NCBI GenBank assembly: GCA_964242145.1
Contig: CAXTCD010000002.1
Coordinates: 3,770 to 67,769, forward strand
From: an uncultured Rhizobacter sp.
Lineage (GTDB): Bacteria; Pseudomonadota; Gammaproteobacteria; Burkholderiales; Burkholderiaceae_C
Reading direction: 5' to 3'
Length of the DNA: 64,000 nt
Shown here: piece by piece, positions 1 through 64,000 of the stretch
How positions within the stretch are numbered: the stretch's first letter is position 1
How the letters are laid out: each line of letters begins with the position of its first letter
The notes under the pieces: model-generated
Database searches by the model: none
What the model was told of the DNA's origin: nothing
The model's input: only the letters and a program-made list of their open reading frames with translations
Position numbers and translations under genes: made by a program

Positions 1-185
1 TGCGTACCGCTCGGAACGAAAAGCGCCGACTCTTTGCCCAGCAGCGACGCGATGCGCTCTTGCAAGGCATTGACCGTTGGGTCGTCGCCAAAGACATCGT
101 CACCGACCTCCGCACGCACCATTGCGTCGCGCATCGCTGGCGTTGGCTGCGTGACTGTGTCACTGCGCAGATCGACAACTTTCAT
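1..185 (-). CDS. ltaE: Low-specificity L-threonine aldolase (5' part only; runs off window edge)
   Basis: Manual translation from ATG at 185: [61 protein letters not shown], the typical LtaE N-terminus (DLRSDT, GDDV..DPTV, PSGT). Not in the ORF track. Confidence 0.9.
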
Positions 186-234
186 GCCGATCTTTCGACA
201 TAACGCCCGAAGCGGCGCGAACGCCGCTTCGCAC

Positions 235-819
235 TCACGCCCTCAGCTCCAGAAAGTTCTTCAGCATGGCGTGGCCGTGCTCGGTCAGGATCGATTCCGG
301 GTGGAACTGAACTCCTTCCAATGGCGTCTTCGTGCCAGCCAACGCGGTATGACGCACCCCCATGATCTCGTCGTCGAGCGAGGTCGAGGTAATTTCCAGT
401 TCGGCCGGTAACGATGCCCGTTCAATGACGAGAGAGTGATAACGGATCACGGTGAACCGATCGGGCAGATCGGTGTACACACCCTTTTGATCGGTGGTGA
501 TCACATCGGTCTTGCCATGCATCTGCATTTTCGCGCGGAGGATCTTGCCCCCCAGCGCCGCGCCAATCGCCTGATGTCCCAGGCACACACCCAGGATCGG
601 CAACTTGCCGGTGAAGTGCCGAATCGCATCGACACAAATCCCCGCCTCTGCCGGCGAACATGGGCCCGGTGACAACACCAGCTTATCGGGCCGCAGCTCA
701 GAGATCGCCGAGAGCGTGATCTCGTCGTTGCGGTGCACACGCACGTCCTCGCCCAGTTCGGCAAAGTACTGCACCAGGTTGAAGGTGAAGCTGTCGTAGT
801 TATCGATCATCAGCAGCAT
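235..819 (-). CDS. trpG: Anthranilate synthase component II (glutamine amidotransferase)
   Basis: [18 protein letters not shown] start, SPGP, GVCLGHQ (catalytic Cys) and QFHPES motifs. Start re-assigned to ATG at 819, adjacent to the trpE stop. Confidence 0.95.
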
Positions 820-820
820 G

Positions 821-2305
821 TCAGAACCCCTCTTCGACGAGTTCAGCTGCACGAAGCAACGCACGCGCCTTCGCTTCGGTCTCCTTCCATTCCAGCTCAG
901 GCACCGAATCGGCGACGACACCCGCCGCCGCCTGCACATACAACATGCCGTCCTTGACGATGCCCGTCCGGATGGCAATCGCAACGTCCATGTCGCCAGC
1001 GAAGCTGAGATAACCGCAAGCACCGCCATAGATGCCGCGCTTGACCGGCTCCAGCTCGTCGATGATCTCCATTGCGCGCACCTTCGGCGCGCCGGTCAAC
1101 GTGCCCGCCGGGAAGGTGGCCCGCAACACATCAAGGTTGGTGATGCCATCTTTCAGCAAACCTTCGACGTTGCTGACAATGTGCATCACATGCGAATAGC
1201 GTTCGACGGTGAACGCCTCGGTGACCTTCACGCTGCCGGTCTTGGCGATGCGGCCGATGTCGTTGCGCGCTAAGTCGATCAGCATCACATGCTCGGCGCG
1301 CTCTTTCGGATCGGCACTGAGTTCGGCTTCGAGCGCCTGGTCTTGTTCAGGCGTCGCACCGCGAGGCCGCGTGCCGGCCAGCGGGCGGATCGTGATCTTG
1401 TCGCCCTCGGCAGTGTGCTCCTGGCGCACCAGAATTTCCGGTGATGCCCCAACAATCTGGAAGTCACCCATGTCATAAAAATACATGTAAGGCGACGGAT
1501 TCAGCGAACGCAATGCGCGGTACAGGCTGAGCGGCGATTCGGTGTAGCGCTTCTTCAAACGCTGCCCGACCTGCACCTGCATCATGTCGCCGGCCGCGAT
1601 GTACTCCTTAGCGCGAAGTACCGCCGCGAGGTAATCCTCTTTGGCGAAATCACGCTCCACCGCATGCGCGCTGCCCCGGCGCACCGGCGGTGCCGTCACG
1701 CTGTATTTCAACTTGTCGTTGAGTTCAGCAAGGCGCCGCTTGGCGATGAAATAGGCTTCGCTCTGACTAGGGTCGGCATAGACGATCAAATAAAGCCGGC
1801 CCGACAGGTTGTCGATCACCGCCAGCTCTTCACACTGCAACAGCAGGATGTCCGGCGTGTCCAGGCCGCCGTCAGGCACAGAATTCACCAGCTTCGGTTC
1901 GATGTAGCGAACGGCGTCGTAACCGAAGTAACCAGCAAGCCCACCACAGAAGCGAGGCAAGCCCGGGCTCAACGCCACCTTGAATCGCTGCTGATAACTC
2001 GCAATGAAATCGAGCGGGTTGCAATCCACGGCCTCCACAACCTGATCATCAGTAACCACTTCGGTACGAAAGCCGGTCGCTCGCAGAAGCGTCTTGGCCG
2101 GTAACCCGATAAAGGAATAGCGGCCGAAGCGTTCGCCACCCACCACCGATTCGAGCAAAAAACTGTGCTTGCCCTTACCCGAGCCATAAGCCAGCTTGAG
2201 ATAGAGCGACAACGGCGTTTCGAGGTCGGCAAACGCCTCAGCCATCAACGGAATGCGGTTATAGCCTTGAGCGGCGAGGCTCTTGAATTCGAGTTCGGTG
2301 ATCAC
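821..2305 (-). CDS. trpE: Anthranilate synthase component I
   Basis: [57 protein letters not shown] and [10 protein letters not shown] motifs. Confidence 0.97.
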
Positions 2306-2447
2306 GGTCTGGACCCTCCGCGGCCCGGCAAGCGGCGCTTTAGCGGCTCGCGTGGTGATTGATTCGGTGCGGTCGGTACCCGAAAGGGTTACCGGTGGAG
2401 CCGAGGCGCGCGATCGTTCAGGATGAACTCACGCAACCTGCAGCAAA

Positions 2448-2528
2448 CTAACCCTGAGTAGGCTGGCGACGCCAGGGCCATGCTCCCCGGTCGTGAGACC
2501 CTTTGGTTTGTTTGCGCGCAATGAACAT
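2448..2528 (-). CDS. Candidate trpE leader peptide (26 aa, MFIARKQTKGSHDRGAWPWRRQPTQG)
   Basis: Short ORF ending 142 nt upstream of trpE on the same strand, with two Trp codons (W-P-W) near its C-terminus. Confidence 0.55.
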   Translation of the reverse strand: MFIARKQTKGSHDRGAWPWRRQPTQG

Positions 2529-2717
2529 CGAAAAAGTGTAGCAGGCCCACGAATGAGGGACCCTGAAAGCGAGCACACCCATGCAATATTGCCGGACTTC
2601 TTTCACAACAAATGCCTGTCTTGGGCAAAGCATCACGGACAGCGCGGGATCGCTTGCGGACAATTGCGATGACGCCTTGCTAACCCCCGCCATCCCATTG
2701 GTCCTGGAGAGATCGCC

Positions 2718-3338
2718 GTGATACCTCGCTTCATTTCCCAAGCTCTTCTCGCTGTATTGCTGTTCGTGCCGTTGGGCGCTTTGCACGCACAAACCACCGA
2801 AGTCGGTGGCGTGAAATTTGACAACACCGCCACGATTGCCAACACCAAAGTCGTTTTAAACGGGGCCGGCGTTCGCTACAAGGCGATCTTCAAGGTCTAT
2901 GCCGCGGGCCTGTATACGACCGCCAAGAGCGGCACACCGGAAGCGGTTTTAGCCACGCCCGGCCCGAAACGCATGCACATCGTGATGCTTCGCGACATCA
3001 ACGCCAGCGAATTGGGCAAGCTGTTCACGCGCGGCATGGAAGACAACGCGCCCCGCGAAGAATTCTCCAAATCGATTCCGGGTACCTTGACGATGAGCGA
3101 CTTGTTCTTCGCTAAAAAGAAGCTCAATGCTGGCGATTCGTTTTACCTCGACTGGATTCCTGGCGTTGGTACCAACATCGTGATCAATGGCAAAGCATCT
3201 GCCGAACCGATCAAGGAACCGGAGTTCTACTCGGCGTTGCTGAAGCTTTGGTTGGGCAAGAACCCCGCCGACACGTCACTCAAGGAGTCCCTGCTCGGCA
3301 GGCCGCCAGTGACCAATGCAAATGCCAACACCAACTGA
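2718..3338 (+). CDS. Exported chalcone-isomerase-fold protein
   Basis: Signal peptide (ALLAVLLFVPLGALHA), then LNGAGVRYKAIFKVYAAGLY and LWLGKNPAD, typical of bacterial chalcone isomerase-like proteins. Confidence 0.8.
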   Translation: MIPRFISQALLAVLLFVPLGALHAQTTEVGGVKFDNTATIANTKVVLNGAGVRYKAIFKVYAAGLYTTAKSGTPEAVLATPGPKRMHIVMLRDINASELGKLFTRGMEDNAPREEFSKSIPGTLTMSDLFFAKKKLNAGDSFYLDWIPGVGTNIVINGKASAEPIKEPEFYSALLKLWLGKNPADTSLKESLLGRPPVTNANANTN

Positions 3339-3350
3339 GCCCCTCTTTCC

Positions 3351-3393
3351 CCCCCAAGAAAAAAGCGCCTTGCAGGCGCTTTTTTCTTGGGGG
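3351..3393. terminator. Bidirectional intrinsic terminator
   Basis: CCCCCAAGAAAAAAGCGCCT-TGC-AGGCGCTTTTTTCTTGGGGG: perfect inverted repeat with A/T tracts on both sides, between convergent genes. Confidence 0.9.
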
Positions 3394-4044
3394 TCAGCCC
3401 CATCGATCGAGCCGGTCGATGAGGCCATCGGCATCGACCACATCGATGGGCTCACCATGGTTGTAGCCATAACTGACCAACACGACAGGGCAGCCCGCTG
3501 CACGCGCGGCTTGTGCGTCGTTGCTGGAGTCGCCCACCATCAAGGTGCGAGCCGCCTCGGTGCCCATGGCTTCGCAAGTTTTTCGCAGCGGCAACGGGTC
3601 GGGCTTTTTTCGTTCGAAGGCATCTCCGCCAAAGACCACATTGAAAAACCCGCTCAGACCTTTCTTCTGTAGCAACGCCGTCGCAAATGCGGAAGGCTTA
3701 TTGGTCAGGCAGGCGAGCTTCAGCCCATGGCGTTGAAGTGTCACCAGCCCTTCGATCACGCCGGGATACACCACAGAATGATCACCATTGATCTGAAGAT
3801 AGTGATGCTGATAACGGGCCCAGGCCTCGTCGAAACGGCCGCTCGGTCCGCCAACATGCGCGAGCGTGCTTCGAATCAGATGCTCTGATCCTTTGCCAAT
3901 GGTGCGTTCGATGAAGCTGCGCGCGACATGTGGCAGCTTCAGGTCGGCCAACATGGCATTCAAGGCGAAGTCGAAATCACCCAAGGTGTCGACCATCGTG
4001 CCGTCCAGATCAATGATTGCGGCATCGATGTGTTCACGTTTCAA
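3394..4044 (-). CDS. gph: Phosphoglycolate phosphatase (HAD)
   Basis: DLDGTMVD motif I, LTNKP, KKPDP, MVGDSSND and YGYNHG motifs. Start uncertain (TTG 4044 or GTG about 4065). Confidence 0.9.
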   Translation of the reverse strand: MKREHIDAAIIDLDGTMVDTLGDFDFALNAMLADLKLPHVARSFIERTIGKGSEHLIRSTLAHVGGPSGRFDEAWARYQHHYLQINGDHSVVYPGVIEGLVTLQRHGLKLACLTNKPSAFATALLQKKGLSGFFNVVFGGDAFERKKPDPLPLRKTCEAMGTEAARTLMVGDSSNDAQAARAAGCPVVLVSYGYNHGEPIDVVDADGLIDRLDRWG

Positions 4045-4278
4045 AGTAAAAGAGTTCTTAACCACAGATTGGATTTCTAAAAAGGACGAGGGGGTGAGCC
4101 GACTCCGGCCGGCATAGAGTTGAGAACGCAGGCCGCTTGCTTGTTCGTGCGAGCAGGCGCGGGCCGATATAGATCCTGAAGCGAACTTGCAAACGCAAGT
4201 TCTGAAAGAGATGAATCGAGTGAGCTTACCTTTTCGACGTAAGGCCCCAGGCATGGCGCCCACCATGAGTGCCTGCCA

Positions 4279-6132
4279 ATGAAGCCAGGCAACCTGCGGC
4301 CATTTCGCCGCCCTTCGGTGCGACAACTGATATGGGCATGCATGGCCCTGGCTGGTGGAGCTTTGCTGCTCGCGGCAGATTTCTGGTCTCTCCCGAAAAC
4401 CACGACTGTCGGACTTTCAGCGGCTGCGGCATGCGTGGGATTTATCGGCCGCAGACGGCTCTCCGATGCCATCACCCTCGCAATCCCAGCGCTCGCCGGC
4501 CCTTGGGTGGACGCGGACCTCGGCTCGCACGCCTTGTTCGTGGCGTGTTTGGTGCCTTACGTGCTTACGTGGCGGCCGCAGTTTGCCGCCGTGGCGGGAA
4601 GCAGCTCGGTCGCGCTGCTGCTGACAGGCATCGGCCTCAAAGAGCGATTTGCCGGCACCACGCTCACTTGGCAGGATTTGCGGTTCTTCTTCCTGCAGTT
4701 CACCGACAACGTTGGCGTGATGGCAAGCCAGCCAACGCTTCTTTTATACGCAGGCATTGCCTTGTGCCTTGCCGCACTGGTTTGCATCCTGGCCTGGCGC
4801 GGAGCGCCTGCCGGCCGCCCGTCGGGCTGGTGGACCACTGCTTCAACCGCCATTCTGGCCGCCCTCCTCATCGCACACAGCGGTGGCATCGTTGCGCGGA
4901 CGGCGTCGCAGTTGAGTGCGGCAGGTGATGCCTGGATCATCGGTGAAGGCCAGCTTGAGCACCGCCCGATCCTCACCTTCTTCGCCACGGCATTCCTGTC
5001 ACCTCGATGGGGCGTGAACTCCGCAGACACCGATGTGCTCCAGCACGAAAGTCGGAAGTTGATTTCTGACGGCGCGGTGGCGCGCCCGGCCGACATCGTC
5101 GTCTTCCTTCAAGAGAGCCAGTTCAACCCAGAAGCCATCTCCGGTTGCCCGGCAGCACTGTGCGCACTCGATGCGTTCCGCGGCCGGGACGAAACCGTGG
5201 CACACGGGCCGCTGCAGGTGCATACCTTCGGCGGTGGAACCTGGAAGTCGGAATTCGCTTTCCAGACGGGCGTTCCACACGCCGCGTTCGGGCCGGCGGG
5301 CGAGTTCGTGACGTTCAACGTCGCGCCGGGCACGCACCGCTCCTTCGTGCGATCGTTGAAGGCCGCGGGCTACCGCACAGTCGCCTTGTATCCAACCCGC
5401 GGCGGAATGATGAATGGCCGCGCCGCCTATGCTGCCTACGGCTTCGACGCGTTCTACGACGCTTCGGAGCAGGGTCTTTCCGGCGACTACGACACGCCGG
5501 ATGCGTTGGTGCATGCCGCTGCCCGCAAGGTGCTTGCGGGTGAGCGGCATCGCGATCAACCGGTGTTCCTGTTCGTGCTGACGATCTTCAACCACGCTGA
5601 GCATGGCGTGCGCATGGAACGGGTGCCGGCCAGACTCATCTCTGAAGCTTCCAAGGCTTTCGGCTCAACAGCGGAAGCGCAAAGCGTCGCCGATTACCTT
5701 TGGCGCACGAAAGAGTTCGAACGCGAACTGAATCTCACCCGCGAGGCCGTGCTCAACGCGCACAGGCCGGCAGTGCTCGCTTGGTTCGGAGACCATCAAC
5801 CGCCTTTTGCCAACGCGGTCACGTTGCGGCAGCGCATGCAGTCGCTGCCGACCGCAGCCGGGCGCGTGCCGACCCGGTATCAGACTTGGTACGAGGTAAC
5901 GAGCAACCGCCGTCGCCCCAACGAGGAACGGGCGGCGCGCGCCGTGGACATCGTCTTCCTGCCGGGGCTGCTTGCGCAGGCCGCAGGCGCGCCGCTCGAC
6001 GATTGGTTGGCGGCCAACGTCTGGGCACGAGGGCAGTGCGGCGGATTGCTGGAGGCATGCCAGGCACCCGCGGTGCGCGAGGCCTATCTCTCCTACCTCT
6101 GGCGAGACCTCCATGAGTTCGAACTGCCCTGA
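4279..6132 (+). CDS. LTA-synthase/sulfatase-fold membrane transferase (LtaS/WcbQ-like)
   Basis: N-terminal multi-TM region, then QES (metal site), GGTWKSEF (Thr nucleophile region), NH and FGDHQP motifs of the alkaline phosphatase/LtaS superfamily. Confidence 0.75.
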   Translation: MKPGNLRPFRRPSVRQLIWACMALAGGALLLAADFWSLPKTTTVGLSAAAACVGFIGRRRLSDAITLAIPALAGPWVDADLGSHALFVACLVPYVLTWRPQFAAVAGSSSVALLLTGIGLKERFAGTTLTWQDLRFFFLQFTDNVGVMASQPTLLLYAGIALCLAALVCILAWRGAPAGRPSGWWTTASTAILAALLIAHSGGIVARTASQLSAAGDAWIIGEGQLEHRPILTFFATAFLSPRWGVNSADTDVLQHESRKLISDGAVARPADIVVFLQESQFNPEAISGCPAALCALDAFRGRDETVAHGPLQVHTFGGGTWKSEFAFQTGVPHAAFGPAGEFVTFNVAPGTHRSFVRSLKAAGYRTVALYPTRGGMMNGRAAYAAYGFDAFYDASEQGLSGDYDTPDALVHAAARKVLAGERHRDQPVFLFVLTIFNHAEHGVRMERVPARLISEASKAFGSTAEAQSVADYLWRTKEFERELNLTREAVLNAHRPAVLAWFGDHQPPFANAVTLRQRMQSLPTAAGRVPTRYQTWYEVTSNRRRPNEERAARAVDIVFLPGLLAQAAGAPLDDWLAANVWARGQCGGLLEACQAPAVREAYLSYLWRDLHEFELP

Positions 6133-6254
6133 GCGCGTTGCCTCAGGCGGCAAATGTCAGTTCGACCCATCGGCCCTCAAGGTCGACCATCCAGCGTCAT
6201 TGGCGAGCCTACAAGCCGCGCTCTGAAGCAATCACAAGATGCAGCTCGAACGGA

Positions 6255-7151
6255 TCAGACGACCTGTGTGCCAGCGCGCAATTCCTCGATCAGCTGCAGC
6301 ACGAAGTTGTCGTTCTCATCGATGCGGCGTGCGATGTGAAGGGCCGAGAAGCCTTCATTGCCGAGCAAAGGCCGGTAGACCACGCCGGTGAGCTTGATGC
6401 ACTGGGCATCGGCCGGCACCACCGCCACTCCCACACCGGCAGCCACCAAGCCGACCATGATGGCGTAGTCACGCGCTTCTTTGGCAATGCGTGGATGGAA
6501 GCCGGCCTTCATGCACAGCTCATACAGTCGCCAGTACAAGCCGATCCCGGAGTTGCGCGGGAAGGTGATCAGTGGATGGTCTTTCAGATCAGAAATGCGG
6601 ATCGACGCAGATTCCGCCAGCACATGGTCGGACGGAATCGCTGCGACCAGCGGCGCGCGGTACCACTCCTCGATGACCACGCCCGCGGGCGACGAGATCT
6701 CGGGGCGGCGAACCACCCCCGCGTTGAGTTCACGGTTATGAATCGCCACCAGTTGATCGATCGAAGGCATCTCATGCACCGTCAGCCGAACCTGGGGCAG
6801 CCGCGCCCTGAAGCGGCGAATGGCTTGCGGCAACACGTCGCTGAACATCGCCGAGGCCGCATAGCCGAGGTGAACTTCGCCGATCTCGCCGTCGGCCGCG
6901 CGGCGCGTCATCTTCTGCGCTTCGTCGGCTGCGGCGAGGATGTCGCGCGCGCGTTCGAGCATCTGCTTGCCCGCCTGAGTCAGGAAGACTTTGCGTTTGT
7001 CGCGCTCGAAAAGCTGTGCGCCCAACTCCTCTTCCAACAGGCGGATCTGCGTGCTGAGCGGCGGCTGGGCGATATACAAACGTTTGGCAGCACGCGTGAA
7101 GTTCAGTTCTTCAGCGACGGCCACGAAGTAACGCAAATGACGAAGTTCCAA
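6255..7151 (-). CDS. LysR-family regulator (BenM/CatR/AlsR-like)
   Basis: ELRHLRYFVAVAEELNFTRAAKRLYIAQPPLSTQIRLLEEELG HTH; likely TTG start at 7151. Confidence 0.92.
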   Translation of the reverse strand: MELRHLRYFVAVAEELNFTRAAKRLYIAQPPLSTQIRLLEEELGAQLFERDKRKVFLTQAGKQMLERARDILAAADEAQKMTRRAADGEIGEVHLGYAASAMFSDVLPQAIRRFRARLPQVRLTVHEMPSIDQLVAIHNRELNAGVVRRPEISSPAGVVIEEWYRAPLVAAIPSDHVLAESASIRISDLKDHPLITFPRNSGIGLYWRLYELCMKAGFHPRIAKEARDYAIMVGLVAAGVGVAVVPADAQCIKLTGVVYRPLLGNEGFSALHIARRIDENDNFVLQLIEELRAGTQVV

Positions 7152-7309
7152 TGGGCTGATCTCGTTAAGTTCTGCTGAAGATCCTAGCGGCACATCCACT
7201 TCAGCACGGCCAGAAAAGCCCTTACCGTGGTCGGCATTGACACAGTGAGCGCGACAGGCCGCCATGCGGCGTTTGTCCATCACCGCTCAAACGGCCAGCC
7301 CGCTCACAC

Positions 7310-8449
7310 TCAGCTCGGAAAGGTGACGTTCGTGAACCCTGGAATTTCCACCTGCTCAGGGCGATTGCCATTGCGGCTCAGCGCGTCCACCACATAGTCG
7401 GCCACGCAGTTGGAAAGCAACTGCTGTGGGTCTTCCATGATGCGGCGCAGGCGTGCAACGCAAGCTTCCCGGTCGTCCAGCGACCGGATCACCGGCATGC
7501 CTTCGGATGGGCTGGGCGTGAATACATAAGCCTCATAGCCATCGAACATGCGACGCGACGCTTCCACCGAAGCCCGCGTATGGCACCAGATGCGGCGAAA
7601 GCTGGCCTCCAGCTCGACCATGCCCTGCTCGTCAGGCAGGTTTTGCACTGAAAAGCCCGGCGCATGCGGCGCCACATAAACCCGCTCATGTGTGATGTTA
7701 GTCGCGCGCCAGATCAGGTTGCACATGTTGTTGGACGACCAGGTTGCGCCAGCAGTCGGGCGGCCCGATCGCCCGCTGACAAGCACCATCGCGCGTTGCC
7801 AATCGACATCATGCTGCGTCAGCCATTTCTGGATGCGATATGCAATATCGACATAAGCCAGCCCGAAAGTCGAGAACATGATGTCGTTCATCGACACCGG
7901 CAACACGCTCGTGGGCGGGGCGAAGTACTGATCACGCAGCACGCTGAACTCAAGCAGCGTCGGATCTTTCAATGCGCGATCGACGTAGTCGGTCGTGCGG
8001 CTCAAGGTGTACTCGACCATCGCCGTGATCTTCGGCTCCAGGCCGGCGAAGGCCGAGAGCGATACCTGATCGCGCCACAGGCTCACGGTATTGGCGGCGC
8101 GCGTGCGCTCCATGTGATGGCGCAGCTTCAGCAGGCGCTCGCGCCAAGCCTCGCTCTCAGGTGCCATTTCACGCATGCGCGCGACGTAGCCGATGGCCAG
8201 CGGCACATGCGAGACCGCGGTCATTTCGATGAAGCCACGCGTCGATCGCCGAAAGCTTTCGATCTGCGCCGGCCGGCCCTGGCCCGGGAACAACACGATG
8301 TCGGATGCGGTCGAGACCAGCAAGGCGGCGTCGCGGCTGGCCTCATGCATGGCATTCGTCAGTTGCGAGCCGATGCTGTCGGCCTCATTGGTGAACGCCT
8401 TGAACAGCCCTTGAAAAGCCTCATTCACTTCATACACGGGTGTCGTCAT
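7310..8449 (-). CDS. Uncharacterised 379-aa cytoplasmic protein (resembles DUF5624-type proteins from memory; unverified)
   Basis: Long clean ORF whose start overlaps the upstream stop by 4 bp; no signal peptide and no catalytic motif I recognise. Confidence 0.7.
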   Translation of the reverse strand: MTTPVYEVNEAFQGLFKAFTNEADSIGSQLTNAMHEASRDAALLVSTASDIVLFPGQGRPAQIESFRRSTRGFIEMTAVSHVPLAIGYVARMREMAPESEAWRERLLKLRHHMERTRAANTVSLWRDQVSLSAFAGLEPKITAMVEYTLSRTTDYVDRALKDPTLLEFSVLRDQYFAPPTSVLPVSMNDIMFSTFGLAYVDIAYRIQKWLTQHDVDWQRAMVLVSGRSGRPTAGATWSSNNMCNLIWRATNITHERVYVAPHAPGFSVQNLPDEQGMVELEASFRRIWCHTRASVEASRRMFDGYEAYVFTPSPSEGMPVIRSLDDREACVARLRRIMEDPQQLLSNCVADYVVDALSRNGNRPEQVEIPGFTNVTFPS

Positions 8450-9576
8450 GTCGCATCGGTCTCAAGTATTTGATAGATGACACAGTCAGCCCGAAAACGC
8501 ACATCCGCTCCCAGGCTGTTGGAAATCGCAAGACATGGCTTGCCATCAAGCGTCAGCAATGCGGCATCGGTGCCGCCGGTGGTCGGAAACGCATCATCCA
8601 CCATCAAGCGATCGCCTTGCCAGCCATAGACGAACGCACTCAGTTTCGGCAACGGCGCCTCGCGCGTGCCGTGGATGAAGTTGACCTGCACCAGCCGGCC
8701 GGGGGTTCCTTCAATCCACTGAAACTCGCGCCCGCCGTGGCCGCTCAGCACTTGATGCTCGACAAACGCCGAGCCATCCCAGCGATACAGCAGCGAGTCG
8801 TCATGCAGATTGGCGAACGCCAGCCACAACGCGCCTTGCGCGCGGAAACTCGAAAAGGCCCGGCCACTTCCGCCACGCAATTCCTGATGCACAACGAATT
8901 CGCTGCCGCTCCAGCGCAACACACGCGAGCCTGCCGCATGGTCGGCGTAGAGCAGCAAGAAGCCAGCTTCGGTTTGCAGCGGCAGCCAGTTGTAGCCCCA
9001 GGCCGAAGGAATGCGCTGGAACTCAACGAAGCGCGCGCCATCCCATTTGAAGATGCACGACTCCCGGTTCTGATGGCCCGGCAGCAGCGCACCTTGCGCG
9101 AGCGCGAGGTAGTGCGAGTCTTCGAGTTCGAAGTGGCACCATTGTTTCGCCGCGAAGGTCGAGATAGCCTGGAACGGCACGAACTGCTGCCCGTTCCATT
9201 CGTAGATCGTCGATGCCACGTCCATCTGATACGGGCCGGCGCCTGCACGCAGGCTGGCCGTCGCAAGGAACTTGCGCACCCCGATCTCGAAGAATTCGGC
9301 GTCTTCACCGCCCGGCACCGGCAGGCGCTGCCCCTCCACGAAGCGGCCTTGGTCCCAGCGATAGATGATCAGGTCGACATCGCTGTTACCGCCAGTCATC
9401 GCTGCGGGCTTGTCCGGCACATCGGCTGCCAGTTGCGGCACGGCCAGGTATTGCACGCCATCGATCTGAAACGGCTCAACCGCGCGCGCGCCGCTGGTGG
9501 GCAGACGCTGCAGTTCTTTCAAACCCTGGGTTGGGCCGTAGGCCGCTGCGGCATCGGCGTGGATCGGTGTGTTCAT
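8446..9576 (-). CDS. EAR/EPTP-repeat 7-bladed beta-propeller protein
   Basis: Seven ~45-50-aa repeats of the form F-x-x-x-Q-x-[LI]...[FYW]LA...S-x-[IL]-[YF]-x-W-[DNS]-G-x-x-F; no signal peptide. Confidence 0.75.
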   Translation of the reverse strand: MNTPIHADAAAAYGPTQGLKELQRLPTSGARAVEPFQIDGVQYLAVPQLAADVPDKPAAMTGGNSDVDLIIYRWDQGRFVEGQRLPVPGGEDAEFFEIGVRKFLATASLRAGAGPYQMDVASTIYEWNGQQFVPFQAISTFAAKQWCHFELEDSHYLALAQGALLPGHQNRESCIFKWDGARFVEFQRIPSAWGYNWLPLQTEAGFLLLYADHAAGSRVLRWSGSEFVVHQELRGGSGRAFSSFRAQGALWLAFANLHDDSLLYRWDGSAFVEHQVLSGHGGREFQWIEGTPGRLVQVNFIHGTREAPLPKLSAFVYGWQGDRLMVDDAFPTTGGTDAALLTLDGKPCLAISNSLGADVRFRADCVIYQILETDAT

Positions 9577-10463
9577 GCTTCGAATTGGTAGAGGCGCGCC
9601 GGGTTGCCCGACAGCACTTTGTTGCGCGCATTCGCGTCGGGAATCCAGTCACCCAGCAGGTTCAGCAAGTCGCCGGTGTCTTTGTCGCCACGCGGAATGT
9701 GCGGCCAGTCGCTGCCCCAGACGGTGCGATCGCCGAGCTCGGCAACGATGGTCTCGGCCAAGGGGCGCAGCCGCGCGAAGTTGCCGTCCTTGGCGAGCCT
9801 GTACGGCGCGGACAGCTTGAGCCAGCCACGCCCGTCGCGCGCGGCGGTTACGAGGCGGTCGAAGTCGGCGCGGGTCAGGCCGTCCGACTCCAGCATGTAG
9901 CCCATGTGGTCGATCACGAAGTCGAAATCGAAATCTTTCATGAACGGAATCAGATCCCGCACCACATAGCCCGGCGTATAGAACTGCACGTGCCAGCCTA
10001 GGCGGCGAATGCGCTGCGCGCTTTTGCGGATGTAGTCGACGACCGAAGCAATTGGCCAACTGGCGCGCAGGAACAGGTCGAGCCGCACCGCGCGTACGCC
10101 TTGCTCATGCATGGCATCCAGCTCGCGGTCGGTGATCGTGTCTTCGATCATCACCACACCGCGCGCGATGTCCTGGCCGAGCGTGTCCAGCGCGTCCAGC
10201 AGGCAGCGGTTGTCGGTCGCGTAGTAGCTGGGCTGAACGATCGCGAAACGCTCCAGACCCATCGCAGCCGTCATCGCCAGCAGCTTCGGTGGCTCGCCGT
10301 CGGGCAGTGTGTAGTGCGGTGTGGCCACGCTAGGGTAGCGGCTCGCGGGGCCAAACACATGGACATGGGCGTCGCAGGCGCCGGGAGGCATCGCGAAGGC
10401 GGGTGGCGTGAGGCTGCTGGCGGCGCGGGTGGGCACCGATTCGAGAGGGGCGGCTTGGCTCAT
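9573..10463 (-). CDS. Amidohydrolase, LigI/PDC-hydrolase-like lactonase family
   Basis: CDAHVHVFGP, VQPSYY, ARGV, IDHMG and WGSDWPH motifs, parallel to those of the LigI at 22992. Confidence 0.85.
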   Translation of the reverse strand: MSQAAPLESVPTRAASSLTPPAFAMPPGACDAHVHVFGPASRYPSVATPHYTLPDGEPPKLLAMTAAMGLERFAIVQPSYYATDNRCLLDALDTLGQDIARGVVMIEDTITDRELDAMHEQGVRAVRLDLFLRASWPIASVVDYIRKSAQRIRRLGWHVQFYTPGYVVRDLIPFMKDFDFDFVIDHMGYMLESDGLTRADFDRLVTAARDGRGWLKLSAPYRLAKDGNFARLRPLAETIVAELGDRTVWGSDWPHIPRGDKDTGDLLNLLGDWIPDANARNKVLSGNPARLYQFEA

Positions 10464-11287
10464 GAGTTGTTAGCGATGGATTGAAGTGCGTTGCGAACGC
10501 GCTCGTGGGCTGCTGACAGCATCATTTCGGTGTCAATGCCCGTCATCAGGAACGGGGCGCCACCCAGGCGCAGAATTTCAAGGTTGTAGGCCGCGTCAGA
10601 GACGCCACCGATAGCCAGAGGCTTGCCGAGTGCGGCGCACACGCGCAGCGCATGGGCATGGGCCTCGCGCACCAGTGGATGGCTGGTCTGGCCGGGCACG
10701 CCGAGTTCGGCGCTGAGGTCGTTGGTGCCGACGCCGATGATGTCGATGCCCGGCAGCGAAGCGATCTGATGCAAGTTGTCGAGACCCAACTGGGTTTCGA
10801 TCAGCACCTTCACGATGGTCCCGCGGTTGGAGATTTCGTTCAACGCGGCGGCCGGCAGGCGCTGGTAGCGAACGGCCGGCAGCTGTGCAATCGCCGACCG
10901 GTGCCCGAGCGGTGGAAAGCGGCAAGCCGCCACCACATCGGCGGCTTGCGCAGCGGTGTCGATGCGCGGAGCAATGATGCCCATCGCCCCGCCATCCAGC
11001 AGCCGCCCGATTGCCCCGTATTCGCGCTCCGGTACGCGCACCAGCGGCGTCAGGCCGATGTCGATGGCCGCACTGCAGATCTGCGACGCCACCTCGATCG
11101 AGATGCTGCTGTGCTCCAGGTCGACCCAGATCACATCGTGGCCGCTGGCCTTGGCCAGACGGGCAATTTCAGCGGTGCGGGCAGAGCGCACGCCAAGCGC
11201 GGTGACCGGCTCTTTGCGGCGCAACCGTGCCACCACAGAAGCCGCGATGTCGGCGGGTTCGCTTCGAGGCTGCGTCTCGGTGTTCAT
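10460..11287 (-). CDS. HpcH/HpaI class II aldolase
   Basis: WVDLEHS, LVRVP, LIET and GTNDLS motifs of the HpcH/HpaI aldolase/citrate lyase family. Confidence 0.88.
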   Translation of the reverse strand: MNTETQPRSEPADIAASVVARLRRKEPVTALGVRSARTAEIARLAKASGHDVIWVDLEHSSISIEVASQICSAAIDIGLTPLVRVPEREYGAIGRLLDGGAMGIIAPRIDTAAQAADVVAACRFPPLGHRSAIAQLPAVRYQRLPAAALNEISNRGTIVKVLIETQLGLDNLHQIASLPGIDIIGVGTNDLSAELGVPGQTSHPLVREAHAHALRVCAALGKPLAIGGVSDAAYNLEILRLGGAPFLMTGIDTEMMLSAAHERVRNALQSIANNS

Positions 11288-11294
11288 GCTGTGG

Positions 11295-12269
11295 TCAGTT
11301 GAGAGTGATGTTCTTTGCCTTGATCAGACGGCCCAGCGACTCGGTCTCGGCGTCGTCAGTCTTCTGCATTTGTTCCGGTGAGACGGTGATCGCGTCAGAA
11401 CCGGCGTCAGCAATCGCCTTTGCAACAGCGGTCGTCTTGGTGGCCGCGTTGAGTGCCGCATTGATGCGGGTCACGATGGCCGCAGGCGTGCCCTTCGGCG
11501 CGTAGACACCGACCGAGGTGTAGATCTCCAGGCCGGGCACAGTTTCGGCAAGCGTTGGCACGTCCGGCAAGGCCGCGCTGCGCTTGCCACCGGTATAAGC
11601 CAGCGCCTTAATGCGGCCGGTCTTGATGTTAGGCAGCGCTGAGACCGGCGGCTCGAAGCCGATGGCCACCTGACCACTGATCACGTCGGGCATCGCGCTT
11701 TGCTTATAGGGAATCTGCACCAGCCGGATGTTTGTCGCGTCCTGCAACTGCTCCATGCCCAGGTGGGCTGTGCTGCCGGCACCATAGGACGCATACATCA
11801 CCGATTCGGCCTTCTGCTTGGACAGCGCGATCACATCCTTGATCGACTTGGCCGGAAAGTCGGCATTGGCCACGATGAACGAGCCCCCGCGATACAACTG
11901 CGCCACCGGCATCAGGTCTTTGCGCGGGTCATAGGGCAGCTTTGAAAACAGGTGCGGCGCGGCCGTCACCGGCAGGCTGGTGGTCAGCAAAAAGGTATAG
12001 CCGTCAGGTGGCGACTTGGCGACGGCATCGGTCCCGATGGTGCCGGCCGCGCCCGGCTTGTTCTCGACGATTACCGTGACGCCGAGCGCCTTGCCCAGAT
12101 TTTCGGCATACAAGCGGGCGAACGAATCAGCGCCGACGCCGGCGGGCGAAGGCGTGACGAAGCGAATCGTTCGTGAAGGCCAAACCTCTTGTGCAGAGGC
12201 AGGGAAAGCCGCCGCCGCGATGGCGACGGCAGAGAACATCAGGCCCAGAAAGGGTTTGAAACGGCGCAT
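11295..12269 (-). CDS. Bug/TctC tripartite tricarboxylate transporter binding protein
   Basis: Signal peptide, WPSRTIRFVTPSPAG, VENKPGAAG, PPDGYTFL and DVPTLAE. Start re-assigned to MRRFKPF at 12269. Confidence 0.92.
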   Translation of the reverse strand: MRRFKPFLGLMFSAVAIAAAAFPASAQEVWPSRTIRFVTPSPAGVGADSFARLYAENLGKALGVTVIVENKPGAAGTIGTDAVAKSPPDGYTFLLTTSLPVTAAPHLFSKLPYDPRKDLMPVAQLYRGGSFIVANADFPAKSIKDVIALSKQKAESVMYASYGAGSTAHLGMEQLQDATNIRLVQIPYKQSAMPDVISGQVAIGFEPPVSALPNIKTGRIKALAYTGGKRSAALPDVPTLAETVPGLEIYTSVGVYAPKGTPAAIVTRINAALNAATKTTAVAKAIADAGSDAITVSPEQMQKTDDAETESLGRLIKAKNITLN

Positions 12270-12411
12270 GGAGTCTTCCTCAGGTGATCGAGTCGGTTTT
12301 GTCACTTCCGATCGAGTGGCTTCGACGTCCACTCGGATCTGCTCAACCGATCGGCGACCTGATGCCGTCTTCGATGGGTCGAAGTTGCATCCTAGGTTCG
12401 CGGACTCATAC

Positions 12412-12430
12412 CTGGAAATACTATTTCCAG
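12412..12430. promoter_or_regulatory. Perfect 19-bp palindrome CTGGAAATA-C-TATTTCCAG, putative operator
   Basis: Perfect dyad in the AT-rich region about 140 bp upstream of the Bug operon. Confidence 0.6.
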
Positions 12431-12535
12431 CGCTCTTTGAATATTTAAAACGTATTTAAGGTCAAATACGGAGGCTTTTCAGCCATTCCTCGTCAATGGG
12501 CGCGATCAGCGCCCGACATCACGCACGAGGCGTGA

Positions 12536-13693
12536 TCAATACATCAATTTGCCTTCGGCGGTGATCACACCAATGTCGACAAAACGGCTGCCCACATTGC
12601 CGTGTGTGAAGTCGACGCTGAAGCCTGCCAGGTCGATCGGCTCAGCGTGCAACGCCGCCGACAGCGCTGTTGGCGTCGACGCACGGGCGCGGCGCAGCCC
12701 TTCAGTCAATACGCGAGCGGTGATGAAGCCCTCGAATTGCAATGGAGTGAGGTCTTTGATGTCGGGGAAGGTTTGCCGCATCGCTGTCTGGAATTCACGT
12801 TGAAGCGGGGTGTTGAGGCCCATCGGGTTCGGGTAGCTCTGCGTCACCGCAATACCGCGCGTCCGCGTGCCAACGACCTGCATCAGCTGCGAAGTCGGTA
12901 CATCCGAGGTCACATAGATGTGCTGATTGGCCCCGGCAGTTCTCAACGCATTGACGCCTGCCACGATGAACGATGGCGCGCCCAGCACCAACGTGCATTG
13001 CGGCTCGCCGGCCATCGCCAGGCGGGCCGCCTTTTGCAGATCGGCCGGATCGGCACCGGACTGCACTGCCGAGACCGTCATGCCGGGGAGCGTCTTGGCG
13101 ACCGCAGCAGCCACCGCGGCACCCGACTGGCCGACCGGCGCGTCGTGATGAAGGATCGAAATGCGGGTGATACCCAACGTCGCTGCATGCTGAACGAGGC
13201 GTGAAATCTCCTGCCGATCGCCCGCGCGAAGGTGAAACAGCTTCGGGTGACCCGGATCCCGCAGCGCCTGCGCACCCGGAATGGCGTTCAGCACGATCAC
13301 GTCATAGGCGTCGAGAAGTTTTTCCTCAAGCACCTTCTTCATCATCGTCGAGCCGATCGGCGATAAGACTGCGATCGGCCTGAGCTGCATCGCTTCGCGA
13401 AGCCGCGTACCGAAGACCGCCGGATCTCGTTGGTCATCGAACAATACAAGACGAATCGTTGAGGCGCGAACGCCACCGCGCTTATTGAACTGGGCCAGAT
13501 GCGCGCGGATACCTTCGTTGACTTCGCGAGCATCGCCGGCGGCAGGGCCGGTCATCGGGCCGATTTGCACGGCGATCAACTCATCGGCCTGCGCCAGTCC
13601 AAATGAGAACAACAGAACGCTAAGCCAACTCAAAAAAACCAAACGTTGTCGGAGACGGCCCCGTAGGAAATTCTTTGATGATTCAAAAAGCAT
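12536..13693 (-). CDS. Type I periplasmic (LIV-like) ABC substrate-binding protein
   Basis: Signal/TM N-terminus, IGPMTGPAAG, DDQRDP, LFHLRAGDRQE and FEGFITARVLTEGLRRA. No permease or ATPase adjacent. Start approximate. Confidence 0.82.
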   Translation of the reverse strand: MLFESSKNFLRGRLRQRLVFLSWLSVLLFSFGLAQADELIAVQIGPMTGPAAGDAREVNEGIRAHLAQFNKRGGVRASTIRLVLFDDQRDPAVFGTRLREAMQLRPIAVLSPIGSTMMKKVLEEKLLDAYDVIVLNAIPGAQALRDPGHPKLFHLRAGDRQEISRLVQHAATLGITRISILHHDAPVGQSGAAVAAAVAKTLPGMTVSAVQSGADPADLQKAARLAMAGEPQCTLVLGAPSFIVAGVNALRTAGANQHIYVTSDVPTSQLMQVVGTRTRGIAVTQSYPNPMGLNTPLQREFQTAMRQTFPDIKDLTPLQFEGFITARVLTEGLRRARASTPTALSAALHAEPIDLAGFSVDFTHGNVGSRFVDIGVITAEGKLMY

Positions 13694-14067
13694 GATGCGT
13701 GTTCAATTCCTACAAAAGCGACCATCCGCTGCGATCGATTTAGGAGGGCCTATAACGCCAGATCTCACTGAAGTGCGCATTTTTGTGACGAGCACCGCCC
13801 CATACCCCAAGCCACTTCACGCTTCAAACAACCCAGCCCAAGGAAATAACGGGCGTACGGATGATGGATCCACAACGCGAAAACCAGCTTCCATCGCCTC
13901 GCGGCGCAGAGTGGCAAGGTCGCGTTCACGCAACTCCGGTTGCCATGGCATAGAGGCGGCTTAGCCTGCGCTCCGGGTCGTCGTGAGCCGCCTCGGCGGC
14001 CATCCACAATAAGCACGCGGGCCACGAGACTGCACAAGGCAGCCGCGTGGCCCGGCGATCCGATCAA

Positions 14068-15123
14068 TTAAAAGTTGTGGGACAAACCGATTTGCAGCCC
14101 GCTGACCGAGGCGCCCGGCGTGCTGTCCGGAGACGCGTCACCGGTGACGTAAACCGCATTGCCCTTGTTGTTGATCTTCGAATACGTACCGTACAAGGCG
14201 GTCCGCTTGCTCAGCGCATGAACGTAGCCCACGCCCAGCTGCGTGGAATCATCACCATCCAGGCCGGTGCCGGAACGGTCAGCACGAGCAATGGAGAACT
14301 TGAAGGTGCCCTGCGGCCCAACCGGCGCGGTCAAGCCGAGCAGGTAGTTCTTCTGCTCGTCGTTCTCGGCGCGCTGGTCGAAGTAATAGCCCATCAAGCG
14401 CACCAGGCCGAAGTTATACGAAGCGCCGACATTGAAGAACTTCACGTCGTCGTTGGCGACCTTCGTCTCGCCATAGGCCACCGCCACGTCCACCGGGCCT
14501 TCGGCATAGCCGGCGCGAGCGCCAACGAAACGCGTGCCGTCGACGCCTTCAGGCAGAGCTGCCAACGCCTGGCCATAGAAGCCGCCCAAATTCTTTGGCA
14601 GGAAGTAGCCAATCGAATTGCTGGTGCGCACGAAGGTCCGCGCGCCGCCTACGCCGAATGGATAGCCTTCAATAATGTTGGCCGAACCCGCCACGCCCAC
14701 CGTGCCGAAGGGCGCAAACTGCGAGACGTTCCAGAAGACCGGCGTGTAATCGCGGCCCAGCCGCAACTCACCGAGCGTCGCGGACGACAGACTCACGGTG
14801 GAACGGCGATGCCACGCCACGCCTTGCTGCGCACCGGTGTCGGCCAGGATGGCTGACTCAATCCAGAAACTTGCGGCCAGACCGCCGCCGAGGTCTTCAG
14901 TACCGCGGAAGCCGAGCCGGCTCGGGAAAATATTGCCGCCCTGATCCAGCGCGGTGCGCGACTCGCCGCCAGCTTTGGAGTAAGTCACGTTCAAGTCGAT
15001 CGTTCCGAAGATCTGGACATTGGATTGCGCAAAGGCGCTGGAGGTGCCGGTCATCGACAAGATCCCGGCGATGGCCAAAGCCAGCGGGGCTGCGATGCGA
15101 ACAGTGTGAAATGAACTTTTCAA
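14068..15123 (-). CDS. Betaproteobacterial general diffusion porin
   Basis: AFAQSNVQIFGTID, SRLGFRGTEDLGGGL, LSKRTALY and C-terminal HNF; TTG start. Confidence 0.93.
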   Translation of the reverse strand: MKSSFHTVRIAAPLALAIAGILSMTGTSSAFAQSNVQIFGTIDLNVTYSKAGGESRTALDQGGNIFPSRLGFRGTEDLGGGLAASFWIESAILADTGAQQGVAWHRRSTVSLSSATLGELRLGRDYTPVFWNVSQFAPFGTVGVAGSANIIEGYPFGVGGARTFVRTSNSIGYFLPKNLGGFYGQALAALPEGVDGTRFVGARAGYAEGPVDVAVAYGETKVANDDVKFFNVGASYNFGLVRLMGYYFDQRAENDEQKNYLLGLTAPVGPQGTFKFSIARADRSGTGLDGDDSTQLGVGYVHALSKRTALYGTYSKINNKGNAVYVTGDASPDSTPGASVSGLQIGLSHNF

Positions 15124-15315
15124 GGTGGCTCCGGTGATGACGTGAAGAGATCGTAGGGAGCGGATTGTTCTGGCTACAAATACATCTTTAAAGCTTCAAT
15201 ATATATTTTTTTGGTATGACCACCCCCTGACGCCCGGTGGACAGGCGCGAAAACAGTGAGATCGGACCCACCATGACAGGGGTTAATCCCAAGGGTTTTG
15301 TCACACGTTGACGCC

Positions 15316-16239
15316 TTATTGCGACAGCTTGGTGCCTCCGAAGGCGTCCGCAATCAAAGAACGAAGCCATCGATTACCAACATCGTCGTTGGCACGCCGG
15401 TGCCAGAAAGTGCAAGTGCGCAAAACAGGCAAACGCAATGGCGGCTTGGCGCAGACCAGGCCCAAGGGCTCGGCGAATTGCGGCACCAGGCGGTCGGGCA
15501 CCGTGACGACGCAATCCGACGCCGCGACGATGAACGGCGCTGTCAAGAAACTGGCCACCTGATCGTGCCCAGCTCGCAACACGCCGGCCTTTTCCATTCG
15601 CCGCTGGATTTCCGCGTAGGGGCCGACCGCATCGGCTACAAAAAGATGCCTGGCTGCACGAAATTCAGCTAACGACGTCGGCGGGCGGCGTGCAAAGGGG
15701 TGCGACGCGCGAAACAGGCTCACGCACTGCTGGCGAAACAGCAACTGGCGGAACAGACCCTCGGGCATGTCTTCAAACGGCGCCACCGCCAGATCGATGC
15801 TGCCGTCGTGCAAGGCTTCGCGCAGTGCCGCGCCGTTGGAGCGCACTGCACTCAAGCGAACACCCGGTGCGATCTCGGCGCAGAGCGCGATCAAGCTCGG
15901 CATGAAGTGGACTTCGCCGACATCGGTCATCGCAACGCTGAAGTGCCGATCGCTGGTCGCGGGATCGAATGCGTCTTGCTGATGAATGCTGTTCTGGATC
16001 AGCGCCAGCGCCGCAGCGATCGGCTCGGAGAGCTGCAACGCCAGACGCGTGGGCTGCATCGAATGCCCCGCGCGCACGAACAGCTCGTCGTCAAAGGTTG
16101 CGCGCAGCCGCGTCAGCGCATTGCTCGCTGCTGGTTGTGACAGGCCGAGATTGCGCGCCGCCTGCGAGATCTGCCGCGTCGACATCACCTCCCGGAACAC
16201 GACCAGCAAGTTGAGATCGAGATCTCGCAGCGTCTTCAT
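15316..16239 (-). CDS. LysR regulator, NahR/DntR-like
   Basis: MKTLRDLDLNLLVVF HTH, FDPATSDRHFSVAMTDVGEVHFMP and FWHRR...GNRWLR; divergent from hmgA. Confidence 0.9.
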   Translation of the reverse strand: MKTLRDLDLNLLVVFREVMSTRQISQAARNLGLSQPAASNALTRLRATFDDELFVRAGHSMQPTRLALQLSEPIAAALALIQNSIHQQDAFDPATSDRHFSVAMTDVGEVHFMPSLIALCAEIAPGVRLSAVRSNGAALREALHDGSIDLAVAPFEDMPEGLFRQLLFRQQCVSLFRASHPFARRPPTSLAEFRAARHLFVADAVGPYAEIQRRMEKAGVLRAGHDQVASFLTAPFIVAASDCVVTVPDRLVPQFAEPLGLVCAKPPLRLPVLRTCTFWHRRANDDVGNRWLRSLIADAFGGTKLSQ

Positions 16240-16254
16240 CGGCAGGCCACCTCT

Positions 16255-16269
16255 ATTCATAATGTGAAT
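16255..16269. promoter_or_regulatory. LysR box ATTCA-N5-TGAAT between lysR and hmgA
   Basis: ATTCATAATGTGAAT contains a T-N11-A dyad in the divergent promoter. Confidence 0.6.
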
Positions 16270-16355
16270 GGCGTGTATTTTGGCCTGCCGCTTGTCTTGA
16301 TAGATCATTCCGCCAAGAATTGATTCCTTCCCCTTCCAGGATCAAGGAGCCCGCC

Positions 16356-17672
16356 ATGGAAAGCCCTCCCTCGCACGGCCTGCGCTACCTGACCGGTTTT
16401 GCCAATGAATGGGCGACCGAGGCCTTGCCCAGCGCACTGCCCGCCTCGCAAAACTCGCCGCAGCAATGCGCCTATGGCCTCTATGCCGAGCAGATCTCCG
16501 GCACCGCCTTCACGGCACCACGGCATCGCAACCGCCGCTCCTGGCTTTACCGCATTCGCCCGGCGGCTGCGCACCGGCCGTTCGAGCGCATCGACAACGG
16601 TCGCTTCACCAACGACTACGGCACCCAGCCCACCACGCCCAACCAGCTGCGCTGGGACCCGATGCCGCTGCCCGCCGCCGATGCACCGACCGACTTCATC
16701 GATGGCCTGTTCAGCATGGCCGGCAATGGCGACCCGCTCGCGCAGTCGGGCGCCGGCATTCACATGTATGCCGCCAACCGCTCGATGACGCGCTTCTTCT
16801 GCAATGCCGATGGCGAGCTGCTGATCGTTCCGCAGCAAGGCCGGCTGCGCTTGGCTACCGAGTTAGGTTTGTTGGATGTAGAGCCGCAGGAGTTCGCCGT
16901 TATTCCGCGCGGCATTCGTTTTCGGGTTGAACTGCTGGACGGAGCCGCACGCGGCTACATCTGCGAGAACTTCGGTGCGCCCTTCCAGCTGCCCGACCTC
17001 GGTGTGATCGGCTCCAACGGCCTGGCCAACCCGCGCGACTTTCAAACGCCTGAAGCCTGGTTCGAAGACATCGACGGCGAGTTCGATCTGGTCACCAAAT
17101 TCGGTGGCAACCTGTGGCGCGCCAAACTCGACCATTCCCCGTTGGACGTTGTGGCTTGGCACGGCAACTACGCGCCCTACAAATATGACCTGCGCCGCTT
17201 CAACACCATCGGTTCGATCAGCCACGACCACCCGGACCCGTCCATCTTCCTGGTATTGCAATCACCGTCCGACACACCCGGCGTCGACACCATCGATTTC
17301 GTCGTCTTCCCGCCGCGCTGGCTGGTCGCCGAAAACACCTTCCGCCCGCCTTGGTTCCATCGCAACGTCGCCAGCGAATTCATGGGCCTGATCCACGGCC
17401 ATTACGACGCCAAGGCCGAAGGCTTCGCGCCGGGCGGCGCGAGCCTGCACAACTGCATGAGCGGCCACGGCCCGGACGCCGCCACCGTTCGCAAGGCCAG
17501 CGCCGAAGACACACTGCAGCCGCGCAAGGTCGACGCGACGATGGCCTTCATGTTCGAGACCCGCCACGTGATCCGCCCAACGCCCGCCGCCCTCGCCGCC
17601 TCTCAGCTGCAAGCGAACTACTACCAGTGCTGGCTGGACGTCGAGAAACAATTCCATCCGGAGCACCCATGA
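16356..17672 (+). CDS. hmgA: Homogentisate 1,2-dioxygenase
   Basis: [53 protein letters not shown] and [12 protein letters not shown] motifs; AAGGAG RBS before ATG 16356. Confidence 0.96.
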
Positions 17673-18961
17673 CCTCGCAGATCAACGCACCACACCACGC
17701 CACGCTCAATGAAACCCACGACGCCTCGCTGACCAGCTGGCTCGCGTCGGCCAACAAGCCCGACCATCCGTTCCCGATCCAGAATCTGCCGTTTGGCCGC
17801 TTCCGGCTCGCGGCCAGCAGCTCGCCCTGGCGCATCGGCGTGGCCATTGGCGATGACATCCTGGACTTGCGCGCCAGTGGCTTGATCGCCACCGACGACA
17901 TCAATGTGTTGATGGCTTACCCGCAGCCTGAGCGTGCTGCCTTGCGCCGGGCGATCTCGCGCCTGCTGCGCACCGACAGCCCGCAACGCGACCAGGCTTC
18001 GCTGCTGGTACGCCAGGCCGATGCCGAACTCACCGTGCCTTGCCGCATCGGCGACTACACCGACTTCTACACCGGCATCCACCACGCCACCGCGGTAGGC
18101 CGGCTGTTCCGCCCCGATCAACCGTTGATGCCGAACTACAAATGGGTGCCGATCGGCTATCACGGCCGCTCGTCATCGATCGGCGTCAGCGGCCAGGCTT
18201 TCAAGCGTCCCCAAGGTCAAACAAAAGCGCCCGATGCCGAGACCCCGTCGTTCGGCCCCAGCAAGCGCATCGACCACGAGCTGGAACTGGCTTATTACGT
18301 CGGCCAGGGCAATGCATTGGGGCAGCCGATCGACATCACTAACGCCGAAGCACATTGGTTCGGTGTCGGCCTGCTGAACGACTGGTCGGCGCGTGACCTG
18401 CAAGCCTGGGAATACCAGCCGCTCGGCCCCTTTCTCGCGAAGAACTTTGCATCGACGGTCTCCCCGTGGATCGTCACCACCGAAGCGCTGGCGCCATTCC
18501 GTGCCCCCTTCGAGCGCCCTGCAGCCGACCCGGCGCCGTTGCCTTACCTCGACAGCCCCGCCAACCGCGCCGGCGGCGCGCTCGACATCCAACTCGAAGT
18601 GCTGATCCAGACGCCGCGCATGGCGCAAGCCGGCGAAACCCCGACCCGCCTCACGCGTGGCGGGTCGCGCGAAGCGGCTTACTGGACCGTCGCCCAACTG
18701 ATTGCGCACCACACCGTCAACGGCTGCAACCTTCAACCCGGCGACTTGCTGGGCTCCGGCACCTTGTCGGGCCCGCTGCCTGAACAGGCGGGCTCGATGC
18801 TGGAGCTGACACAAGGCGGCAAGCGCCCGATCACGCTGCCCAATGGTGAGACCCGCAGCTTTCTCGAAGACGGCGACACGCTGATCCTGCGCGGCTGGTG
18901 CGAGCGCCAGGGCGCGAAGCGCATCGGCCTCGGCGAAGTGCGAGGCACCGTGATCGGATGA
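17669..18961 (+). CDS. fahA: Fumarylacetoacetase
   Basis: [50 protein letters not shown] and GDLLGSGT; start overlaps the hmgA stop (ATGA). Confidence 0.96.
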
Positions 18962-19015
18962 CGTTAGGTCATCTGTCGAACCCGAGCGGCGGCGACGTGG
19001 CCTTGGTCGCTTCGC

Positions 19016-19492
19016 TCACAGCGGCAAGCCTGCCGCGCGCTTGACCGTGTCCAGCACAAAGCTCGACTTGCAGTCGCGCACGCTCGGGTGGCGCAGCAGC
19101 TTCTCGGAAATGAAGTTTGAGAAGTGCGCCATGTCGACGGCCACCACCCGCAGCAAAAAGTCCATCTCGCCCGTCAGCGACACGCATTCGATCACCTCCG
19201 GCCACGTTTCCACCGACACCCGGAACTGCTCCATCGGGCTGCTGCGCTGCGTGCTCTCGATGTGCTTTTCCAGCCGCACGTTGATGTAAGCCTGCAAGCC
19301 CATGCCGGCCTTCTTCGCATCGACCATCGCACGGTAGCTGACGATGACGCCGGACTCCTCAAGCCGCCTCACCCGGCGCAGCACGGTCGAAGGCGACAGC
19401 CCCAGCGCCAGCCCGAGCTCGTCGTAAGTCGCTCGGCCATGGTCTTGCAGTGCACGAAGCATGCGCTTGTCGATCTCATCCATCTCGTTCAT
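19016..19492 (-). CDS. Lrp/AsnC regulator divergent from hppD
   Basis: [44 protein letters not shown] and C-terminal [11 protein letters not shown]; start 19492 or 19483. Confidence 0.9.
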
Positions 19493-19609
19493 TGCAACCA
19501 CCTCTTGCCGTTGCAGGATTATTGCAAACAACCCGCTCTCACCGGCCCTCAATGCAGGAAGCCTGCGGCCCGCGCGGCCTACAGTTCCTGGCTTCAACTG
19601 GAGAGCGAC

Positions 19610-20686
19610 ATGACCGATCTTTTCGACAATCCAATGGGTTTGATGGGCTTCGAATTCATCGAGTTCGCGTCGCCCACGGCCGGCTTGCTGGAGTCCACCT
19701 TCACCTTGCTGGGCTTCACCGAAGTTGCCAGGCACCGCTCGAAGGACGTGTCGCTGTACCGCCAAGGCGGCATCAACTTCATCGTCAATCGCGAGCCTGG
19801 CAGCGCGGCGGCCTTCTTCGCGGCCGAACACGGCCCGAGCGCTTGCGGCCTGGCTTTCCGTGTCAAGAACGCGCATCAGGCTTATCAACGTGCGCTGGAT
19901 CTCGGCGCACAGCCCATCGAGATTCCAACGGGCCCGATGGAGCTGCGGCTGCCGGCCATCAAAGGCATTGGTGGCGCGCCGTTGTACCTGATCGACCGCT
20001 TTGAAGAGGGCCGGTCGATCTACGACATCGACTTCGAATTCCTGCCCGGCGTCGACCCGCACCCGGTCGGCCACGGCTTACAGATCGTCGACCACCTGAC
20101 GCACAACGTCTATCGCGGCCGCATGAGCTTCTGGGCTGCGTTCTACGAGCGCCTGTTCAACTTCCGCGAAATCCGCTACTTCGACATCAAGGGTGAATAC
20201 ACCGGCCTGACCTCGAAGGCGATGACCGCACCGGACGGCATGATTCGCATCCCGCTGAACGAAGAGTCGTCAAAGGGCGCCGGCCAGATCGAAGAATTCC
20301 TGATGGCCTTCAACGGCGAGGGCATCCAGCACATCGCCTTGTTGAGCGACGACATCATGGCCAGCGTTGACAGCCTGATCCAGGCCGGCGTGCCGCTGAT
20401 GAAGGCCCCGCCCGCTACCTACTACCGCATGCTCGATGAGCGCCTGCCGGGCCACGGTGAGAACACCGCCCAGCTGCAAGCCCGTGGCCTGCTGCTCGAC
20501 GGCAGCACCGAAGACGGCACGCAACGCCTGCTGCTGCAGATCTTCTCGTCAGCGATGCTGGGCCCGGTGTTCTTCGAGTTCATCCAACGTAAGGGCGACG
20601 ATGGCTTCGGCGCCGGCAATTTCAAGGCACTGTTCGAATCACTGGAGCGTGACCAGATCGAACGCGGCGTGTTGCAGCCGGCTTGA
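19610..20686 (+). CDS. hppD: 4-hydroxyphenylpyruvate dioxygenase
   Basis: [34 protein letters not shown] and [24 protein letters not shown]. Confidence 0.97.
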
Positions 20687-20724
20687 TCAAAGCCCCGGCC
20701 GCACCCGAATCGGCGTAACTCAAC

Positions 20725-20758
20725 AAAAGCGCTGAAGCCAAAACTTCAGCGCTTTTTT
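20725..20758. terminator. Bidirectional intrinsic terminator
   Basis: AAAAGCGCTGAAG-CCAAAA-CTTCAGCGCTTTTTT between convergent hppD and ligC. Confidence 0.88.
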
Positions 20759-20805
20759 CCTTATGTAGCCAATCCAGCTGAGGTGACAGGCAGCTCAGAC
20801 AAGGC

Positions 20806-23918
<3,113 letters not shown>

Positions 23919-24002
23919 GGCAAGGCTCTCAGGCGAAGTTTGAAATGGAACCGGGGAGAAGAACGAATGGCAAATGACAAATGAGCAAGGTTAGAAGCCG
24001 GC

Positions 24003-24980
24003 TCAATCGAGCGACACGTTGGTCTTCTTGATGATCTCGGCGAAGCGCGCCGACTCGCTCTGAATGAAGGCGTTGAATTGCTCGCGTGTCTGCGGGAACG
24101 GCTCATAGCCGAAGGTGAGGTAACGCTGCTGGATGTCGGCCTCGCTCAATGCCTTCGCAATGTCACGGCGTATCTTCTCGGCCACCGCAGGTGGCAAGCC
24201 CTTGGGCGCGGCGATGGCCGTCCAGCCTTGCGCCACGAAGCCGGCCGGCCCACCCGATTCGGCCACCGTCGGCACATCGGGGAACGTCGCCAGTCGGGCC
24301 GGCGCGGCCACCGCGAGATAACGCAGCTTGCCGGCCCGTTGCAGCGCGCCGGCCGTGCCGCTGCTGCCAAGCGCAAAGGCCAGGTCGCCATTGGCCACAC
24401 CGGTGTAGAGCTGCGAGGTTTCTTTGTAGACCACATGCTCCATCTGCGTGCCGGTCACCGACTGGAAAACGGCCGAAGCCAGATGCACCGGATTTCCGTT
24501 CGACCACGAACCGTAGTTGAGCTTGCCGGGACGCGCCTTCGCGTCATTCACCAGGTCGGCCACCGTCTTGTACGGGCTGCTGGCAGCCACCGTGAAGAAG
24601 AAGTAGGTCTTGAACAGCGGCAACAGCGGGTCGAAGTCTTTCTGCGGATCGTAGGGCAGCTTCTTGAACAAGTACGGGTACGCCGACAGATGCACGTTAT
24701 CGAGCTGAAGCAGGTCATGCCCGTCGGTCGCGCCATGCTTGAACGCATCGATCGCAATGAACCCATTGGCACCCGGCTTGTTTTCGATGATCACCGGCTG
24801 GCCCCAGGCCTTCGTCAGCTTCTCGGCCAGCATGCGCAGCGTGGCTTCCGGCCCGCCGCCCACCGGGAACGGCGTGAGGATGCGCACCGGCCGCGTCGGA
24901 AACTCCTGCGCCGATGCCACCAGCGATAAGCCGAAGGCCAGCGCCCAGGCGGCGGCGGCTTGCTGAATCCAATTCTTCAT
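24003..24980 (-). CDS. Bug/TctC binding protein
   Basis: Signal peptide, FPTRPVRILTPFPVGG, ENKPGANG and PDVPTVAESG. Confidence 0.92.
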   Translation of the reverse strand: MKNWIQQAAAAWALAFGLSLVASAQEFPTRPVRILTPFPVGGGPEATLRMLAEKLTKAWGQPVIIENKPGANGFIAIDAFKHGATDGHDLLQLDNVHLSAYPYLFKKLPYDPQKDFDPLLPLFKTYFFFTVAASSPYKTVADLVNDAKARPGKLNYGSWSNGNPVHLASAVFQSVTGTQMEHVVYKETSQLYTGVANGDLAFALGSSGTAGALQRAGKLRYLAVAAPARLATFPDVPTVAESGGPAGFVAQGWTAIAAPKGLPPAVAEKIRRDIAKALSEADIQQRYLTFGYEPFPQTREQFNAFIQSESARFAEIIKKTNVSLD

Positions 24981-25043
24981 GAGCGGATCTCCAGGGGGTT
25001 AATGGTACGGACAGCAGCAAGCGCAGCAGCAACAGTCCAGCGC

Positions 25044-25955
25044 TCAGCCGGTCTTCTTGACGACCGACAGGATGCGATCCGCCTCGGTGCGCCAGGTGTC
25101 GCGCTTGGCCGCCTTCGGCCCGAACAAGCCATCATCGGCAAGATCGGCCACCCAGGCTTGGCGGTCGGCGGTGCCATTCGCAGACCACGGGGTCAGGCCG
25201 ATGTCACGCACGGTCTCGGCGACTTCGCGCACTTCTTCGGCCCGGCGCCGGCCATGCTGGATCACGCGCTGAAAGAAATACGTGCCCTGCTTTTCCCAGT
25301 CGATGCCCGGAAAGGTCTCAGTCAGCGAAGCCAGCACCTGGTCTTCCACACCGTAAGCCCGTGCGGTCGTGAAACTCTCGATGACCATGGCCTCCAGGCC
25401 TTTGATCATCACGCTGCGGCACATCTTGGTGGCCGAGGCCACGCCCAGCTTTTCGCTCGACACCTTGCTGTCGAAGCCGAGTGCGTTGAGGAGCGGCATC
25501 AACGACTTTGCTTCGGGCCCGCCGAGCAACAGCGGCACCTTGATGCGGTAGGGCGGGATCGACGTCATCACCGCGCCTTCGACATAGCGCCCGCCGTTGC
25601 GGCTGACCATGTCGGCCGCTCGGATCTTGGCGCCGGGCGAGGCGGAGTTGAAGTCGAGGAAGTAGGCGCTGGGTTTGATCGCGCCCGCGCAGGCCTGCGC
25701 GACCGGCACGGCCTGGCTGGCGGTGACGGCGCTGATGATGAAGTCGACCTCGGCCGCCAGCTCGGCGTGCGATTCGAACAGCGTCACGCCGTGCTCGGCC
25801 GCGTGCTGGCGCAGCGGCGAGCCGGCATCGCTGCCGAGCTTGAGGTCATGCGCGCTGACGCGGATCTTCTGCGCGCGCAGGTCCTCCGCGAGGATGCGGC
25901 CGACCTCGCCATAACCGACGAGGCCGATGTGCCATTGGGTGGAATCGATGTTCAT
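25044..25955 (-). CDS. NAD(P)-dependent oxidoreductase (6PGD/3-hydroxyisobutyrate dehydrogenase-like, DUF1932-type C-terminus)
   Basis: IGLVGYGEVG Rossmann motif, KMCRSVMIKGLEA and HGRRRAEEV; embedded in the lig cluster. Confidence 0.82.
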   Translation of the reverse strand: MNIDSTQWHIGLVGYGEVGRILAEDLRAQKIRVSAHDLKLGSDAGSPLRQHAAEHGVTLFESHAELAAEVDFIISAVTASQAVPVAQACAGAIKPSAYFLDFNSASPGAKIRAADMVSRNGGRYVEGAVMTSIPPYRIKVPLLLGGPEAKSLMPLLNALGFDSKVSSEKLGVASATKMCRSVMIKGLEAMVIESFTTARAYGVEDQVLASLTETFPGIDWEKQGTYFFQRVIQHGRRRAEEVREVAETVRDIGLTPWSANGTADRQAWVADLADDGLFGPKAAKRDTWRTEADRILSVVKKTG

Positions 25956-25989
25956 CCGTCTCTCCTCAGCGGTTGGCGGGGCATTGATC

Positions 25990-26068
25990 AAGCCACGCCC
26001 TTGGATCCGGCTTTGCCGGTCCGATGGGCGGCGCCCCTTGGGGGCAGGAGCGAAGCGGCTGGGGGGCC
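25990..26068. repeat. REP-like GC-rich multi-hairpin element (single copy in window)
   Basis: Nested hairpins GCCCCTTGGGGGC and CCGGCTTTGCCGG plus GAGCGAAGCG, resembling intergenic palindromic repeats I recall from Comamonadaceae; copy number cannot be checked here. Confidence 0.35.
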
Positions 26069-26074
26069 ATGTCC

Positions 26075-26770
26075 CTAATCGATGTACTTCAAACCCGCTT
26101 TCTCCAGCGGCTCACGCATCTTGTAAATGTCCAGCCCCAGGACACCGGCCGCGAGCTTGGCGCGCTTCTCGGCCTCCAAGTTTTCGCGGGCTTCCGCCGC
26201 ATCGGCCACTTGCTGAGCAATTGCAGCCGGCACGACGACCACGCCGTCGTCATCGCCGATCACCACGTCGCCGGGGTTGACCACGGCACCCGCGCAGACG
26301 ATCGGGATGTTGACCGAGCCCAGCGTCGCCTTGATCGTGCCCTTCGCACTGATGGCGCGGCTGAACACCGGGAACTTCATCGCGCTCAAATCTTTGACAT
26401 CACGTGCGCCGCCATCGATCACCAACCCGCGTGCGCCGCGCGCGCGAAAGCTGGTGGCCAGCAAGTCGCCGAAGAATCCGTCTTCGTTGTCGGCCGTGCA
26501 GGCGGCCACGGCCACATCGCCCTCCTGCAGCTGCTCGGCGGCCACATGCATCATCCAGTTGTCTCCCGGCTGCAGCAGCACGGTCACCGCCGTGCCGCAA
26601 ACATAAGCGCCGGTGTAGATCGGCCGCAGGTAAGGCTTGAGCAGGCCGACGCGGCCCATGGCCTCGTGCACGGTGGCCGAACCGAAGCGCGACAACTTGT
26701 CGACCGCAGCGCGGTCGGCACGAATGATGTGGCGCTTGACGACGCCGAGCTGGTTCATCGGTAGTGTCAT
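26075..26770 (-). CDS. ligK: 4-carboxy-4-hydroxy-2-oxoadipate aldolase / oxaloacetate decarboxylase
   Basis: [35 protein letters not shown] and DGGARDV. Confidence 0.94.
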
Positions 26771-26771
26771 G

Positions 26772-27800
26772 TCACTGCCCCTTCGCTTTCAGCGCGGCAT
26801 CGAGCCGCGGATAGACATGCCGTGCATTGGTCTCGTAAACCTTGTGCTTGTCGGCTGCGCTGAGCAAGGTCGACGCCTCGATGTAGCGCTTGGTGTCGTC
26901 GTAGTAATGGCCGGTCTCGGCGTCGATGCCGCGCACCGCGCCGATCATTTCGCTGGCAAACAGGATGTTGTCGACCGGGATCACCTTGGTCAGCAGATCG
27001 ATGCCCGGCTGGTGATAGACGCAGGTGTCGAAGAAGATGTTGTTCAGCAGATGCTCTTGCAGCAGCGGCTTCTTCAGTTCCTGCGCGAGGCCGCGAAAGC
27101 GGCCCCAGTGATAAGGCACCGCACCACCGCCATGCGGTATCAGGAACTTCAACGTCGGAAAGTCCTTGAACAGATCGCTGGTCAGGCATTGCATAAAGGC
27201 CGTCGTGTCGGCGTTCAGGTAATGCGCACCGGTCGTATGGAAGCAGGCGTTGCAGCTGGTGCTGACGTGGATCATCGCCGGCACGCCATGCTCGACCATC
27301 TTCTCGTAGATCGGGTACCACGCGCGGTCCGACAGCGGCGGTGAAGTCCAGTGGCCGCCCGAGGGATCGGGGTTCAGGTTGATGCCGACGTTGCCGTATT
27401 CCTTGACGCACTTCTCGAACTCGGGAAGGCAGGTCTTCGGGTCGACACCCGGCGACTGCGGCAGCATTGCCGCCGGAATGAAATGGTCCGGGAACAGCTT
27501 CGACACGCGATAACAAAGCTCGTTGCAGATCGCGGCCCAGGTCGAGCTGACGTTGAAGTCCCCGATGTGATGGGCCATGAAACTAGCGCGCGGCGAGAAG
27601 ATCGTCAGGTCGCTGCCGCGCTCTTGCATCTTCTTCAGCTGGTTGGCGATGATGGTTTCGCGCAGCTCATCGTCACTGATCTTCAGCTCGCTGACCTTGG
27701 GCATCGAGGCCGGGTCTTTGATGCCGGCGATCTGCCGGTTGCGCCATTCTTCCAGCGCCTTCGGTGCGGTGGTGTAGTGGCCGTGGACATCAATGATCAT
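26772..27800 (-). CDS. ligJ: 4-oxalomesaconate hydratase
   Basis: [51 protein letters not shown] and [11 protein letters not shown]. Confidence 0.95.
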
Positions 27801-28141
27801 GATGCAGTTCCGTGCGCGCAGGCGCTCATTCCAGGGTCGAGTGCGCGGCGTACGCGGCGCGATGCGTCGGGCTTTTCACGGCGGCCACCGGGGGCACGGC
27901 TTGCGCGGGCCCACAGCCCACCCACCATCGCGGCGCCCAGCAGGCACAGCATCGCCACGACCACCAGCGTGGGCGGCAACGAGCGGGCCAAGCCGTCGCT
28001 GCCGAACAAGCCGCCGGCAGGCATGTCCAGGCCGCCCATCACCACGAGGGCAAAGCACAGCGAATAGAGCAACCACTGGAAGGCGGAGAAAGGGTGGTCC
28101 TGGAACCATTCCGCCAGTGTTTCTTTTGAGTGAGAGATCAT
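27797..28141 (-). pseudogene. Truncated, diverged aromatic-acid MFS transporter remnant (PmdK/PcaK-like TM1-TM2 only)
   Basis: HPFSAFQWLLYSLCFALVVMGGLD matches the AAHS-family TM1 pattern (FS.FQW...LCF....DG.D), but only about 114 aa remain. Confidence 0.6.
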
Positions 28142-28204
28142 GTCGTTTCCTTGGGGCGTTGGATAAAGAATGGGTGACACAGAAAGCGGTTTGGTGGGTT
28201 TTTC

Positions 28205-29317
28205 TCAGCGCCGCCACACGTTGGCCGGCACCATCACTTCGCCACGCATCAACAAGCGCGCGGTACGCAGCAGCGCCGCTTCGATGACGCGTTGCGGGTC
28301 TTGCGGGTCGGTGGTCAGCGCCACGCTGAATTCACCGGTCGGGTGCTCGACACCCACGGTGGGTGCTGGGCTGTCACCCAGCACCGCGACGCCATCGCAG
28401 ACCGAGCCCTTGAGCACGCAGGCGGTGCCCACCGTGACGGCCGCCAGCACGCCGATTGCGTCATGACACACATGCGGGATGAAGCTGCGCGTGGTGATCG
28501 CTCCACCGTCACGCGGCGGTGCGATCAAGGTCATCTTCGGATAGTTCTTGGCGCTGACATCGCCCAGGCCCATGCGCAGCGAGACCTGCAGGCGCAAGGC
28601 CTCGATGCGGGCCTTCAGTTCGGTGTCGGCATTCAGCTGCTCGACCGATTCATAACCGGTGCGGCCGACATCGCTGGCCTTGAAGATCACCAGCGGCATG
28701 CCATTGTCGATGCAAGTCACATCGAGCGTGAAAGGCGCGAAGCCTGCGCCATCGACCGTGATCGTGTCTTTCACGTGGCCGGTGGGCAGCAGGCCCGAAC
28801 ACACCGAGCCGGCGGTATCGAGAAAGTTGATCCTGATCGGCGAGGCGGTGCCGGGCACGCCATCGATGCGCGCATCGCCGTCATAGTCGACCTGACCATC
28901 GGGCGTATGGACCGTGATGTCGCAGGCCATGTCGGTGTTCAGCGTCAGCACGCGCAGGCGAGTGCGCGCGCCCTGGGCTTTGACCAGGCCGGTCTCCAGC
29001 GCAAACGGCAGCACGGCAGCCAGCATGTTGCCGCAGTTGGGCGTGGTGTCGACGGTGTTCTTGTCGGGCTGCAGTTGCGCGAACAAAAACTCGAGGTCGA
29101 TGCCGGGGCGCTTGCTGAGCGACACGATGCCGACCTTGCTCGTCAACGGATGGGCGCCGCCCAGGCCATCGATCTGGCGCTTGTCGGGCGAGCCCAATGC
29201 GGACAGCAGCACCCGATCGCGGGTGGCGATATCGCTCGGAAGGTCATCGGCCCGAAAGAACGGGCCCTTGGAGGTGCCGCCTCGCATCAACAGGCACGGA
29301 ATCGCAGTTGCTTGCAC
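28205..29317 (-). CDS. ligU: 4-oxalomesaconate tautomerase (PrpF family)
   Basis: LMRGGTSKG, RQIDGLGGAHPLTSKV, PNCGNMLAAV, RSFIPHVCH and EHPTGEF; GTG start at 29317 with an AGGAG RBS. Confidence 0.9.
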   Translation of the reverse strand: MQATAIPCLLMRGGTSKGPFFRADDLPSDIATRDRVLLSALGSPDKRQIDGLGGAHPLTSKVGIVSLSKRPGIDLEFLFAQLQPDKNTVDTTPNCGNMLAAVLPFALETGLVKAQGARTRLRVLTLNTDMACDITVHTPDGQVDYDGDARIDGVPGTASPIRINFLDTAGSVCSGLLPTGHVKDTITVDGAGFAPFTLDVTCIDNGMPLVIFKASDVGRTGYESVEQLNADTELKARIEALRLQVSLRMGLGDVSAKNYPKMTLIAPPRDGGAITTRSFIPHVCHDAIGVLAAVTVGTACVLKGSVCDGVAVLGDSPAPTVGVEHPTGEFSVALTTDPQDPQRVIEAALLRTARLLMRGEVMVPANVWRR

Positions 29318-29409
29318 GGTGTCTCCTGGTGCCGTCCCGTCAACGCGGGTCGAGATGGATTCTGCGCAGGCCAGCCCCATCATTCAAGGTGGGGCTCGCG
29401 CTAGCTGCT

Positions 29410-29424
29410 ATAGCATTTGGGTAT
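29410..29424. promoter_or_regulatory. LysR box (ATAGC-N5-GGTAT) in the lig divergent promoter
   Basis: ATAGCATTTGGGTAT contains T-N11-A, between ligU and the LysR gene. Confidence 0.5.
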
Positions 29425-29444
29425 AGCTCACCCCCATGGTGCCC

Positions 29445-32495
<3,051 letters not shown>

Positions 32496-32539
32496 ACCCG
32501 GCGCCGCGCGCGCTCAGTGATGGCAGCGCGTTAAACGCA

Positions 32540-33142
32540 TCAGCCCCAGCGCGCTGCAGCGGGAAGCGTGGTTTGCAAGGCGTAACCCGATTCCGCCATC
32601 TGCGCGATCACTGTGTCAACGGCCTGCAGTGGCGTCAGCCGCGTGGTGTCGAGCCGCAACGCCGGTTGCTGCGGTGGCTCGTAGCGGGAGTCGATGCCGG
32701 TGAAGCCAACGATCTCCTTGCGCCGCGCTCGCTGATAAAGACCTTTCGGGTCGCGCTGCTCGCAGACGGTCAGCGGCGCATCGACGAACACCTCCATGAA
32801 GTCGTCCGGCGCGAAGCGCGCTTTCGCCGCGTCGCGTTCGGAGGCGAACGGCGAGATCAGCGCAACGATCACGATCAGGCCGGCATCGGTCATCAGCCGG
32901 GCGATCTCGGTCACGCGGCGCACGTTCTCGATGCGGTCGGCATCGGTGAAGCCAAGGCCGCGGTTGATGCCTTGGCGAAGCTCGTCGCCATCGAGCACGA
33001 AGGTGCGCAAGCCTTTGTCATGCAGGCGTTGCTCCAGCAAGACCGCGATCGTCGACTTGCCGGCGCCGGACAAGCCGGTCAGGTAAATCACACCGCCCTT
33101 GTGCCCATTCAGGGCCTCGCGCTGTTGCCTGATGATTCGCAT
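32540..33142 (-). CDS. cysC: Adenylyl-sulfate (APS) kinase
   Basis: YLTGLSGAGKST P-loop, LDGDELR, LGFTDADRIENVRRV, ALISPF, RDPKGLY and FTGIDSRYEPP; start at 33142. Confidence 0.95.
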   Translation of the reverse strand: MRIIRQQREALNGHKGGVIYLTGLSGAGKSTIAVLLEQRLHDKGLRTFVLDGDELRQGINRGLGFTDADRIENVRRVTEIARLMTDAGLIVIVALISPFASERDAAKARFAPDDFMEVFVDAPLTVCEQRDPKGLYQRARRKEIVGFTGIDSRYEPPQQPALRLDTTRLTPLQAVDTVIAQMAESGYALQTTLPAAARWG

Positions 33143-33380
33143 GTGAGTCGCTCCGATGACAAACGAAAACCCTGTAGGCAGCGCGGGCCCGCTCACGAGA
33201 CACTGCGCCCCATGCAAGATAACAGGATAGTGACACGGCAGATGAGACGCGCAAGCAAACTCCACCCGGCCCGTCGGGGCTCAGTAGGCAAGCCCCCGAA
33301 GCCGCTGTCAAATGCAGAAAGCATCGAAGCGTCTGCATGGCGCACGTCTGCAGCATGCGCGTATCCGTCGTGTGCCGCCA

Positions 33381-33416
33381 TTGACAGCGGGCCGGCCTGC
33401 CGAGAACGATAAGGCA
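33381..33416 (+). promoter_or_regulatory. Putative sigma70 promoter giving a leaderless sulfotransferase mRNA
   Basis: TTGACA at 33381, 18-bp spacer, AACGAT at 33405; the predicted +1 falls on the ATG at 33416. Confidence 0.4.
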
Positions 33417-34318
33417 TGCTGGAAGATGCCCGTGCGCCATATGCCATCCTGGCTCATCACCGGTCGGGGTCTAACTTCCTGAACGACCTGCTTCAGGCGC
33501 ACCCGCAGCTGGAATGCATCAACGAGCCGATGTCGATGCACACCCCCCACTTCCGCGATTGCGACCTGGTGCCGTGGCGGCGCGAAGACTTCGACCGGCG
33601 TTGGCTGCATGCCTCGCTCGTGCCGCATGACGGCCTGCGCGATTTCCTGTTCGACTTCAAAGACTATCTGCTGCAGTCGCACCGCGGCCGCATCGTCGGC
33701 TTCAAGGAGACGGTGCTGTTCGGCAAGCTGGAATGGTTGCGCGAATTTTTGCCACCGCTGAAGGTCATCTTCCTGAAGCGCGACATCCGCGCGGTGGTGT
33801 CGTCGATCTTGCGCAGCCACCTGACCGAGCTGTGGAACTACTCGAAGCTGGTGCCTGCGGCCTATCAACGCCTCTTTCCGGCGCATCACGCGCAGCGTCA
33901 AGTCGACCTCGAAACCGGCCTCGCGCTCCCATGGCATACACGAAACCCGAGCGGCGACGACAAGGTGCGTGCTGCCGCACTGGCGGCGATGAGTGTGGTG
34001 GTGCGTTATGAGCTTGCGCGGCGCGAGCTTCGGCATTTCGAGCACCGCATCTTGAGCCTCGAAGACATCGTGCAAAAGCCCGAGGTGTGCCTGAAGGTGA
34101 TCACCGATTTCCTGAACGTCGACAGCGACGACGCGCCGCTGCGCTTTCTGCATGGCCGGCATGTCACCAGCCGCGGCGGGCTCTTCTCCTCGTTCCGCTC
34201 CCCCGAAGACACGCAGCACGCCTGGTCGTGGCATTTGAGCGCCGCGCAATTGCGCGCGATCGACGCGGTAACCGCTGCGGTGACCCATGCCACCCAGGCC
34301 CGGCCCCCTGATGGATGA
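33416..34318 (+). CDS. PAPS-dependent sulfotransferase
   Basis: 5'-PSB-like HHRSGSNFL, LECINEP, VGFKET and 3'-PB-like FLKRDIRAVVSS (R-x7-S). Confidence 0.82.
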   Translation: MLEDARAPYAILAHHRSGSNFLNDLLQAHPQLECINEPMSMHTPHFRDCDLVPWRREDFDRRWLHASLVPHDGLRDFLFDFKDYLLQSHRGRIVGFKETVLFGKLEWLREFLPPLKVIFLKRDIRAVVSSILRSHLTELWNYSKLVPAAYQRLFPAHHAQRQVDLETGLALPWHTRNPSGDDKVRAAALAAMSVVVRYELARRELRHFEHRILSLEDIVQKPEVCLKVITDFLNVDSDDAPLRFLHGRHVTSRGGLFSSFRSPEDTQHAWSWHLSAAQLRAIDAVTAAVTHATQARPPDG

Positions 34319-34988
34319 CGCGTTGATTCGGCATTACATCGAAAATGCCGTGGCCTTTGTGCCAGCCGCCCGTGGCGCCCGCCCGCTGCGCATAGCGACC
34401 ACGCTCGTCACCTGCGAGCTGGCCGTGGCCTTGTTGAATGCCATGCGCCATCCAGCGGAGCCGGCCGCAAGCTATGCGCACATCAACACGCACAATCCGC
34501 AAAGCCCGCTTCGCTATGAACCGAAATCCCAACGCTGGACTTGCGAGGCTGACCGGGCGCAGCACCCGGTGTCCGGCATCAACTGGGCCGGCGCGGCGCG
34601 CATCGCGGCGCAGCTGGGTGCGCGCCTGCCGTTTGCGCGCGAATGGGAATGCTTTGCCTCGAACAATGCGCCCGAGAAGACCTACCCTTGGGGTGACGCG
34701 GAGCCCACGTTGCAGCTCGCCAACTTCGGCGAGCATTTCAGTGGCACCACCCCCGTCGGCCAGTTCCCTGCGTCGGACATGGGCCTGTACGACCTGGCCG
34801 GCAACTTGAGCGAATGGTGCCAGGACCACCCCCAGGCCGATGGCAAGCCGATGCTGCTGGAGCGGGTGGTCAAGGGCGGCGCCTGGAGCAAGGACGCGGC
34901 CTGGCTGCGCATCGGCGCCAACCGCGGCAAATGGGAACGCCTGGGCACGACCACCATCGGGCTGCGCCCGGTCTGGGAAGCACGTTGA
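34311..34988 (+). CDS. FGE/SUMF1-fold protein lacking the catalytic Cys pair
   Basis: HPVSGINWAGA, RLPFAREWE, YPWG, PVGQFP, GLYDLAGNLSEW and RVVKGGAW..TIGLR; start overlaps the sulfotransferase stop. Confidence 0.85.
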   Translation: MDDALIRHYIENAVAFVPAARGARPLRIATTLVTCELAVALLNAMRHPAEPAASYAHINTHNPQSPLRYEPKSQRWTCEADRAQHPVSGINWAGAARIAAQLGARLPFAREWECFASNNAPEKTYPWGDAEPTLQLANFGEHFSGTTPVGQFPASDMGLYDLAGNLSEWCQDHPQADGKPMLLERVVKGGAWSKDAAWLRIGANRGKWERLGTTTIGLRPVWEAR

Positions 34989-35043
34989 CTGCCGCCGTTG
35001 GACGTTCAAGCTCGAACCCTCTGATGTGCCCTGGAGCCCACCG

Positions 35044-35742
35044 ATGAAGCTTGCGATCTTCGATCTCGACGACACGCTGATCAACTTTGCCGCCACGCGC
35101 CAGGCCGCTTATCGCGGCATGGCCGATCTGCTGACGCGCGGCGGTGTGGACGCCCCGGCCTTTCTCGCGGCCTGCCCTGCGGTTGACCGCGCGCTCTTCG
35201 TGCTGTTCGAGACCGGGCAGATCAGCCGCGCCGACTACCGCCTGCGCCGCTTCAGCGAGCCGTTCGATGTGATTGGTGCGCCGCATCAACCGGCGTTGGT
35301 ACAGCGGCTCAACACTTTCTTCATGGACTGTGTCAATGACACGCCCTTGCTGTTCGATGATGCAAAACCGGTGTTACAGGCCTTGCGCGTGGCAGGCATT
35401 CGCACTGCGATCCTGACCAACGGCCCGTCCGATGGCCAGCGCCGCAAGCTGAAGGCCACCGGCCTGACGGATGCCGTCGATGAAGTGGTGATCGGCGAAG
35501 AGATCGGCTTTCGCAAACCCTCGCCGCAAGCTTTTCATTGGGTCATTGACCGCTTCTCGCTGGGCCGCTGTGACGCGTTGATGATCGGCGACTCGCCGGA
35601 ACTCGACCATGACGCCGCCCTCAGCGCGGGCCTTGGCGCGCGCCTGCTGGACCGCGAAGGCCACCACGCTGGCGGGGCACGCGAAGTGATCCAGTCGCTC
35701 GACGACGTGAGGGTCCAAGGGCTTATCCCCAAAATAACCTGA
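35044..35742 (+). CDS. HAD-superfamily phosphatase (YjjG/nucleotidase-like)
   Basis: IFDLDDTL (motif I), LTNG (II), RKP (III) and IGDSPELD (IV). Confidence 0.88.
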   Translation: MKLAIFDLDDTLINFAATRQAAYRGMADLLTRGGVDAPAFLAACPAVDRALFVLFETGQISRADYRLRRFSEPFDVIGAPHQPALVQRLNTFFMDCVNDTPLLFDDAKPVLQALRVAGIRTAILTNGPSDGQRRKLKATGLTDAVDEVVIGEEIGFRKPSPQAFHWVIDRFSLGRCDALMIGDSPELDHDAALSAGLGARLLDREGHHAGGAREVIQSLDDVRVQGLIPKIT

Positions 35743-36099
35743 TGACAACGCGGCGTAACAAGCGCAGCATGTCAAACCTTACAGGTTGCCAAGCCCTTGC
35801 GGGCCTCGTACCCTTTGTTTTACGGCAGAGGGGTTCACGATGGCGGACTGCGGCGGCTGATCTACCCAGCTCCAAGCGTCTCACGCTCGCATGTGCTCGT
35901 CTGGACCCAGCCGCACTTGAAAGCAGAACGCCAGGGTTGTGACGAGAAGGCGGCCGCGGGCAAGCGTCGGCGCGAGGGGCACGCGATGTGGATTCAATCG
36001 ATCAAGTGCGGGTGGCGCGCTGCGTCGCAGCGCTTTGTCGTTTCGCCTTCGCCCGCGTCACCGCCCGGTGCCGGGCCTGCGCTGGATCTCGAAGCCAGC

Positions 36100-37176
36100 A
36101 TGGCTTTATTGCCACCCGCCCCACCGCTTGAAGCCAACCCGGCGACTCGGGCTAACGCTCGACCCGGCGCCTGGCGGGCCGCGCTGCTGACCGGCAGCAG
36201 CCTGCTGGTGCTGGGTGTGCTGGCCATCGTCTACCTCTCGATCCACCGCGAGTCGGCTGCCACGCTTATCACCGACAAGCTGAGCATCGCGCTTTCCAGC
36301 ACGCCGCACGCCGCGCTGCTGCACATCGCCGCCGCCAAGGGCTATTTCACCGACGAGGGCCTGGATGTCTCGGTGATGCCGGTCACCCACGGCAAGGCCG
36401 CGCTCGATCTGCTGGCCCAGGGCAAGAGCGATCTGGCCTCCGCGGCCGAAGTGCCTTTCGTGATTGCGGTAATGAAGGGCGCGGACCTCGGCATCGCCGC
36501 GACCATGGCGAGCATCTCCACCGAGATGGCAGTGGTCGTGCGGCGTGACCGCAGCATCGGCCACCCGCGCGATCTGGCGCAAAAGCGCATCGGCGTGACC
36601 TTCGGTACCAGCGGCGAATACTTTCTGTGGGCCTTTCTGATCCGCAACAAGCTGACACCGGGTTCGATCACGCTGGTTGACCTGCCGCCCGACCAACTGG
36701 TGCTGGCGCTGACCGAAGGCCGCATCGATGCGGCTGCGATGTGGCAGCCCCTGGTGTCACAGGCGGAATCGACGCTCGGCAACCTCGGACAGGTATTCAC
36801 CGAACCGAGCGCCTACACGGTGATGCATGTGCTGGTGGGCCGCAACGAGTTCTTGCGCACCCATCGCATCGCAGTACAGAAGCTGCTGCGCGCGATGCTG
36901 AAGGCCGAAGAATTCAACCGCAATGATCCGCATCGCGCGATGGAGCTGACGGCGCAGCGGCTGAAGATCCCTGTGCAGAGCCTGCAGGCCGGCTGGGGCG
37001 AACTCGATCTCGCCGTCGACATGCAGCAGTCGCAGCTGATCACGCTGGAAGACGAGGCGCGTTGGGCGATCGCACGCGGCCATGCGCCGCCCGGGCCGCT
37101 GCCCAACTTCCTGCCCCACTTGTCGCTCGACGCACTGCTGGCGGTGCTGCCCGAGCGCGTGAGCGTGGTTCGCTAA
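36100..37176 (+). CDS. NrtA/SsuA/NMT1-type substrate-binding protein with N-terminal membrane anchor
   Basis: TM segment, then AKGYFTDEGLDV, GKAALD, DLAQKRIGVTFGTSGEYFL and IDAAAMWQP; start 36100 or 35986. Confidence 0.85.
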   Translation: MALLPPAPPLEANPATRANARPGAWRAALLTGSSLLVLGVLAIVYLSIHRESAATLITDKLSIALSSTPHAALLHIAAAKGYFTDEGLDVSVMPVTHGKAALDLLAQGKSDLASAAEVPFVIAVMKGADLGIAATMASISTEMAVVVRRDRSIGHPRDLAQKRIGVTFGTSGEYFLWAFLIRNKLTPGSITLVDLPPDQLVLALTEGRIDAAAMWQPLVSQAESTLGNLGQVFTEPSAYTVMHVLVGRNEFLRTHRIAVQKLLRAMLKAEEFNRNDPHRAMELTAQRLKIPVQSLQAGWGELDLAVDMQQSQLITLEDEARWAIARGHAPPGPLPNFLPHLSLDALLAVLPERVSVVR

Positions 37177-37203
37177 CGCCATCACGCCATGAAGCCATAA
37201 ACC

Positions 37204-38658
37204 ATGAAGATCGGAACAAAAGGACGCATCTCGGCCGTGCTGACCCTGGGCACGATCGCTTTCATCGCAGCGATGATCTGGTGGGCCAACACCGAAGTGG
37301 AAGACGCCGGGCGGCAACGCAAGCAGGCCAACGAAATCTCGCGCGGGCTCGATGAACTGCGGCTGGTGTCTTTTGAATACCTGCTCGGCCGCCAGGAGCG
37401 CGCCCGGATGCAGGCGCAAAGCGTCTCGACGCGGCTTGACCGGCTGATGGAGACCCCCATCTTCACCGGTGTGCGGCAACGCGAACTGATGAACTCGCTG
37501 CGCTCGCGCAGTGTGATCGCCCAGGGCATCTTCTCCGAACTGCTGTCCGACCCGCAGGCCAACTCCGGCCAGCGCAGCGATGACGAAACCCTGCGCCGCT
37601 TCGAAGCCCAGCTGTCGAGCCGGTTGCTGATCCTGCAGCAGGACAGCCTGGCCGACGCGTTCTCGTTGACCGATGTGTCGACCGATCGCATCCGCGAAGC
37701 GCAGCGACGCGTGGTCGTGGTCACCTTGGCGGGCCTGGCCTTGATTGCATTGATCGTGATCGGCGCGGGCCTCTTCATACATCGCGATGTGCTGGTGCCG
37801 ATTGCCCGGCTGGAGCAGGCCACCAACGAAGTGGCCGCGGGCAACTGGAGCTTCACGCTGAATGTTGCCAGCGACGACGAGATCGGCGAGATGTCGCGCA
37901 ATTTCGATGCGATGACACGGTCGCTGCGCGATTCTTTCGCGCAGATCGAGCGCAGCAACCAGGAGCTCGCCGCATTGAACCAGGAGATCGAATCTTTCAG
38001 CTATTCGGTGTCGCATGACCTGCGCGGCCCCTTGCGCAGCATGGATGGCTTCTCGCTCGCCCTGCTCGAAGACTACGGCGACAAGCTCGATGCCGAGGCG
38101 AAAGACTCGTTGTCGCGCATCCGCGCCGCCAGCCAGCGCATGGGCAGGCTGATCGACGAATTGCTCGGCCTGTCGCGCGTGACCCGTGCCGAGCTGACCC
38201 TGCGGCCGGTCAGCCTGAGTGCCGTGGCCACCGAAATCATCGAAGCTCTGGCCCAACAGCACCCGCACCGTTCAGTGCAATGGCAGATCGACGAGGGTCT
38301 GACGATCCAGGCCGACAAGCCGCTCATCCAGATCGCCATGCAGAACCTGCTGGAGAACGCCTGGAAGTTCACTGGCAAGACCGATGCACCGCTCATCCGT
38401 GTCGGCATGCTCGATCGCAACGGCCAGAAGGATTACTTTGTGGCTGACAACGGCGTCGGCTTCGACATGGCCTACGCCGATCGCTTGTTCGGCGCCTTCC
38501 AGCGCCTGCATCACGAGACCGACTTCCCCGGCACCGGCATCGGCCTGGCCATCGTGCAGCGCATCTTCCGGCGGCACGAGGGCTCGATCAGGGTCGAAGC
38601 ACAGCCGGGACTGGGCGCAACGTTTTATTTCAGGCTGAAAGAACCATCCCATGAATGA
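37204..38658 (+). CDS. Membrane sensor histidine kinase (2 TM, HAMP, HisKA, HATPase)
   Basis: FSYSVSHDLRGPL H-box, NLLENAWKFT N-box, DNGVGF, FGAFQRLH and GTGIGLAIV. Confidence 0.95.
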   Translation: MKIGTKGRISAVLTLGTIAFIAAMIWWANTEVEDAGRQRKQANEISRGLDELRLVSFEYLLGRQERARMQAQSVSTRLDRLMETPIFTGVRQRELMNSLRSRSVIAQGIFSELLSDPQANSGQRSDDETLRRFEAQLSSRLLILQQDSLADAFSLTDVSTDRIREAQRRVVVVTLAGLALIALIVIGAGLFIHRDVLVPIARLEQATNEVAAGNWSFTLNVASDDEIGEMSRNFDAMTRSLRDSFAQIERSNQELAALNQEIESFSYSVSHDLRGPLRSMDGFSLALLEDYGDKLDAEAKDSLSRIRAASQRMGRLIDELLGLSRVTRAELTLRPVSLSAVATEIIEALAQQHPHRSVQWQIDEGLTIQADKPLIQIAMQNLLENAWKFTGKTDAPLIRVGMLDRNGQKDYFVADNGVGFDMAYADRLFGAFQRLHHETDFPGTGIGLAIVQRIFRRHEGSIRVEAQPGLGATFYFRLKEPSHE

Positions 38659-39106
38659 TTCGAACAAGGTGATCCTGCTGGTCGAAGACAACCCGGACGA
38701 CGTCGCCCTCACACTGCGCGCCTTCAAGCGCAGCCACGTTAGCAATCCCATCACCGTGGCCCGTGACGGCATCGAAGCCCTCGACTTTCTGTTCGGCCGC
38801 GGCGTCCATGCCGACCGCGCCCATGCCTCGTTGCCGACGATCGTGATCCTCGACCTGAAGCTGCCCAAGCTCGATGGCCTGGGGGTGCTGAAGGCCTTGC
38901 GCGCCGATGAGCGCACCAAGCTGCTGCCGGTCGTGATCCTGACCTCGTCGAAGGAAGAACAAGACCTGATCTCCGGCTATACGCTCGGCGCGAACAGCTA
39001 TGTGCGCAAGCCGGTCGACTTCGCCGAGTTTGTCGAAGCGGTCAAGGTACTCGGCATCTATTGGCTGATGATGAACGAGTCTCCACCCGAACGAGCCACC
39101 TCGTGA
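38651..39106 (+). CDS. Single-domain response regulator (Rcp1-like)
   Basis: LLVEDNPDD, ILDLKLPKLDG, ILTSS and GANSYVRKPVDF. Confidence 0.94.
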   Translation: MNDSNKVILLVEDNPDDVALTLRAFKRSHVSNPITVARDGIEALDFLFGRGVHADRAHASLPTIVILDLKLPKLDGLGVLKALRADERTKLLPVVILTSSKEEQDLISGYTLGANSYVRKPVDFAEFVEAVKVLGIYWLMMNESPPERATS

Positions 39107-41055
39107 GTCGCTCTGTCAAAGTGCTGGTCGTCGAAGATTCCGACGACGACGCCAAACTGGCCATGCGCATGTTGAAGCGCGGTGGCTTCGACCCGACCTA
39201 TCAGCGCGTGCAAGACGTCGACGGCCTGATCGACGCGTTGAAGCACGACACCTGGGACGCGGTGCTGTCGGACTTCCGCATGCCCGGCTTCAACGGCGTT
39301 GATGCGCTGAAGATCTTCCGCGATACCGGGCTCGACATTCCTTTCATCTTCTTCTCCGGCACCATCGGCGAAGAGACCGCAGTCGAGGCGATGAAGGCGG
39401 GTGCGAGCGACTATGTGATGAAGCAGCACCTGGCGCGGCTGGCGCCGGTGCTGGAGCGCGAACTCGGCCAGGCATTGATTCGGGCCGAGCACCGGCAGGC
39501 GCAGATCGACCTCGAAGTCTCGCGCGACCGCTACCTCGACCTCTATGACTTCGCACCTGTCGGCTACCTGACGCTGACCGAGGAAGGCCTGATCTCGCAA
39601 CTCAACCTCACCGGTGCGGCCATGCTCGGCGAGGAGCGGCCTGCGTTGATGAACATGCCGTTCGCGCGCTTCGTGCCGCCCGAAGAGGCCGACCACTGGC
39701 GGCAGCACTTCCTGGTCGCGCTGTACCACGGCAATAACCTTCGTCTTGAGCTGACACTGAAGGGCGCACAGGGCCAGCGCTGCCCGGTGCAGCTGGATTG
39801 CACGCGAGTCACTTCTGAGAGCGCCGCCCCCATGGTGCGCGTGACACTGACCGACATCAGCGCACGCAAGGAGGCCGAGGCCAACCTGCGCGGCTTCGAG
39901 GCGCAGTTGCGCGAGGTGCAGAAGATGGAGTCGATCGGCACGCTGGCCGGCGGCATCGCGCACGACTTCAACAACATCCTCGGCGCGATCCTCGGCAACC
40001 TGTCGCTTGCACGCAATGAAGTCGGCACCGGCCACGCCGCGCTCGTCAACCTGGACGAAATCCAAAAAGCAAGCCTGCGCGCACGCAACCTCGTGCAGCA
40101 GATCCTCGCGTTCAGCCGCCGCGCACCGCAGCAGCTCGTGACACAGTCGTTGGGCCCGTTGCTGATGGAGACACGCCAGTTGCTGCGCGCCACGCTACCA
40201 GCCCGCGTCGGCTTCGAGGTCAACGATTCCGATGAACCGCTGTACGTGCATGCCGATGGCACCCAGGTCCAGCAGGTGCTGATGAATCTGTGCACCAACG
40301 CCTGGCATGCCCTGGCCGATGGCGTCGGGCACATCACGGTGGGCATCGATCACGTCCACATCGACGTCGGCAACGCCAAACGGCTGGGCGGCTTGCCACC
40401 CGGTCCGTATGCGCACCTGTGGGTGTCCGACGACGGCATTGGCATGGACACCGCGACACGCGAGCACATCTTCGAACCCTTCTTCACGACCAAGCCGGTC
40501 GGGCAAGGCACGGGCCTCGGGCTGTCGGTGGTGCACGGCATCATGACGGCGCACCATGGCGCGATCGATGTCGACAGTGAGCCCGGGAAAGGCAGCACCT
40601 TCCACCTGTACTTCCCGGTCGTTCCCCCTCCATCCGCCGGCGCTGCCGCGGCCAAGCCCGCCGCGCACGAAGCCGCTCGCGGCCAGGGCCAGCATGTGCT
40701 GTACATCGATGACGACGAGACGATGGTGGTGATGGTCGAGCGCATCCTGCAGCGCTCAGGCTACGAGGTCAGCGGCTATCAAGACGCACAGGCCGCGATG
40801 GCCGCGGTGCGTGAGCGCCCTACGGCCTTCGACCTGGTCGTCACCGACTTCAACATGCCCGAGCTGTCGGGCCTGGACGTGGCTCGCGAGCTGGCGCGCA
40901 TCCGCCCTCAGTTGCCCGTCGTCATCAGCTCCGGCTACATCACCGAAGAACTGCGCATCGAAGCGCGGCTGGCCGGTGTGCGCAGCCTGCTGGAGAAGCA
41001 GAACACCTTCGAAGAGCTGAGCCAATTGGTCGGGCGTACCTTGCTGCGCAGATAA
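39103..41055 (+). CDS. Hybrid REC-PAS-HisKA-HATPase-REC kinase
   Basis: N-terminal REC (VVEDSDDD, SDFRMP), PAS (YDFAPVGYLTL), GGIAHDFNNIL H-box, FFTTKPVGQGTGLGL and C-terminal REC (TDFNMP); GTG start overlaps the RR stop. Confidence 0.93.
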   Translation: MSRSVKVLVVEDSDDDAKLAMRMLKRGGFDPTYQRVQDVDGLIDALKHDTWDAVLSDFRMPGFNGVDALKIFRDTGLDIPFIFFSGTIGEETAVEAMKAGASDYVMKQHLARLAPVLERELGQALIRAEHRQAQIDLEVSRDRYLDLYDFAPVGYLTLTEEGLISQLNLTGAAMLGEERPALMNMPFARFVPPEEADHWRQHFLVALYHGNNLRLELTLKGAQGQRCPVQLDCTRVTSESAAPMVRVTLTDISARKEAEANLRGFEAQLREVQKMESIGTLAGGIAHDFNNILGAILGNLSLARNEVGTGHAALVNLDEIQKASLRARNLVQQILAFSRRAPQQLVTQSLGPLLMETRQLLRATLPARVGFEVNDSDEPLYVHADGTQVQQVLMNLCTNAWHALADGVGHITVGIDHVHIDVGNAKRLGGLPPGPYAHLWVSDDGIGMDTATREHIFEPFFTTKPVGQGTGLGLSVVHGIMTAHHGAIDVDSEPGKGSTFHLYFPVVPPPSAGAAAAKPAAHEAARGQGQHVLYIDDDETMVVMVERILQRSGYEVSGYQDAQAAMAAVRERPTAFDLVVTDFNMPELSGLDVARELARIRPQLPVVISSGYITEELRIEARLAGVRSLLEKQNTFEELSQLVGRTLLRR

Positions 41056-41503
41056 CGCGCAGCCTGCGCCAAGCACCTGAAACCCGGCAAGTTTGCGAAC
41101 GGGCAAACACCCCGCCAGGTGTTGCCACCTGCAGATGCCGGGTTGTCGGCGGCGGTGGCTGAATTTTCTTGAACTCTCATGGAAAGATCTCCTTCGCAAT
41201 GGATGAGGATGGCAGGTCGCCATGGACCTGTTGAAGAACCAATTGATGACTCAGTCTTGCAGTTCTATTTCCACGTAGAGCTAACGCCACGAAGAAACGG
41301 CATCACAAGCAAAGCAAGCGCTTGGGGCCTGTTGACAGCAAAACAAAGGTTCATTTTTAATGCTCTCCTCGCCATGAGTTCCAGGCGTTGTGCAGGAGCA
41401 CAGGAAGCACTCCGGAGTTCACTGGGTGGGACGACCGATAACTCCTCATCAGAGCGTCATCGAGCCGGTGTGCAATGACCGGCCCATGACCGGGCGAATG
41501 CGG

Positions 41504-43432
41504 TCAAAGGTCCAGCGCGGGGCGGTGTTCTTCTTCGCTGACGAAGGTCCAGCGACCGAGGAATGACACCACGAAGGCGATCGCTGCGGTCAGCAGGATC
41601 ACCGACCAGGCCGACAACCACGCGTTGTCGTAAGCACCGAACAGGCTGGCGCGGAAGGCCCGCACCACCCAGGTGAACGGCAGCCACGGGTTCAGGTGGC
41701 GGAACAGCTCGCCGCTCAGCTCGATCGGCAACACGCCGCCGGCCGATGACAGCTGCACGATCAGCAGCAGCAGCGCGAGCGCCTTGCCCACATCGCCGAA
41801 AGTACGCGTCAACGCGAGAATGATCAGCAGGAAGGTCAGCGAGGCCAGTGTCAGCGTGAGCCAAAACGCCGGCAGGTCCGGCACGTGGACATGCAGCAGC
41901 GCCGTCAGCATCAACAACACGATGCTGGCTTGCGCGACGACCATCGCCGACAACAGCGCCAGCTTGCCCAGCAGCTGCGACAGCCGCGAAGCCTCGCGTG
42001 CCGATTCGGGCAGGCGGCGCAGATGGAACAGAAACGCCGTCATCACCGCGCCCATCCACAACGCAACCGGCACAAAGTTCGGGGTAAAACCAGTGCCGTT
42101 GTTGGGCACCGGAGCGAAGATCTCGACCACCGGCTCGACCGAATCGGCGAGGCCGCGCGCACTGCCTTCGAGCGACGGCACATCGTTCGGCAGCGACGAT
42201 TCGAGCAAGTCCAGGCCACCCGCCAATTGCGCTGCGCCCACATGCAGCTTCTCGACACCCATGCGCAGGTTCTGGGTGCCCTGGGCAAGCGATGTCGACG
42301 CATTGCCGAAGGCATCGAGCCTCGCGTCATCGGGCAGGCGCGCGGCCATCAGGTGCAGGCCGTCACCGAGTGCGGCCACGCCTTCGGTCAGCTTCAGCAC
42401 ACCGCCATGCAGCCGCACCGCGCCTTCGCCGAGGCGGATCTGCCCATTGCGTGCCTTTTGCAGCCCGTTGCTCAATTGCGCACCGCCCTCGGCCAGCGCG
42501 GAGGCGCCTTGCGAAATCTTGGTGCCGACGAAAAGGATGTCTTCGGTCTCGTCGTGCAGCTGCTGCGCGCCGTCGGTCAGGCGCTGCGCGCCCGCCTGAA
42601 GCTGCTCCAGGCCACGGCTCAGTTCGGCATGGCCTTCGGCCAATGCATGCGAGCCGCTGCGCAAGGCCTGCAGATCGGCCGTGGACGCGCGCCGCGCGTC
42701 CATCGTGCGCACGCCACCGGCCAGCTGCTTGAAGCCGCTGGTCAACGGGCCCGCGGCTTCATTGAGCTTGTGCGCGCCGTCATTCAGCGCGCGCGAGCCG
42801 TTGTCGGCTTGCGCGAGGCCGCGCACCAGGTCGTGCGAGCCGATGCGCAATTGCGCCACGCCATCTTTCAGGCTGCGCACGCTGCGCTGCGAGCCGGCGG
42901 CGCTGGTCAACACCAGCTCCCAGCGCTTCTCGTTCAGCGTTTCATTGACCTGGTGGCCCAGCTCTTCGGCAAAGCGGCGCGCCATGCCTGCGCCCACGTA
43001 GTTATTGCCTTCGGAGGTGTAGACGATCAGCCGGCCCGCGCCCGGCTGCAGGCCCGGCACGGCGTTGGCGCTGAAGTCGCGCGGGATGATCAACGCCATG
43101 ATCAGCCGGCCCTCACGCACCGCCTTGCGGGCCGATGGTTCGTCTTCGAACATCTGGAAGCCGAACAGGTGCCGCTGCTGCAGCGTGGCCGCCAGCTCGG
43201 TGCCGATGTGGGCCGACTGCCCGCGGTAATCGACGCCTTCATCGAGGTTGACGATGGCCGCCGGCAAGGCCGAGGTGCGCGAGGCCGGGTCCCAGACGCT
43301 GGAGAGGTAGATGAAGGCGTAAAGCGCCGGGATGATCAACACGCCCAGCACCGACATCCACAGCCGCGGGAAGCGCCGAAACATCGCCGCCTCGCTGCGG
43401 GCAATCGACCAGGCGTCGCGCAGCGTCTTCAT
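41504..43432 (-). CDS. YhgE/Pip-domain membrane protein
   Basis: YAFIYLSSVWDP, LPAAIVNLDEG, long heptad L.DGA.QL repeats and C-terminal TMs (PWLPFTWVVRAFR). Confidence 0.88.
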   Translation of the reverse strand: MKTLRDAWSIARSEAAMFRRFPRLWMSVLGVLIIPALYAFIYLSSVWDPASRTSALPAAIVNLDEGVDYRGQSAHIGTELAATLQQRHLFGFQMFEDEPSARKAVREGRLIMALIIPRDFSANAVPGLQPGAGRLIVYTSEGNNYVGAGMARRFAEELGHQVNETLNEKRWELVLTSAAGSQRSVRSLKDGVAQLRIGSHDLVRGLAQADNGSRALNDGAHKLNEAAGPLTSGFKQLAGGVRTMDARRASTADLQALRSGSHALAEGHAELSRGLEQLQAGAQRLTDGAQQLHDETEDILFVGTKISQGASALAEGGAQLSNGLQKARNGQIRLGEGAVRLHGGVLKLTEGVAALGDGLHLMAARLPDDARLDAFGNASTSLAQGTQNLRMGVEKLHVGAAQLAGGLDLLESSLPNDVPSLEGSARGLADSVEPVVEIFAPVPNNGTGFTPNFVPVALWMGAVMTAFLFHLRRLPESAREASRLSQLLGKLALLSAMVVAQASIVLLMLTALLHVHVPDLPAFWLTLTLASLTFLLIILALTRTFGDVGKALALLLLIVQLSSAGGVLPIELSGELFRHLNPWLPFTWVVRAFRASLFGAYDNAWLSAWSVILLTAAIAFVVSFLGRWTFVSEEEHRPALDL

Positions 43433-43523
43433 CGCGGTGAGGAGGGCCGGGAAGGCAGCATCACGACCGCCAGCGCGGCGCCCCCGCGCCCGCAGGGCGT
43501 CAGGCGGTCACGCCGCATTGCGC

Positions 43524-44213
43524 TCAGGCCCGCGCCAGCTCGGCGCGCATCGCGTCGATCACCGCGCGGTAATCGGGCTTCCCAAAGATCGCGCTGCCGG
43601 CCACGAAGGTATCGGCACCGGCCGCTGCCGCGTCGCGGATGTTGTCGACCTTGATGCCGCCATCGACTTCCAGCCGGATGTCGCGCCCGCTCTGCTCGAT
43701 CAGGCGGCGCGCACGTTCGATCTTCTTCAATGCCGCCGGAATGAAGCTCTGCCCGCCAAAGCCGGGGTTCACGCTCATGATCAGGATCAGGTCGACCTTG
43801 TCGATCACCCACTCCAGCACGTCGAGTGACACGGCCGGGTTGAACACCAGCCCGGCTTGGCAGCCCTCGGCCTTGATCAGCTGCAAGGTGCGGTCGACAT
43901 GCGTGCTGGCATCAGGATGAAAGCTCACGAGGTCGGCGCCGGCCTTGCAGAAGGCCTGCGCGAGCGCATCGACCGGCGTCACCATCAGATGCACATCGAT
44001 CGGCACCTTGCGGCCATCGGCCTGCACTGCATGCTGGCGCAAGGCCTCGCAGATCATCGGACCGAAGCTCAGGTTGGGCACGTAATGGTTGTCCATCACG
44101 TCGAAATGAATCCAGTCGGCGCCGGCGTCGATGACGTTGCGCACTTCATCGCCGAGGCGGGCAAAGTCGGCGGCCAGCAGGCTGGGGGCAATGCGGTATT
44201 CGGCAGGCTTCAT
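43524..44213 (-). CDS. rpe: Ribulose-phosphate 3-epimerase
   Basis: [38 protein letters not shown] and LEVDGGI. Confidence 0.97.
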
Positions 44214-44247
44214 GGGTGAATTCTAGGAGCGTCCCTAAAATGCGCGG

Positions 44248-44622
44248 ATGTCACAACCTGAATTCACCAGCACGGTCACCGTGCAACACCTGCCGGAGCA
44301 GTCCAACGCCGATGCGGGCGTGTATGCCTTTGCGTACACGATCAACATCCAGAACACCGGCTCGGTCACTGCGCAGTTGATCGCGCGGCACTGGATCATC
44401 ACCGACGCACGAGGCCACGTCGAAGAAGTTCGCGGCCTCGCGGTCGTCGGCCAGCAGCCCTTGCTCAAGCCTGGCGAGCGCTTCGAATACACCAGCTGGA
44501 CGCGCCTGGGCACGCCGCAAGGCAGCATGCGCGGCAGCTTCTTCTGCATGACTGAAGAGGCGCAGCCCTTCGATGCCGAGGTGCCCGAGTTCGGCCTCGC
44601 GCTGGCCTCTGCGCTGCATTGA
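44248..44622 (+). CDS. apaG: ApaG protein
   Basis: FAYTINI.N.G, QLIARHWII, GLAVVGQQP and YTS..LGTP.GSM.G. Confidence 0.95.
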   Translation: MSQPEFTSTVTVQHLPEQSNADAGVYAFAYTINIQNTGSVTAQLIARHWIITDARGHVEEVRGLAVVGQQPLLKPGERFEYTSWTRLGTPQGSMRGSFFCMTEEAQPFDAEVPEFGLALASALH

Positions 44623-46658
44623 TGGCTGACAAAGGCAAGTCGCCCCAGTCCAAGAACCTGCGCCCGCACAAGGCGGGCCGCTGGGACTTGAGCGCATTGC
44701 TCAACGCGGCCGACGCCACGGCCTCGCTGCCGGAGCGCAACCTGTGGCTCGTGCGGCTGATGGAATGGCTGCGCCATGCCACGCTGGCGCTGGCGCTGGA
44801 GAACCAGCAGACGCCCACGCCGCTGCTGCGCCTGCGCCACCTGCTCAATGTGCTGGACCGCCACCCCGAGCACCGCGCGCAGATCGCGGCGCTGCTGCTG
44901 CGCTTCTGGCGCGAGGTCGACACCGCCGCGCTGCTCGCCGATTTCGGCTTCTCGCCGAAGCCCGATCTGCGCGGTGAATTGGGCCAGCGCCTGCGTTTGC
45001 GGCTGCTGCCGGCCACGCCGGCCACCACCGACCTTGCCGCGCTGTTCGGCCTGCTGTTTCCCGACACGCGGGATGCCGAATGGCTGGCGCTGCTGGATGC
45101 CACGACGCTGGCCAAGATCACCGCGCTGCTAAAGCCTGCCGATGGTCAGGCATCGAACGATTGGCGTGCGCCCTTCCTCGACGCCATCACCTTTCTCGCG
45201 AGTTCGGTGCGCGCCTCGGGCTTTTCGCCGACCTTGCGCCAGCGCATGAGCCCCGAGCTGCTGCATGACGCGCCGTTTCGCCAGCTGGCCCGCGTGGCCG
45301 AGCAGGTGCGCGAGCATGTGGCCTCGGGCGACCATGCCGCGCTGCTTCAAGAAGCGCAGTATCTGCGCGCGCTGCTCGACACCTGCCGCCGCTGTGCTTT
45401 GAGCGTTCACGATCACCTCGAAGAACACGGCGTCTCGGTCGACGTGGTGTTCGAGGTCGATCAGTTGCTCAGCCGCACGCACCGCATCGAAGAGCTGCTG
45501 GTCTGCGTGATCAGCCCCGAGCCGGCGCTCGAAGTCGTCACGCTGCTGGCCGGGCTGGTGCGCACCGCCGGTTCGCGGCGCAGCATCCGCGCACTGTTTG
45601 CGCAGCATTACTCGCTGCTGGCGCGCAAGGTCGCCGAGCGCAGCGCTGAGGCCGGCGAGCGCTACATCACCCGCGATCGCAGCGCCTATGGTGCGATGCT
45701 GCGTGCGGCATGCGGAGGTGGCGCGGTGCTGGCCGCCACGACCTTCATGAAGTTCTTCGTGATGGCGATCGGGCTGACCGCGTTCTGGGCCGGCTTCTGG
45801 GCCGGCGTCAATTACGCCGGCAGCTTCGTGCTGATCCACCTGATGCACTTCACCGTGGCCACCAAGCAGCCTGCGATGACCGCGCCGGCGATGGCCGACA
45901 AGCTCAACGACGTGACCACCGATGCGGCCGTCGAAGGCTTTGTCGATGAAGTGGCCAACCTGATCCACTCGCAGGCCGCCGGCATCCTTGGCAATCTGAC
46001 GCTCGTCGCGCCGCTGGTGCTGGGCGTGCAATACGCCTGCAAGGCCGCCTTCGGTGCGCCGCTGGTCGGCCCGAAAGACGCCGAGCACGTGCTGCATTCG
46101 CTGTCGCTGCTCGGGCCGACACCGCTTTTCGCCGCCTTCACCGGCGTGCTGCTGTTCAGCGCATCGATCATCGCCGGCTGGGTCGAGAACTGGTTCGTCT
46201 GGCACCGCATCGACAGCGCGATTGCGTGGAACCCGAACTTTGTGGCCCGCCTCGGCGCGGCCCGTGCACAGCGCTGGTCGCTTTACTGGCGGAACAACAT
46301 TTCGGGGCTCACCGCCAACATCTCGCTCGGGCTGATGCTGGGCATTGTGCCGGTGGTCGGCACCTTCTTCGGCCTGCCGATCGAGGTCCGGCACGTGACG
46401 CTGTCCACCGGCCAACTGGCCGCTGCGGTCGGCGCCTTGGGTTTCGGGGTGCTGCACGACAGCGCCTTCTGGTGGTGTGCGGCCGGCATACCGGTCACGG
46501 CGGCGCTCAACCTCAGCGTCAGCTTCTTTCTCGCGTTCAAGGTGGCACTGCGCTCACGCGGCATCCGCCTGAACGACCGCAGCCGCATTTACCGCGCGAT
46601 CCGCAGCCGGCTCTGGCGCAGACCGATGTCGTTCATGCTGCCGCCGAAATCTGCCTGA
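44622..46658 (+). CDS. Multi-TM protein of the family usually labelled site-specific recombinase (Gcr-type)
   Basis: EEHGVSVDVVF, GERYITRDR, FTVATKQPAMTA, GWVENW and EVRHVTLSTGQL; C-terminal half is hydrophobic; no tyrosine/serine recombinase motif. Confidence 0.8.
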   Translation: MADKGKSPQSKNLRPHKAGRWDLSALLNAADATASLPERNLWLVRLMEWLRHATLALALENQQTPTPLLRLRHLLNVLDRHPEHRAQIAALLLRFWREVDTAALLADFGFSPKPDLRGELGQRLRLRLLPATPATTDLAALFGLLFPDTRDAEWLALLDATTLAKITALLKPADGQASNDWRAPFLDAITFLASSVRASGFSPTLRQRMSPELLHDAPFRQLARVAEQVREHVASGDHAALLQEAQYLRALLDTCRRCALSVHDHLEEHGVSVDVVFEVDQLLSRTHRIEELLVCVISPEPALEVVTLLAGLVRTAGSRRSIRALFAQHYSLLARKVAERSAEAGERYITRDRSAYGAMLRAACGGGAVLAATTFMKFFVMAIGLTAFWAGFWAGVNYAGSFVLIHLMHFTVATKQPAMTAPAMADKLNDVTTDAAVEGFVDEVANLIHSQAAGILGNLTLVAPLVLGVQYACKAAFGAPLVGPKDAEHVLHSLSLLGPTPLFAAFTGVLLFSASIIAGWVENWFVWHRIDSAIAWNPNFVARLGAARAQRWSLYWRNNISGLTANISLGLMLGIVPVVGTFFGLPIEVRHVTLSTGQLAAAVGALGFGVLHDSAFWWCAAGIPVTAALNLSVSFFLAFKVALRSRGIRLNDRSRIYRAIRSRLWRRPMSFMLPPKSA

Positions 46659-46678
46659 ACTTCTGCGCGGCGCCAGGC

Positions 46679-46798
46679 TCAGTCCGGGCGGTCCTCGTCG
46701 GCGCGTTCGCCGTTCTTGCGGCCGGAAAACATCGTCCACCACACAATCAACAGCAGCACGGCCAAGGCGCCAAGCGCTTCAAGCAAAAGCAGACCCAT
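46679..46798 (-). CDS. 39-aa single-TM small protein (MGLLLLEALGALAVLLLIVWWTMFSGRK...)
   Basis: Clear TM helix followed by a positively charged and then acidic tail; back-to-back with mltA. Confidence 0.55.
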   Translation of the reverse strand: MGLLLLEALGALAVLLLIVWWTMFSGRKNGERADEDRPD

Positions 46799-46799
46799 G

Positions 46800-48005
46800 A
46801 TGAACGTTTTCGGAGGTGGCAGGCGGTGGTTGGATTCCAGCGCGGGCTGGAAGCTTCGAGGCCGAAGCGCAGCGATTCTAGGAGGGCTGGCGATTGCCCT
46901 GGCCGGCTGCGTCACCGCGCCTTATCCACCCGAGCCGTCCACGCCCACGGCACCCGAGACAGCACCCGGTGCACCGCCCTCGATGCCATCCCCCACCGCG
47001 GCCCAGTTGCCGCGCCCGCACGCGCGCTGGGTGGCGGCCGATTGGGCTGAACTGCCCGGCTGGGAAACTGACGCCGTCACCGAACTGTGGCCCGCCTTGC
47101 TGCGCGGCTGCGACAAGCCCGCGCCGGAATGGGGCCGTGTCTGCGCCGAAGCCCGCAACGCGGCACCAGCCAACGATCTGGCGGCCCGAACCTGGCTGCG
47201 CCGACGCCTGCAGCCCTGGCGCGTCGAAGCCCTCGACGGCAACAGCGAAGGCCTGATGACCGGCTACTTCGAGCCGCTGGTCGAAGCCACGCGCAAGCCG
47301 CGCGGTCCTTATCGCATCCCGTTGCATGCCGCGCCGGCCGACCTTGCCACCCGCAAGCCTTACTGGACGCGCCAGCAGATCGACACGCTGCCCGTCGCGC
47401 AGGCCGCGTTGCGCAGCCGCGTGCTGGCTTATGTCGCCGATCCGCTCGACGCGTTGATCCTGCAGATCCAGGGCTCGGGCCGGCTGCAGCTGACCGAAGC
47501 CGACGGCCAACGCAAGCTGCTGCGCGTGGCCTTCGCCGGCCACAACGACCAGCCTTACAAGTCGGTCGGCAAATGGCTGATCGAGCAAGGCGAGTTGCGC
47601 GCCGACCAGGCCTCGTGGCCGGCAATCAAGGCCTGGGCGCGCATCAACCCGAAGCGCGTCAATGAGCTGCTGTGGAGCAACCCGCGCTATGTGTTCTTTC
47701 GCGAAGAGCCGCTGCCGGACGCGTCGGTCGGCCCCCGCGGCGGGCAGAACGTGCCATTGACGCCGGGCCGCTCGATCGCGGTCGATACACAAAGCATTCC
47801 GTACGGCACGCCGGTCTGGCTCGACAGCACCGAGCCGCTGTCGAACACGCCGCTGCGCCGGCTGGTGATGGCGCAAGACACCGGCACCGCGATCACCGGT
47901 GCGGTGCGGGCCGACTATTTCTGGGGCTGGGGCGACACCGCCGAATCACAGGCCGGCCGCATGAAGCAGCCGCTGCGTTTGTGGGTGCTGTGGCCGAAGA
48001 GCTAA
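46800..48005 (+). CDS. mltA: Membrane-bound lytic murein transglycosylase A
   Basis: Lipobox LAGC, TGYFEP, LQIQGSG, NPRYVFF, RSIAVD and AQDTGTAITGAVRADYFWG. Confidence 0.93.
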   Translation: MNVFGGGRRWLDSSAGWKLRGRSAAILGGLAIALAGCVTAPYPPEPSTPTAPETAPGAPPSMPSPTAAQLPRPHARWVAADWAELPGWETDAVTELWPALLRGCDKPAPEWGRVCAEARNAAPANDLAARTWLRRRLQPWRVEALDGNSEGLMTGYFEPLVEATRKPRGPYRIPLHAAPADLATRKPYWTRQQIDTLPVAQAALRSRVLAYVADPLDALILQIQGSGRLQLTEADGQRKLLRVAFAGHNDQPYKSVGKWLIEQGELRADQASWPAIKAWARINPKRVNELLWSNPRYVFFREEPLPDASVGPRGGQNVPLTPGRSIAVDTQSIPYGTPVWLDSTEPLSNTPLRRLVMAQDTGTAITGAVRADYFWGWGDTAESQAGRMKQPLRLWVLWPKS

Positions 48006-48046
48006 GGCCGCGAGCTTGACGGACCGCAGGCCCGGCAGCTTCCCGG

Positions 48047-48523
48047 TCAAAGCCCGAGCTCACTCAAACCCGCGTGCTCATCCGGCCGGCGGCCCAGCGG
48101 CCAATGGAAGAGGCGTTGCGCCGGCTGAATCGGCAGGTCGTTAATGCTGGCATAACGCCGCAACATCAGGCCGTTGGCATCGAACTCCCAGTTCTCGTTG
48201 CCATAGCTTCGAAACCATTGGCCGGCGTCGTCATGCCACTCATAGGCAAAGCGGACGCCGATGCGCGGGCCACCGAAAGCCCACAGCTCCTTGATCAAGC
48301 GGTAATCCAGCTCACGCGCCCATTTGCGCTGCAGAAATTCGCGCACCTGCGCGCGCCCGACCGGAAACTCGGCGCGGTTTCGCCAGCGCGTGTCTTCGGT
48401 ATAGACCGCGGCCACGCGACCCGGCTCGCGTGAATTCCAGGCATCTTCGGCCAGGCGAACTTTCTGGCGTGCGCTGTCTTCGGTGAAAGGCGGAACGGGC
48501 GGGCGGGCAAGCGGGAGTGACAT
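48047..48523 (-). CDS. NTF2-like DUF1348 protein
   Basis: [32 protein letters not shown] and [13 protein letters not shown]. Confidence 0.88.
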
Positions 48524-48600
48524 CGGCAAAGCCTCATCGGTTGAGCGGAGCAGGAACTTCTGAATGCACGGGTGCCACACGGTTGAGCGGGCATCCCATC

Positions 48601-48647
48601 ATGTAGACAGATCTGTCTACATCTTGAGACAGACCGGTCCGTCTGTC
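48601..48647. promoter_or_regulatory. Tandem TetR operators
   Basis: Perfect 22-bp palindrome ATGTAGACAGATCTGTCTACAT (48601-48622) and a second dyad GACAGAC-N6-GTCTGTC (48628-48647); TAGAC-N6-GTCTA resembles the NemR box. Confidence 0.75.
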
Positions 48648-48658
48648 AAACTGCAGCC

Positions 48659-49237
48659 ATGACTTTCGCTGCCCGCTTGTCCCTCCGACCGATCGATGAA
48701 TTGCCCGCACCCGAGCGCATTCTGGAAACCGCCGTGCGCCTCTTCTACGCCGAAGGCACGCGGGCAGTGGGCATCGACCGGATCATTGCCGAGTCGGGCG
48801 TCGCCAAGGCCTCGTTCTACCGGCACTACCCGTCGAAGGACGACCTGGTGCTGGCTTACCTGCGGCTGCGCCATCAGCGCTGGATGGCCTCGTTCGCCGA
48901 TCGACTGGAAGCGCTGTGCGCCAGCCGGGGCAACGGGTTCGAGCGGGTGGCCGAGGTGTTGCAGGAATGGTTCGCCGAGCCCGACTTCCGTGGCTGCGCC
49001 TTCATCAATCTGCTGGCCGAGGGTGGCCCGGCGGGCGAGGCCTTCAGCGTCGCGCAAAGCCACAAAGACGAGTTGCAGGATTGCCTGCTGGCGCTGGCGC
49101 AGCGCATCGGCCACGCCAGGCCGCGTCAAGCGGCCGAGGAAGCGCTGATGATCACCGAAGGGTCGATCGTGCGGGCACAGATGACCGGCGACATCACGGC
49201 AGCTGCGGTGGCTCGCCGCTTGTTGGCGCGGCTTTAG
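48659..49237 (+). CDS. TetR/AcrR regulator (NemR-like)
   Basis: RILETAVRLFYAEG..GIDRIIAESGVAKASFYRHYPSKDDL HTH and FRGCAFIN. Confidence 0.92.
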   Translation: MTFAARLSLRPIDELPAPERILETAVRLFYAEGTRAVGIDRIIAESGVAKASFYRHYPSKDDLVLAYLRLRHQRWMASFADRLEALCASRGNGFERVAEVLQEWFAEPDFRGCAFINLLAEGGPAGEAFSVAQSHKDELQDCLLALAQRIGHARPRQAAEEALMITEGSIVRAQMTGDITAAAVARRLLARL

Positions 49238-49258
49238 CGCCGCACCAGCACGCCGGCC

Positions 49259-50371
49259 TCAGGCCAGCGCGCTGCGATTGCGGCCTTGGGTCTTGGCCTT
49301 GTGCATCGCCCGGTCGGCGCGCTCGATGGCCAATTCCATGCGATCGCCGACCGTGCATTCGCTGATGCCGGCCGAGAAGGTGACCTGGATGTCGCGGCCG
49401 ATGTGCTCGAAAGAGCGCGAAGCCAATTGCTTGCGGATGCGCTCGACGCACATCAGCGCGCTGTCGGCCGCCGTCTCGGGCAGCATCAGCAAAAACTCTT
49501 CGCCGCCCCATCGGGCTAACGCATCACCGGCACGCATGGCATGGATCACGACATCGGCAAAGATCTGCAAGACCTCATCGCCCGACGGCTGGCCCCAGCT
49601 TTCGTTGATGCGCTTGAAGAAATCGATGTCGAGCACGACCACGCTGATCGGATCGCGGTGCCGCTGCTGCCGCGCCCGCTCGATGACGATCAACGACATC
49701 ATGTGACGGCGGTTCGACAGGCCCGTCAGCTCATCCTGGGTGATCAGCAAGCGGCTCTGAGCCACTGCGTCGTCCAGTTTCTGCCGCGCCAGGCGCAGCG
49801 ATTCGCCGAATTCGGTCAAGCGCACCGCGGCCCACACGCTGGCGCCGATCAGCACCGTGGCCAGCACGAAATGCAGGGCTTCCTGGGCTGGCGGAAACTG
49901 GCCGGGCCACGCCAGCGCGCAGGTGCCCAGCGTGCCCGCCAGGGCCAATACCGCGATCAAGCCCAGGCAACGGGCCTGTAGCGGCGTCAGGCAGAACACG
50001 CCCAACAGCATCGCCGCCGGCAGCACCGCCAGCATCGCTCCGCGCAGCGGGCCTGCGACGGCATAAGCAGCACAGGCCGCAGCCACGCACCACAAGCCCT
50101 GCGCCACGGAAAGCTCACGGTCCAGCGGCAAGCGCAGGTTAAGCCCGCTGCGCACGAAGGCGCACACGCCGAGGCTGGCGCTCAACAGCACCGCCGTCAG
50201 AACGGCTGTGGCCGTGGCATCGATCAGCCCACACAGCGCAGCCGCGCCCAGCAGCCCGGAGAGCGCGATGTAAAACGCCAAGCCTTCCAGCGTTTGCCGC
50301 ACACGCATGCGCTGGCTCAGATCACGCCCGAGAAGTGCCGCAGTCCATTGCGAAACGGTTGTTTGATTCAT
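49259..50371 (-). CDS. Membrane diguanylate cyclase (intact GGEEF)
   Basis: Multi-TM N-terminus, DELTGLSNRR, DIDFFKRIN, RAGD I-site and RWGGEEF; start at 50371. Confidence 0.92.
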   Translation of the reverse strand: MNQTTVSQWTAALLGRDLSQRMRVRQTLEGLAFYIALSGLLGAAALCGLIDATATAVLTAVLLSASLGVCAFVRSGLNLRLPLDRELSVAQGLWCVAAACAAYAVAGPLRGAMLAVLPAAMLLGVFCLTPLQARCLGLIAVLALAGTLGTCALAWPGQFPPAQEALHFVLATVLIGASVWAAVRLTEFGESLRLARQKLDDAVAQSRLLITQDELTGLSNRRHMMSLIVIERARQQRHRDPISVVVLDIDFFKRINESWGQPSGDEVLQIFADVVIHAMRAGDALARWGGEEFLLMLPETAADSALMCVERIRKQLASRSFEHIGRDIQVTFSAGISECTVGDRMELAIERADRAMHKAKTQGRNRSALA

Positions 50372-50646
50372 GTCTCGCCCGTTATCGACCAAGCACAGCC
50401 TCGCATGAGGCTTGATTGGCCGCGCGCCGTGCGAAAGCACACGCCACCCGCGTTCGCAAGTCCGGCAAGCGCCGGACGGCCCGTCAAGCCGCTCACCTGC
50501 GCGAGCCCCGCGAGATGTCTGCGCTCAGCCCTCGGGCACTGGGGAGATTCGTGGCGGTGCCGCGTTAGGCCGGCGGCGCCACGGTGCGGCGCCTGGCGCA
50601 AAGACTGCGCTTCAGCAGCTCGTCAGCTCAAACCCGTCGGTTCGGT

Positions 50647-51741
50647 TCAGACCAGATTGACGCGGTTGCGGCCCGCCGACTGCGCCGACACCAAGCCTTG
50701 CGCGGCGCGCTCGACGGTCTGCTCGACGGTTTCTCCGGCGCGGTGCTCAGTCACGCCGGCACAAAAGCTCAGTTGCACCGGCACACTGGGGGTGGCGAGC
50801 ACGATGCCTTGAATGCGCTCACGCTGCCGCTCGACGCTCAGCCGGCCCATCGAAGCCCGCGTGTCGGAGAGCATCAACAGGAACTCCCGGTCGCTCCAGC
50901 GGCACAGCAAATCCGAGATGCGAATGACGCTCAGCATCTCGCGCGAGAAGCGCTGCAGCAGGTTCTCGATGAACGCGGGGCCTTGCACCTGCTGGATGGC
51001 GGCGAAGTCGTCGATGTCGATCACGGCCAGCGAGAAGGTCTGGCCAGAGCGCACACCGCGCTGCCGCTCCTGCTCCATCAACTCCAGCATGTGGCGGCGG
51101 TTGATCAGGCCGGTGAGCTCATCGCGTGTGGCCAACTCCTGGATGCGCGCCAGCGCCACGGCGAATTCCTTTTTCTGCGAGCGCAGCCGTTCGCGCAGCT
51201 GGCTCAACTGGCCCGCGAGCACGGCGACCGCCGGCACCATGATCGCGATCATCAAAAAGTGGCTCCATTCCACCGCGGGCTGAAAGACCCCAGGGTCGAC
51301 ATTCGCCATCGTGGCCATCGTGATGGCGAACACCACGACGGCGAACAGCGCGACCCGCTGCACCTGAATCGGTGGCAGCGAATACATGCTGAACATGAAG
51401 ATCACCATCAGGATCGGGAAGGCAGCGCCGCGCCCTTGGCCGGCCAGCACATAGCCTGCTGCGGTGATCAAAATCGCAAACACCATCTGCGCGATCGTCA
51501 GCGAGGGCTCGGCAAAGCGCAGGTTGAAGCCGCTGCGGATCACCGCGAAGAAACCGGCAAAGCCGATCAGCAGCACCAGCGACCAGACCAGCGCCGGCCG
51601 CGCAGGCGCCAACCCTGCCCAGACCAGATAAGCCATGTTGCCGATGCCACCCAGCGACAGCAGCGTGGCCATGCCGCATTGAACCAAGCGCAAACGCTGT
51701 TTGGGATCGGTGCCCAGCAAGCGGTCGGCAAGGCTCGTCAT
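50647..51741 (-). CDS. Membrane GGDEF-domain protein with degenerate active site (SDREF)
   Basis: Paralogue of the downstream gene; DELTGLINRR, DIDDFAAIQ, RISD I-site and RWSDREF. Confidence 0.88.
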   Translation of the reverse strand: MTSLADRLLGTDPKQRLRLVQCGMATLLSLGGIGNMAYLVWAGLAPARPALVWSLVLLIGFAGFFAVIRSGFNLRFAEPSLTIAQMVFAILITAAGYVLAGQGRGAAFPILMVIFMFSMYSLPPIQVQRVALFAVVVFAITMATMANVDPGVFQPAVEWSHFLMIAIMVPAVAVLAGQLSQLRERLRSQKKEFAVALARIQELATRDELTGLINRRHMLELMEQERQRGVRSGQTFSLAVIDIDDFAAIQQVQGPAFIENLLQRFSREMLSVIRISDLLCRWSDREFLLMLSDTRASMGRLSVERQRERIQGIVLATPSVPVQLSFCAGVTEHRAGETVEQTVERAAQGLVSAQSAGRNRVNLV

Positions 51742-51751
51742 GGTGGGCGAT

Positions 51752-52309
51752 TCACTGGGCCGCGCGAGCGGCCGCCAGGTGCGACAGCGGCAACGCGCCC
51801 CCGGCTTTCACTTCCCCGAGAGAGAAGCTGGTGTGGATGTCTTTGACGTTGGGCAAGTTGAGCAAGGTCTCAATGGAAAAGCGGGAGAACGCATCGAGAT
51901 CGGTGGCCATAACTTGCAGCTCGAAAGTGCCGGTGCCTGAAATGTAGTGGCAGGCGATGACTTCGGGCAATTTGCAGATTGCGGCTTCCAAAGTGCGCGT
52001 GGCACTGCCGGTGTTGCGCTCGGCATCGACACGCACAAAGGCCAGTACACCGAGGCCGATCTTGCGGCGATCGAGCTCGGCCCGATAACCCGTGATGAAG
52101 CCCTGGTCTTCAAGCCATTTGACGCGCCGCCAGGTCGGCGCGGCCGACAAGCCAATGCGCGCGGCCAGTTCGGCATTCGACAGTCGTGCGTCGGCCTGAA
52201 GCTCGCGCAGGATCAACACGTCATAGCGATCCAGGCTGCTGCCGTGGGGCTCATCAGCCTCTTCGAGAGCTTTGCTGGTTTTCCCTTGAAAGGGCTTTTT
52301 GAGCGTCAT
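51752..52309 (-). CDS. Lrp/AsnC regulator divergent from the oxidoreductase
   Basis: LDRYDVLILRELQADARLSNAELAARIGLSAAPTWRRVKWLEDQG HTH. Confidence 0.92.
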   Translation of the reverse strand: MTLKKPFQGKTSKALEEADEPHGSSLDRYDVLILRELQADARLSNAELAARIGLSAAPTWRRVKWLEDQGFITGYRAELDRRKIGLGVLAFVRVDAERNTGSATRTLEAAICKLPEVIACHYISGTGTFELQVMATDLDAFSRFSIETLLNLPNVKDIHTSFSLGEVKAGGALPLSHLAAARAAQ

Positions 52310-52477
52310 TCGATATCCATATCCATCTCAGACGAAAGATTATTGCTGATGCACCGCCATATCGGGCAAACAAAGAAAAGACACCTCCAGCCCATCTCCC
52401 TACACTGATTCGCAGCCGGCACCCCGCGGCGAGCCGCCATCAGCGGCCGCCGACGCTCATCCCAGGAGACAACCACG

Positions 52478-55400
52478 ATGAATGCCCCTTTGCCCGAATC
52501 CGTGCGCCAAGCACTGGAAACCGTCAGCCTCGAAGACAAATACAGCCTGGCCCACGGCAGTGCTTTCATGAGCGGCGTGCAGGCCCTCGTGAGGCTGCCG
52601 ATGCTGCAGCAAACACGCGATGCGATGCGCGGCTTGAACACCGCAGGCTTCATCAGCGGCTATCGCGGCTCGCCGCTCGGCACCTATGACCAGGCGCTGT
52701 GGGCCGCCAAGAAGCACCTCTCTGCGCAGAACATCGTGTTCCAGCCGGGCGTCAATGAAGAACTGGGCGCCACGGCCGTGTGGGGCACGCAGCAGCTCGA
52801 TCTCTATCCGCAAAGCAAGAAGTTCGATGGCGTGTTCGGCCTCTGGTACGGCAAAGGGCCGGGCGCCGACCGCTGCGCCGATGTGTTCAAGCATGCCAAC
52901 ATGGCCGGCACGGCAAAGCATGGCGGCGTGATCGCCGTGGTCGGCGACGACCACATCTCGAAGAGCAGCACCGCCGCGCACCAGAGCGACCATCTCTTCA
53001 AGGCTTGCGGCCTGCCGGTGTTCTTTCCGTCGAGCGTTCAAGACATCCTCGACATGGGCCTGCATGCCTTTGCGATGAGCCGCTTCGCGGGCGTCTGGGC
53101 CGGCATGAAGACGATTCAGGAGATCGTCGAATCGTCGTCGAGCGTCAGCGTCGACCCTGATCGCGTTCACATCGTGCTGCCCGAAGACTTTGCGATGCCG
53201 CCCGGCGGCCTGCACATCCGCTGGCCCGATGCGCCGCTGGAGCAGGAAGCCAGGTTGATGGATCACAAGTGGTATGCCGCGCTGGCTTATATACGCGCGA
53301 ACAAGCTCAACCATAACGTGATCTCCGGCCCGAACAGCGGGCAGGCCGATCGCTTCGGCCTGATCGCCAGCGGCAAGGCCTACAACGACACGCGCCAGGC
53401 GCTGCATGACCTCGGCCTGTCCGATGACGACTGCCGCCACCTGGGCATCCGCCTGCACAAGGTCAATGTCGTGTGGCCGCTCGAAGCGACGATCACCCGC
53501 GACTTCGCGCTCGGGCTGCAAGAGATCCTCGTGGTCGAAGAAAAGCGTCAGGTCATCGAATACCAGTTGAAGGAAGAGCTCTACAACTGGCGGCCCGATG
53601 TGCGGCCCAATGTGCTGGGCAAGTTCGACGAAGCCGAGCATGACCAGACCGGCGGTGAGTGGTCTCAGCCCAACCCTTCATCGAATTGGCTGCTGCGCGC
53701 GCAGGCCGACCTGACACCCGCGATCATCGCGAAGGCCATCGGCAAGCGGCTGAAGAAGCTCGGCGTCGATGCCGACACCACTGCTCGCATCGATGCCCGG
53801 CTGGCATTGATCGAAGCCAAAGAGCGCAGCCTGCAAACGCTCAACATCCAAAGTGGCGACCGCCTGCCTTATTTCTGCAGCGGTTGCCCGCACAACACCT
53901 CGACCCGCGTGCCGGAAGGCTCACGCGCGCTGGGTGGCATCGGCTGCCACTACATGGTGCTGTGGATGGACCGCAGCACCAGCACCTTCACGCAGATGGG
54001 CGGCGAAGGCGTGTCATGGGTCGGCCAGGCGCCGTTCACGACCGAGCCGCACGTGTTCGCGAATCTCGGCGACGGCACCTACTTCCACAGCGGCAGCCTG
54101 GCGATTCGCCAGAGCATCGCATCGGGCGTCAACATCACCTACAAGATCCTCTACAACGATGCCGTCGCGATGACCGGTGGCCAGCGCATCGGCGAGCGGC
54201 CCGAAGGCCACTCGGTGTTGCAGATCGTGCGCAGCCTGAAGGCCGAAGGGGTCAGCGCCTTGTGCATCGTGAGCGACGAGCCCGAGAAATACCTCGGCGC
54301 CGACCTGACGCCGGATGTGGCTGTGCATCACCGCGATGAGCTGGATCGCCTGCAGCGCGACTACCGCGAGATCAAGGGCACCAGCGCGATCATCTATGAC
54401 CAGACCTGCGCCACCGAGAAGCGCCGCCGCCGCAAGCGCGGCACGATGGTCGACCCGGCCAAGCGCGTGGTGATCAATGAACTGGTCTGCGAAGGCTGCG
54501 GCGATTGTTCGACCCAAAGCAATTGCCTGAGCGTCGAGCCGGTCGAAACGCCTTTCGGCCGCAAGCGCCGCATCAACCAGAACACCTGCAACAAGGACTA
54601 TTCCTGCGTCAACGGCTTCTGCCCGAGCTTCGTCACGGTGGAAGGCGGGCGGTTAAAAACCTCCGCGCAAGCCCAGCCGGCGCGGCCCGCGCTGTCGTCG
54701 CTGAAGCCGCCGCCGGAACCCCTGCTCCCACTGGCGCGCAGTGACGACGAACAGGTCTGGGGCATCGTGGTCGCGGGCGTCGGCGGCACCGGCGTGATCA
54801 CCATCGGCCAGTTGCTGGGCATGGCCGCGCATCTGGAAGGCAAGGGCATCGTGACGCAGGACGCCGCGGGCCTGGCGCAAAAGGGCGGCAGCACCTGGAG
54901 CCATGTGCAGATCGCCAACCGCGCCGAGTTCATCCACACCACCAAGGTCGGTACCGCCGAAGCCGACCTGGTGATTGCCTGTGACCCGATCGTTGGGGCG
55001 AACGCCAGCACGCTGGCGGTGATGCGGGAGGACCGCAGCTTTGTCGCGCTGAACACCCATGGCTCGCCGACCGCATCGTTCGTCAGCAACCCGAACTGGC
55101 AGTTCCCCGGCGCGAGCTGTGAAAAGGCGATCGTCGACGCCGTCGGCGCATCTCACGTCGGCTTGCTGGATGCCGAGCATCTGGCGGTGCAATTGGTCGG
55201 CGATTCGCTCTATACCAACCCGCTGATGCTGGGCTACGCGTGGCAGAAGGGCCTGGTGCCTTTGGCCCATGCCTCGCTGATGCGCGCAATCGAACTGAAC
55301 GGCGTGCAGGTGCAGAACAACCAGCTTGCTTTTGAATGGGGCCGCCGTGCCGCTCACGACCCGGCGGCGGTGAAGGCTTTGACCGCCACGGCGCAGGTGA

Positions 55401-56083
55401 TCGAGTTCGTTCGCAAAAGCCAGCCTCTGCGCGAACTGATCGCGCAGCGAGAAAAATTCCTAACTGCCTATCAGAACGCCAGCTACGCCGCGCAGTACCG
55501 TGCGTTTGTGGATCGGGTGAAGGCCGCGGAAGAACAAGTGCGGGTCTCGGCAGGCCCTGGTTCGCTAAAGCTGACGGAAGCCGTCGCGCGCTACCTCTTC
55601 AAGTTGATGGCCTACAAAGATGAATACGAGGTAGCGCGGCTGCACACCGACCCGAGCTTCCTGAGCCAGATCGCCGCGCAGTTCGAAGGCGACTACCAGT
55701 TGAAACATTACCTCGCGCCGCCCCTGCTGTCGAAGAAGAACGCGAAGGGCGAGGCCCAGAAGCAATCATTCGGCCCCTGGATGCAAAACGCCTTTCGCGT
55801 GCTGGCCCGGCTGAAGGGCTTGCGCGGTACGGCCTTCGACCCGTTCGGCCGCACCGCCGAGCGCCGCACCGAGCGGGCCTTGATCGACGAGTACCGCGCG
55901 TCCATCGAAGCGCTGCTGCCTGACCTCCACGCACGCAACCTGCACTTGGCCGTTGCGATCGCGCACATCCCGGAAGACATTCGCGGCTATGGCCATGTGA
56001 AGGAGCGGCATCTCGTGAGTGCGCGTGCCAAGTGGGCTCAGCTGGAATCAGACTGGCAACTCGCCCTGAAGCAGGCGGCCTGA
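52478..56083 (+). CDS. Fused indolepyruvate/arylpyruvate ferredoxin oxidoreductase family protein
   Basis: SGYRGSPLG, FCSGCPHN, GIGCH, NLGDGTYFHSG (TPP binding), CEGCGDC ferredoxin motif, GVGGTGV and YKDEYEVARL. Confidence 0.93.
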   Translation: MNAPLPESVRQALETVSLEDKYSLAHGSAFMSGVQALVRLPMLQQTRDAMRGLNTAGFISGYRGSPLGTYDQALWAAKKHLSAQNIVFQPGVNEELGATAVWGTQQLDLYPQSKKFDGVFGLWYGKGPGADRCADVFKHANMAGTAKHGGVIAVVGDDHISKSSTAAHQSDHLFKACGLPVFFPSSVQDILDMGLHAFAMSRFAGVWAGMKTIQEIVESSSSVSVDPDRVHIVLPEDFAMPPGGLHIRWPDAPLEQEARLMDHKWYAALAYIRANKLNHNVISGPNSGQADRFGLIASGKAYNDTRQALHDLGLSDDDCRHLGIRLHKVNVVWPLEATITRDFALGLQEILVVEEKRQVIEYQLKEELYNWRPDVRPNVLGKFDEAEHDQTGGEWSQPNPSSNWLLRAQADLTPAIIAKAIGKRLKKLGVDADTTARIDARLALIEAKERSLQTLNIQSGDRLPYFCSGCPHNTSTRVPEGSRALGGIGCHYMVLWMDRSTSTFTQMGGEGVSWVGQAPFTTEPHVFANLGDGTYFHSGSLAIRQSIASGVNITYKILYNDAVAMTGGQRIGERPEGHSVLQIVRSLKAEGVSALCIVSDEPEKYLGADLTPDVAVHHRDELDRLQRDYREIKGTSAIIYDQTCATEKRRRRKRGTMVDPAKRVVINELVCEGCGDCSTQSNCLSVEPVETPFGRKRRINQNTCNKDYSCVNGFCPSFVTVEGGRLKTSAQAQPARPALSSLKPPPEPLLPLARSDDEQVWGIVVAGVGGTGVITIGQLLGMAAHLEGKGIVTQDAAGLAQKGGSTWSHVQIANRAEFIHTTKVGTAEADLVIACDPIVGANASTLAVMREDRSFVALNTHGSPTASFVSNPNWQFPGASCEKAIVDAVGASHVGLLDAEHLAVQLVGDSLYTNPLMLGYAWQKGLVPLAHASLMRAIELNGVQVQNNQLAFEWGRRAAHDPAAVKALTATAQVIEFVRKSQPLRELIAQREKFLTAYQNASYAAQYRAFVDRVKAAEEQVRVSAGPGSLKLTEAVARYLFKLMAYKDEYEVARLHTDPSFLSQIAAQFEGDYQLKHYLAPPLLSKKNAKGEAQKQSFGPWMQNAFRVLARLKGLRGTAFDPFGRTAERRTERALIDEYRASIEALLPDLHARNLHLAVAIAHIPEDIRGYGHVKERHLVSARAKWAQLESDWQLALKQAA

Positions 56084-56150
56084 GGGAACGGGCGGCCGAC
56101 AGCCAGCGATGCGTCGTAAAGTGCAAGCTCCTCGTTGAAGAGCCTGCACC

Positions 56151-56942
56151 ATCGACACCGTTGTTCTGCAGTCCTACCGGATCCACGACGTTCCGCGCTG
56201 GATCACCGCGTGCCTGCGCAGCGTCGAAGGCTGGGCACGCAGCCAGGGTTGGCGCCACGAGTTCATGGACGACCGCTTCTTTACGCTTGTGCCGCAGTGG
56301 GCGCGCGAGCGCTGTGGCGATAACCTCTATGCCGTGACCGACCTGTGCCGCTTGCAGTGGCTACAGCAAACGCTGGCGGAAGGCCGTGCTTCACGCGCCA
56401 TTTGGATCGATGCCGACGTGCTGGTGTTCGCGCCCGATTCGTTCCGCTTGCCCATCGGCACCGGGCATGCATTCGCCAAAGAGCTGTTCCTGAAGGTCGG
56501 AAATGACGGCAGCGCCGTGCCGGTGCACGGCATCAACAACGCCGTGATGGTGTTCGAGCGCGGTGATGCGACGTTGGCCGCTTACCTCGATGCCTGCACT
56601 GACCTGCTGCGCACCTTGCCCAGCGGCCCCGTCCCGCGCACGGCGCTCGGGCCGCAGTTGCTGCAGCGGCTGGCAGAAGACCGGGGCTCGGCGCTGATTG
56701 ATGGCGTAGGCCTGTTCACGCTGGCGCTGATGCGCGAAGTCGCCCGCGGCGGCAGCGAGTTCACCCGTGCTTATCTGCAGCATTCTCCAACCCCGCCGGC
56801 CGCCGCCAACCTGTGCCATTTCCTGCGCAATGCGACACCGCCGCTGCATCGCGCCGGCTTTGATGCGCTTTACCTGTCAGCACTTGAACAGCTGCTGGCC
56901 ACGAAGGGCGCGGTACTGAACGGATCGATCCGGCCGCGCTAA
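56151..56942 (+). CDS. Hypothetical protein with DxD motif (GT-A nucleotide-diphospho-sugar transferase-like); start codon uncertain
   Basis: DLCRL..L, IWIDADVLVF and INNAVMVF. The frame stays open and protein-like from ATC 56151 (IDTVVLQSYR...) to the first ATG at 56265. Confidence 0.55.
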   Translation: MDTVVLQSYRIHDVPRWITACLRSVEGWARSQGWRHEFMDDRFFTLVPQWARERCGDNLYAVTDLCRLQWLQQTLAEGRASRAIWIDADVLVFAPDSFRLPIGTGHAFAKELFLKVGNDGSAVPVHGINNAVMVFERGDATLAAYLDACTDLLRTLPSGPVPRTALGPQLLQRLAEDRGSALIDGVGLFTLALMREVARGGSEFTRAYLQHSPTPPAAANLCHFLRNATPPLHRAGFDALYLSALEQLLATKGAVLNGSIRPR

Positions 56943-56949
56943 AGCGCCG

Positions 56950-57852
56950 CTAGTCCCACAGCGAGGCCGGCGCCGCGGGCGTGACGCCCAGTTGCTCGGC
57001 GAGCTTCATCGCATCGCCGGGGGCCTTCATCTTGTCGGTGTTGTCGAAGTAGCAATACACGTCGCGCCGTGCGCGGCCGGGCGGCTTGGCGCCCAGCAAA
57101 GGCACATCGTTGGGGTGCGCGCCCTGGCTCCACGAGCGGATGCGGTCGCCCCACTGTGTCAGCTCGGCATCGTCATAGCCGCTGCGATAAAGCTCGGTCG
57201 AACCATGCAGGCGGATGTAGACGAAATCGGCCGTCACATCGAAGGTCTCGGGAAAGCGCTTGGCGCTGTCGGCCACCACCAGCGCGACCTGGTATTCACG
57301 CAGCAAGTGAATGAAGTCTTCGCACAGAAAGCTGGTGTGGCGCACCTCCACCGCATGGCGCATCGGCTGCGTCGGTACCGGCCCCAACCAGGTGCTGCTG
57401 GCCATGTGCGCGTCATGCGATTTCGCGATCGCACGCGCCTGGTCGGTGTCACGCGGCAGGCCGGCCAGAAAAGGCTCGAAGCGCGCCGGGTCGAAGGCCA
57501 GCTGCGGCGGGAATTGCCACAGGATGGGCCCGAGCTTTTGCCGCAGCTGCAGCAGCCCGGAGGCCAGAAAGTTCGCCAGCGGCAACTCGATGTCGACCAG
57601 ACGCCGCAAGTGCGTGATCAGCTTCGGGCCTTTGATGCTGAAGACGAAGTCATCCGGCGTGTCGTGGAACCACTCCGCCCAGGTGCCGGGCCGCTGGAGC
57701 GAATAGAACGAGCCGTTGATCTCGATGCTGGCCATGGCCTGCGCGGCGTAGGCCAGCTCCTTGCGCTGCACGAGCCCACGTGGGTAGAACGCGCCCCGCC
57801 ACGGCGGATAGCGCCAACCCGACAGGCCGATGCGAACCCGGCCGTGCGTCAA
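56950..57852 (-). CDS. DUF72/YecE-family protein
   Basis: RIGLSGWRY, EINGSFYSLQ, FSIKGPKLITH, LWQFPP, HAVEVRH, YIRLHG and YFDNT. Confidence 0.9.
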   Translation of the reverse strand: MTHGRVRIGLSGWRYPPWRGAFYPRGLVQRKELAYAAQAMASIEINGSFYSLQRPGTWAEWFHDTPDDFVFSIKGPKLITHLRRLVDIELPLANFLASGLLQLRQKLGPILWQFPPQLAFDPARFEPFLAGLPRDTDQARAIAKSHDAHMASSTWLGPVPTQPMRHAVEVRHTSFLCEDFIHLLREYQVALVVADSAKRFPETFDVTADFVYIRLHGSTELYRSGYDDAELTQWGDRIRSWSQGAHPNDVPLLGAKPPGRARRDVYCYFDNTDKMKAPGDAMKLAEQLGVTPAAPASLWD

Positions 57853-58958
57853 AACTGCAAGAAGGTAAGGCCGGCGCCGACGCTCGTCTGGCGGAAGTTG
57901 TAGTCGGTCAAGGTCTCGCCATAGCCACTGAAGGCTTGCAGGTACCAGCGCAGGCCGTTCGGTGCATCACGCATCACCGGGTAAGTGAACTCCAGTTGCG
58001 TGGCGCCGAAGTGCGTGGACTTGAGCGTGGAGCGGTACAGCAGCGAAGCGGTGGCTATGCCGGGCGTCCAGTTGAGCTGGAACTCGCCACGGCCGCGGTA
58101 GCCAATGAGATCCGGGTTGTTGTCGGTCTCGACATCTTCTTTCAGGCGATGCAGCAGCCGGGTCGTCAGCGACAGATTGCCCTTCTCGAAACCGGCCCCG
58201 AGGTACACGCGGTTCCAGCTGCGCGACAGCGGGTCCGATTGCCCGTTCGATTGGTGCGCCAGCGCCACTTGGCCAAAGCGCCATTGCCAACCGAATGGCA
58301 GGTTGCGCAGGCCTTTCGGTGTCGGCACGACATAGATCAGCTCGGGCTCGTAATCGGTGTTGCGAAACGGCTTGGAGTCTTTGCCGTTCCAGATCTGCCA
58401 CATCGCTTGCTGCGTGAAGGCAAGCCACACATCGGCATTCGGCAGGCCGAAGTCTTGAGCGACCTTGGTGCGCAGCGAGAGCTGGAATTTGGCTTCGACG
58501 GTGCGGTAGTCCGGCCGAGACACCTCTGCCTGGGTCGGCGATTGAGGGCCGCGGTTGATGCGGCTCGTCTTGTGCACCGGCAGCACATAGTTCGGCTTGT
58601 AGCCGGTGAAGTTGAAGGTGCCGCGCTTGTCTTCGTCGTCCAGTTCCCAGTAGCGCGACAGCAGGCTGGAGGCGGCGCGCTCGCCATTGGCCGCAGGCAC
58701 CGGCGCGTTCTTCTGCGCCAGCTGCGAACTGGTCGACGAGCCTTCAGCCACCGGCGGCGGCGGTGCGCGGCCGGCCAGCTTGTCGTAGCAGGTCAAACGA
58801 TCGGCCGAAGGCCCGATCTCGGCGCAATGCGTCAGTGGGGTCTCAGGCTCGGCGGCCCACAGCGGGTGAGACAGCCCCATCAACATTGCAGCAAGCAGGC
58901 ATGCCTGAGTCGACTGGCGGAAGGTGAAAGGTTCGTGAAGGGAAGTCGGCAAAGGCAT
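57849..58958 (-). CDS. pldA: Outer-membrane phospholipase A
   Basis: YKPNYVLP, KFQLSLRTK, PFRNTDYEPE, HQSNGQ..SRSWNR (catalytic His/Ser), GYGETLTDYN and C-terminal Phe. Confidence 0.92.
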   Translation of the reverse strand: MPLPTSLHEPFTFRQSTQACLLAAMLMGLSHPLWAAEPETPLTHCAEIGPSADRLTCYDKLAGRAPPPPVAEGSSTSSQLAQKNAPVPAANGERAASSLLSRYWELDDEDKRGTFNFTGYKPNYVLPVHKTSRINRGPQSPTQAEVSRPDYRTVEAKFQLSLRTKVAQDFGLPNADVWLAFTQQAMWQIWNGKDSKPFRNTDYEPELIYVVPTPKGLRNLPFGWQWRFGQVALAHQSNGQSDPLSRSWNRVYLGAGFEKGNLSLTTRLLHRLKEDVETDNNPDLIGYRGRGEFQLNWTPGIATASLLYRSTLKSTHFGATQLEFTYPVMRDAPNGLRWYLQAFSGYGETLTDYNFRQTSVGAGLTFLQF

Positions 58959-59178
58959 GGCGGCGGAAGGCTTAGGTCAAAGAATGCCGGGCAGAGCGCC
59001 CAGAAATTGGCGCCGATGGTAGGGGTTGTGCCTTATGACCGTATGTCTGTCCCTTGAAAGCCCGGACAAACTGACAGCTCAAAAAGGGTGCAGCGCCACA
59101 AGCGGTTGGTGCGCTTCAGCGCTGGCACACCATCAAGGCATGCGCTGCTGACAGGCCGGTGCATGCGATCATTCCGCC

Positions 59179-59998
59179 ATGAAAGCCCAGGTTCAAGAAC
59201 TCATCGAACTGCTGCAGGTAGAACGCCTGGAGCACAACCTTTTTCGCGGTATCAGCAGCGATGTGGGTAGCCCGCGCGTGTTTGGTGGCCAGGTGCTCGG
59301 CCAGGCCTTGATGGCCGCGGCGCTCACCGTCGAGGGCTCGCGCCAGGTCCATTCACTGCATGCCTATTTTCTTCGCCCGGGAGATAAGGAAGCCAAGATC
59401 GTCTATGACGTCGATCGCATCGTCATTCCACATCCATGAGCAGGGCGCCGAACACAGCGCCCCGATGCGCACGGTGCCCGGACCGGAAGGACTGCTGAGC
59501 AACCATGTACTGCGTCACAAACACGGGCAGCAACACGCCGAGTCGGTGCCCGCCCGGGTGTTGACCTTTTTGCATGCCGAGACGGCGATCGAGATCCGCG
59601 AGGTCGAGCCACTTGATCTGCTGGACCCGCCGCCGCGGCCGGCGCGCAGCGATTACTGGTTCCGAGCAGCGGACCACTTGCCCGATGACCCGGTGCTGCA
59701 TCAAGCGATGCTCGCCTATTCGTCAGATTTTGGCCTGCTGCGCTCGGCCTTGCTGCCGCACGGCCTGAGCTTCCTGAAAGGTAATGTGCAGGGCGTGAGC
59801 CTCGACCATGCGATGTGGTTCCATGCCCCATTCCGCATGGACGAATGGCTGCTGTACAGCACTGAATCGCCGTTTGCAGGCGGCGCGCGAGGCTTTTGCC
59901 GCGGCAGCATCTTCACGCACGATGGCCGGCTAGTCGCCTCGGTCGCCCAGGAAGGGCTGATGCGCCCGGTCACGCCGAAGCCGGCGGCGCCTGCCTGA
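59179..59998 (+). pseudogene. tesB: Acyl-CoA thioesterase II with internal out-of-frame deletion
   Basis: Frame 1 gives RVFGGQVLGQ..HSLHAYFLRPGD..YDVDRI; another frame resumes at SFHIHEQG..LAYSSD..SLDHAMWFH..VAQEGL. The conserved RDG.SF..RRV.AIQ segment is absent (junction about 59421). Confidence 0.8.
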
Positions 59999-60014
59999 GC
60001 GGCGCCCGGCCAGC

Positions 60015-60347
60015 TTACTTCGGACGGGGGCCCGAGCCGCCCGGCGGCTGGGTGAACAGCTTGGCCGCGCGACCTTTGAGTTCGAGCAGTTCACTCGGCG
60101 TGACAGAGTAACGGCCAGTGCCGATATTCACGTCGACCCGGAACTCCACTTCCTTGCCGCCATACGACAGCAGGCCGGAGGTGAACTCGTATTCCTCGTC
60201 TTCGGCGGGCAAGCCCTGCTCTCCCTTGTCGTAATCCTCGTACTCCACATTGCGGATGTCGCCGCTGGCCAAGTCGAGGATGCCGGACGACTTCACGATC
60301 GTTTCCGTCAGCTCATCAAAAATCACAATCGGTACGTTCAGATCCAC
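60015..60347 (-). CDS. Acidic 110-aa hypothetical protein
   Basis: GTG start with RBS and protein-like composition; no recognised motif. Confidence 0.7.
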   Translation of the reverse strand: MDLNVPIVIFDELTETIVKSSGILDLASGDIRNVEYEDYDKGEQGLPAEDEEYEFTSGLLSYGGKEVEFRVDVNIGTGRYSVTPSELLELKGRAAKLFTQPPGGSGPRPK

Positions 60348-60496
60348 GTCTCATCCTGGTCATGTTGTCGGCACAAGCTGCCGTAGGCGGCGATTGTCGT
60401 TGCTTCTCCGGCAGGCCGGTGATACGGGTTCGTCAGGCGTGCGAAGAGATCGGCAAGAGAAAGCGGCCACTCAAGCGGCGGCCTCGCGGCGGCGGG

Positions 60497-61120
60497 TCAT
60501 GACCCAGCAGCACGCCCGCAGATGCCGTCGAAGCAGGTGCTGAGCAGCATCTCGATGATCTGCTCGTCGCTGTGCTGGCCACTTGCCTTCAACAGGCTGA
60601 GCACCGGGTCGCAGGCGCGGGCAAACAAGGTGTAGAGCGCGATCTGTGGCGGCAGCCGAGGGTTCAGGTCGCCCGCGAGTTGGGCTGCGGCAATCCAGGC
60701 GCCGAGTTCGTCACTGAGCACCATCAATCGTTCGATATAGAGCTTGTTGGCGACGAGCGAGGCTCGCAGCGCCGAGTTCTGGGCTGGCAGCGATGGCATT
60801 TCACCGGCGAGCTGCACCTGCATCGTCCAGCGCGCAACGGCCTTCAATTGTTCGATGGCCAAAGCCTTCGGATGGTCCGTGCGCAGGCTGGCCGTGAAGG
60901 CCAGAGTGCGTTCGATGATGCGCACCATCGCCGCGCCGGCCAGCTCTTCTTTCGAACTGAAATGCTTGTAGAGGCTGGCCTTCGCAATCCCGACATCGGC
61001 CGCGACTTCGTCGACCGTCATCATCTCGAAGCCTTTTTCGGCCAGCAGCCGGTTCACCGACAGAACGATCGCATCTTCGCGGGCGCGAAGCACTTGCTCT
61101 CTGAAAGACACTTTTGCCAT
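60497..61120 (-). CDS. TetR/AcrR regulator
   Basis: LLAEKGFEMMTVDEVAADVGIAKASLYKHFSSKEEL HTH. Confidence 0.92.
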   Translation of the reverse strand: MAKVSFREQVLRAREDAIVLSVNRLLAEKGFEMMTVDEVAADVGIAKASLYKHFSSKEELAGAAMVRIIERTLAFTASLRTDHPKALAIEQLKAVARWTMQVQLAGEMPSLPAQNSALRASLVANKLYIERLMVLSDELGAWIAAAQLAGDLNPRLPPQIALYTLFARACDPVLSLLKASGQHSDEQIIEMLLSTCFDGICGRAAGS

Positions 61121-61229
61121 GCCGCATTTTAAGGCTTGGCAATCCCCTAGAAACCATCAAGTCAGTTTGCAACCTGACCGTTTCAGGAAATACCAGCCGG
61201 TCACAGTCGACAGGGAAGCGGTGAGGCCT

Positions 61230-61451
61230 TCAGCGCGGCGGTTGGCGTGAGACGCGCCGGCTCCATGAAGACGAGGCGGTGTTGAAACCCCGATCACTGG
61301 CCGCCGGGTCGACAAATTTGGAATCGGCGTCGACGCTGGCATCCAGGCCGAAGGCGGTCCCCATGTCTGCAAGGTCCGGCGTTTCGCGGCGAGGACGGCG
61401 CCGCAAGACCGTCAGCATCGTCAGCCAAGTTAATCCGGACAGCAAGTTCAT
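61230..61451 (-). CDS. 73-aa hypothetical protein
   Basis: AGGAG RBS 8 nt before ATG; hydrophobic N-terminus, RRRPRR and a DMGTAFGLDAS segment. Confidence 0.5.
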   Translation of the reverse strand: MNLLSGLTWLTMLTVLRRRPRRETPDLADMGTAFGLDASVDADSKFVDPAASDRGFNTASSSWSRRVSRQPPR

Positions 61452-61685
61452 GGCGCATCACTCCTATCGATTCGGTTCGCACAATGCGTGTCAGTGTGGG
61501 CTTAGGCGCGCAGACTGATGGCACGAACTGAGCCGTTGTTCCTCGCCATTTGAAGCCCACATCGTGCGCCTGCTGATGCAAATGCGGTTGCTTTGTTATA
61601 GGGGTGGCAATTTCTTACGCTGGCTACTAAGGTTGTTGCAGGTACTGTCGCCGCAATCCGACAAACCAGCCTCGAATGGAGCTTT

Positions 61686-61931
61686 ATGAACGGCCGATCG
61701 CTGCGTGCGCTCACCTGGTCCACGTTGTTAGCCGCCTTAGCGGGCGCGGCTTTGCTGGCCGGCGAAGATGCGGGCTTGTCCGACCCTAGCCTGTTCAGTG
61801 CGGACGTTCCATCGCTGTACGCCACCTCATCGCGAGATTCATCCTGGCACCATCACGCGGCCACTCCGGTCTTGCCATTGCACCGCTCACGCGAGATCGA
61901 GGGCCGCCGCAGTGCCCCCAGCGACCGCTGA
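61686..61931 (+). CDS. 81-aa hypothetical protein with signal-peptide-like N-terminus
   Basis: GGAG RBS; LTWSTLLAALAGAALLA hydrophobic stretch. Confidence 0.45.
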   Translation: MNGRSLRALTWSTLLAALAGAALLAGEDAGLSDPSLFSADVPSLYATSSRDSSWHHHAATPVLPLHRSREIEGRRSAPSDR

Positions 61932-61945
61932 TTCAGGCGGTTAGC

Positions 61946-62585
61946 TCAAACGCCTCTCTTTTTCGTTTTCAAATCACCGGGCGCGCAGGGCTGCTCCAGC
62001 GTGCCCTGCGCTCCAGCGGCCAAGGCCGCGCCAATCTGATCCAGCTGACCCTTGCGTGAAAAGGGCTCAGCGCTCTCAGGCCCGAGCTTCCACTGATGCC
62101 AGTACAGCGGAATCGGCAACGAGATCTCCGGGTAAATCACCTGCAAAGCACCGCCATCCAGCAGGCTCTGCACCTGCAGCAAAGGCACCACGCCAATGCC
62201 CCACCCCCTTGAGGCGGCTTGAACATAGGCTTCGGACGACGGCACAAAGCGCGCCTGCAGGCGCGGCTCCCGCACTTTGAAAGCCTGTTTCACCCATTGC
62301 TCATGCATCGCGTCTTTGCGGTTGAACACGAGGAAAGGCAGGCGGGCAAAGTTGCCGCGCGTGAGGCCTTCGCCCAGGTGCTCGCCGACAAAGCCGGGGC
62401 TGGCGACCGCCACGTAGCGCATCACACCCAACGGCACCACACGGCAGCCACGCAGCACTTCGCGCACCGAGGTGACGCAGCCGAGCACCGCACCTTCGCG
62501 CAACCCGCTGCGCCGCGCGTTCGAAGTGGCCGTCATCGGCCAGTGCGGCCAGGCATTCGAGGCCGGCAGGGTCCAGGTCCTTCAT
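61946..62585 (-). pseudogene. argP: ArgP/IciA-type LysR regulator with large internal out-of-frame deletion
   Basis: MKDLDPAGLECLAALADDGHFERAAQR joins directly, out of frame, to LREGAVLGCVT..GVMRYVAVASP..FNRKD..VPSSEAY..LYWHQW; junction about 62505; divergent from argO. Confidence 0.82.
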
Positions 62586-62691
62586 TAGAAATTCCGATGG
62601 AAGTCGATCAATATCAATGTAGCTTCACTTTGGCGGCCTGACTTCAGACAATCGGCACCCTTGCCCCTTCGGGCTTTCGCGCGGTGATCCG

Positions 62692-63303
62692 ATGTCTCCA
62701 GCATTCATTCAAGGCCTGTTGATGACGGCCGGCCTGATCGTCGCCATCGGCGCCCAGAACGCGCTCGTGCTGCGGCAAGGCCTGGCGCGAACGCACGTGG
62801 CGCCCGTGGTGCTGCTGTGCACCGTCTCCGACTGGCTGCTGACCGCGCTCGGCGTGTTCGGCCTGGGCTCGGTGATCCAGTCTTCGCCGCTCTTGCTGCA
62901 GGCCTTCCGATATGGCGGCGCGGCCTTCCTGCTGATCTATGGCCTGCGCTCAGCCCGCCAAGCCTGGCGTGGCCAGGGTGTTTTGACACAGTCGAACAGC
63001 GGCTCAGGCAGCCTGGCTGCGACGCTGGGCAGCGCGCTCGCCATGACTTATCTCAACCCGCACGTCTATCTCGACACCGTCGTGCTGCTCGGCAGCGTAG
63101 GCGCACAGCACCCCGGCAGCGGCCGCATCGAGTTCGCACTCGGTGCCGGTGTCGCCTCGATGCTTTGGTTCGCCACGCTGGGCTACGGCGCCTCGGTGGC
63201 TTCGCGCTGGCTGAGGCACCCAGCGGCCTGGCGAGGCATTGATGCCAGCGTTGCCGTCGTGATGTTCGCTGTGGCTACACAATTGCTGCTTAAGCCGTTA
63301 TAG
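62692..63303 (+). CDS. argO: LysE/ArgO amino-acid exporter
   Basis: LIVAIGAQNALVLRQGL, TYLNPHVYLDTV and WFATLG. Confidence 0.9.
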   Translation: MSPAFIQGLLMTAGLIVAIGAQNALVLRQGLARTHVAPVVLLCTVSDWLLTALGVFGLGSVIQSSPLLLQAFRYGGAAFLLIYGLRSARQAWRGQGVLTQSNSGSGSLAATLGSALAMTYLNPHVYLDTVVLLGSVGAQHPGSGRIEFALGAGVASMLWFATLGYGASVASRWLRHPAAWRGIDASVAVVMFAVATQLLLKPL

Positions 63304-63320
63304 CGATTTCGGAGAACACG

Positions 63321-64000
63321 ATGAGAGTGGTTGTGATGGGCGCAGGCATCATCGGTGTCAGCACCGCCTGGTATTTGCTCGAACAGGGGCACGAGGTCAC
63401 GGTCGTTGATCGCCAACCCGATGCCGCGCTGGAAACCAGCTTCGCCAATGGCGCGCAGATTTCGGTCTGCTTCTGCGAACCCTGGGCGCACCCCAGCGCA
63501 CCGCTGAAGGTGCTGAAGTGGCTGGGCCGCGACGACTCTCCGCTGCTGTTTCGCCCGCGGCTTGATCCCCACCAATGGCGATGGGGCCTGAGCTTTCTGT
63601 CGCAGTGCACCGACGCCGCGTTTGAGCGCAACGTCACGCAACTGGTCGCGCTCGGCCGCTACAGTCATGAATCGCTGAAAAGCCTGGTCGCGCAGACCGG
63701 CATTCAATACAACCGGCTGGAGCGCGGCATCCTGTATTTTTTTGCGACACAGAAAGATGTTGACGGCGCAGCCGCGGGGGTTGAGCTGATGCGTGCGCAC
63801 GGCGTCGACCGCCAGTTGCTGAGCCGCGATCAGGTCTTGGCGGTCGAGCCGGCGCTGCGTGCCTACCAAGGCGCGCTGGCCGGCGGAACCTATACCGCGT
63901 CGGACGAATCGGGCGATGCCCGTGTCTTCACGCAGGAATTGGCCAAGCGCTGTCAGCAGCGCGGCGCCACCTTTCTCTATGAACACGATGTGCTCGGCTT
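63321..64000 (+). CDS. dadA: D-amino acid dehydrogenase (5' part; runs off window)
   Basis: Manual translation from ATG 63321: MRVVVMGAGIIGVSTAWYLLEQGHEVTVVDRQPDAALETSFANGAQISV..EPWAHP. Confidence 0.9.
   Translation, partial: MRVVVMGAGIIGVSTAWYLLEQGHEVTVVDRQPDAALETSFANGAQISVCFCEPWAHPSAPLKVLKWLGRDDSPLLFRPRLDPHQWRWGLSFLSQCTDAAFERNVTQLVALGRYSHESLKSLVAQTGIQYNRLERGILYFFATQKDVDGAAAGVELMRAHGVDRQLLSRDQVLAVEPALRAYQGALAGGTYTASDESGDARVFTQELAKRCQQRGATFLYEHDVLG

Follow-up and report, generated by a model that had tools for sequence, protein, structure and literature searches.

The predicted operon at positions 6255–12269 of the window (the whole 64,000-nucleotide stretch of DNA that was analysed, from an uncultured Rhizobacter sp.) is part of a catabolic pathway that is widespread and uncharacterised and that has an EPTP beta-propeller together with a DUF5624 protein as its constant core. 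On the minus strand the genes run in the order Bug, HpcH aldolase, LigI-like lactonase, EPTP propeller and DUF5624 protein, followed by a LysR-type regulator (Table 1). The preliminary description had reported five same-strand genes separated by one 7-nt gap and otherwise overlapping at three 4-bp ATGA junctions, and direct reading of the junctions agrees: the Bug stop codon TGA is followed by seven nucleotides (CCACAGC) and then the HpcH ATG, and the overlaps lie at 10460–10463, 9573–9576 and 8446–8449. The reading-frame positions it gave are also correct. Its co-oriented LysR gene holds as to orientation, but not as to coupling. The LysR reading frame is open to 7283, and its alignments with homologues and with family models begin only at residue 39–46. 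Given these alignment limits, and given that starting from TTG at 7151 yields a protein of the usual 298 aa with the N-terminus M-E-L-R-H-L-R-Y-F, that codon is the likely start, which leaves about 158 nt after DUF5624. The functional cluster extends further upstream than first described, to the Porin_4 gene.

Table 1. Features of the operon and its upstream region (positions in the window).
Feature	Position	Strand	Details
LysR-type regulator	6255–7151	−	HTH_1 + LysR_substrate
DUF5624 orphan-fold protein	7310–8449	−	379 aa; PF18538, E 1.2e-32
Cytoplasmic seven-bladed EPTP/EAR beta-propeller	8446–9576	−	PF03736, E 1.9e-45, five repeats scored
LigI-like metal-independent lactone hydrolase (Amidohydro_2)	9573–10463	−	PF04909, E 1e-40
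HpcH/HpaI-family class II pyruvate aldolase	10460–11287	−	PF03328 HpcH_HpaI, E 2.5e-29
Bug/TctC periplasmic carboxylate-binding protein (uptake)	11295–12269	−	PF03401 TctC, E 3e-65
Predicted LysR operator and operon promoter	12384–12455	−	Upstream of Bug
Predicted −10-like element	12389–12396	−	CCTAGGAT
Predicted operator element	12408–12421	−	GTATTTCCAGGTAT
Predicted operator element	12441–12455	−	ATACGTTTTAAATAT
Peripla_BP_6 solute-binding protein	12536–13693	−	PF13458; between porin and Bug
Porin_4 outer-membrane porin, conserved module accessory	14068–15123	−	PF13609, E 5e-57
Possible degenerate operator/promoter copy	15147–15217	−	Upstream of porin gene; ATACCAAAAAAATAT ... GTATTTGTAGCCAG ... 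CCTACGAT

Thirty related loci have flanks of 4 kb or more; in every one the EPTP gene adjoins DUF5624, and 28 also encode the lactonase and aldolase, so the neighbourhood on which the original proposal had been made to depend is strongly conserved in other genomes. These loci range over Betaproteobacteria, Alphaproteobacteria, Myxococcota and Actinomycetota, and include Acidovorax, Variovorax, Paraburkholderia, Pandoraea, Pendulispora (Myxococcota), Thermocatellispora (Actinomycetota) and Sinorhizobium. The order of the genes varies among them, as do the regulators and the transporters, the last being of Bug, ABC or MFS type (the MFS proteins belonging to the aromatic-acid/H+ symporter family), and the two adjoining genes, rather than all five, are the invariant unit. 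Some metagenomic contigs carry LysR-MFS-EPTP-DUF5624 without lactonase or aldolase, both of which may be encoded elsewhere; the existence of such pair-only loci suggests that the pair acts on the imported compound. Among the related loci, the module has no recognised redox enzyme as a conserved member. Outer-membrane channels recur near it, as do signal-peptide esterases: a BD-FAE lies beside the module in Talaromyces and in three or more bacterial lineages, and a tannase in Pendulispora and in locus L097. In Sinorhizobium the pair adjoins acid-sugar genes (a DUF1537-type kinase and PdxA). The module is surrounded by aromatic catabolic genes here (hmgA, hppD, lig and pobA) and also in other genomes. 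It is distinct from the canonical lig cluster of the window, as had been proposed: the latter lies separately at about 20.8–31.6 kb (LigC, LigAB, LigI, TctC, LigK, LigJ, PrpF and PobA), and a LigK orthologue (73% identical) coexists with the module in four of the five other module-bearing genomes.

Both genes of the pair are single-copy in the genome. The EPTP protein has no signal peptide, and its AlphaFold model (pLDDT 93.5) best matches the EPTP domain of LGI1 in the PDB (TM 0.72–0.83), with no enzyme propeller among its 50 best Foldseek matches. Polar residues N196, D212, H213, R239 and E284 are at least 97% conserved in microbial EPTP proteins and are not conserved in LGI1; H213 is the sole conserved histidine, and the propeller has no four-histidine centre. 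The DUF5624 model (pLDDT 86.7) has a single structural match, the hypothetical Legionella protein 4JX2. In structure comparison neither protein matches a known enzyme fold; the pair contains no known oxygenase motif, and a domain search detected no cofactor-binding family. A large number of invariant residues (Arg, Asp, Glu and His) are specific to the microbial families. No paper found in a literature search mentions DUF5624 or microbial EPTP proteins.

The EPTP and DUF5624 genes are separate here and fused in some bacteria and many fungi. One fusion of about 770 aa lies within an HpcH-Amidohydro_2 operon, and a reverse-order DUF5624-EPTP protein also exists. Ascomycota have EPTP-DUF5624-Abhydrolase_1 triple fusions, each one continuous reading frame, whose third domain is closest to the PcaD 3-oxoadipate enol-lactonase (E 7e-25), so that a second, unrelated type of lactonase is coupled to the pair. 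Since the conserved fungal neighbours are an FAA-hydrolase-family protein and a P450 in place of the HpcH aldolase, the end of the pathway may differ in fungi; a GST is also nearby. Conservation across phyla and these gene fusions exclude a chance origin of the gene set, while obligate pairing and natural fusion reinforce the earlier proposal of new steps supplied by the propeller and the 379-aa protein.

The lactonase has LigI (4D8L) as its best solved relative (E 2.5e-40) and is 36% identical to the LigI encoded in the same window. Equivalents of LigI H31, H33, Y49, R124, R130, Y156, H180 and D248 are invariant in all 40 distinct lactonase orthologues, a set that includes every LigI catalytic residue and both carboxylate-binding arginines, as their roles have reportedly been assigned. 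PDB entry 4MUP, which we take to be galactarolactone isomerase, is also among its matches (E 3e-19). The best solved relative of the aldolase is YfaU (2VWS; E 6.5e-29), and equivalents of YfaU H49, R74, E153 and D179 make its class II catalytic set complete. It scores with the GarL and RhmA models (E 5e-29 and 1e-28) and falls under the cut-off of every NCBIfam equivalog model. In the libraries searched, the homologues thus lie outside any characterised pathway, as anticipated, the relative of DUF5624 being hypothetical.

The Bug start at 12269 is reasonable (MRRFKPF..., with a signal peptide that follows M22), and orthologues with 52–57% identity occur in the Acidovorax and Variovorax clusters. 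The Rhizobacter sp. genome has three TctA genes, all on other contigs. The porin has a visible signal peptide, and homologous porins (up to 65% identical) adjoin the module in 19 of the 30 related loci; it belongs to the system. The Peripla_BP_6 gene is probably not part of the module: no counterpart was found among the related loci, and its product and the ABC binding protein encoded in the Thermocatellispora cluster are not meaningfully similar.

Related clusters carry LysR orthologues (53–61% identity) in divergent orientation. The three elements predicted upstream of Bug also occur, with equal spacing, in 11 orthologous clusters, within the promoters that diverge from LysR, giving the consensus ATAC-N7-(G/A)TAT ... 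GTATTTCC-N3-TAT ... CCTA(G/C)(G/C)AT. The region upstream of the porin gene aligns with promoter regions of orthologous clusters, and as it is weaker than the copy upstream of Bug, it is offered only as a possible degenerate version.

With about even confidence, we read these genes as a self-contained uptake-and-catabolism module for a carboxylate, probably released from an ester outside the cell. The compound would cross the outer membrane through the porin (or a TonB-dependent receptor in other lineages), and Bug would capture it and hand it over to TctAB, whose genes lie elsewhere in the genome; in other lineages an ABC system or an aromatic-acid/H+ MFS symporter would take the place of Bug-TctAB. 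In the cytoplasm, we infer, EPTP and DUF5624 would form one catalytic unit, as a complex or in consecutive steps, that forms or rearranges a carboxylated lactone. The LigI-like hydrolase would open this lactone to a 4-hydroxy-2-oxo acid, from which the HpcH aldolase would release pyruvate and an aldehyde or oxo-acid. LysR would bind the ATAC-N7-RTAT / GTATTTCC operator upstream of Bug and activate the operon when it senses the substrate or an intermediate. Catalysis by the pair is assumed, because neither protein resembles a known enzyme fold.

The data do not fix the order of steps, and an imported lactone could be hydrolysed by the lactonase before any other step. A specific version of this, which we consider rather unlikely, has a PDC-like pyrone or carboxy-lactone opened on import by the LigI-like hydrolase, the pair standing in, without homology, for the tautomerase LigU/GalD and the hydratase LigJ/GalB, and HpcH replacing LigK. 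It would account for the retention of both PDC-carboxylate arginines and all catalytic residues by the lactonase, for four redox-free enzymes, equal in count to the lig lower pathway of the same window, and for a layout of LysR, MFS, porin and four enzymes like that of the Pseudomonas putida gal cluster. It fits poorly with pair-only loci that have their own transporter and regulator; moreover, the module is no simple substitute, since it coexists with the full lig pathway here and with LigK orthologues elsewhere, and the pair has no fold similarity to PrpF or amidohydrolase hydratases.

It is less probable that the pair is a new, oxygen-dependent enzyme that opens the ring of a hydroxylated aromatic acid (for instance a gallate-type acid released by a tannase or feruloyl esterase) and yields a pyrone or muconolactone for the lactonase and aldolase to complete. 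An aromatic substrate would require ring opening by the pair, since no recognised oxygenase is conserved; the aromatic-acid transporters, the adjoining tannase and BD-FAE esterases, the aromatic catabolic surroundings and the fungal P450 are in keeping with this. However, the aromatic nature of the substrate comes from this context only, and the motif, histidine and cofactor results given earlier argue against an oxygenase.

A sugar-acid route is improbable. Here an aldaric-type acid lactone (for example, glucaro- or galactarolactone freed from hydroxycinnamoyl-aldarate esters) would be isomerised or opened by the Amidohydro_2 enzyme; the pair, as a new lyase or cycloisomerase, would then yield 5-keto-4-deoxyglucarate, which a GarL-like HpcH aldolase would cleave. 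The lactonase is far closer to LigI than to 4MUP, the MFS transporters are of aromatic-acid rather than glucarate/galactonate type, and the fungal P450, GST and FAH neighbours do not fit, even though the aldolase scores with GarL and RhmA and has a sugar-acid aldolase, YfaU, as its best solved relative, 4MUP does match, no redox step is needed, and the Sinorhizobium pair adjoins the kinase and PdxA.

It is very improbable that the pair is non-enzymatic (binding, scaffolding or regulatory), leaving the chemistry to lactonase and aldolase alone: animal EPTP domains are protein-interaction modules (LGI1-ADAM22 structures) and neither protein has a recognisable catalytic fold, but on this view pair-only operons with transporter and regulator would lack any enzyme, the fungal fusion to a PcaD-like hydrolase is of a kind that multi-step enzymes typically show, the invariant charged and histidine residues are specific to microbial families, and a lactonase and an aldolase alone seldom form a complete route.

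The proposed uptake-and-catabolism module, with the pair as a catalytic unit ahead of lactonase and aldolase, has parts in common with several known systems. The propeller shares its Pfam repeat family and seven-bladed fold with animal EPTP/EAR proteins (LGI1–4, TSPEAR and ADGRV1), whereas in microbes the protein is cytoplasmic, occurs alone or as a fusion with DUF5624, is encoded in catabolic operons, and differs from LGI1 in its conserved polar residues. The sole structural and sequence relative of DUF5624 is 4JX2 (Legionella pneumophila lpg1979, putative secreted; E 2.7e-20, TM 0.79), which has the GF-x-EMTA-x-SH motif in common with it but is about 20% identical, and is secreted. A further relative, P0279, resembles the secreted 4JX2 subfamily by eye and is itself fused to an EPTP propeller.

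The beta-ketoadipate pathway proceeds through a cycloisomerase, a lactone isomerase/decarboxylase and the PcaD enol-lactonase, and the fungal 3-carboxymuconate lactonising enzyme is a beta-propeller. Both systems place a propeller next to a lactone hydrolase in an aromatic-catabolic setting, and the fungal triple fusion bears a PcaD-like domain. The EPTP propeller, however, is closest to LGI1, with enzyme propellers absent from its 50 best Foldseek matches, the bacterial module ends with an aldolase yielding pyruvate instead of CoA transfer and thiolysis, and the pathway has no DUF5624 counterpart. In L-ascorbate catabolism by Cupriavidus necator, a beta-propeller-like protein reportedly forms a carboxy-lactone and an amidohydrolase-superfamily lactonase opens it, an arrangement like that proposed for the module; that pathway reportedly proceeds through a PdxA decarboxylase instead of an aldolase and is not known to include a DUF5624 partner.

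The Pseudomonas putida gal (gallate) cluster, like the module, combines LysR, an aromatic-acid-type MFS, a dedicated porin and four catabolic enzymes with an aldolase last. Unlike it, the module has a LigI-like lactonase and lacks the LigB-type dioxygenase, PrpF-like isomerase, GalB hydratase and RraA-like aldolase. The protocatechuate 4,5-cleavage lower pathway (LigI, LigU, LigJ and LigK; about 22.9–29.4 kb in the same window) shares with the module a homologous lactonase with common catalytic and carboxylate-binding residues, a Bug-type binding protein, and four redox-free steps with a final aldol cleavage to pyruvate (as proposed for the module). In the module, which coexists with this canonical pathway, the places of PrpF/LigU, the LigJ-type hydratase and the RraA-like LigK are taken by the EPTP propeller, the DUF5624 protein and the HpcH-fold aldolase.

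The genes for an EPTP propeller and a DUF5624 protein are the invariant unit of a module that, in the window, forms a minus-strand operon with genes for a Bug-type binding protein, an HpcH aldolase and a LigI-like lactonase of the Amidohydro_2 family. The tight coupling given in the preliminary description was borne out when the junctions were read directly: ATGA overlaps lie at 10460-10463, 9573-9576 and 8446-8449, and 7 nt separate the Bug stop codon from the aldolase ATG. A Bug start at 12269 is followed by a clear signal peptide, and the protein belongs to its family by a match to PF03401 (E 3e-65). The LysR gene, which follows the series, is indeed co-oriented but not coupled to the DUF5624 gene. 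Its reading frame is open to 7283, while family models and orthologues align from residue 39-46 only; the likely start is therefore a TTG at 7151, which gives a protein of 298 aa and leaves about 158 nt between DUF5624 and LysR. The resulting N-terminus, MELRHLRYF, is the usual one of LysR proteins. The EPTP and DUF5624 proteins are each encoded once in the genome.

Features of the module and its surroundings in the window
Feature	Coordinates	Strand	Length	Remarks
Sulfatase-domain gene	4279-6132	+	617 aa	Sulfatase-family domain at residues 307-528 only (E 5e-16), in the C-terminal half
LysR ORF	6255-7283	-	342 aa	Pfam HTH_1 and LysR_substrate
DUF5624 ORF	7310-8449	-	379 aa	Pfam
EPTP ORF	8446-9576	-	376 aa	Pfam, five repeats scored
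Amidohydro_2 ORF	9573-10463	-	296 aa	Pfam
HpcH_HpaI ORF	10460-11287	-	275 aa	Pfam
TctC/Bug ORF	11295-12332	-	345 aa	Pfam
Candidate operator/promoter element	12389-12396			Upstream of Bug
Candidate operator/promoter element	12408-12421			Upstream of Bug
Candidate operator/promoter element	12441-12455			Upstream of Bug; ATAC-N7-ATAT
Peripla_BP_6 (LivJ-like) solute-binding gene	12536-13693	-		Orphan, between porin and Bug; no ABC permease or ATPase nearby
Porin_4 gene	14068-15123			
Weaker copy of the candidate operator	15147-15217			Upstream of the porin gene
LysR gene	15316-16308	-		Divergent from hmgA
hmgA	16320-17672			
LigI gene of the lig cluster	22992-23918			

The sulfatase-domain gene is convergent with the LysR gene, and the first 300 residues of its product match no family. 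The Peripla_BP_6 gene was considered as a member of the module and set aside: its counterpart is missing from all related clusters, the binding protein of Thermocatellispora being unrelated, and it is therefore probably an unrelated insertion. Three TctA genes lie on other contigs of the genome and none in the window, so that the Bug gene is an orphan here.

Conservation of this neighbourhood in other genomes, on which the proposal of a distinct pathway had been made to depend, was found. A scan of species-representative genomes recovered the cluster in four Acidovorax-type genomes and a further two from Betaproteobacteria, each protein being 55-70% identical, and a metagenome scan gave 80 further loci. 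Paraburkholderia xenovorans, Pandoraea iniqua and Pendulispora rubella (Myxococcota) carry a divergent LysR gene followed by HpcH, Amidohydro_2, DUF5624, MFS and EPTP genes (and a porin); Variovorax has, in this order, HpcH, Amidohydro_2, EPTP, DUF5624, TctC and porin genes. The set of Thermocatellispora tengchongensis (Actinomycetota) runs GntR, an ABC transporter, EPTP, DUF5624, HpcH and Amidohydro_2, and that on a megaplasmid of Sinorhizobium sp. RAC02 runs Amidohydro_2, an ABC transporter, a divergent LysR, EPTP and DUF5624. Neighbours were counted at every locus with at least 4 kb on either side of DUF5624 (n = 30); these loci are partly redundant, many of them metagenomic, and because several are closely related they represent roughly twenty independent lineages. 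EPTP accompanies DUF5624 at all 30, Amidohydro_2, HpcH and LysR at 28 each, MFS at 17 and Bug at 11. Porin_4 lies beside the module at 19 of the 30, and the porin gene of the window is part of the system. The MFS proteins of module loci fall into TIGR00895, the aromatic-acid/H+ symporter family (E 4e-78). Among 400 sampled genomes of the window's order, EPTP and DUF5624 were found in the window genome only, bar one noise match. The module is rare and patchy. At least four phyla of soil and root bacteria have it, and many fungi, both saprotrophic and plant-associated, have a fused form.

Further genes recur around the module. A second propeller-like, YVTN-repeat-like protein without a Pfam match adjoins it in four lineages at 27% identity (related loci L103:12326-13270, L084:3770-4885, and L002 and L036 at about 2000-3200 on the minus strand). 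The L084 protein, directly upstream of EPTP, was tried as an EPTP paralogue and rejected, being a YVTN-like propeller with a signal peptide. On the Sinorhizobium plasmid pBSY16_1, the EPTP and DUF5624 genes are followed at once (L100:10863-15992) by genes for a DUF1537-type acid-sugar kinase, a GntR regulator, an Fe-alcohol dehydrogenase, a PdxA-family dehydrogenase and a BNR-repeat protein, which together resemble a tetronate-type acid-sugar set and have no HpcH gene near them. Only a few genes away from the module, small genes of the glyoxalase/VOC superfamily occur in Paraburkholderia (L013:15208-15609), Thermocatellispora (L016:14995-15414) and Talaromyces (L102:3270-3872). Their recurrence may be coincidence, since the two bacterial copies, the only ones compared, gave no mutual match at a tblastn E of 1e-6.

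At the loci of a divergent clade, whose DUF5624 proteins are 42-47% identical, only LysR, MFS, EPTP and DUF5624 genes stand in a row (e.g., L074, L077, L080 and L098), often followed by a convergent gene for a TonB-dependent receptor. Searching 1.84 billion cluster representatives with a profile returned 349 family members, among them natural EPTP-DUF5624 fusions of 769-850 aa. A bacterial fusion of 770 aa is encoded in the order GntR (divergent), HpcH, Amidohydro_2, fusion, which is the context of the window operon. One family protein (P0279) is a reversed DUF5624-EPTP fusion with a signal peptide, and its DUF5624 half resembles, by eye, the secreted subfamily that is like 4JX2, a Legionella hypothetical protein. 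Triple fusions EPTP-DUF5624-Abhydrolase_1, of about 1070-1090 aa, are fungal (Trichoderma virens, T. evansii, Talaromyces proteolyticus, Penicillium lagena, Cladobotryum mycophilum, a Xylariales species, Rhinocladiella similis and Zarea fungicola) and are single uninterrupted ORFs in two genomes. Their third domain is closest to the PcaD 3-oxoadipate enol-lactonase (TIGR02427, E 7e-25 and 1e-20, under the equivalog cut-off). That the two proteins are fused in either order, and also to a lactone hydrolase of a second, unrelated type, strongly indicates that they act together and that lactone hydrolysis is coupled to their reaction. Another kind of fusion occurs in Streptomyces niveus (P0434-P0440, 616-619 aa), in which an ABC-transporter ATPase domain is joined to an EPTP propeller, which echoes Thermocatellispora (L016), where the genes for the ABC ATPase and EPTP overlap.

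The EPTP protein matches PF03736 (E 1.9e-45, five repeats over the cut-off), and no signal peptide or further domain was found in it. Its model (pLDDT 93.5) predicts a propeller of seven blades with four strands each. EPTP domains of the animal protein LGI1 head the PDB matches (TM 0.72-0.83), WD40 proteins and lectins come next, and no enzyme propeller ranks higher than these. To our knowledge, the EPTP/EAR propeller had been described solely in synaptic and hearing proteins of animals; the repeat is evidently not confined to animals. The DUF5624 protein matches PF18538 (E 1.2e-32) and, over residues 50-374, 4JX2 (E 2.7e-20), to which its predicted structure (pLDDT 86.7) aligns in Foldseek with a TM of 0.79; no other structural relative has a Foldseek E below 0.1, and none is an enzyme. 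A literature search on DUF5624, and on EPTP in bacteria, prokaryotes or fungi, returned nothing relevant. At least 97% conserved are R31, D52, E91, D92, R110, K144, Q145, N196, D212, H213, R239, R283, E284 and D337 of EPTP and R67, E75, S80, H81, D201, R205, R230, R256, R285, R292, R333, R335, E339 and D340 of DUF5624, which are of a kind suited to anion binding or an acid/base role.

The chemistry of the remaining two enzymes is easier to predict. The lactonase (PF04909, E 1e-40) has LigI, which hydrolyses 2-pyrone-4,6-dicarboxylate (PDC), as its closest solved relative (4D8L, E 2.5e-40) and is 36% identical to the window's own LigI, a separate, canonical enzyme of the same genome. The alignment to 4D8L shows equivalents of His31, His33, Tyr49, Arg124, Tyr156, His180 and Asp248, and BLAST and MAFFT alignments show that of Arg130 as well. 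These eight positions are invariant in all 40 distinct module orthologues, apart from a gap at one position in one truncated sequence. Two arginines of LigI hold the two carboxylates of PDC; both are kept, which points to a dicarboxylated lactone or pyrone as the substrate. Among the eight LigI residues, His31, His33, His180 and Asp248 are reported to be catalytic and Tyr49, Arg124, Arg130 and Tyr156 to bind substrate (Hobbs et al. 2012). The best NCBIfam match, 4-sulfomuconolactone hydrolase, scores 148 bits against a cut-off of 500, and an equivalog assignment, PDC-specific or other, is therefore impossible. The aldolase (PF03328, E 2.5e-29) has YfaU (2VWS, E 6.5e-29) as its closest solved relative, and equivalents of H49, R74, E153 and D179 of YfaU are present. 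With the catalytic Arg, the water-activating His and two metal-binding carboxylates (R84, H59, E164 and D190, at least 97% conserved across 34 orthologues), it is a class II HpcH aldolase. It scores 98-116 bits against cut-offs of 369-441 bits for the named equivalogs HpaI, GarL and RhmA, and so belongs to none of them.

The LysR protein has both HTH_1 and LysR_substrate domains, and a putative T-N11-A type operator lies near the promoter. A consensus scan found no promoter, and shuffled sequence contained more terminator-like sites than the native one; the operator emerged from comparative alignment alone, of the intergenic regions between divergent LysR and first structural gene in 11 related clusters. 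These promoters share three elements at fixed spacing, ATAC-N7-(G/A)TAT, GTATTTCC-N3-TAT and CCTA(G/C)(G/C)AT. The same three stand upstream of Bug in the window, so that the operon most likely begins at Bug, under control of its cognate LysR, although here the gene for that regulator has shifted downstream of the structural genes. Paraburkholderia-type clusters (promoter regions of L013, L014, L015 and L022-L027) have a different palindrome, ATTGATTT-N7-AAATCAAT (also written TTCATTGATTT-N7-AAATCAATAA), then GAGAATAAATCAAAA, and their LysR proteins are only 36-40% identical to that of the window; the module is therefore wired to two regulator lineages.

Clues to the substrate come from neighbouring genes, among which those for extracytoplasmic esterases are recurrent. 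BD-FAE (PF20434) proteins with signal peptides are encoded beside the module in at least three bacterial lineages, in one case (L085) directly after EPTP in the same operon. Tannase-family (PF07519) lipoproteins are encoded near it in Pendulispora and at the locus of the closest metagenomic relative of the window's DUF5624 (L097); no tannase was found in the window genome, which is 91.6% complete. Outer-membrane uptake is always supplied at module loci, by a porin or a TonB-dependent receptor. The fungal triple fusions have an FAA-hydrolase-family protein and a P450 as conserved neighbours, to which Talaromyces adds a GST, a glyoxalase-family protein, an MFS protein and a COesterase/BD-FAE gene. 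The module tends to have aromatic catabolic genes around it: hmgA-fah, hppD, pobA and the lig cluster in the window and, in other genomes, a ring hydroxylase (Variovorax), paa genes (Pendulispora) and a CoA-dependent aromatic-acid set (P. xenovorans), among others. At 15316-20686, hmgA and the fumarylacetoacetase gene precede an Lrp-type regulator and hppD; a complete homogentisate route thus lies between the module and the lig cluster, making the region an aromatic-catabolic island.

In the scheme that we favour, a carboxylate, whose source is probably an ester split extracellularly, would enter through the porin and be taken up via Bug and TctAB, with the TctA genes on other contigs. EPTP and DUF5624 would act on it together, with a carboxylated lactone as product or intermediate, the LigI-like enzyme would hydrolyse this to a 4-hydroxy-2-oxo acid, and the aldolase would release pyruvate and an aldehyde or oxo-acid. 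The outline stands at roughly even chances, and we infer the order of its steps. A lactonase-first order would mirror LigI-LigU-LigJ-LigK, with which the module shares a LigI-like enzyme; the order with the pair first is favoured because pair-only operons have their own transporter, and the two independent lactonase partnerships favour a lactone intermediate. A second alternative makes the pair a cryptic ring-cleaving unit; the surroundings are aromatic and no recognised oxygenase, dehydrogenase or other enzyme family beyond those of the module is conserved across the related loci. The third is an aldarolactone route. Finally, the pair could be non-catalytic. Animal EPTP members are extracellular interaction domains on LRR, laminin-G or GPCR modules, whereas the window protein has no such architecture and is encoded in an operon with enzymes, and several of its most conserved residues, specific to microbes, are not conserved in LGI1. 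Replacement of the lig lower pathway by the module was rejected, since LigK orthologues coexist with it in four of five genomes.

Beyond the favoured scheme, a more specific proposal is possible and on the whole doubtful: that EPTP and DUF5624 make up a two-part enzyme that has so far gone unrecognised, its parts having separate genes in most bacteria, being fused in some, and being joined to an enol-lactonase in Ascomycota. This enzyme would open the ring of an aromatic-type acid, or form a lactone from it, as the central step, with no recognised oxygenase, cycloisomerase or cofactor family involved. If true, this would be the first enzymatic role for the EPTP/EAR fold and a new trans-kingdom catabolic route for plant-ester-derived acids. 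Two families without assigned function, one of them an orphan fold (DUF5624), here form one tightly coupled unit, and the question is tractable because the chemistry of two of the four enzymes, lactonase and aldolase, is predictable. The Bug protein and the LysR regulator could be used for ligand fishing. Identifying the substrate would probably fill a gap in the carbon cycle, by showing how some ester, lactone or aromatic acid from plants is broken down, and could give new biocatalysts for lignin, tannin or polyester-monomer valorisation.

Among known systems, the lig and gal lower pathways and the lactone steps of the beta-ketoadipate pathway are nearest, sharing the handling of a lactone followed by C-C cleavage to central metabolites, and there are likenesses to the gal, ascorbate and fungal cycloisomerase systems. 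The distinction from the lig cluster drawn in the preliminary description holds: a PrpF-type tautomerase, a LigJ/GalB hydratase and an RraA-like CHA aldolase are encoded neither in the window module nor at the related loci, and these families occur in the window only in the separate lig cluster. As the isomerase, hydratase, cycloisomerase and aldolase families that define the lig, gal and beta-ketoadipate systems are absent from it, the module lies outside all three. We class it with the LysR-controlled catabolic operons for lactones or aromatic-type compounds, and its two core proteins may prove to be a categorically new enzyme.

Follow-up and report, generated by a model that had tools for sequence, protein, structure and literature searches.

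The question raised by this locus is what a lone APS kinase gene, lying head-to-head with a sulfotransferase gene, could be doing in a genome whose other sulfate-activation genes are found elsewhere. The stretch of DNA analysed (the window) is 64,000 nucleotides long and comes from an uncultured Rhizobacter sp. The sequence-only reading had placed here four genes, cysC divergent from a sulfotransferase (ST), an FGE-fold protein without the cysteine pair of true FGEs and a HAD phosphatase, and had considered them a self-contained and undescribed PAPS sulfation cassette. Sequence and domain matches confirm all four genes in this head-to-head arrangement; the genes for a substrate-binding protein (SBP) and its sensors span 36100-41055 (Table 1).

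Table 1. Features of the sulfation cassette and of the linked sensor genes, in positions of the window
Feature	Position	Strand	Remarks
cysC, stand-alone APS kinase	32540..33142	-	200 aa counted from M42
cysC-ST divergent intergenic region	33143..33415	.	273 bp, read from sequence; promoters presumed
ST, PAPS-dependent sulfotransferase (predicted), TPST/CurM-like Sulfotransfer_3 type	33416..34318	+	300 aa
Cys-less FGE-fold gene	34311..34988	+	225 aa
HAD-IA phosphatase, YjjG/NANP-like	35044..35742	+	232 aa
Terminator-like stem-loop, in ~350-bp HAD-SBP gap	36017..36033	+	consensus scan
Membrane-anchored TauA/SsuA-like (NMT1 family) substrate-binding protein (SBP)	36100..37176	+	PF09084
Sensor histidine kinase (HK), TM-HAMP-HisKA-HATPase	37204..38658	+	Pfam
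Single-domain response regulator (RR), REC only	38651..39106	+	PF00072
Hybrid kinase, REC-PAS-HisKA-HATPase-REC	39061..41055	+	Pfam

The cysC ORF extends on the minus strand over 32540-33265, with M42 as its likely start. Neither a match to the sigma-70 consensus nor a conserved small ORF was found between cysC and the ST gene. The consensus scan gave two terminator-type sites against 3.1 expected, so the stem-loop upstream of the SBP gene is not significant by itself.

CysC matches PF01583 (203.9 bits), passes the cut-offs of TIGR00455 (228.9 bits, cut-off 138.7) and PRK03846 (238.5, cut-off 163) and possesses the Walker A motif GLSGAGKST. The genome has no other clear APS kinase, its next match reaching 26.7 bits, and cysC does stand alone as had been claimed, cysD, cysN and cysH being located on a separate contig (C15). 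The CysH of this genome is of the APS-reductase type (motifs CC...CxxC...ECGLH) and its CysN is without a CysC domain. Because CysH is an APS reductase there is no assimilatory need for PAPS, and cysC would thus serve sulfation only. No CysQ equivalog scoring above its cut-off was found in the genome.

The sulfotransferase matches PF13469 (E 3.7e-12). Its 5'-PSB loop (H14-H15-R16-S17-G18-S19) and 3'-PB motif (R122...S130, R-x7-S), described as intact from the sequence, show little or no variation among 48 homologues: R16, S17 and G18 do not vary in these sequences from three phyla, nor do R122 and S130. E37 and K97 are also invariant across the family. The family profile recovers TPST1 (E 3e-5), and in the HMM alignment R16, E37 and K97 fall on the catalytic Arg, Glu and Lys of TPST, N36-E37 being paired with the EE of CGEE and K97 with the K of NKDP; in TPST2 the catalytic base Glu and the Lys are E99 and K158, and ST has their equivalents in this alignment. 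The AlphaFold model of ST (pLDDT 90.5) has 55 matches in the PDB at E<=1e-3, and the 50 of them that were listed are all sulfotransferases or a close relative, retinol dehydratase. The best folds are TPST1/2 and the CurM sulfotransferase (E 4e-9 to 1e-7, TM about 0.55). TPST1/2 (PDB 3AP1, 5WRJ, 8W5Z) are PAPS-dependent and have the Sulfotransfer_3 fold in common with ST; both loops and the catalytic residues align, at an identity of 14-18%. The CurM/OLS domains (PDB 4GBM, 4GOX), second among the fold matches and in the same ST clade, are embedded in a PKS and activate a beta-hydroxyl for decarboxylative elimination, whereas ST is a stand-alone protein with no PKS nearby. A lineage-specific 16-aa insert is found in ST at about residues 157-172. 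The use of PAPS as donor is predicted indirectly, from linked cysC, sat or cysNC genes.

The protein encoded next matches PF03781 (E 1.4e-26). Homologues support the ATG at 34311 as its start, and the ST stop is the TGA at 34316-34318, which gives the 8-bp overlap (ATGGATGA) already noticed from the sequence. Equally well founded was the observation that it carries KGGAWSKDAAWLR where true FGEs carry the Cys pair: none of the Cys columns is invariant or close to it among 25 members of the FGE-like family or among 14 wider relatives, and the two Cu(I)-binding catalytic cysteines of FGE/SUMF1 are absent from the family. The model has moderate confidence (pLDDT 76, pTM 0.79, with the loop at about 189-199 below 50), and its best folds are FGE, pFGE, PorK, CalU17 and CarF (Foldseek E 2.5e-10 against FGE structures). 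The fold is that of FGE, pFGE/SUMF2, PorK/GldK, PvdO, CarF, CalU17 and Tsi3, and the motifs HPV.G..W, YPWG and D.AGN..EW are shared with these relatives. Unlike FGE, the protein has neither the Cu-binding pair nor a sulfatase partner, as neither the conserved block nor the contexts examined contained a sulfatase substrate gene; unlike PorK, PvdO and CarF, it has no signal peptide or lipobox (N-terminus inspected by eye). It consists of the FGE domain only, without the N-terminal DinB domain and iron-binding His triad of EgtB/OvoA-type sulfoxide synthases, an identity that we rejected at 23.9 bits against a TIGR03440 cut-off of 360. An oxidase role, proposed from the sequence, is therefore unlikely: the family conserves no Cys that might bind a metal, and the DinB domain is missing. 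A binding or scaffold role, proposed at the same time, is plausible by analogy. The gene has ST immediately upstream in every context examined, and this strict pairing with a sulfotransferase sets the family apart from other FGE relatives; we presume that the protein is an acceptor- or product-binding partner subunit of ST.

The HAD protein (PF00702, E 3e-22) keeps motifs I-IV, with DxDxT, K and GDxxxD intact. It had been called YjjG-like, and YjjG (TIGR02254) is indeed its best family, but at 109.9 bits it remains below the equivalog cut-off of 159.9 and its identity as a YjjG-family pyrimidine nucleotidase was rejected. With its catalytic motifs kept and the nucleotidase cut-off missed, we consider it a HAD-IA phosphatase of unassigned specificity. 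In the PDB it comes nearest to 3qnm, N-acylneuraminate-9-phosphatase and YfnB.

Co-occurrence of these genes elsewhere was strongly evident from a neighbourhood search. The order ST-FGE(-HAD) was found in 28 of 28 loci reached via ST and in 9 of 9 contexts reached via the FGE-like protein, a recurrence far beyond chance. The ST-FGE pair, with genes that nearly always overlap and otherwise nearly do, occurs also in Streptomyces, Actinomadura, Clostridia and Pseudovibrio, on a Bacillus plasmid in a Tn3 context, in a Theionarchaea genome and on metagenome contigs. A HAD gene is present in most contexts, drawn from more than one HAD lineage. PAPS genes adjoin the pair in B. cereus (sat, cysC) and at loci L055, L058, L059 and L041, and outside Burkholderiales the cassette often includes a P-loop kinase-like protein of about 350 aa, faintly similar to HprK-related kinase B and FomB. 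The cassette is horizontally spread, in bacteria and in an archaeon. The absence of an exporter, noted from the sequence, holds for the Sphaerotilaceae lineage but not beyond it: the Streptomyces, archaeal and other versions have MFS or ABC exporters, with an MFS exporter adjacent in four of four Streptomyces species and ABC exporters at loci L052, L055 and L057. No characterised cluster was matched in the NCBIfam and PADLOC libraries or in literature searches, which also returned no published description of the cassette or of the ST/FGE-fold pairing. The reading as an undescribed, dedicated PAPS-dependent sulfation module is supported. Against the defence models of PADLOC-DB 2.0, ST, the FGE-fold protein, HAD and SBP had no match and CysC gave only weak P-loop noise.

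Contrary to the sequence-only reading, the quartet is not self-contained. Its invariant core is the ST-FGE pair, mostly with HAD, and in Sphaerotilaceae this core belongs to an eight-gene block, being linked to SBP, HK, RR and hybrid HK in 22 of 22 loci. The window holds all eight genes, in an order different from that of its relatives, and the conserved block stops at the hybrid kinase or at cysC. Within the fetched flanks cysC is linked in about half of the blocks (10/23, the window included); elsewhere sat/cysC or cysD/cysNC replace it. Among 25 genomes of the genus, the same seven hold ST, the orthologous SBP (52-58% identity) and a stand-alone cysC, while the others have only SBP paralogues at 35% or less. 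SBP (PF09084, E 2e-26; TIGR01728, E 2e-30, below its cut-off) is nearest to taurine- and sulfonate-binding proteins, its best PDB match being the taurine-binding protein TauA (E 2e-12). HK orthologues (57-69% identical) adjoin SBP in 21 of 22 relatives, the contig of the 22nd ending at SBP; RR (PF00072, E 2.6e-17) and the hybrid kinase have orthologues at 76-85% and 62-71% identity. The suggested link to a pob/lig phenolic is not conserved, PobA being near the cassette in one of 22 relatives and other pob-side genes in none. Distribution in the family is patchy and rare (8/401 sampled genomes, the window's own counted).

From these data, we propose with a probability of roughly 0.45 that a dedicated PAPS-dependent two-protein sulfotransferase makes an exported organosulfate, here maybe sensed by the linked phosphorelay. 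CysC would make PAPS from the APS that the housekeeping CysDN supplies. ST would be the catalytic subunit and the translationally coupled Cys-less FGE-fold protein its obligate partner; gene coupling by itself leads us to infer a complex of the two, in which the latter would most likely hold the acceptor or the sulfated product, by analogy with other Cys-less FGE-fold proteins, whose roles are in binding and not in catalysis. PAP is an inhibitory by-product of sulfotransferases, and HAD could plausibly strip its 3'-phosphate or unmask the acceptor hydroxyl of a phosphorylated precursor. The product would most likely be a small organosulfate leaving the cell, given the MFS or ABC exporters of the Streptomyces, archaeal and other versions. 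In Sphaerotilaceae the periplasmic TauA/SsuA-like SBP, co-inherited with the cassette, would probably read this product or a related sulfated compound and feed the HK-RR-hybrid HK phosphorelay.

Some observations count against this explanation. We know of no HAD-family PAP phosphatase. In the Sphaerotilaceae block neither an acceptor nor a precursor gene, exporter or acceptor-making enzyme was found, and its phosphorelay has no DNA-binding output, so that any product sensing or control of the cassette is putative. Moreover TPST acts on peptides and CurM on ACP-bound intermediates, neither on free small molecules, and the best structural relatives of ST thus speak against a small organosulfate.

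These same relatives favour a RiPP-style sulfation, in which ST would act on a Tyr, Ser or Thr residue in a peptide or protein, a reading that we consider unlikely. The FGE-fold partner would recognise the peptide, much as a true FGE grips its CxPxR peptide, and HAD and the P-loop kinase-like proteins would deal with a phosphate that competes for this residue or occupies it transiently. Tyrosylprotein sulfotransferases are the best matches of ST in both sequence and fold, the FGE fold binds peptides, and the HprK-like P-loop protein is frequent outside Burkholderiales; HPr-kinase homologues phosphorylate lasso-peptide precursors, and lasso clusters of Firmicutes include sulfotransferase genes (PMC8498205). 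Some versions also lie near genes for ABC2-type exporters, PmbA/TldD and PqqD, but those for PqqD and TldD lie several kb off and are not conserved, and the similarity to TPST is remote (TM about 0.55, 14-18% identity). Xanthomonas raxX-raxSTAB, with RaxST set beside ST by description, also joins dedicated PAPS genes and a two-component system to a sulfotransferase (PMC6637879). Unlike Rax, the cassette lacks both a precursor peptide and a RaxA/RaxB-type exporter: a conserved small ORF in or beside it was found neither in the Sphaerotilaceae block nor in the other lineages examined, and the Sphaerotilaceae block is also without protease, exporter or RRE. Unlike both TPST and Rax, it pairs ST obligately with the FGE-fold protein and includes a HAD phosphatase.

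Rather improbable is a role in detoxification or resistance, where SBP and kinase would detect a hydroxylated compound from outside, be it a xenobiotic, an antibiotic or a plant compound, which the cassette would sulfate and the FGE-fold protein sequester. The patchy, rare distribution (8/401) is consistent with it, as is the setting in mobile DNA, with a Tn3/resolvase context on a Bacillus plasmid of 276 kb, flanks with IS110 and IS66 and, in Pseudovibrio, a conjugative element. Neighbours of kinase-like, nucleotidyltransferase and methyltransferase type recall antibiotic-modifying enzyme sets, and the fold matches include the Cys-less CarF, which has a role in intrinsic resistance to carbapenems; Tsi3, a T6SS immunity protein, is another Cys-less FGE-fold protein (bioRxiv 10.1101/2021.05.21.445229). 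However, the phosphatase would have no obvious role, the adjacency to pobA is not conserved, and exporters with dedicated PAPS synthesis suit production at least equally. We also know of no bacterial resistance mechanism based on PAPS sulfation.

The least probable alternative is that HAD converts an NMP to a nucleoside, which ST then sulfates into a nucleotide mimic serving as toxin, signal or anti-phage agent: YjjG as best HAD family, the PycC-like nucleotide cyclase in Streptomyces operons (PADLOC E 2e-16), the AAA_28 P-loop protein of the Clostridia version, the dTMP kinase (above family cut-off) and UDG-like gene at L059, the Pycsar-like locus adjoining the Bacillus cassette at L051 and the precedent of a proposed PAPS-dependent adenosine 5'-O-sulfation in ascamycin and nucleocidin (PMC4257720, PMC9113183) suggest it, but HAD reaches the cut-off of no nucleotidase family, PADLOC gave no match for it, for ST or for the FGE-fold protein, and the nucleotide-linked neighbours vary by lineage, with none in the window. 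The acm and nuc clusters, also PAPS-dependent, do have their own APS kinase/sulfurylase genes and an exporter (PMC4257720, PMC10946740), but rely on sulfatase, amidinotransferase and radical-SAM enzymes, among others, of which the cassette has none. An FGE-fold/HAD pairing is not described there.

To our knowledge, bacterial PAPS-dependent sulfation comes from few systems: Nod factors, mycobacterial sulfolipids, RaxX and some antibiotics. NodH/NodPQ and mycobacterial Stf0/CysNC tie the supply of activated sulfate to a specialised sulfotransferase and, as for the two-protein sulfotransferase that we favour, this supply is dedicated, sulfur assimilation having no need of PAPS. The ST family differs from NodH and Stf0, with weak fold matches to Stf0 and Stf9, and the biosynthetic genes of their acceptors, known glycolipids, are absent here.

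The cassette is a compact, mobile sulfation unit, in which a sulfotransferase is always paired with a non-catalytic FGE-fold protein, and it suggests a testable role for one branch of the many 'SUMF1/EgtB/PvdO family' proteins without catalytic residues. It points to a sulfated metabolite or modification not yet recognised and, in root- and soil-associated Sphaerotilaceae, sulfation is genetically tied to an orphan phosphorelay with a sensor similar to sulfonate-binding proteins. The cassette is present in several culturable isolates (Rhizobacter sp. Root1221, Root1238, OV335 and SG703, Caldimonas mangrovi S2-27, Methylibium rhizosphaerae C1-9 and Ideonella sp. YS5), so that its function is directly testable. 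It is also conceivable, if doubtful, that ST and the FGE-fold protein form a two-subunit sulfotransferase of a new kind making a diffusible sulfated signal, with the SBP-phosphorelay as its receptor in Sphaerotilaceae; if true, this would be a previously unknown organosulfate-based system of cell-to-cell or autocrine signalling.

All four genes of the sequence-only reading, namely those for an APS kinase (cysC), a sulfotransferase (ST), an FGE-fold protein and a HAD-IA phosphatase (HAD), were confirmed by ORF listing and profile searches of the window, in a region whose GC content is even throughout. The cysC reading frame reaches position 33265 and homology begins only at M42. The start of the FGE-fold gene was assigned from the sequence of its junction with ST (34305-34320, ccccctgATGGATGAc) and is also backed by the N-termini of homologues; since the ST stop codon lies at 34316-34318, the two genes overlap by 8 bp, just as had been read. 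An insert of 16 residues in ST (HHAQRQVDLETGLALPW; window 33884-33931, residues about 157-172) is missing from every homologue and is a low-confidence region of the structural model (pLDDT about 58).

Coordinates of the cassette genes in the window and of the P-loop protein accompanying ST-FGE(-HAD) at seven loci outside the Burkholderiales
Feature	Sequence	Coordinates	Strand	Profile evidence
cysC	window	32540-33142	-	PF01583, 203.9 bits; TIGR00455, 228.9 bits (cut-off 138.7)
ST	window	33416-34318	+	Sulfotransfer_3, E 3.7e-12
FGE-sulfatase-fold gene	window	start 34311		E 1.4e-26
HAD-IA phosphatase	window	35044-35742		best family YjjG (TIGR02254), 109.9 bits (cut-off 159.9)
P-loop protein	L051	10492-11571		
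P-loop protein	L052	6059-7114		
P-loop protein	L053	8690-9682		
P-loop protein	L055	6118-7179		
P-loop protein	L056	8699-9748		
P-loop protein	L057	10278-11330		
P-loop protein	L058	6058-7107		

The PAPS-binding motifs of ST (5'-PSB and 3'-PB), previously described as intact, are invariant in its family (R16, S17 and G18; R122 and S130), together with E37 and K97. The family profile matches the tyrosylprotein sulfotransferases (TPSTs) TPST1 and TPST2 in the PDB (E 3e-5), and in the profile alignment R16, E37 and K97 stand opposite the TPST Arg, catalytic Glu and Lys. Structurally, the high-confidence ST model (pLDDT 90.5) resembles TPSTs most, followed by the sulfotransferase domains of CurM and OLS (TM about 0.55). 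Considering the invariant motifs, the TPST alignment and the fold, ST passes every sequence test for an active PAPS-dependent enzyme of the TPST/CurM clade and can be called active-looking, while its acceptor is not readable from these tests or from the model. A search with a mixed-phylum ST profile returned the same Burkholderiales top 120 as before, and its gain was limited to an estimate of family size, about 250 clusters at 90% identity among 5.8 billion proteins. One metagenome protein (P0196, 236 aa) begins with about 45 N-terminal residues of an ST (LSHHRSGS...NEPLSMHT), and the remainder resembles the FGE-like proteins; a frameshift or a gene-calling error where the ST and FGE genes overlap is the probable cause, a genuine fusion being less probable.

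The model of the FGE-fold protein (pLDDT 76, pTM 0.79) matches FGE, pFGE, CalU17, CarF, PorK, ToxD, EgtB and PvdO, and the best profile match is PorK/GldK. This protein had been called Cys-less, and in fact no cysteine is conserved in its family; since it is also without a DinB domain and no sulfatase lies near, its identification as an FGE or as a sulfoxide synthase was ruled out. Several conserved basic residues (K188, K194, R205 and R219) are found in its C-terminal segment, the part that in FGE contains the active site, the exact match to the FGE cysteines being only a lead. Lys194 may replace Cys336 of human FGE, again only as a lead, the alignments not covering a true FGE there. All four catalytic motifs are kept in the HAD, and among solved structures N-acylneuraminate-9-phosphatase and YfnB come nearest to it.

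Concerning the supply of PAPS, cysH, cysD and cysN are grouped elsewhere in the window's genome (91.6% complete), on contig C15, in agreement with their reported lack near the cassette. The CC...CxxC and ECGLH motifs mark CysH as an APS reductase, CysN (426 aa) is without an APS-kinase domain, and sulfate assimilation therefore bypasses PAPS. The cysC of the window is the sole convincing APS kinase gene in the genome, and it is predicted to be dedicated to sulfation. The genome has no complete Sulfotransfer_3 gene besides that of ST, the one other being a fragment where a contig ends, and neither a Sulfotransfer_1 gene nor a CysQ equivalog at or above cut-off was found in this genome; the CysQ result is compatible with a need for a cassette-borne PAP phosphatase, and is not proof of it.

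In a search of 40 related genomes ST was present in 6 of the 24 others of the same genus, and the window proteins were then placed on these loci and on 22 Sphaerotilaceae loci from a GTDB genome scan, whose genera include Rhizobacter, Ideonella, Piscinibacter, Methylibium and Caldimonas. ST, FGE and HAD occur together throughout, with 47-65% identity in the relatives, and always adjoin a divergent operon encoding a membrane-anchored NMT1/SsuA-like binding protein (SBP), a HAMP histidine kinase (HK), a REC-only regulator (RR) and a REC-PAS-HisKA-HATPase-REC hybrid kinase (hybrid HK); downstream of this operon cysC follows in 9 of the 22 loci, so that the proposed neighbourhood search did recover the quartet. 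The SBP most resembles TauA and SsuA, which bind taurine and sulfonates. The window has all eight genes in an altered order, cysC being divergent from ST-FGE-HAD and SBP-HK-RR-hybrid HK following after a gap of about 350 bp; that the linkage has outlived a rearrangement speaks for selection on the set as a whole. The quartet is therefore not self-contained, as had been thought, but part of a larger conserved block. In an all-vs-all comparison of ORFs of at least 40 codons, the limits of conservation are sharp, HAD being the last conserved gene at one end and the hybrid kinase or cysC at the other, and no extra conserved gene (small ORF, exporter, glycosyltransferase or sulfatase) was found in the Sphaerotilaceae loci. 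The earlier statement that glycosyltransferase, sulfatase and exporter are missing holds for this block, but exporters are present in the Streptomyces and Theionarchaea versions.

The pob genes of the window sit outside the conserved block; PobA is near the cassette in only 1/22 relatives and PrpF, LysR and AraC in 0/22, and a link to the adjacent pob/lig pathway was accordingly rejected. The pobA gene itself (4-hydroxybenzoate 3-monooxygenase; TIGR02360, 673.9 bits) is divergent from an AraC-family regulator gene (HpaA-like, below its cut-off), and the two (window 30320-32495) are probably an ordinary PobR-type pair. A paralogous sensor locus on another contig of this genome (C120, 9456-13846) has two tandem SsuA-like SBP genes flanked by a histidine kinase and a large HAMP protein, so the architecture of an SBP beside a sensor kinase recurs in the genome.

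Seven of 25 sampled genomes of the genus possess ST, and exactly these seven possess SBP orthologues (52-58% identity, E below 1e-97) and, in every case, a stand-alone cysC; as the genomes are kin and not independent, these counts and those given below for the family are treated as descriptive. ST-negative genomes contain only SBP paralogues (identity 35% or less) and either no cysC or, mostly, one within an open frame of CysN-CysC size (470-720 aa). Across an even sample of the family (401 genomes, 201 genera) ST was found in 8 genomes of 6 genera, the window's own counted, and is a rare accessory trait. In the ST tree all Sphaerotilaceae sequences form one well-supported clade, with Streptomyces as sister at moderate support (88/89), and the window ST lies within it on a fairly long branch. 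A crude alignment gave no general conserved operator upstream of ST. A CTGT-N8-ACAG palindrome (e.g. CTGTAAGGGCTTACAG), a possible operator that the window lacks, occurs in the SBP-ST divergent region of 6/22 Sphaerotilaceae loci (L016, L021, L024, L028, L031 and L042), where it lies 117-197 bp ahead of the start of ST; in 385 kb it occurs 10 times, these six included.

A wider subfamily of FGE-like proteins, marked by the signature VKGGxW.K, came to light when 1.84 billion representative proteins were searched with a profile and then by word index; in all nine members looked up, the gene directly upstream encodes an ST, and usually the two genes overlap. Outside the Burkholderiales the survey of contexts covers only about a dozen loci, those from metagenomes being possibly chimeric. 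Among the loci reached through ST, four Streptomyces species share ST-FGE-HAD, a class III cyclase of the PycC type and an MFS exporter (DHA2), and Clostridia MAGs have ST-FGE-CysD-CysNC-AAA_28-(78 aa)-HAD. The other contexts were reached through the FGE-like protein. On a 276-kb plasmid of the Bacillus cereus group (L051), resolvase and Tn3 transposase genes bracket sat-cysC-ST-FGE-HAD-methyltransferase-like, with or without a P-loop protein. The order P-loop protein-ST-FGE-HAD-ABC exporter is found in a Theionarchaea genome and in a related metagenome contig, the latter with sat and cysC nearby; Pseudovibrio and one other contig have ST-FGE-P-loop protein-HAD beside IS elements or conjugation genes, and Actinomadura has ST-FGE alone. 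The core ST-FGE pair is spread over phyla and both prokaryotic domains. By their identity to the HAD of the window (17-27% versus 35-63%), the HADs separate into at least two groups, which suggests that the phosphatase is functionally required and not a hitch-hiker. The P-loop family (about 350 aa), absent from the window's genome, has a Walker A (GxxGAGKTS) and an NDK motif, lacks a Pfam model and shows faint similarity to HprK-related kinase B and FomB; its profile found no significant match in the PDB.

Other observations concern single loci. The methyltransferase-like protein after HAD (266-277 aa; L051 9568-10368 and metagenome locus L057 9448-10281) matches Methyltransf_23 weakly, its two copies sharing 51% identity. 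Just beyond the resolvase-bounded Bacillus cassette (L051 1-1762) lie a PycTM gene and two short cyclase-like genes, Pycsar-like and unrelated to the Streptomyces cyclase, which is inside its operon. Locus L059 (3143-9764) reads cysD-cysNC-dTMP kinase (above the TIGR00041 cut-off)-UDG-like-ST-FGE-pyruvate-kinase-like, lacks HAD and gives a hint that the pair may be used in connection with nucleotides or DNA.

The partnership of ST with a non-catalytic FGE-fold protein is strict; the pair is usually accompanied by a phosphatase and repeatedly by its own PAPS supply and by exporters, and in the Sphaerotilaceae the cassette is co-inherited with a sulfonate-type SBP and a phosphorelay. The best joint explanation, at a probability of roughly 45%, is that ST and the FGE-fold protein would form a two-subunit sulfotransferase making a small organosulfate, that the HAD would clear PAP or unmask the acceptor, and that here the linked sensor, judging from comparative genomics, would probably read the product or a related compound. 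Sulfation of a peptide or protein is an unlikely alternative: in its favour are the resemblance of ST to TPSTs, the descent of the FGE fold from peptide binders and the presence of HprK-like neighbours, but no precursor peptide was found in the window's intergenic regions, in all-vs-all ORF clustering of 23 Sphaerotilaceae blocks or in cassette-side gaps of 11 other loci. Modification of an incoming compound, to which the mobile-element contexts point, appears somewhat more doubtful. Sulfation of nucleosides or nucleotides, possibly defensive, is the least probable, drawing on scattered nucleotide-enzyme neighbours, while the core proteins have no PADLOC match, for which reason a known defence system was rejected. 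An ascamycin or nucleocidin sulfamate cluster was discarded, its defining genes being absent.

The module still appears undescribed, as first proposed: no relevant full-text literature on the gene combination was found, NCBIfam has no model for ST, and RefSeq gives the Bacillus cereus-group genes generic names only. The component families are all known and the cassette is of a known kind, a dedicated PAPS sulfation cassette; what is new is the obligate pairing of ST with an FGE-fold protein and, in the Sphaerotilaceae, the hard-wired sensor.

Follow-up and report, generated by a model that had tools for sequence, protein, structure and literature searches.

The window, by which we mean the whole stretch of DNA analysed, comprises 64,000 nt of an uncultured Rhizobacter sp., a soil bacterium (GCA_964242145.1, CAXTCD010000002.1 positions 3,770-67,769, forward strand). 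Eight of its genes concern us here. On the minus strand lies cysC (32540..33265; PF01583 E 1.8e-60; TIGR00455), encoding the APS kinase that makes PAPS, and it is followed on the plus strand by genes for a PAPS-type sulfotransferase of 300 aa (ST; Sulfotransfer_3; 33416..34318; PF13469 E 3.7e-12), an FGE-sulfatase-fold protein (34287..34988; PF03781 E 1.4e-26) and a HAD phosphatase with a DxDxT motif (35044..35742 within an ORF at 34840-35742; PF00702/PF13419). Beyond a control region on the same strand (35769..35814), recognised by block alignment with related loci, come a membrane-anchored orphan SBP of the TauA/SsuA family (36100..37176 within an ORF at 35797-37176; PF09084 (NMT1) E 2.1e-26), a two-TM HAMP-HisKA-HATPase kinase (HK; 37204..38658; Pfam), a stand-alone receiver protein (REC; 38651..39106; PF00072) and a hybrid kinase with REC-PAS-HisKA-HATPase-REC architecture (39061..41055, starting at TTG 39061 or GTG 39103; Pfam and sequence). 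Genes, domains, membrane segments and overlaps (8 nt between HK and REC, 4 nt between REC and hybrid kinase if the latter starts at GTG 39103) all agreed with the initial annotation when re-examined with Pfam and a hydropathy scan. Its description of the SBP as lacking importer partners was likewise borne out, as the gene has no BPD_transp or ABC_tran neighbour either here or in the related loci; the sole transporter-like neighbour, an ABC2_membrane_3 protein on the opposite strand (41504-43432), was not found in related loci.

Among the enzymes, the ST scored 47.4 bits against a PF13469 cut-off of 27, and its orthologues (n = 8, alignment A1) share invariant HHRSGSN and RD-x6-S motifs, which we take to be of the 5'-PSB and 3'-PB type. 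Tyrosylprotein sulfotransferase profiles match the ST only weakly (E about 1e-3). The FGE-fold protein, whose gene always follows that of the ST in related loci, has neither a signal peptide nor a Cys pair in its GGAWS... segment. The HAD protein is nearest to YjjG-type nucleotidases, below their cut-off (TIGR02254, 109.9 versus 159.9 bits), and most likely starts at 35044 (MKLAIFDLDDTL) because its orthologues align only from there. The hydropathy scan found no membrane segment in ST, FGE-fold protein or HAD, and none of these three or CysC carries an export signal. Neither an exporter recurring in the flanks of related loci nor, within the cluster or its conserved flanks, a Tyr-containing precursor peptide or type I secretion genes were found. 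While cysC is divergent from the ST gene here, in most relatives it closes the sensor operon, and of the 36 type-1 loci (those with the ST-FGE-HAD cassette) that are long enough to judge, 23 have it after the hybrid kinase.

The SBP most likely starts at ATG 36100 and has a single N-terminal membrane segment (residues 28-46, hydropathy scan). Sequence and predicted fold both identify it as TauA/SsuA-like, with scores below the NCBIfam cut-offs (TIGR01728, SsuA_fam, 106.8 versus 163.5 bits; TIGR01729, taurine_ABC_bnd, 59.5 versus 304) and a predicted model (pLDDT 86) whose best PDB matches by Foldseek are TauA (6ssy) and SsuA (3ksx/3e4r/2x26) at TM 0.72-0.86. TauA contacts its sulfonate through Gln30, Gly61, Gly79 and Thr132 (PMC6906117). 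In a remote alignment at about 20% identity, Gly98 and a G-T-S-G loop of the SBP correspond to Gly61 and Thr132 and are conserved, whereas the positions of Gln30 (here Thr-Pro-His) and Gly79 differ and the specificity residue Asp205 is replaced by His243. All SBP groups retain the glycine and Thr-Ser-Gly anion-binding loops, and the hinge Glu (TauA Glu106) is conserved. Unlike TauA and SsuA of ABC importers, this receptor comes without TauBC or SsuBC and with an N-terminal membrane anchor. Paralogous SBPs adjoin HAMP-PAS-GGDEF membrane proteins.

Wherever an orthologous locus continues beyond the SBP gene, HK comes next, in the same orientation. Its two membrane segments (residues 9-27 and 170-188, hydropathy scan) enclose a periplasmic domain of about 140 residues that is all-helical in the predicted model (pLDDT 84), finds its best PDB match in the NarQ sensor-TM-HAMP fragment 5iji (TM 0.72/0.79) and also matches the LytS N-domain of the XylFII-LytS complex; as modelled, the sensor is a NarQ-like periplasmic four-helix bundle. 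REC is the cluster's most conserved gene (71-88% identity in related loci versus 47-66% for the SBP). The hybrid kinase is replaced by a c-di-GMP enzyme, REC-PAS-GAF-GGDEF-EAL, in one clade lacking the ST (L084). As the initial annotation had stated, DNA-binding output is missing from this pathway: Pfam detected no DNA-binding or Hpt domain in the four signalling proteins, so that neither the Hpt nor the output regulator of a canonical His-Asp-His-Asp phosphorelay is encoded in the cluster. No conserved DNA-binding regulator was found in or beside it, and the six Hpt matches elsewhere in the genome lie inside large proteins.

The two halves of the cluster travel together. Of 61 related genomes, 8 have the ST, and the SBP orthologue occurs in these 8 and no others; SBP-HK-REC-hybrid lies alongside in all 22 betaproteobacterial loci found via the ST, wherever the contig reaches that far. 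Searching via the SBP instead gave 52 informative loci, about 75% of which carry a sulfotransferase cassette (33 of type 1, 6 of type 2), and an evenly drawn set of 401 genomes from the family contained 17 with the sensor module, 10 of which have a sulfotransferase cassette beside it. Most loci come from one bacterial family, and such counts are therefore of non-independent events. The hosts are Sphaerotilaceae-type Burkholderiales (Rhizobacter, Ideonella, Piscinibacter, Methylibium and Caldimonas). Type-1 loci are spread across the whole tree and usually arranged back-to-back as SBP-HK-REC-hybrid-CysC and ST-FGE-HAD (54 divergent, 2 co-directional loci); the window holds a rearranged copy of this layout, and locus L047 has everything in one direction (nucleoside hydrolase-ST-FGE-HAD-SBP-HK-REC-hybrid-CysC).

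In a second cassette type, the sensor is kept and the sulfation genes are exchanged for those of a methyltransferase (MT), a 412-aa sulfotransferase (ST412) and an arginase-fold protein. Type-2 cassettes occur in divergent, convergent and co-directional arrangements, including the order SBP-HK-REC-hybrid-CysC-MT-ST412-arginase-fold (L141), and form a clade (support 100) sister to a type-1 clade (support 98). Candidate specificity residues of the SBP change with the cassette swap: at the position aligned to TauA Asp205, 44 of 48 type-1 loci have His and all 10 type-2 loci have Tyr. This association is confounded by phylogeny, each type being in essence one or a few clades, and depends on an alignment to TauA at about 20% identity. 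CysC and the sulfation triad have remained beside the orphan SBP phosphorelay despite two or more inversions and a cassette swap. The co-occurrence on which the initial annotation had staked its reading held for most loci, but not for all: 5 of the 17 module-bearing genomes have the sensor without a detectable sulfotransferase of either kind. The refuting case named there, a signalling module that occurs without the sulfation genes, is seen only in this minority; the tree places the loss of linkage in two or three clades, and the sensor is consequently not dependent on a self-made product. The proposal of two independent insertions is rejected, as the genes are co-inherited across genera and in several gene orders.

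With 36100 taken as the SBP start, the spacer between HAD and SBP genes measures 357 nt. It had been read as a sign of such insertions, and this too was overturned: it is, as judged from sequence, the sensor operon's own conserved promoter region with a lux-box-like operator. A dyad, ATGTCAAACCTTACAG (35769-35784), abuts the predicted -35 element TTGCCA (35786-35791), which a 17-nt spacer separates from the -10 element TACCCT (35809-35814), and the whole block aligns with co-directional L047 and divergent L059-L061, L064 and L071 (alignment A3). The CTG-N10-CAG pattern of the dyad and its place beside the -35 element recall the LuxR-type boxes of quorum sensing, that is, the lux, cep and tra boxes, and a near-identical dyad adjoins the genome's only Autoind_bind/GerE LuxR gene. 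It differs from these boxes in having been seen only in the Rhizobacter-type clade and in that no LuxI was found, in a search without positive control; nor was the dyad found in the ST-SBP spacer of 3 of the 8 cluster-bearing Rhizobacter genomes. In the Rhizobacter clade, a LuxR-type regulator at this putative site appears to govern transcription of the sensor operon, and in the back-to-back layout the same control appears to extend to the sulfation operon, a link drawn from resemblance and position only.

Parts of this arrangement have known counterparts. Like TorT-TorS (E. coli, TMAO), LuxP-LuxQ (Vibrio, AI-2) and XylFII-LytS (Clostridium, xylose), it sets a transporter-less SBP gene beside a membrane kinase, on whose periplasmic domain, an all-helical bundle here, the SBP is presumed to dock for signalling. 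It differs from them by its membrane-anchored, TauA/SsuA-type receptor and a kinase sensor nearest to NarQ, by a relay leading to a single-domain REC and a REC-headed hybrid without Hpt or DNA-binding partner in the cluster, and by its genetic tie to sulfotransferase cassettes. A branched pathway without DNA-binding output is shared with Leptospira LvrA/LvrB and Cph1-Rcp1-type pairs of kinase and single-domain receiver, whose input is not an SBP with a four-helix bundle; the matches of HK core and hybrid kinase to NCBIfam LvrA (E 3.9e-64) and LvrB (E 1.5e-63) are below the family cut-offs, so this likeness is architectural only. The Xanthomonas rax system joins the RaxST sulfotransferase, the RaxX peptide, PAPS synthesis by RaxPQ and the RaxH/RaxR two-component system, and, in a plant-associated bacterium, likewise unites a Sulfotransfer_3-type PAPS-dependent enzyme with PAPS supply and two-component signalling (PMC6637879). 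In contrast to rax, our cluster has no gene for a precursor peptide, type I secretion or a DNA-binding regulator, and its ST, only weakly similar to tyrosine sulfotransferases, is partnered by an FGE-fold protein and a HAD phosphatase.

In the reading that we consider probable, the eight genes form a single accessory cluster that is inherited together, and a sulfo-anion-sensing relay, with LuxR-type control in the Rhizobacter clade, is the appropriate model for it. A functional link between sulfation genes and sensor is well supported: as the sulfation genes are kept beside a sensor with a sulfonate-receptor-like SBP, cooperation between the two halves is very probable, and they may constitute a chemical signalling system not described before. 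In the relay that we propose, the SBP would bind a small organic sulfo-anion (a sulfonate or sulfate ester), of the chemical class produced by the neighbouring enzymes; either the cell itself or its neighbours may supply this molecule. Once loaded, the SBP would dock on the NarQ-like four-helix domain of HK, in the manner of TorT with TorS and XylFII with LytS, and phosphate would pass to the single-domain REC and the hybrid kinase's N-terminal REC. Output would not be transcriptional within the cluster and might proceed either through REC acting on other proteins or through an Hpt and regulator encoded elsewhere.

The SBP may plausibly sense a sulfated product made by the cell itself. In the strict form, a tentative possibility to our mind, the cassette's product leaves the cell and is itself the SBP ligand, which would close an autoinducer-like loop, nested in Rhizobacter under the LuxR-type regulator. 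The sulfo groups added by the enzymes are what the receptor family binds, the same pairing is seen again with an unrelated second sulfotransferase cassette, receptor residues shift at that swap, and maker and sensor have one control region in common; sensor-only genomes could even be eavesdroppers, a role known from LuxR solos in quorum sensing. Yet all enzymes are cytoplasmic with no conserved exporter, the cluster's own promoter gives no sign of feedback, and the sensor persists in genomes without such a sulfotransferase. A further step would be to see here a new bacterial signal, a small PAPS-derived sulfated metabolite made by ST, FGE-fold protein and HAD, or in a sister clade by MT, ST412 and arginase-fold protein, and perceived extracellularly by a dedicated TauA-like receptor and kinase as a LuxR-switched second communication tier with sensor-only eavesdroppers; we hold this to be doubtful.

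The order of events might also be reversed, with the SBP detecting a cue from outside or the acceptor before sulfation, such as a compound of plant or soil origin, and the relay then switching on or tuning a sulfation that detoxifies or inactivates this compound. Two-component systems beside divergent operons usually control them, the intergenic region common to both operons is compact and the sensor is found without the enzymes, but this would leave a sulfonate-type receptor without a reason, and the missing conserved DNA-binding regulator together with a promoter site of putative LuxR rather than response-regulator type make it unlikely. A gate on sulfur status, in which the SBP reports the availability of periplasmic sulfate, sulfonate or sulfate ester and sulfation draws on PAPS only under ample sulfur supply, would suit a TauA/SsuA-like receptor and a cysC that, by gene order, is co-transcribed with the sensor in most loci. 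We find it distinctly improbable, as a general sulfur sensor would need no change of pocket residues upon cassette change and should be more widespread than an accessory cluster. Two unrelated modules held together by descent alone are hardly credible: the length of the spacer and the sensor module standing alone in some genomes would suit them, whereas adjacency outlasts inversions, differing flanking genes and the exchange of one cassette for another, cysC belongs to the sensor operon, and in L047 all the genes follow one another in one direction.

Kinases that depend on an SBP are known, as are bacterial sulfotransferases, but in the literature searched we found no published description of their conserved genetic union, which recurs here with two unrelated sulfotransferase cassettes and with receptor residues that change with them. 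Since cluster-bearing strains are in culture (Rhizobacter sp. Root1221, Root1238, OV335 and SG703, Methylibium rhizosphaerae, Caldimonas mangrovi and Ideonella sp. YS5), experiments are practical. The cluster thereby offers a route to the products of orphan bacterial PAPS sulfotransferases, to the ligands sensed by orphan TauA/SsuA-like receptors and to asking whether sulfated small molecules signal among soil and rhizosphere bacteria.

Pfam searches recovered every gene of the set named in the initial annotation, each in the place where it had been put. The cluster comprises an APS kinase gene on the minus strand (cysC, 32540-33265), genes for a Sulfotransfer_3 enzyme (the 300-aa PAPS-type sulfotransferase ST, 33416-34318), an FGE-sulfatase-fold protein (FGE, 34287-34988) and a HAD hydrolase (HAD, ORF 34840-35742), and then those for an NMT1/SsuA-type solute-binding protein (SBP, ORF 35797-37176), a HAMP-HisKA-HATPase kinase (HK, 37204-38658), a stand-alone receiver protein (REC, 38651-39106) and a REC-PAS-HisKA-HATPase-REC hybrid kinase that ends at 41055. 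Gene starts are inferred, and for HAD the orthologue alignments begin only at Met-69 (35044, MKLAIFDLDDTL). By a hydropathy scan the SBP has a single N-terminal membrane segment, the kinase has two and the enzymes have none, and Pfam found no ABC importer genes, DNA-binding domain or Hpt domain in the cluster of the window. The window's ST carries a 16-residue insertion at about residues 162-177 (QVDLETGLALPWHTRN) that is missing in all seven aligned orthologues of the genus. Just left of cysC (30320-32495) lie a gene for an FAD-dependent aromatic hydroxylase and a partly overlapping, convergent gene for an AraC-type regulator; a hydroxylase 74% identical to the window's is encoded near the cluster at another locus (L035), and this neighbourhood is probably conserved.

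The sulfation genes and the sensor are inherited together. In a set of 61 related genomes, the SBP has orthologues (52-58% identity) in seven genomes of the same genus besides the window's own, and the ST is found in exactly these eight and in no other. The ST-FGE-HAD genes (type-1 cassette) adjoin the SBP-HK-REC-hybrid genes in all seven relatives, with cysC downstream of the hybrid kinase gene on the same strand in four of them, and the flanking genes are not alike from locus to locus. A scan with an ST alignment, using one genome per species, found 22 betaproteobacterial loci (in Rhizobacter, Ideonella, Piscinibacter, Methylibium rhizosphaerae, Caldimonas mangrovi and metagenome-assembled genomes), and the signalling genes adjoin the ST in all 22 as far as each contig extends; these loci were picked by their ST and are not usable as a count for the sensor implying the cassette. 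The reverse test, a scan of metagenome contigs (which are short) seeded with the SBP, gave 80 loci, 52 of them informative: 33 carry the type-1 cassette, six carry a type-2 cassette of a small-domain methyltransferase, a 412-aa Sulfotransfer_3 protein (ST412) and an arginase-fold protein, four are without either cassette on both sides, and nine are without a cassette upstream, the downstream side being incompletely covered. Between the 412-aa and the 300-aa sulfotransferase there is no detectable pairwise similarity. Among 401 evenly sampled genomes of the family, 17 have an orthologous module; the type-1 cassette is adjacent in eight of these and the type-2 cassette in two, one carries its type-2 sulfotransferase at a distance of 2.9 Mb, in one a different Sulfotransfer_3 gene sits on a separate contig, and in five (90-100% complete) a sulfotransferase of either kind was undetected. 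A six-frame Pfam search with PF13469, tried as a detector for any sulfotransferase, missed the 412-aa type in one genome (G363), and the search was therefore repeated with the 412-aa protein as query. As counts of independent events, all these figures are overstated because almost every locus belongs to a single bacterial family.

The ST-FGE-HAD triad also occurs without the sensor. In four Streptomyces loci it is flanked by genes for a tyrosinase and a cyclase-like domain protein, and two Clostridia loci comprise L044, which has all three triad genes with HAD farther downstream, and L043, which stops directly past the FGE gene. In a gut Clostridia metagenome-assembled genome the triad is accompanied by CysD, CysN/C and an AAA_28 gene. 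The SBP-kinase module is absent from these Streptomyces and Clostridia loci (L039-L044).

In a tree of concatenated SBP, HK and REC sequences from 76 loci, type-1 loci are spread over the whole tree, and three other groups are nested among them. One is a clade (support 100) in which the hybrid kinase is replaced as the fourth gene by a REC-PAS-GAF-GGDEF-EAL protein; in its member L084 the 8 kb upstream and the 6 kb downstream of the module contain no sulfotransferase. In a further clade (support 100), the module is flanked by unrelated genes. The type-2 loci form the third (support 100), sister to an Ideonella type-1 clade (support 98), and their cassette lies divergently upstream in L115 and L138, convergently downstream in L118, L119, L123 and L126, and co-directionally past cysC in L141 (SBP-HK-REC-hybrid-cysC-methyltransferase-ST412-arginase-fold). 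The tree requires at least five state changes, and on the simplest reading the sulfation link was ancestral in the group and was followed by two or three losses and one swap to the other sulfotransferase cassette; since the root is not established, we infer the direction of these events.

Fifty-four unique loci share the common back-to-back layout, with SBP, HK, REC, hybrid and optionally cysC reading one way and ST, FGE and HAD the other from a shared intergenic region of roughly 75-250 nt. An independent metagenome contig (L047) is co-directional and has short gaps between its genes, in the order nucleoside hydrolase, ST, FGE, HAD, SBP, HK, REC, hybrid, cysC. The window shares this contig's ST-FGE-HAD-SBP junction but has cysC inverted and at the opposite end, and we infer that two inversions turn the common layout into this one. 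The window's junction of cysC and ST is unique among the loci seen, and its source assembly is fragmented (5.0 Mb in 320 contigs). The 357-nt spacer between HAD and SBP holds a block (35769-35814, from 27 nt past the HAD stop) with the dyad ATGTCAAACCTTACAG, a -35 element TTGCCA, a 17-nt gap and a -10 element TACCCT. This block matches the SBP-upstream region of L047 and of the divergent L059-L061, L064 and L071 base for base in our alignment of these regions (A3), and by this homology the sensor operon retains its own promoter. A TTG at 35797 was rejected as SBP start because the codon sits within the conserved promoter. Between promoter and the ATG at 36100, a riboswitch or structured leader was not detected: there was no Rfam match, and the sequence folds no better than shuffled (z = +0.64). 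A GC-rich hairpin with a T-rich run after it (36017-36033) lies in the sensor-operon leader, 65 nt upstream of the SBP start, as one of seven terminator-like matches in the region against 5.8 expected, and thus no commoner than chance. Two independent insertions, which the initial annotation had offered as an alternative, are rejected in view of the co-occurrence, the several gene orders and the homologous promoter within the spacer.

The flanks of related loci hold no conserved exporter, Hpt or DNA-binding regulator; their recurrent genes encode a nucleoside hydrolase, a LysR regulator, an SDR protein and extra PAS kinases. The nucleoside hydrolase is of inosine-uridine type and recurs beside the cluster at L047:4559-5533 (immediately upstream of ST and co-directional with it), L026:3990-4931 and eight further type-1 loci, and HAD resembles a YjjG-type nucleotidase. 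Together with the kinase-like AAA_28 gene of the Clostridia cassette, these features hint that a nucleoside, or else disposal of the by-product PAP, belongs to the chemistry.

The dyad has the form CTG-N10-CAG and directly adjoins the -35 element of the sensor-operon promoter. The window's genome has a single LuxR-type (Autoind_bind/GerE) gene (contig C27, L144:2278-2991), and a near-identical dyad, CCTGTAAGAGCTGACAG, lies 34 nt past its stop (L144:3026-3041), ahead of a small peptide gene and an HlyD-family gene. The small ORF (L144:3125-3349, about 74 codons) encodes a double-glycine-like leader (…LLGQISGG) and two DSPNGSW repeats, so that L144:2278-4665 looks like a LuxR-controlled secreted peptide locus. 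Twenty-two of 26 genomes in the genus encode an orthologue of this LuxR; the dyad stands beside the LuxR gene in all eight cluster-bearing genomes and, in five of them including the window's, also in the spacer ahead of the SBP operon. This distribution of motifs points to a LuxR-type regulator as the driver of the sensor operon and probably, where the layout is back-to-back, of the sulfation operon too. A search of the assembly for LuxI, run without a positive control, found none. Other dyad sites in this genome precede unrelated genes and, except for the LuxR locus, are uninformative on the regulon; one copy (C41:20206-20224) precedes DUF2157/DUF4401/GDYXXLXY membrane-protein genes and has a receiver gene on its other side, another lies (C83:20509-20527) before the gene for an 862-aa Trans_reg_C plus STAND-NTPase regulator, and both may share one regulon with the cluster's dyad.

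The SBP model (pLDDT 86; >90 from residue 59) has E. coli TauA and the SsuA proteins of Xanthomonas and E. coli as its nearest folds (TM 0.72-0.86 on the target), with ThiY, Thi5 and NrtA/CmpA as lower-ranked matches, and profile searches listed a Bordetella protein of unknown function first and TauA and SsuA next. Since it falls below the curated SsuA score and has no transporter partners, it is not to be classed as an SsuA/TauA transporter component. TauA contacts the sulfonate through Gln30 and the backbone of Gly61, Gly79 and Thr132, and the amine through Glu106, Thr132 and Asp205 (PMC6906117). In a remote HMMER alignment to TauA, the SBP's Gly98, its G-T-S-G-E-Y loop and hinge Glu142 are kept in all groups, and Thr68 is found in type-1 loci only. 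At the position of TauA Asp205, 44 of 48 type-1 loci have His, all 10 type-2 loci and the sulfotransferase-less clade have Tyr, and the GGDEF-EAL clade has Phe, Ile or Val. This pattern, which is confounded by phylogeny, would fit a constant anion site combined with a variable specificity pocket. Candidate pocket residues are altered in four of 48 loci (His70 to Asp, Ser171 to Asn, His243 to Gln), which, judged by distribution, appear to be those of the Rhizobacter OV335/Root1238/SG703 group, a type-1 sub-clade (L026, L029, L046, L110 and L114) without adjacent cysC and without the dyad.

A model of kinase residues 1-250 (pLDDT 84) places TM2 and HAMP after a periplasmic four-helix bundle; its best match is the NarQ sensor-TM-HAMP fragment 5iji (TM 0.72/0.79, rmsd 3.0 Å), and it also matches the LytS N-domain of the XylFII-LytS receptor-kinase complex. 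The stand-alone REC is the cluster's most conserved protein (71-88% identity), which would suit a role as hub or as output via protein contacts. By analogy, the sensor may work in the same mode as TorT-TorS, LuxP-LuxQ and XylFII-LytS; unlike in these, its receptor is TauA/SsuA-type and its kinase bundle NarQ-like. On the sulfation side there is a loose likeness to the Xanthomonas rax genes, but the cluster here has no peptide, secretion genes or DNA-binding regulator, and a RaxX-like peptide system was rejected as precursor and secretion genes are absent. Literature searches for the ST-FGE-HAD triad, for SsuA-type SBP-kinase pairs and for sulfotransferases with two-component systems returned nothing relevant and no description of the cluster.

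We are confident that the functional link between sulfation genes and sensor is real, and a merely coincidental neighbourhood of the two is highly improbable. The evidence leans towards an SBP ligand that is an organic anion, either sulfonated or sulfated, and linked to the chemistry of the cassette. The initial annotation had suggested, as a speculation, a make-and-sense pair in which the SBP detects the sulfated product or a related anion. Strict sensing of the cell's own exported product agrees with the matching chemistry of enzymes and receptor, with a pairing that recurs with two cassettes and with the receptor residue switch, but the enzymes are cytoplasmic, an exporter is not conserved and sensor-only genomes exist, so that we hold it to be a tentative option within the sulfo-anion reading. 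An external cue or acceptor that is sensed and then sulfated seems unlikely, and a gate that ties PAPS use to sulfur status, in line with cysC lying within the sensor operon, is less likely still.

In the sulfo-anion reading that we favor, the SBP would bind an organic sulfo-anion of the class made by the neighbouring enzymes and would signal via the kinase's helical bundle, phosphate would pass to REC and to the first REC of the hybrid, and the output would sit outside the cluster. Paralogous SBPs of this genome and of the genus adjoin 2-TM HAMP-PAS-GGDEF proteins: tandem pairs of such NMT1-type SBPs (30-35% identity) are encoded on another contig of this genome (C120, L017:2658-7727) and in a second genome (G001, L016), next to genes for a 2-TM HAMP-PAS-GGDEF protein and REC-PAS-kinases. 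The SBP family thus appears to serve repeatedly as a signalling front end in the genus.
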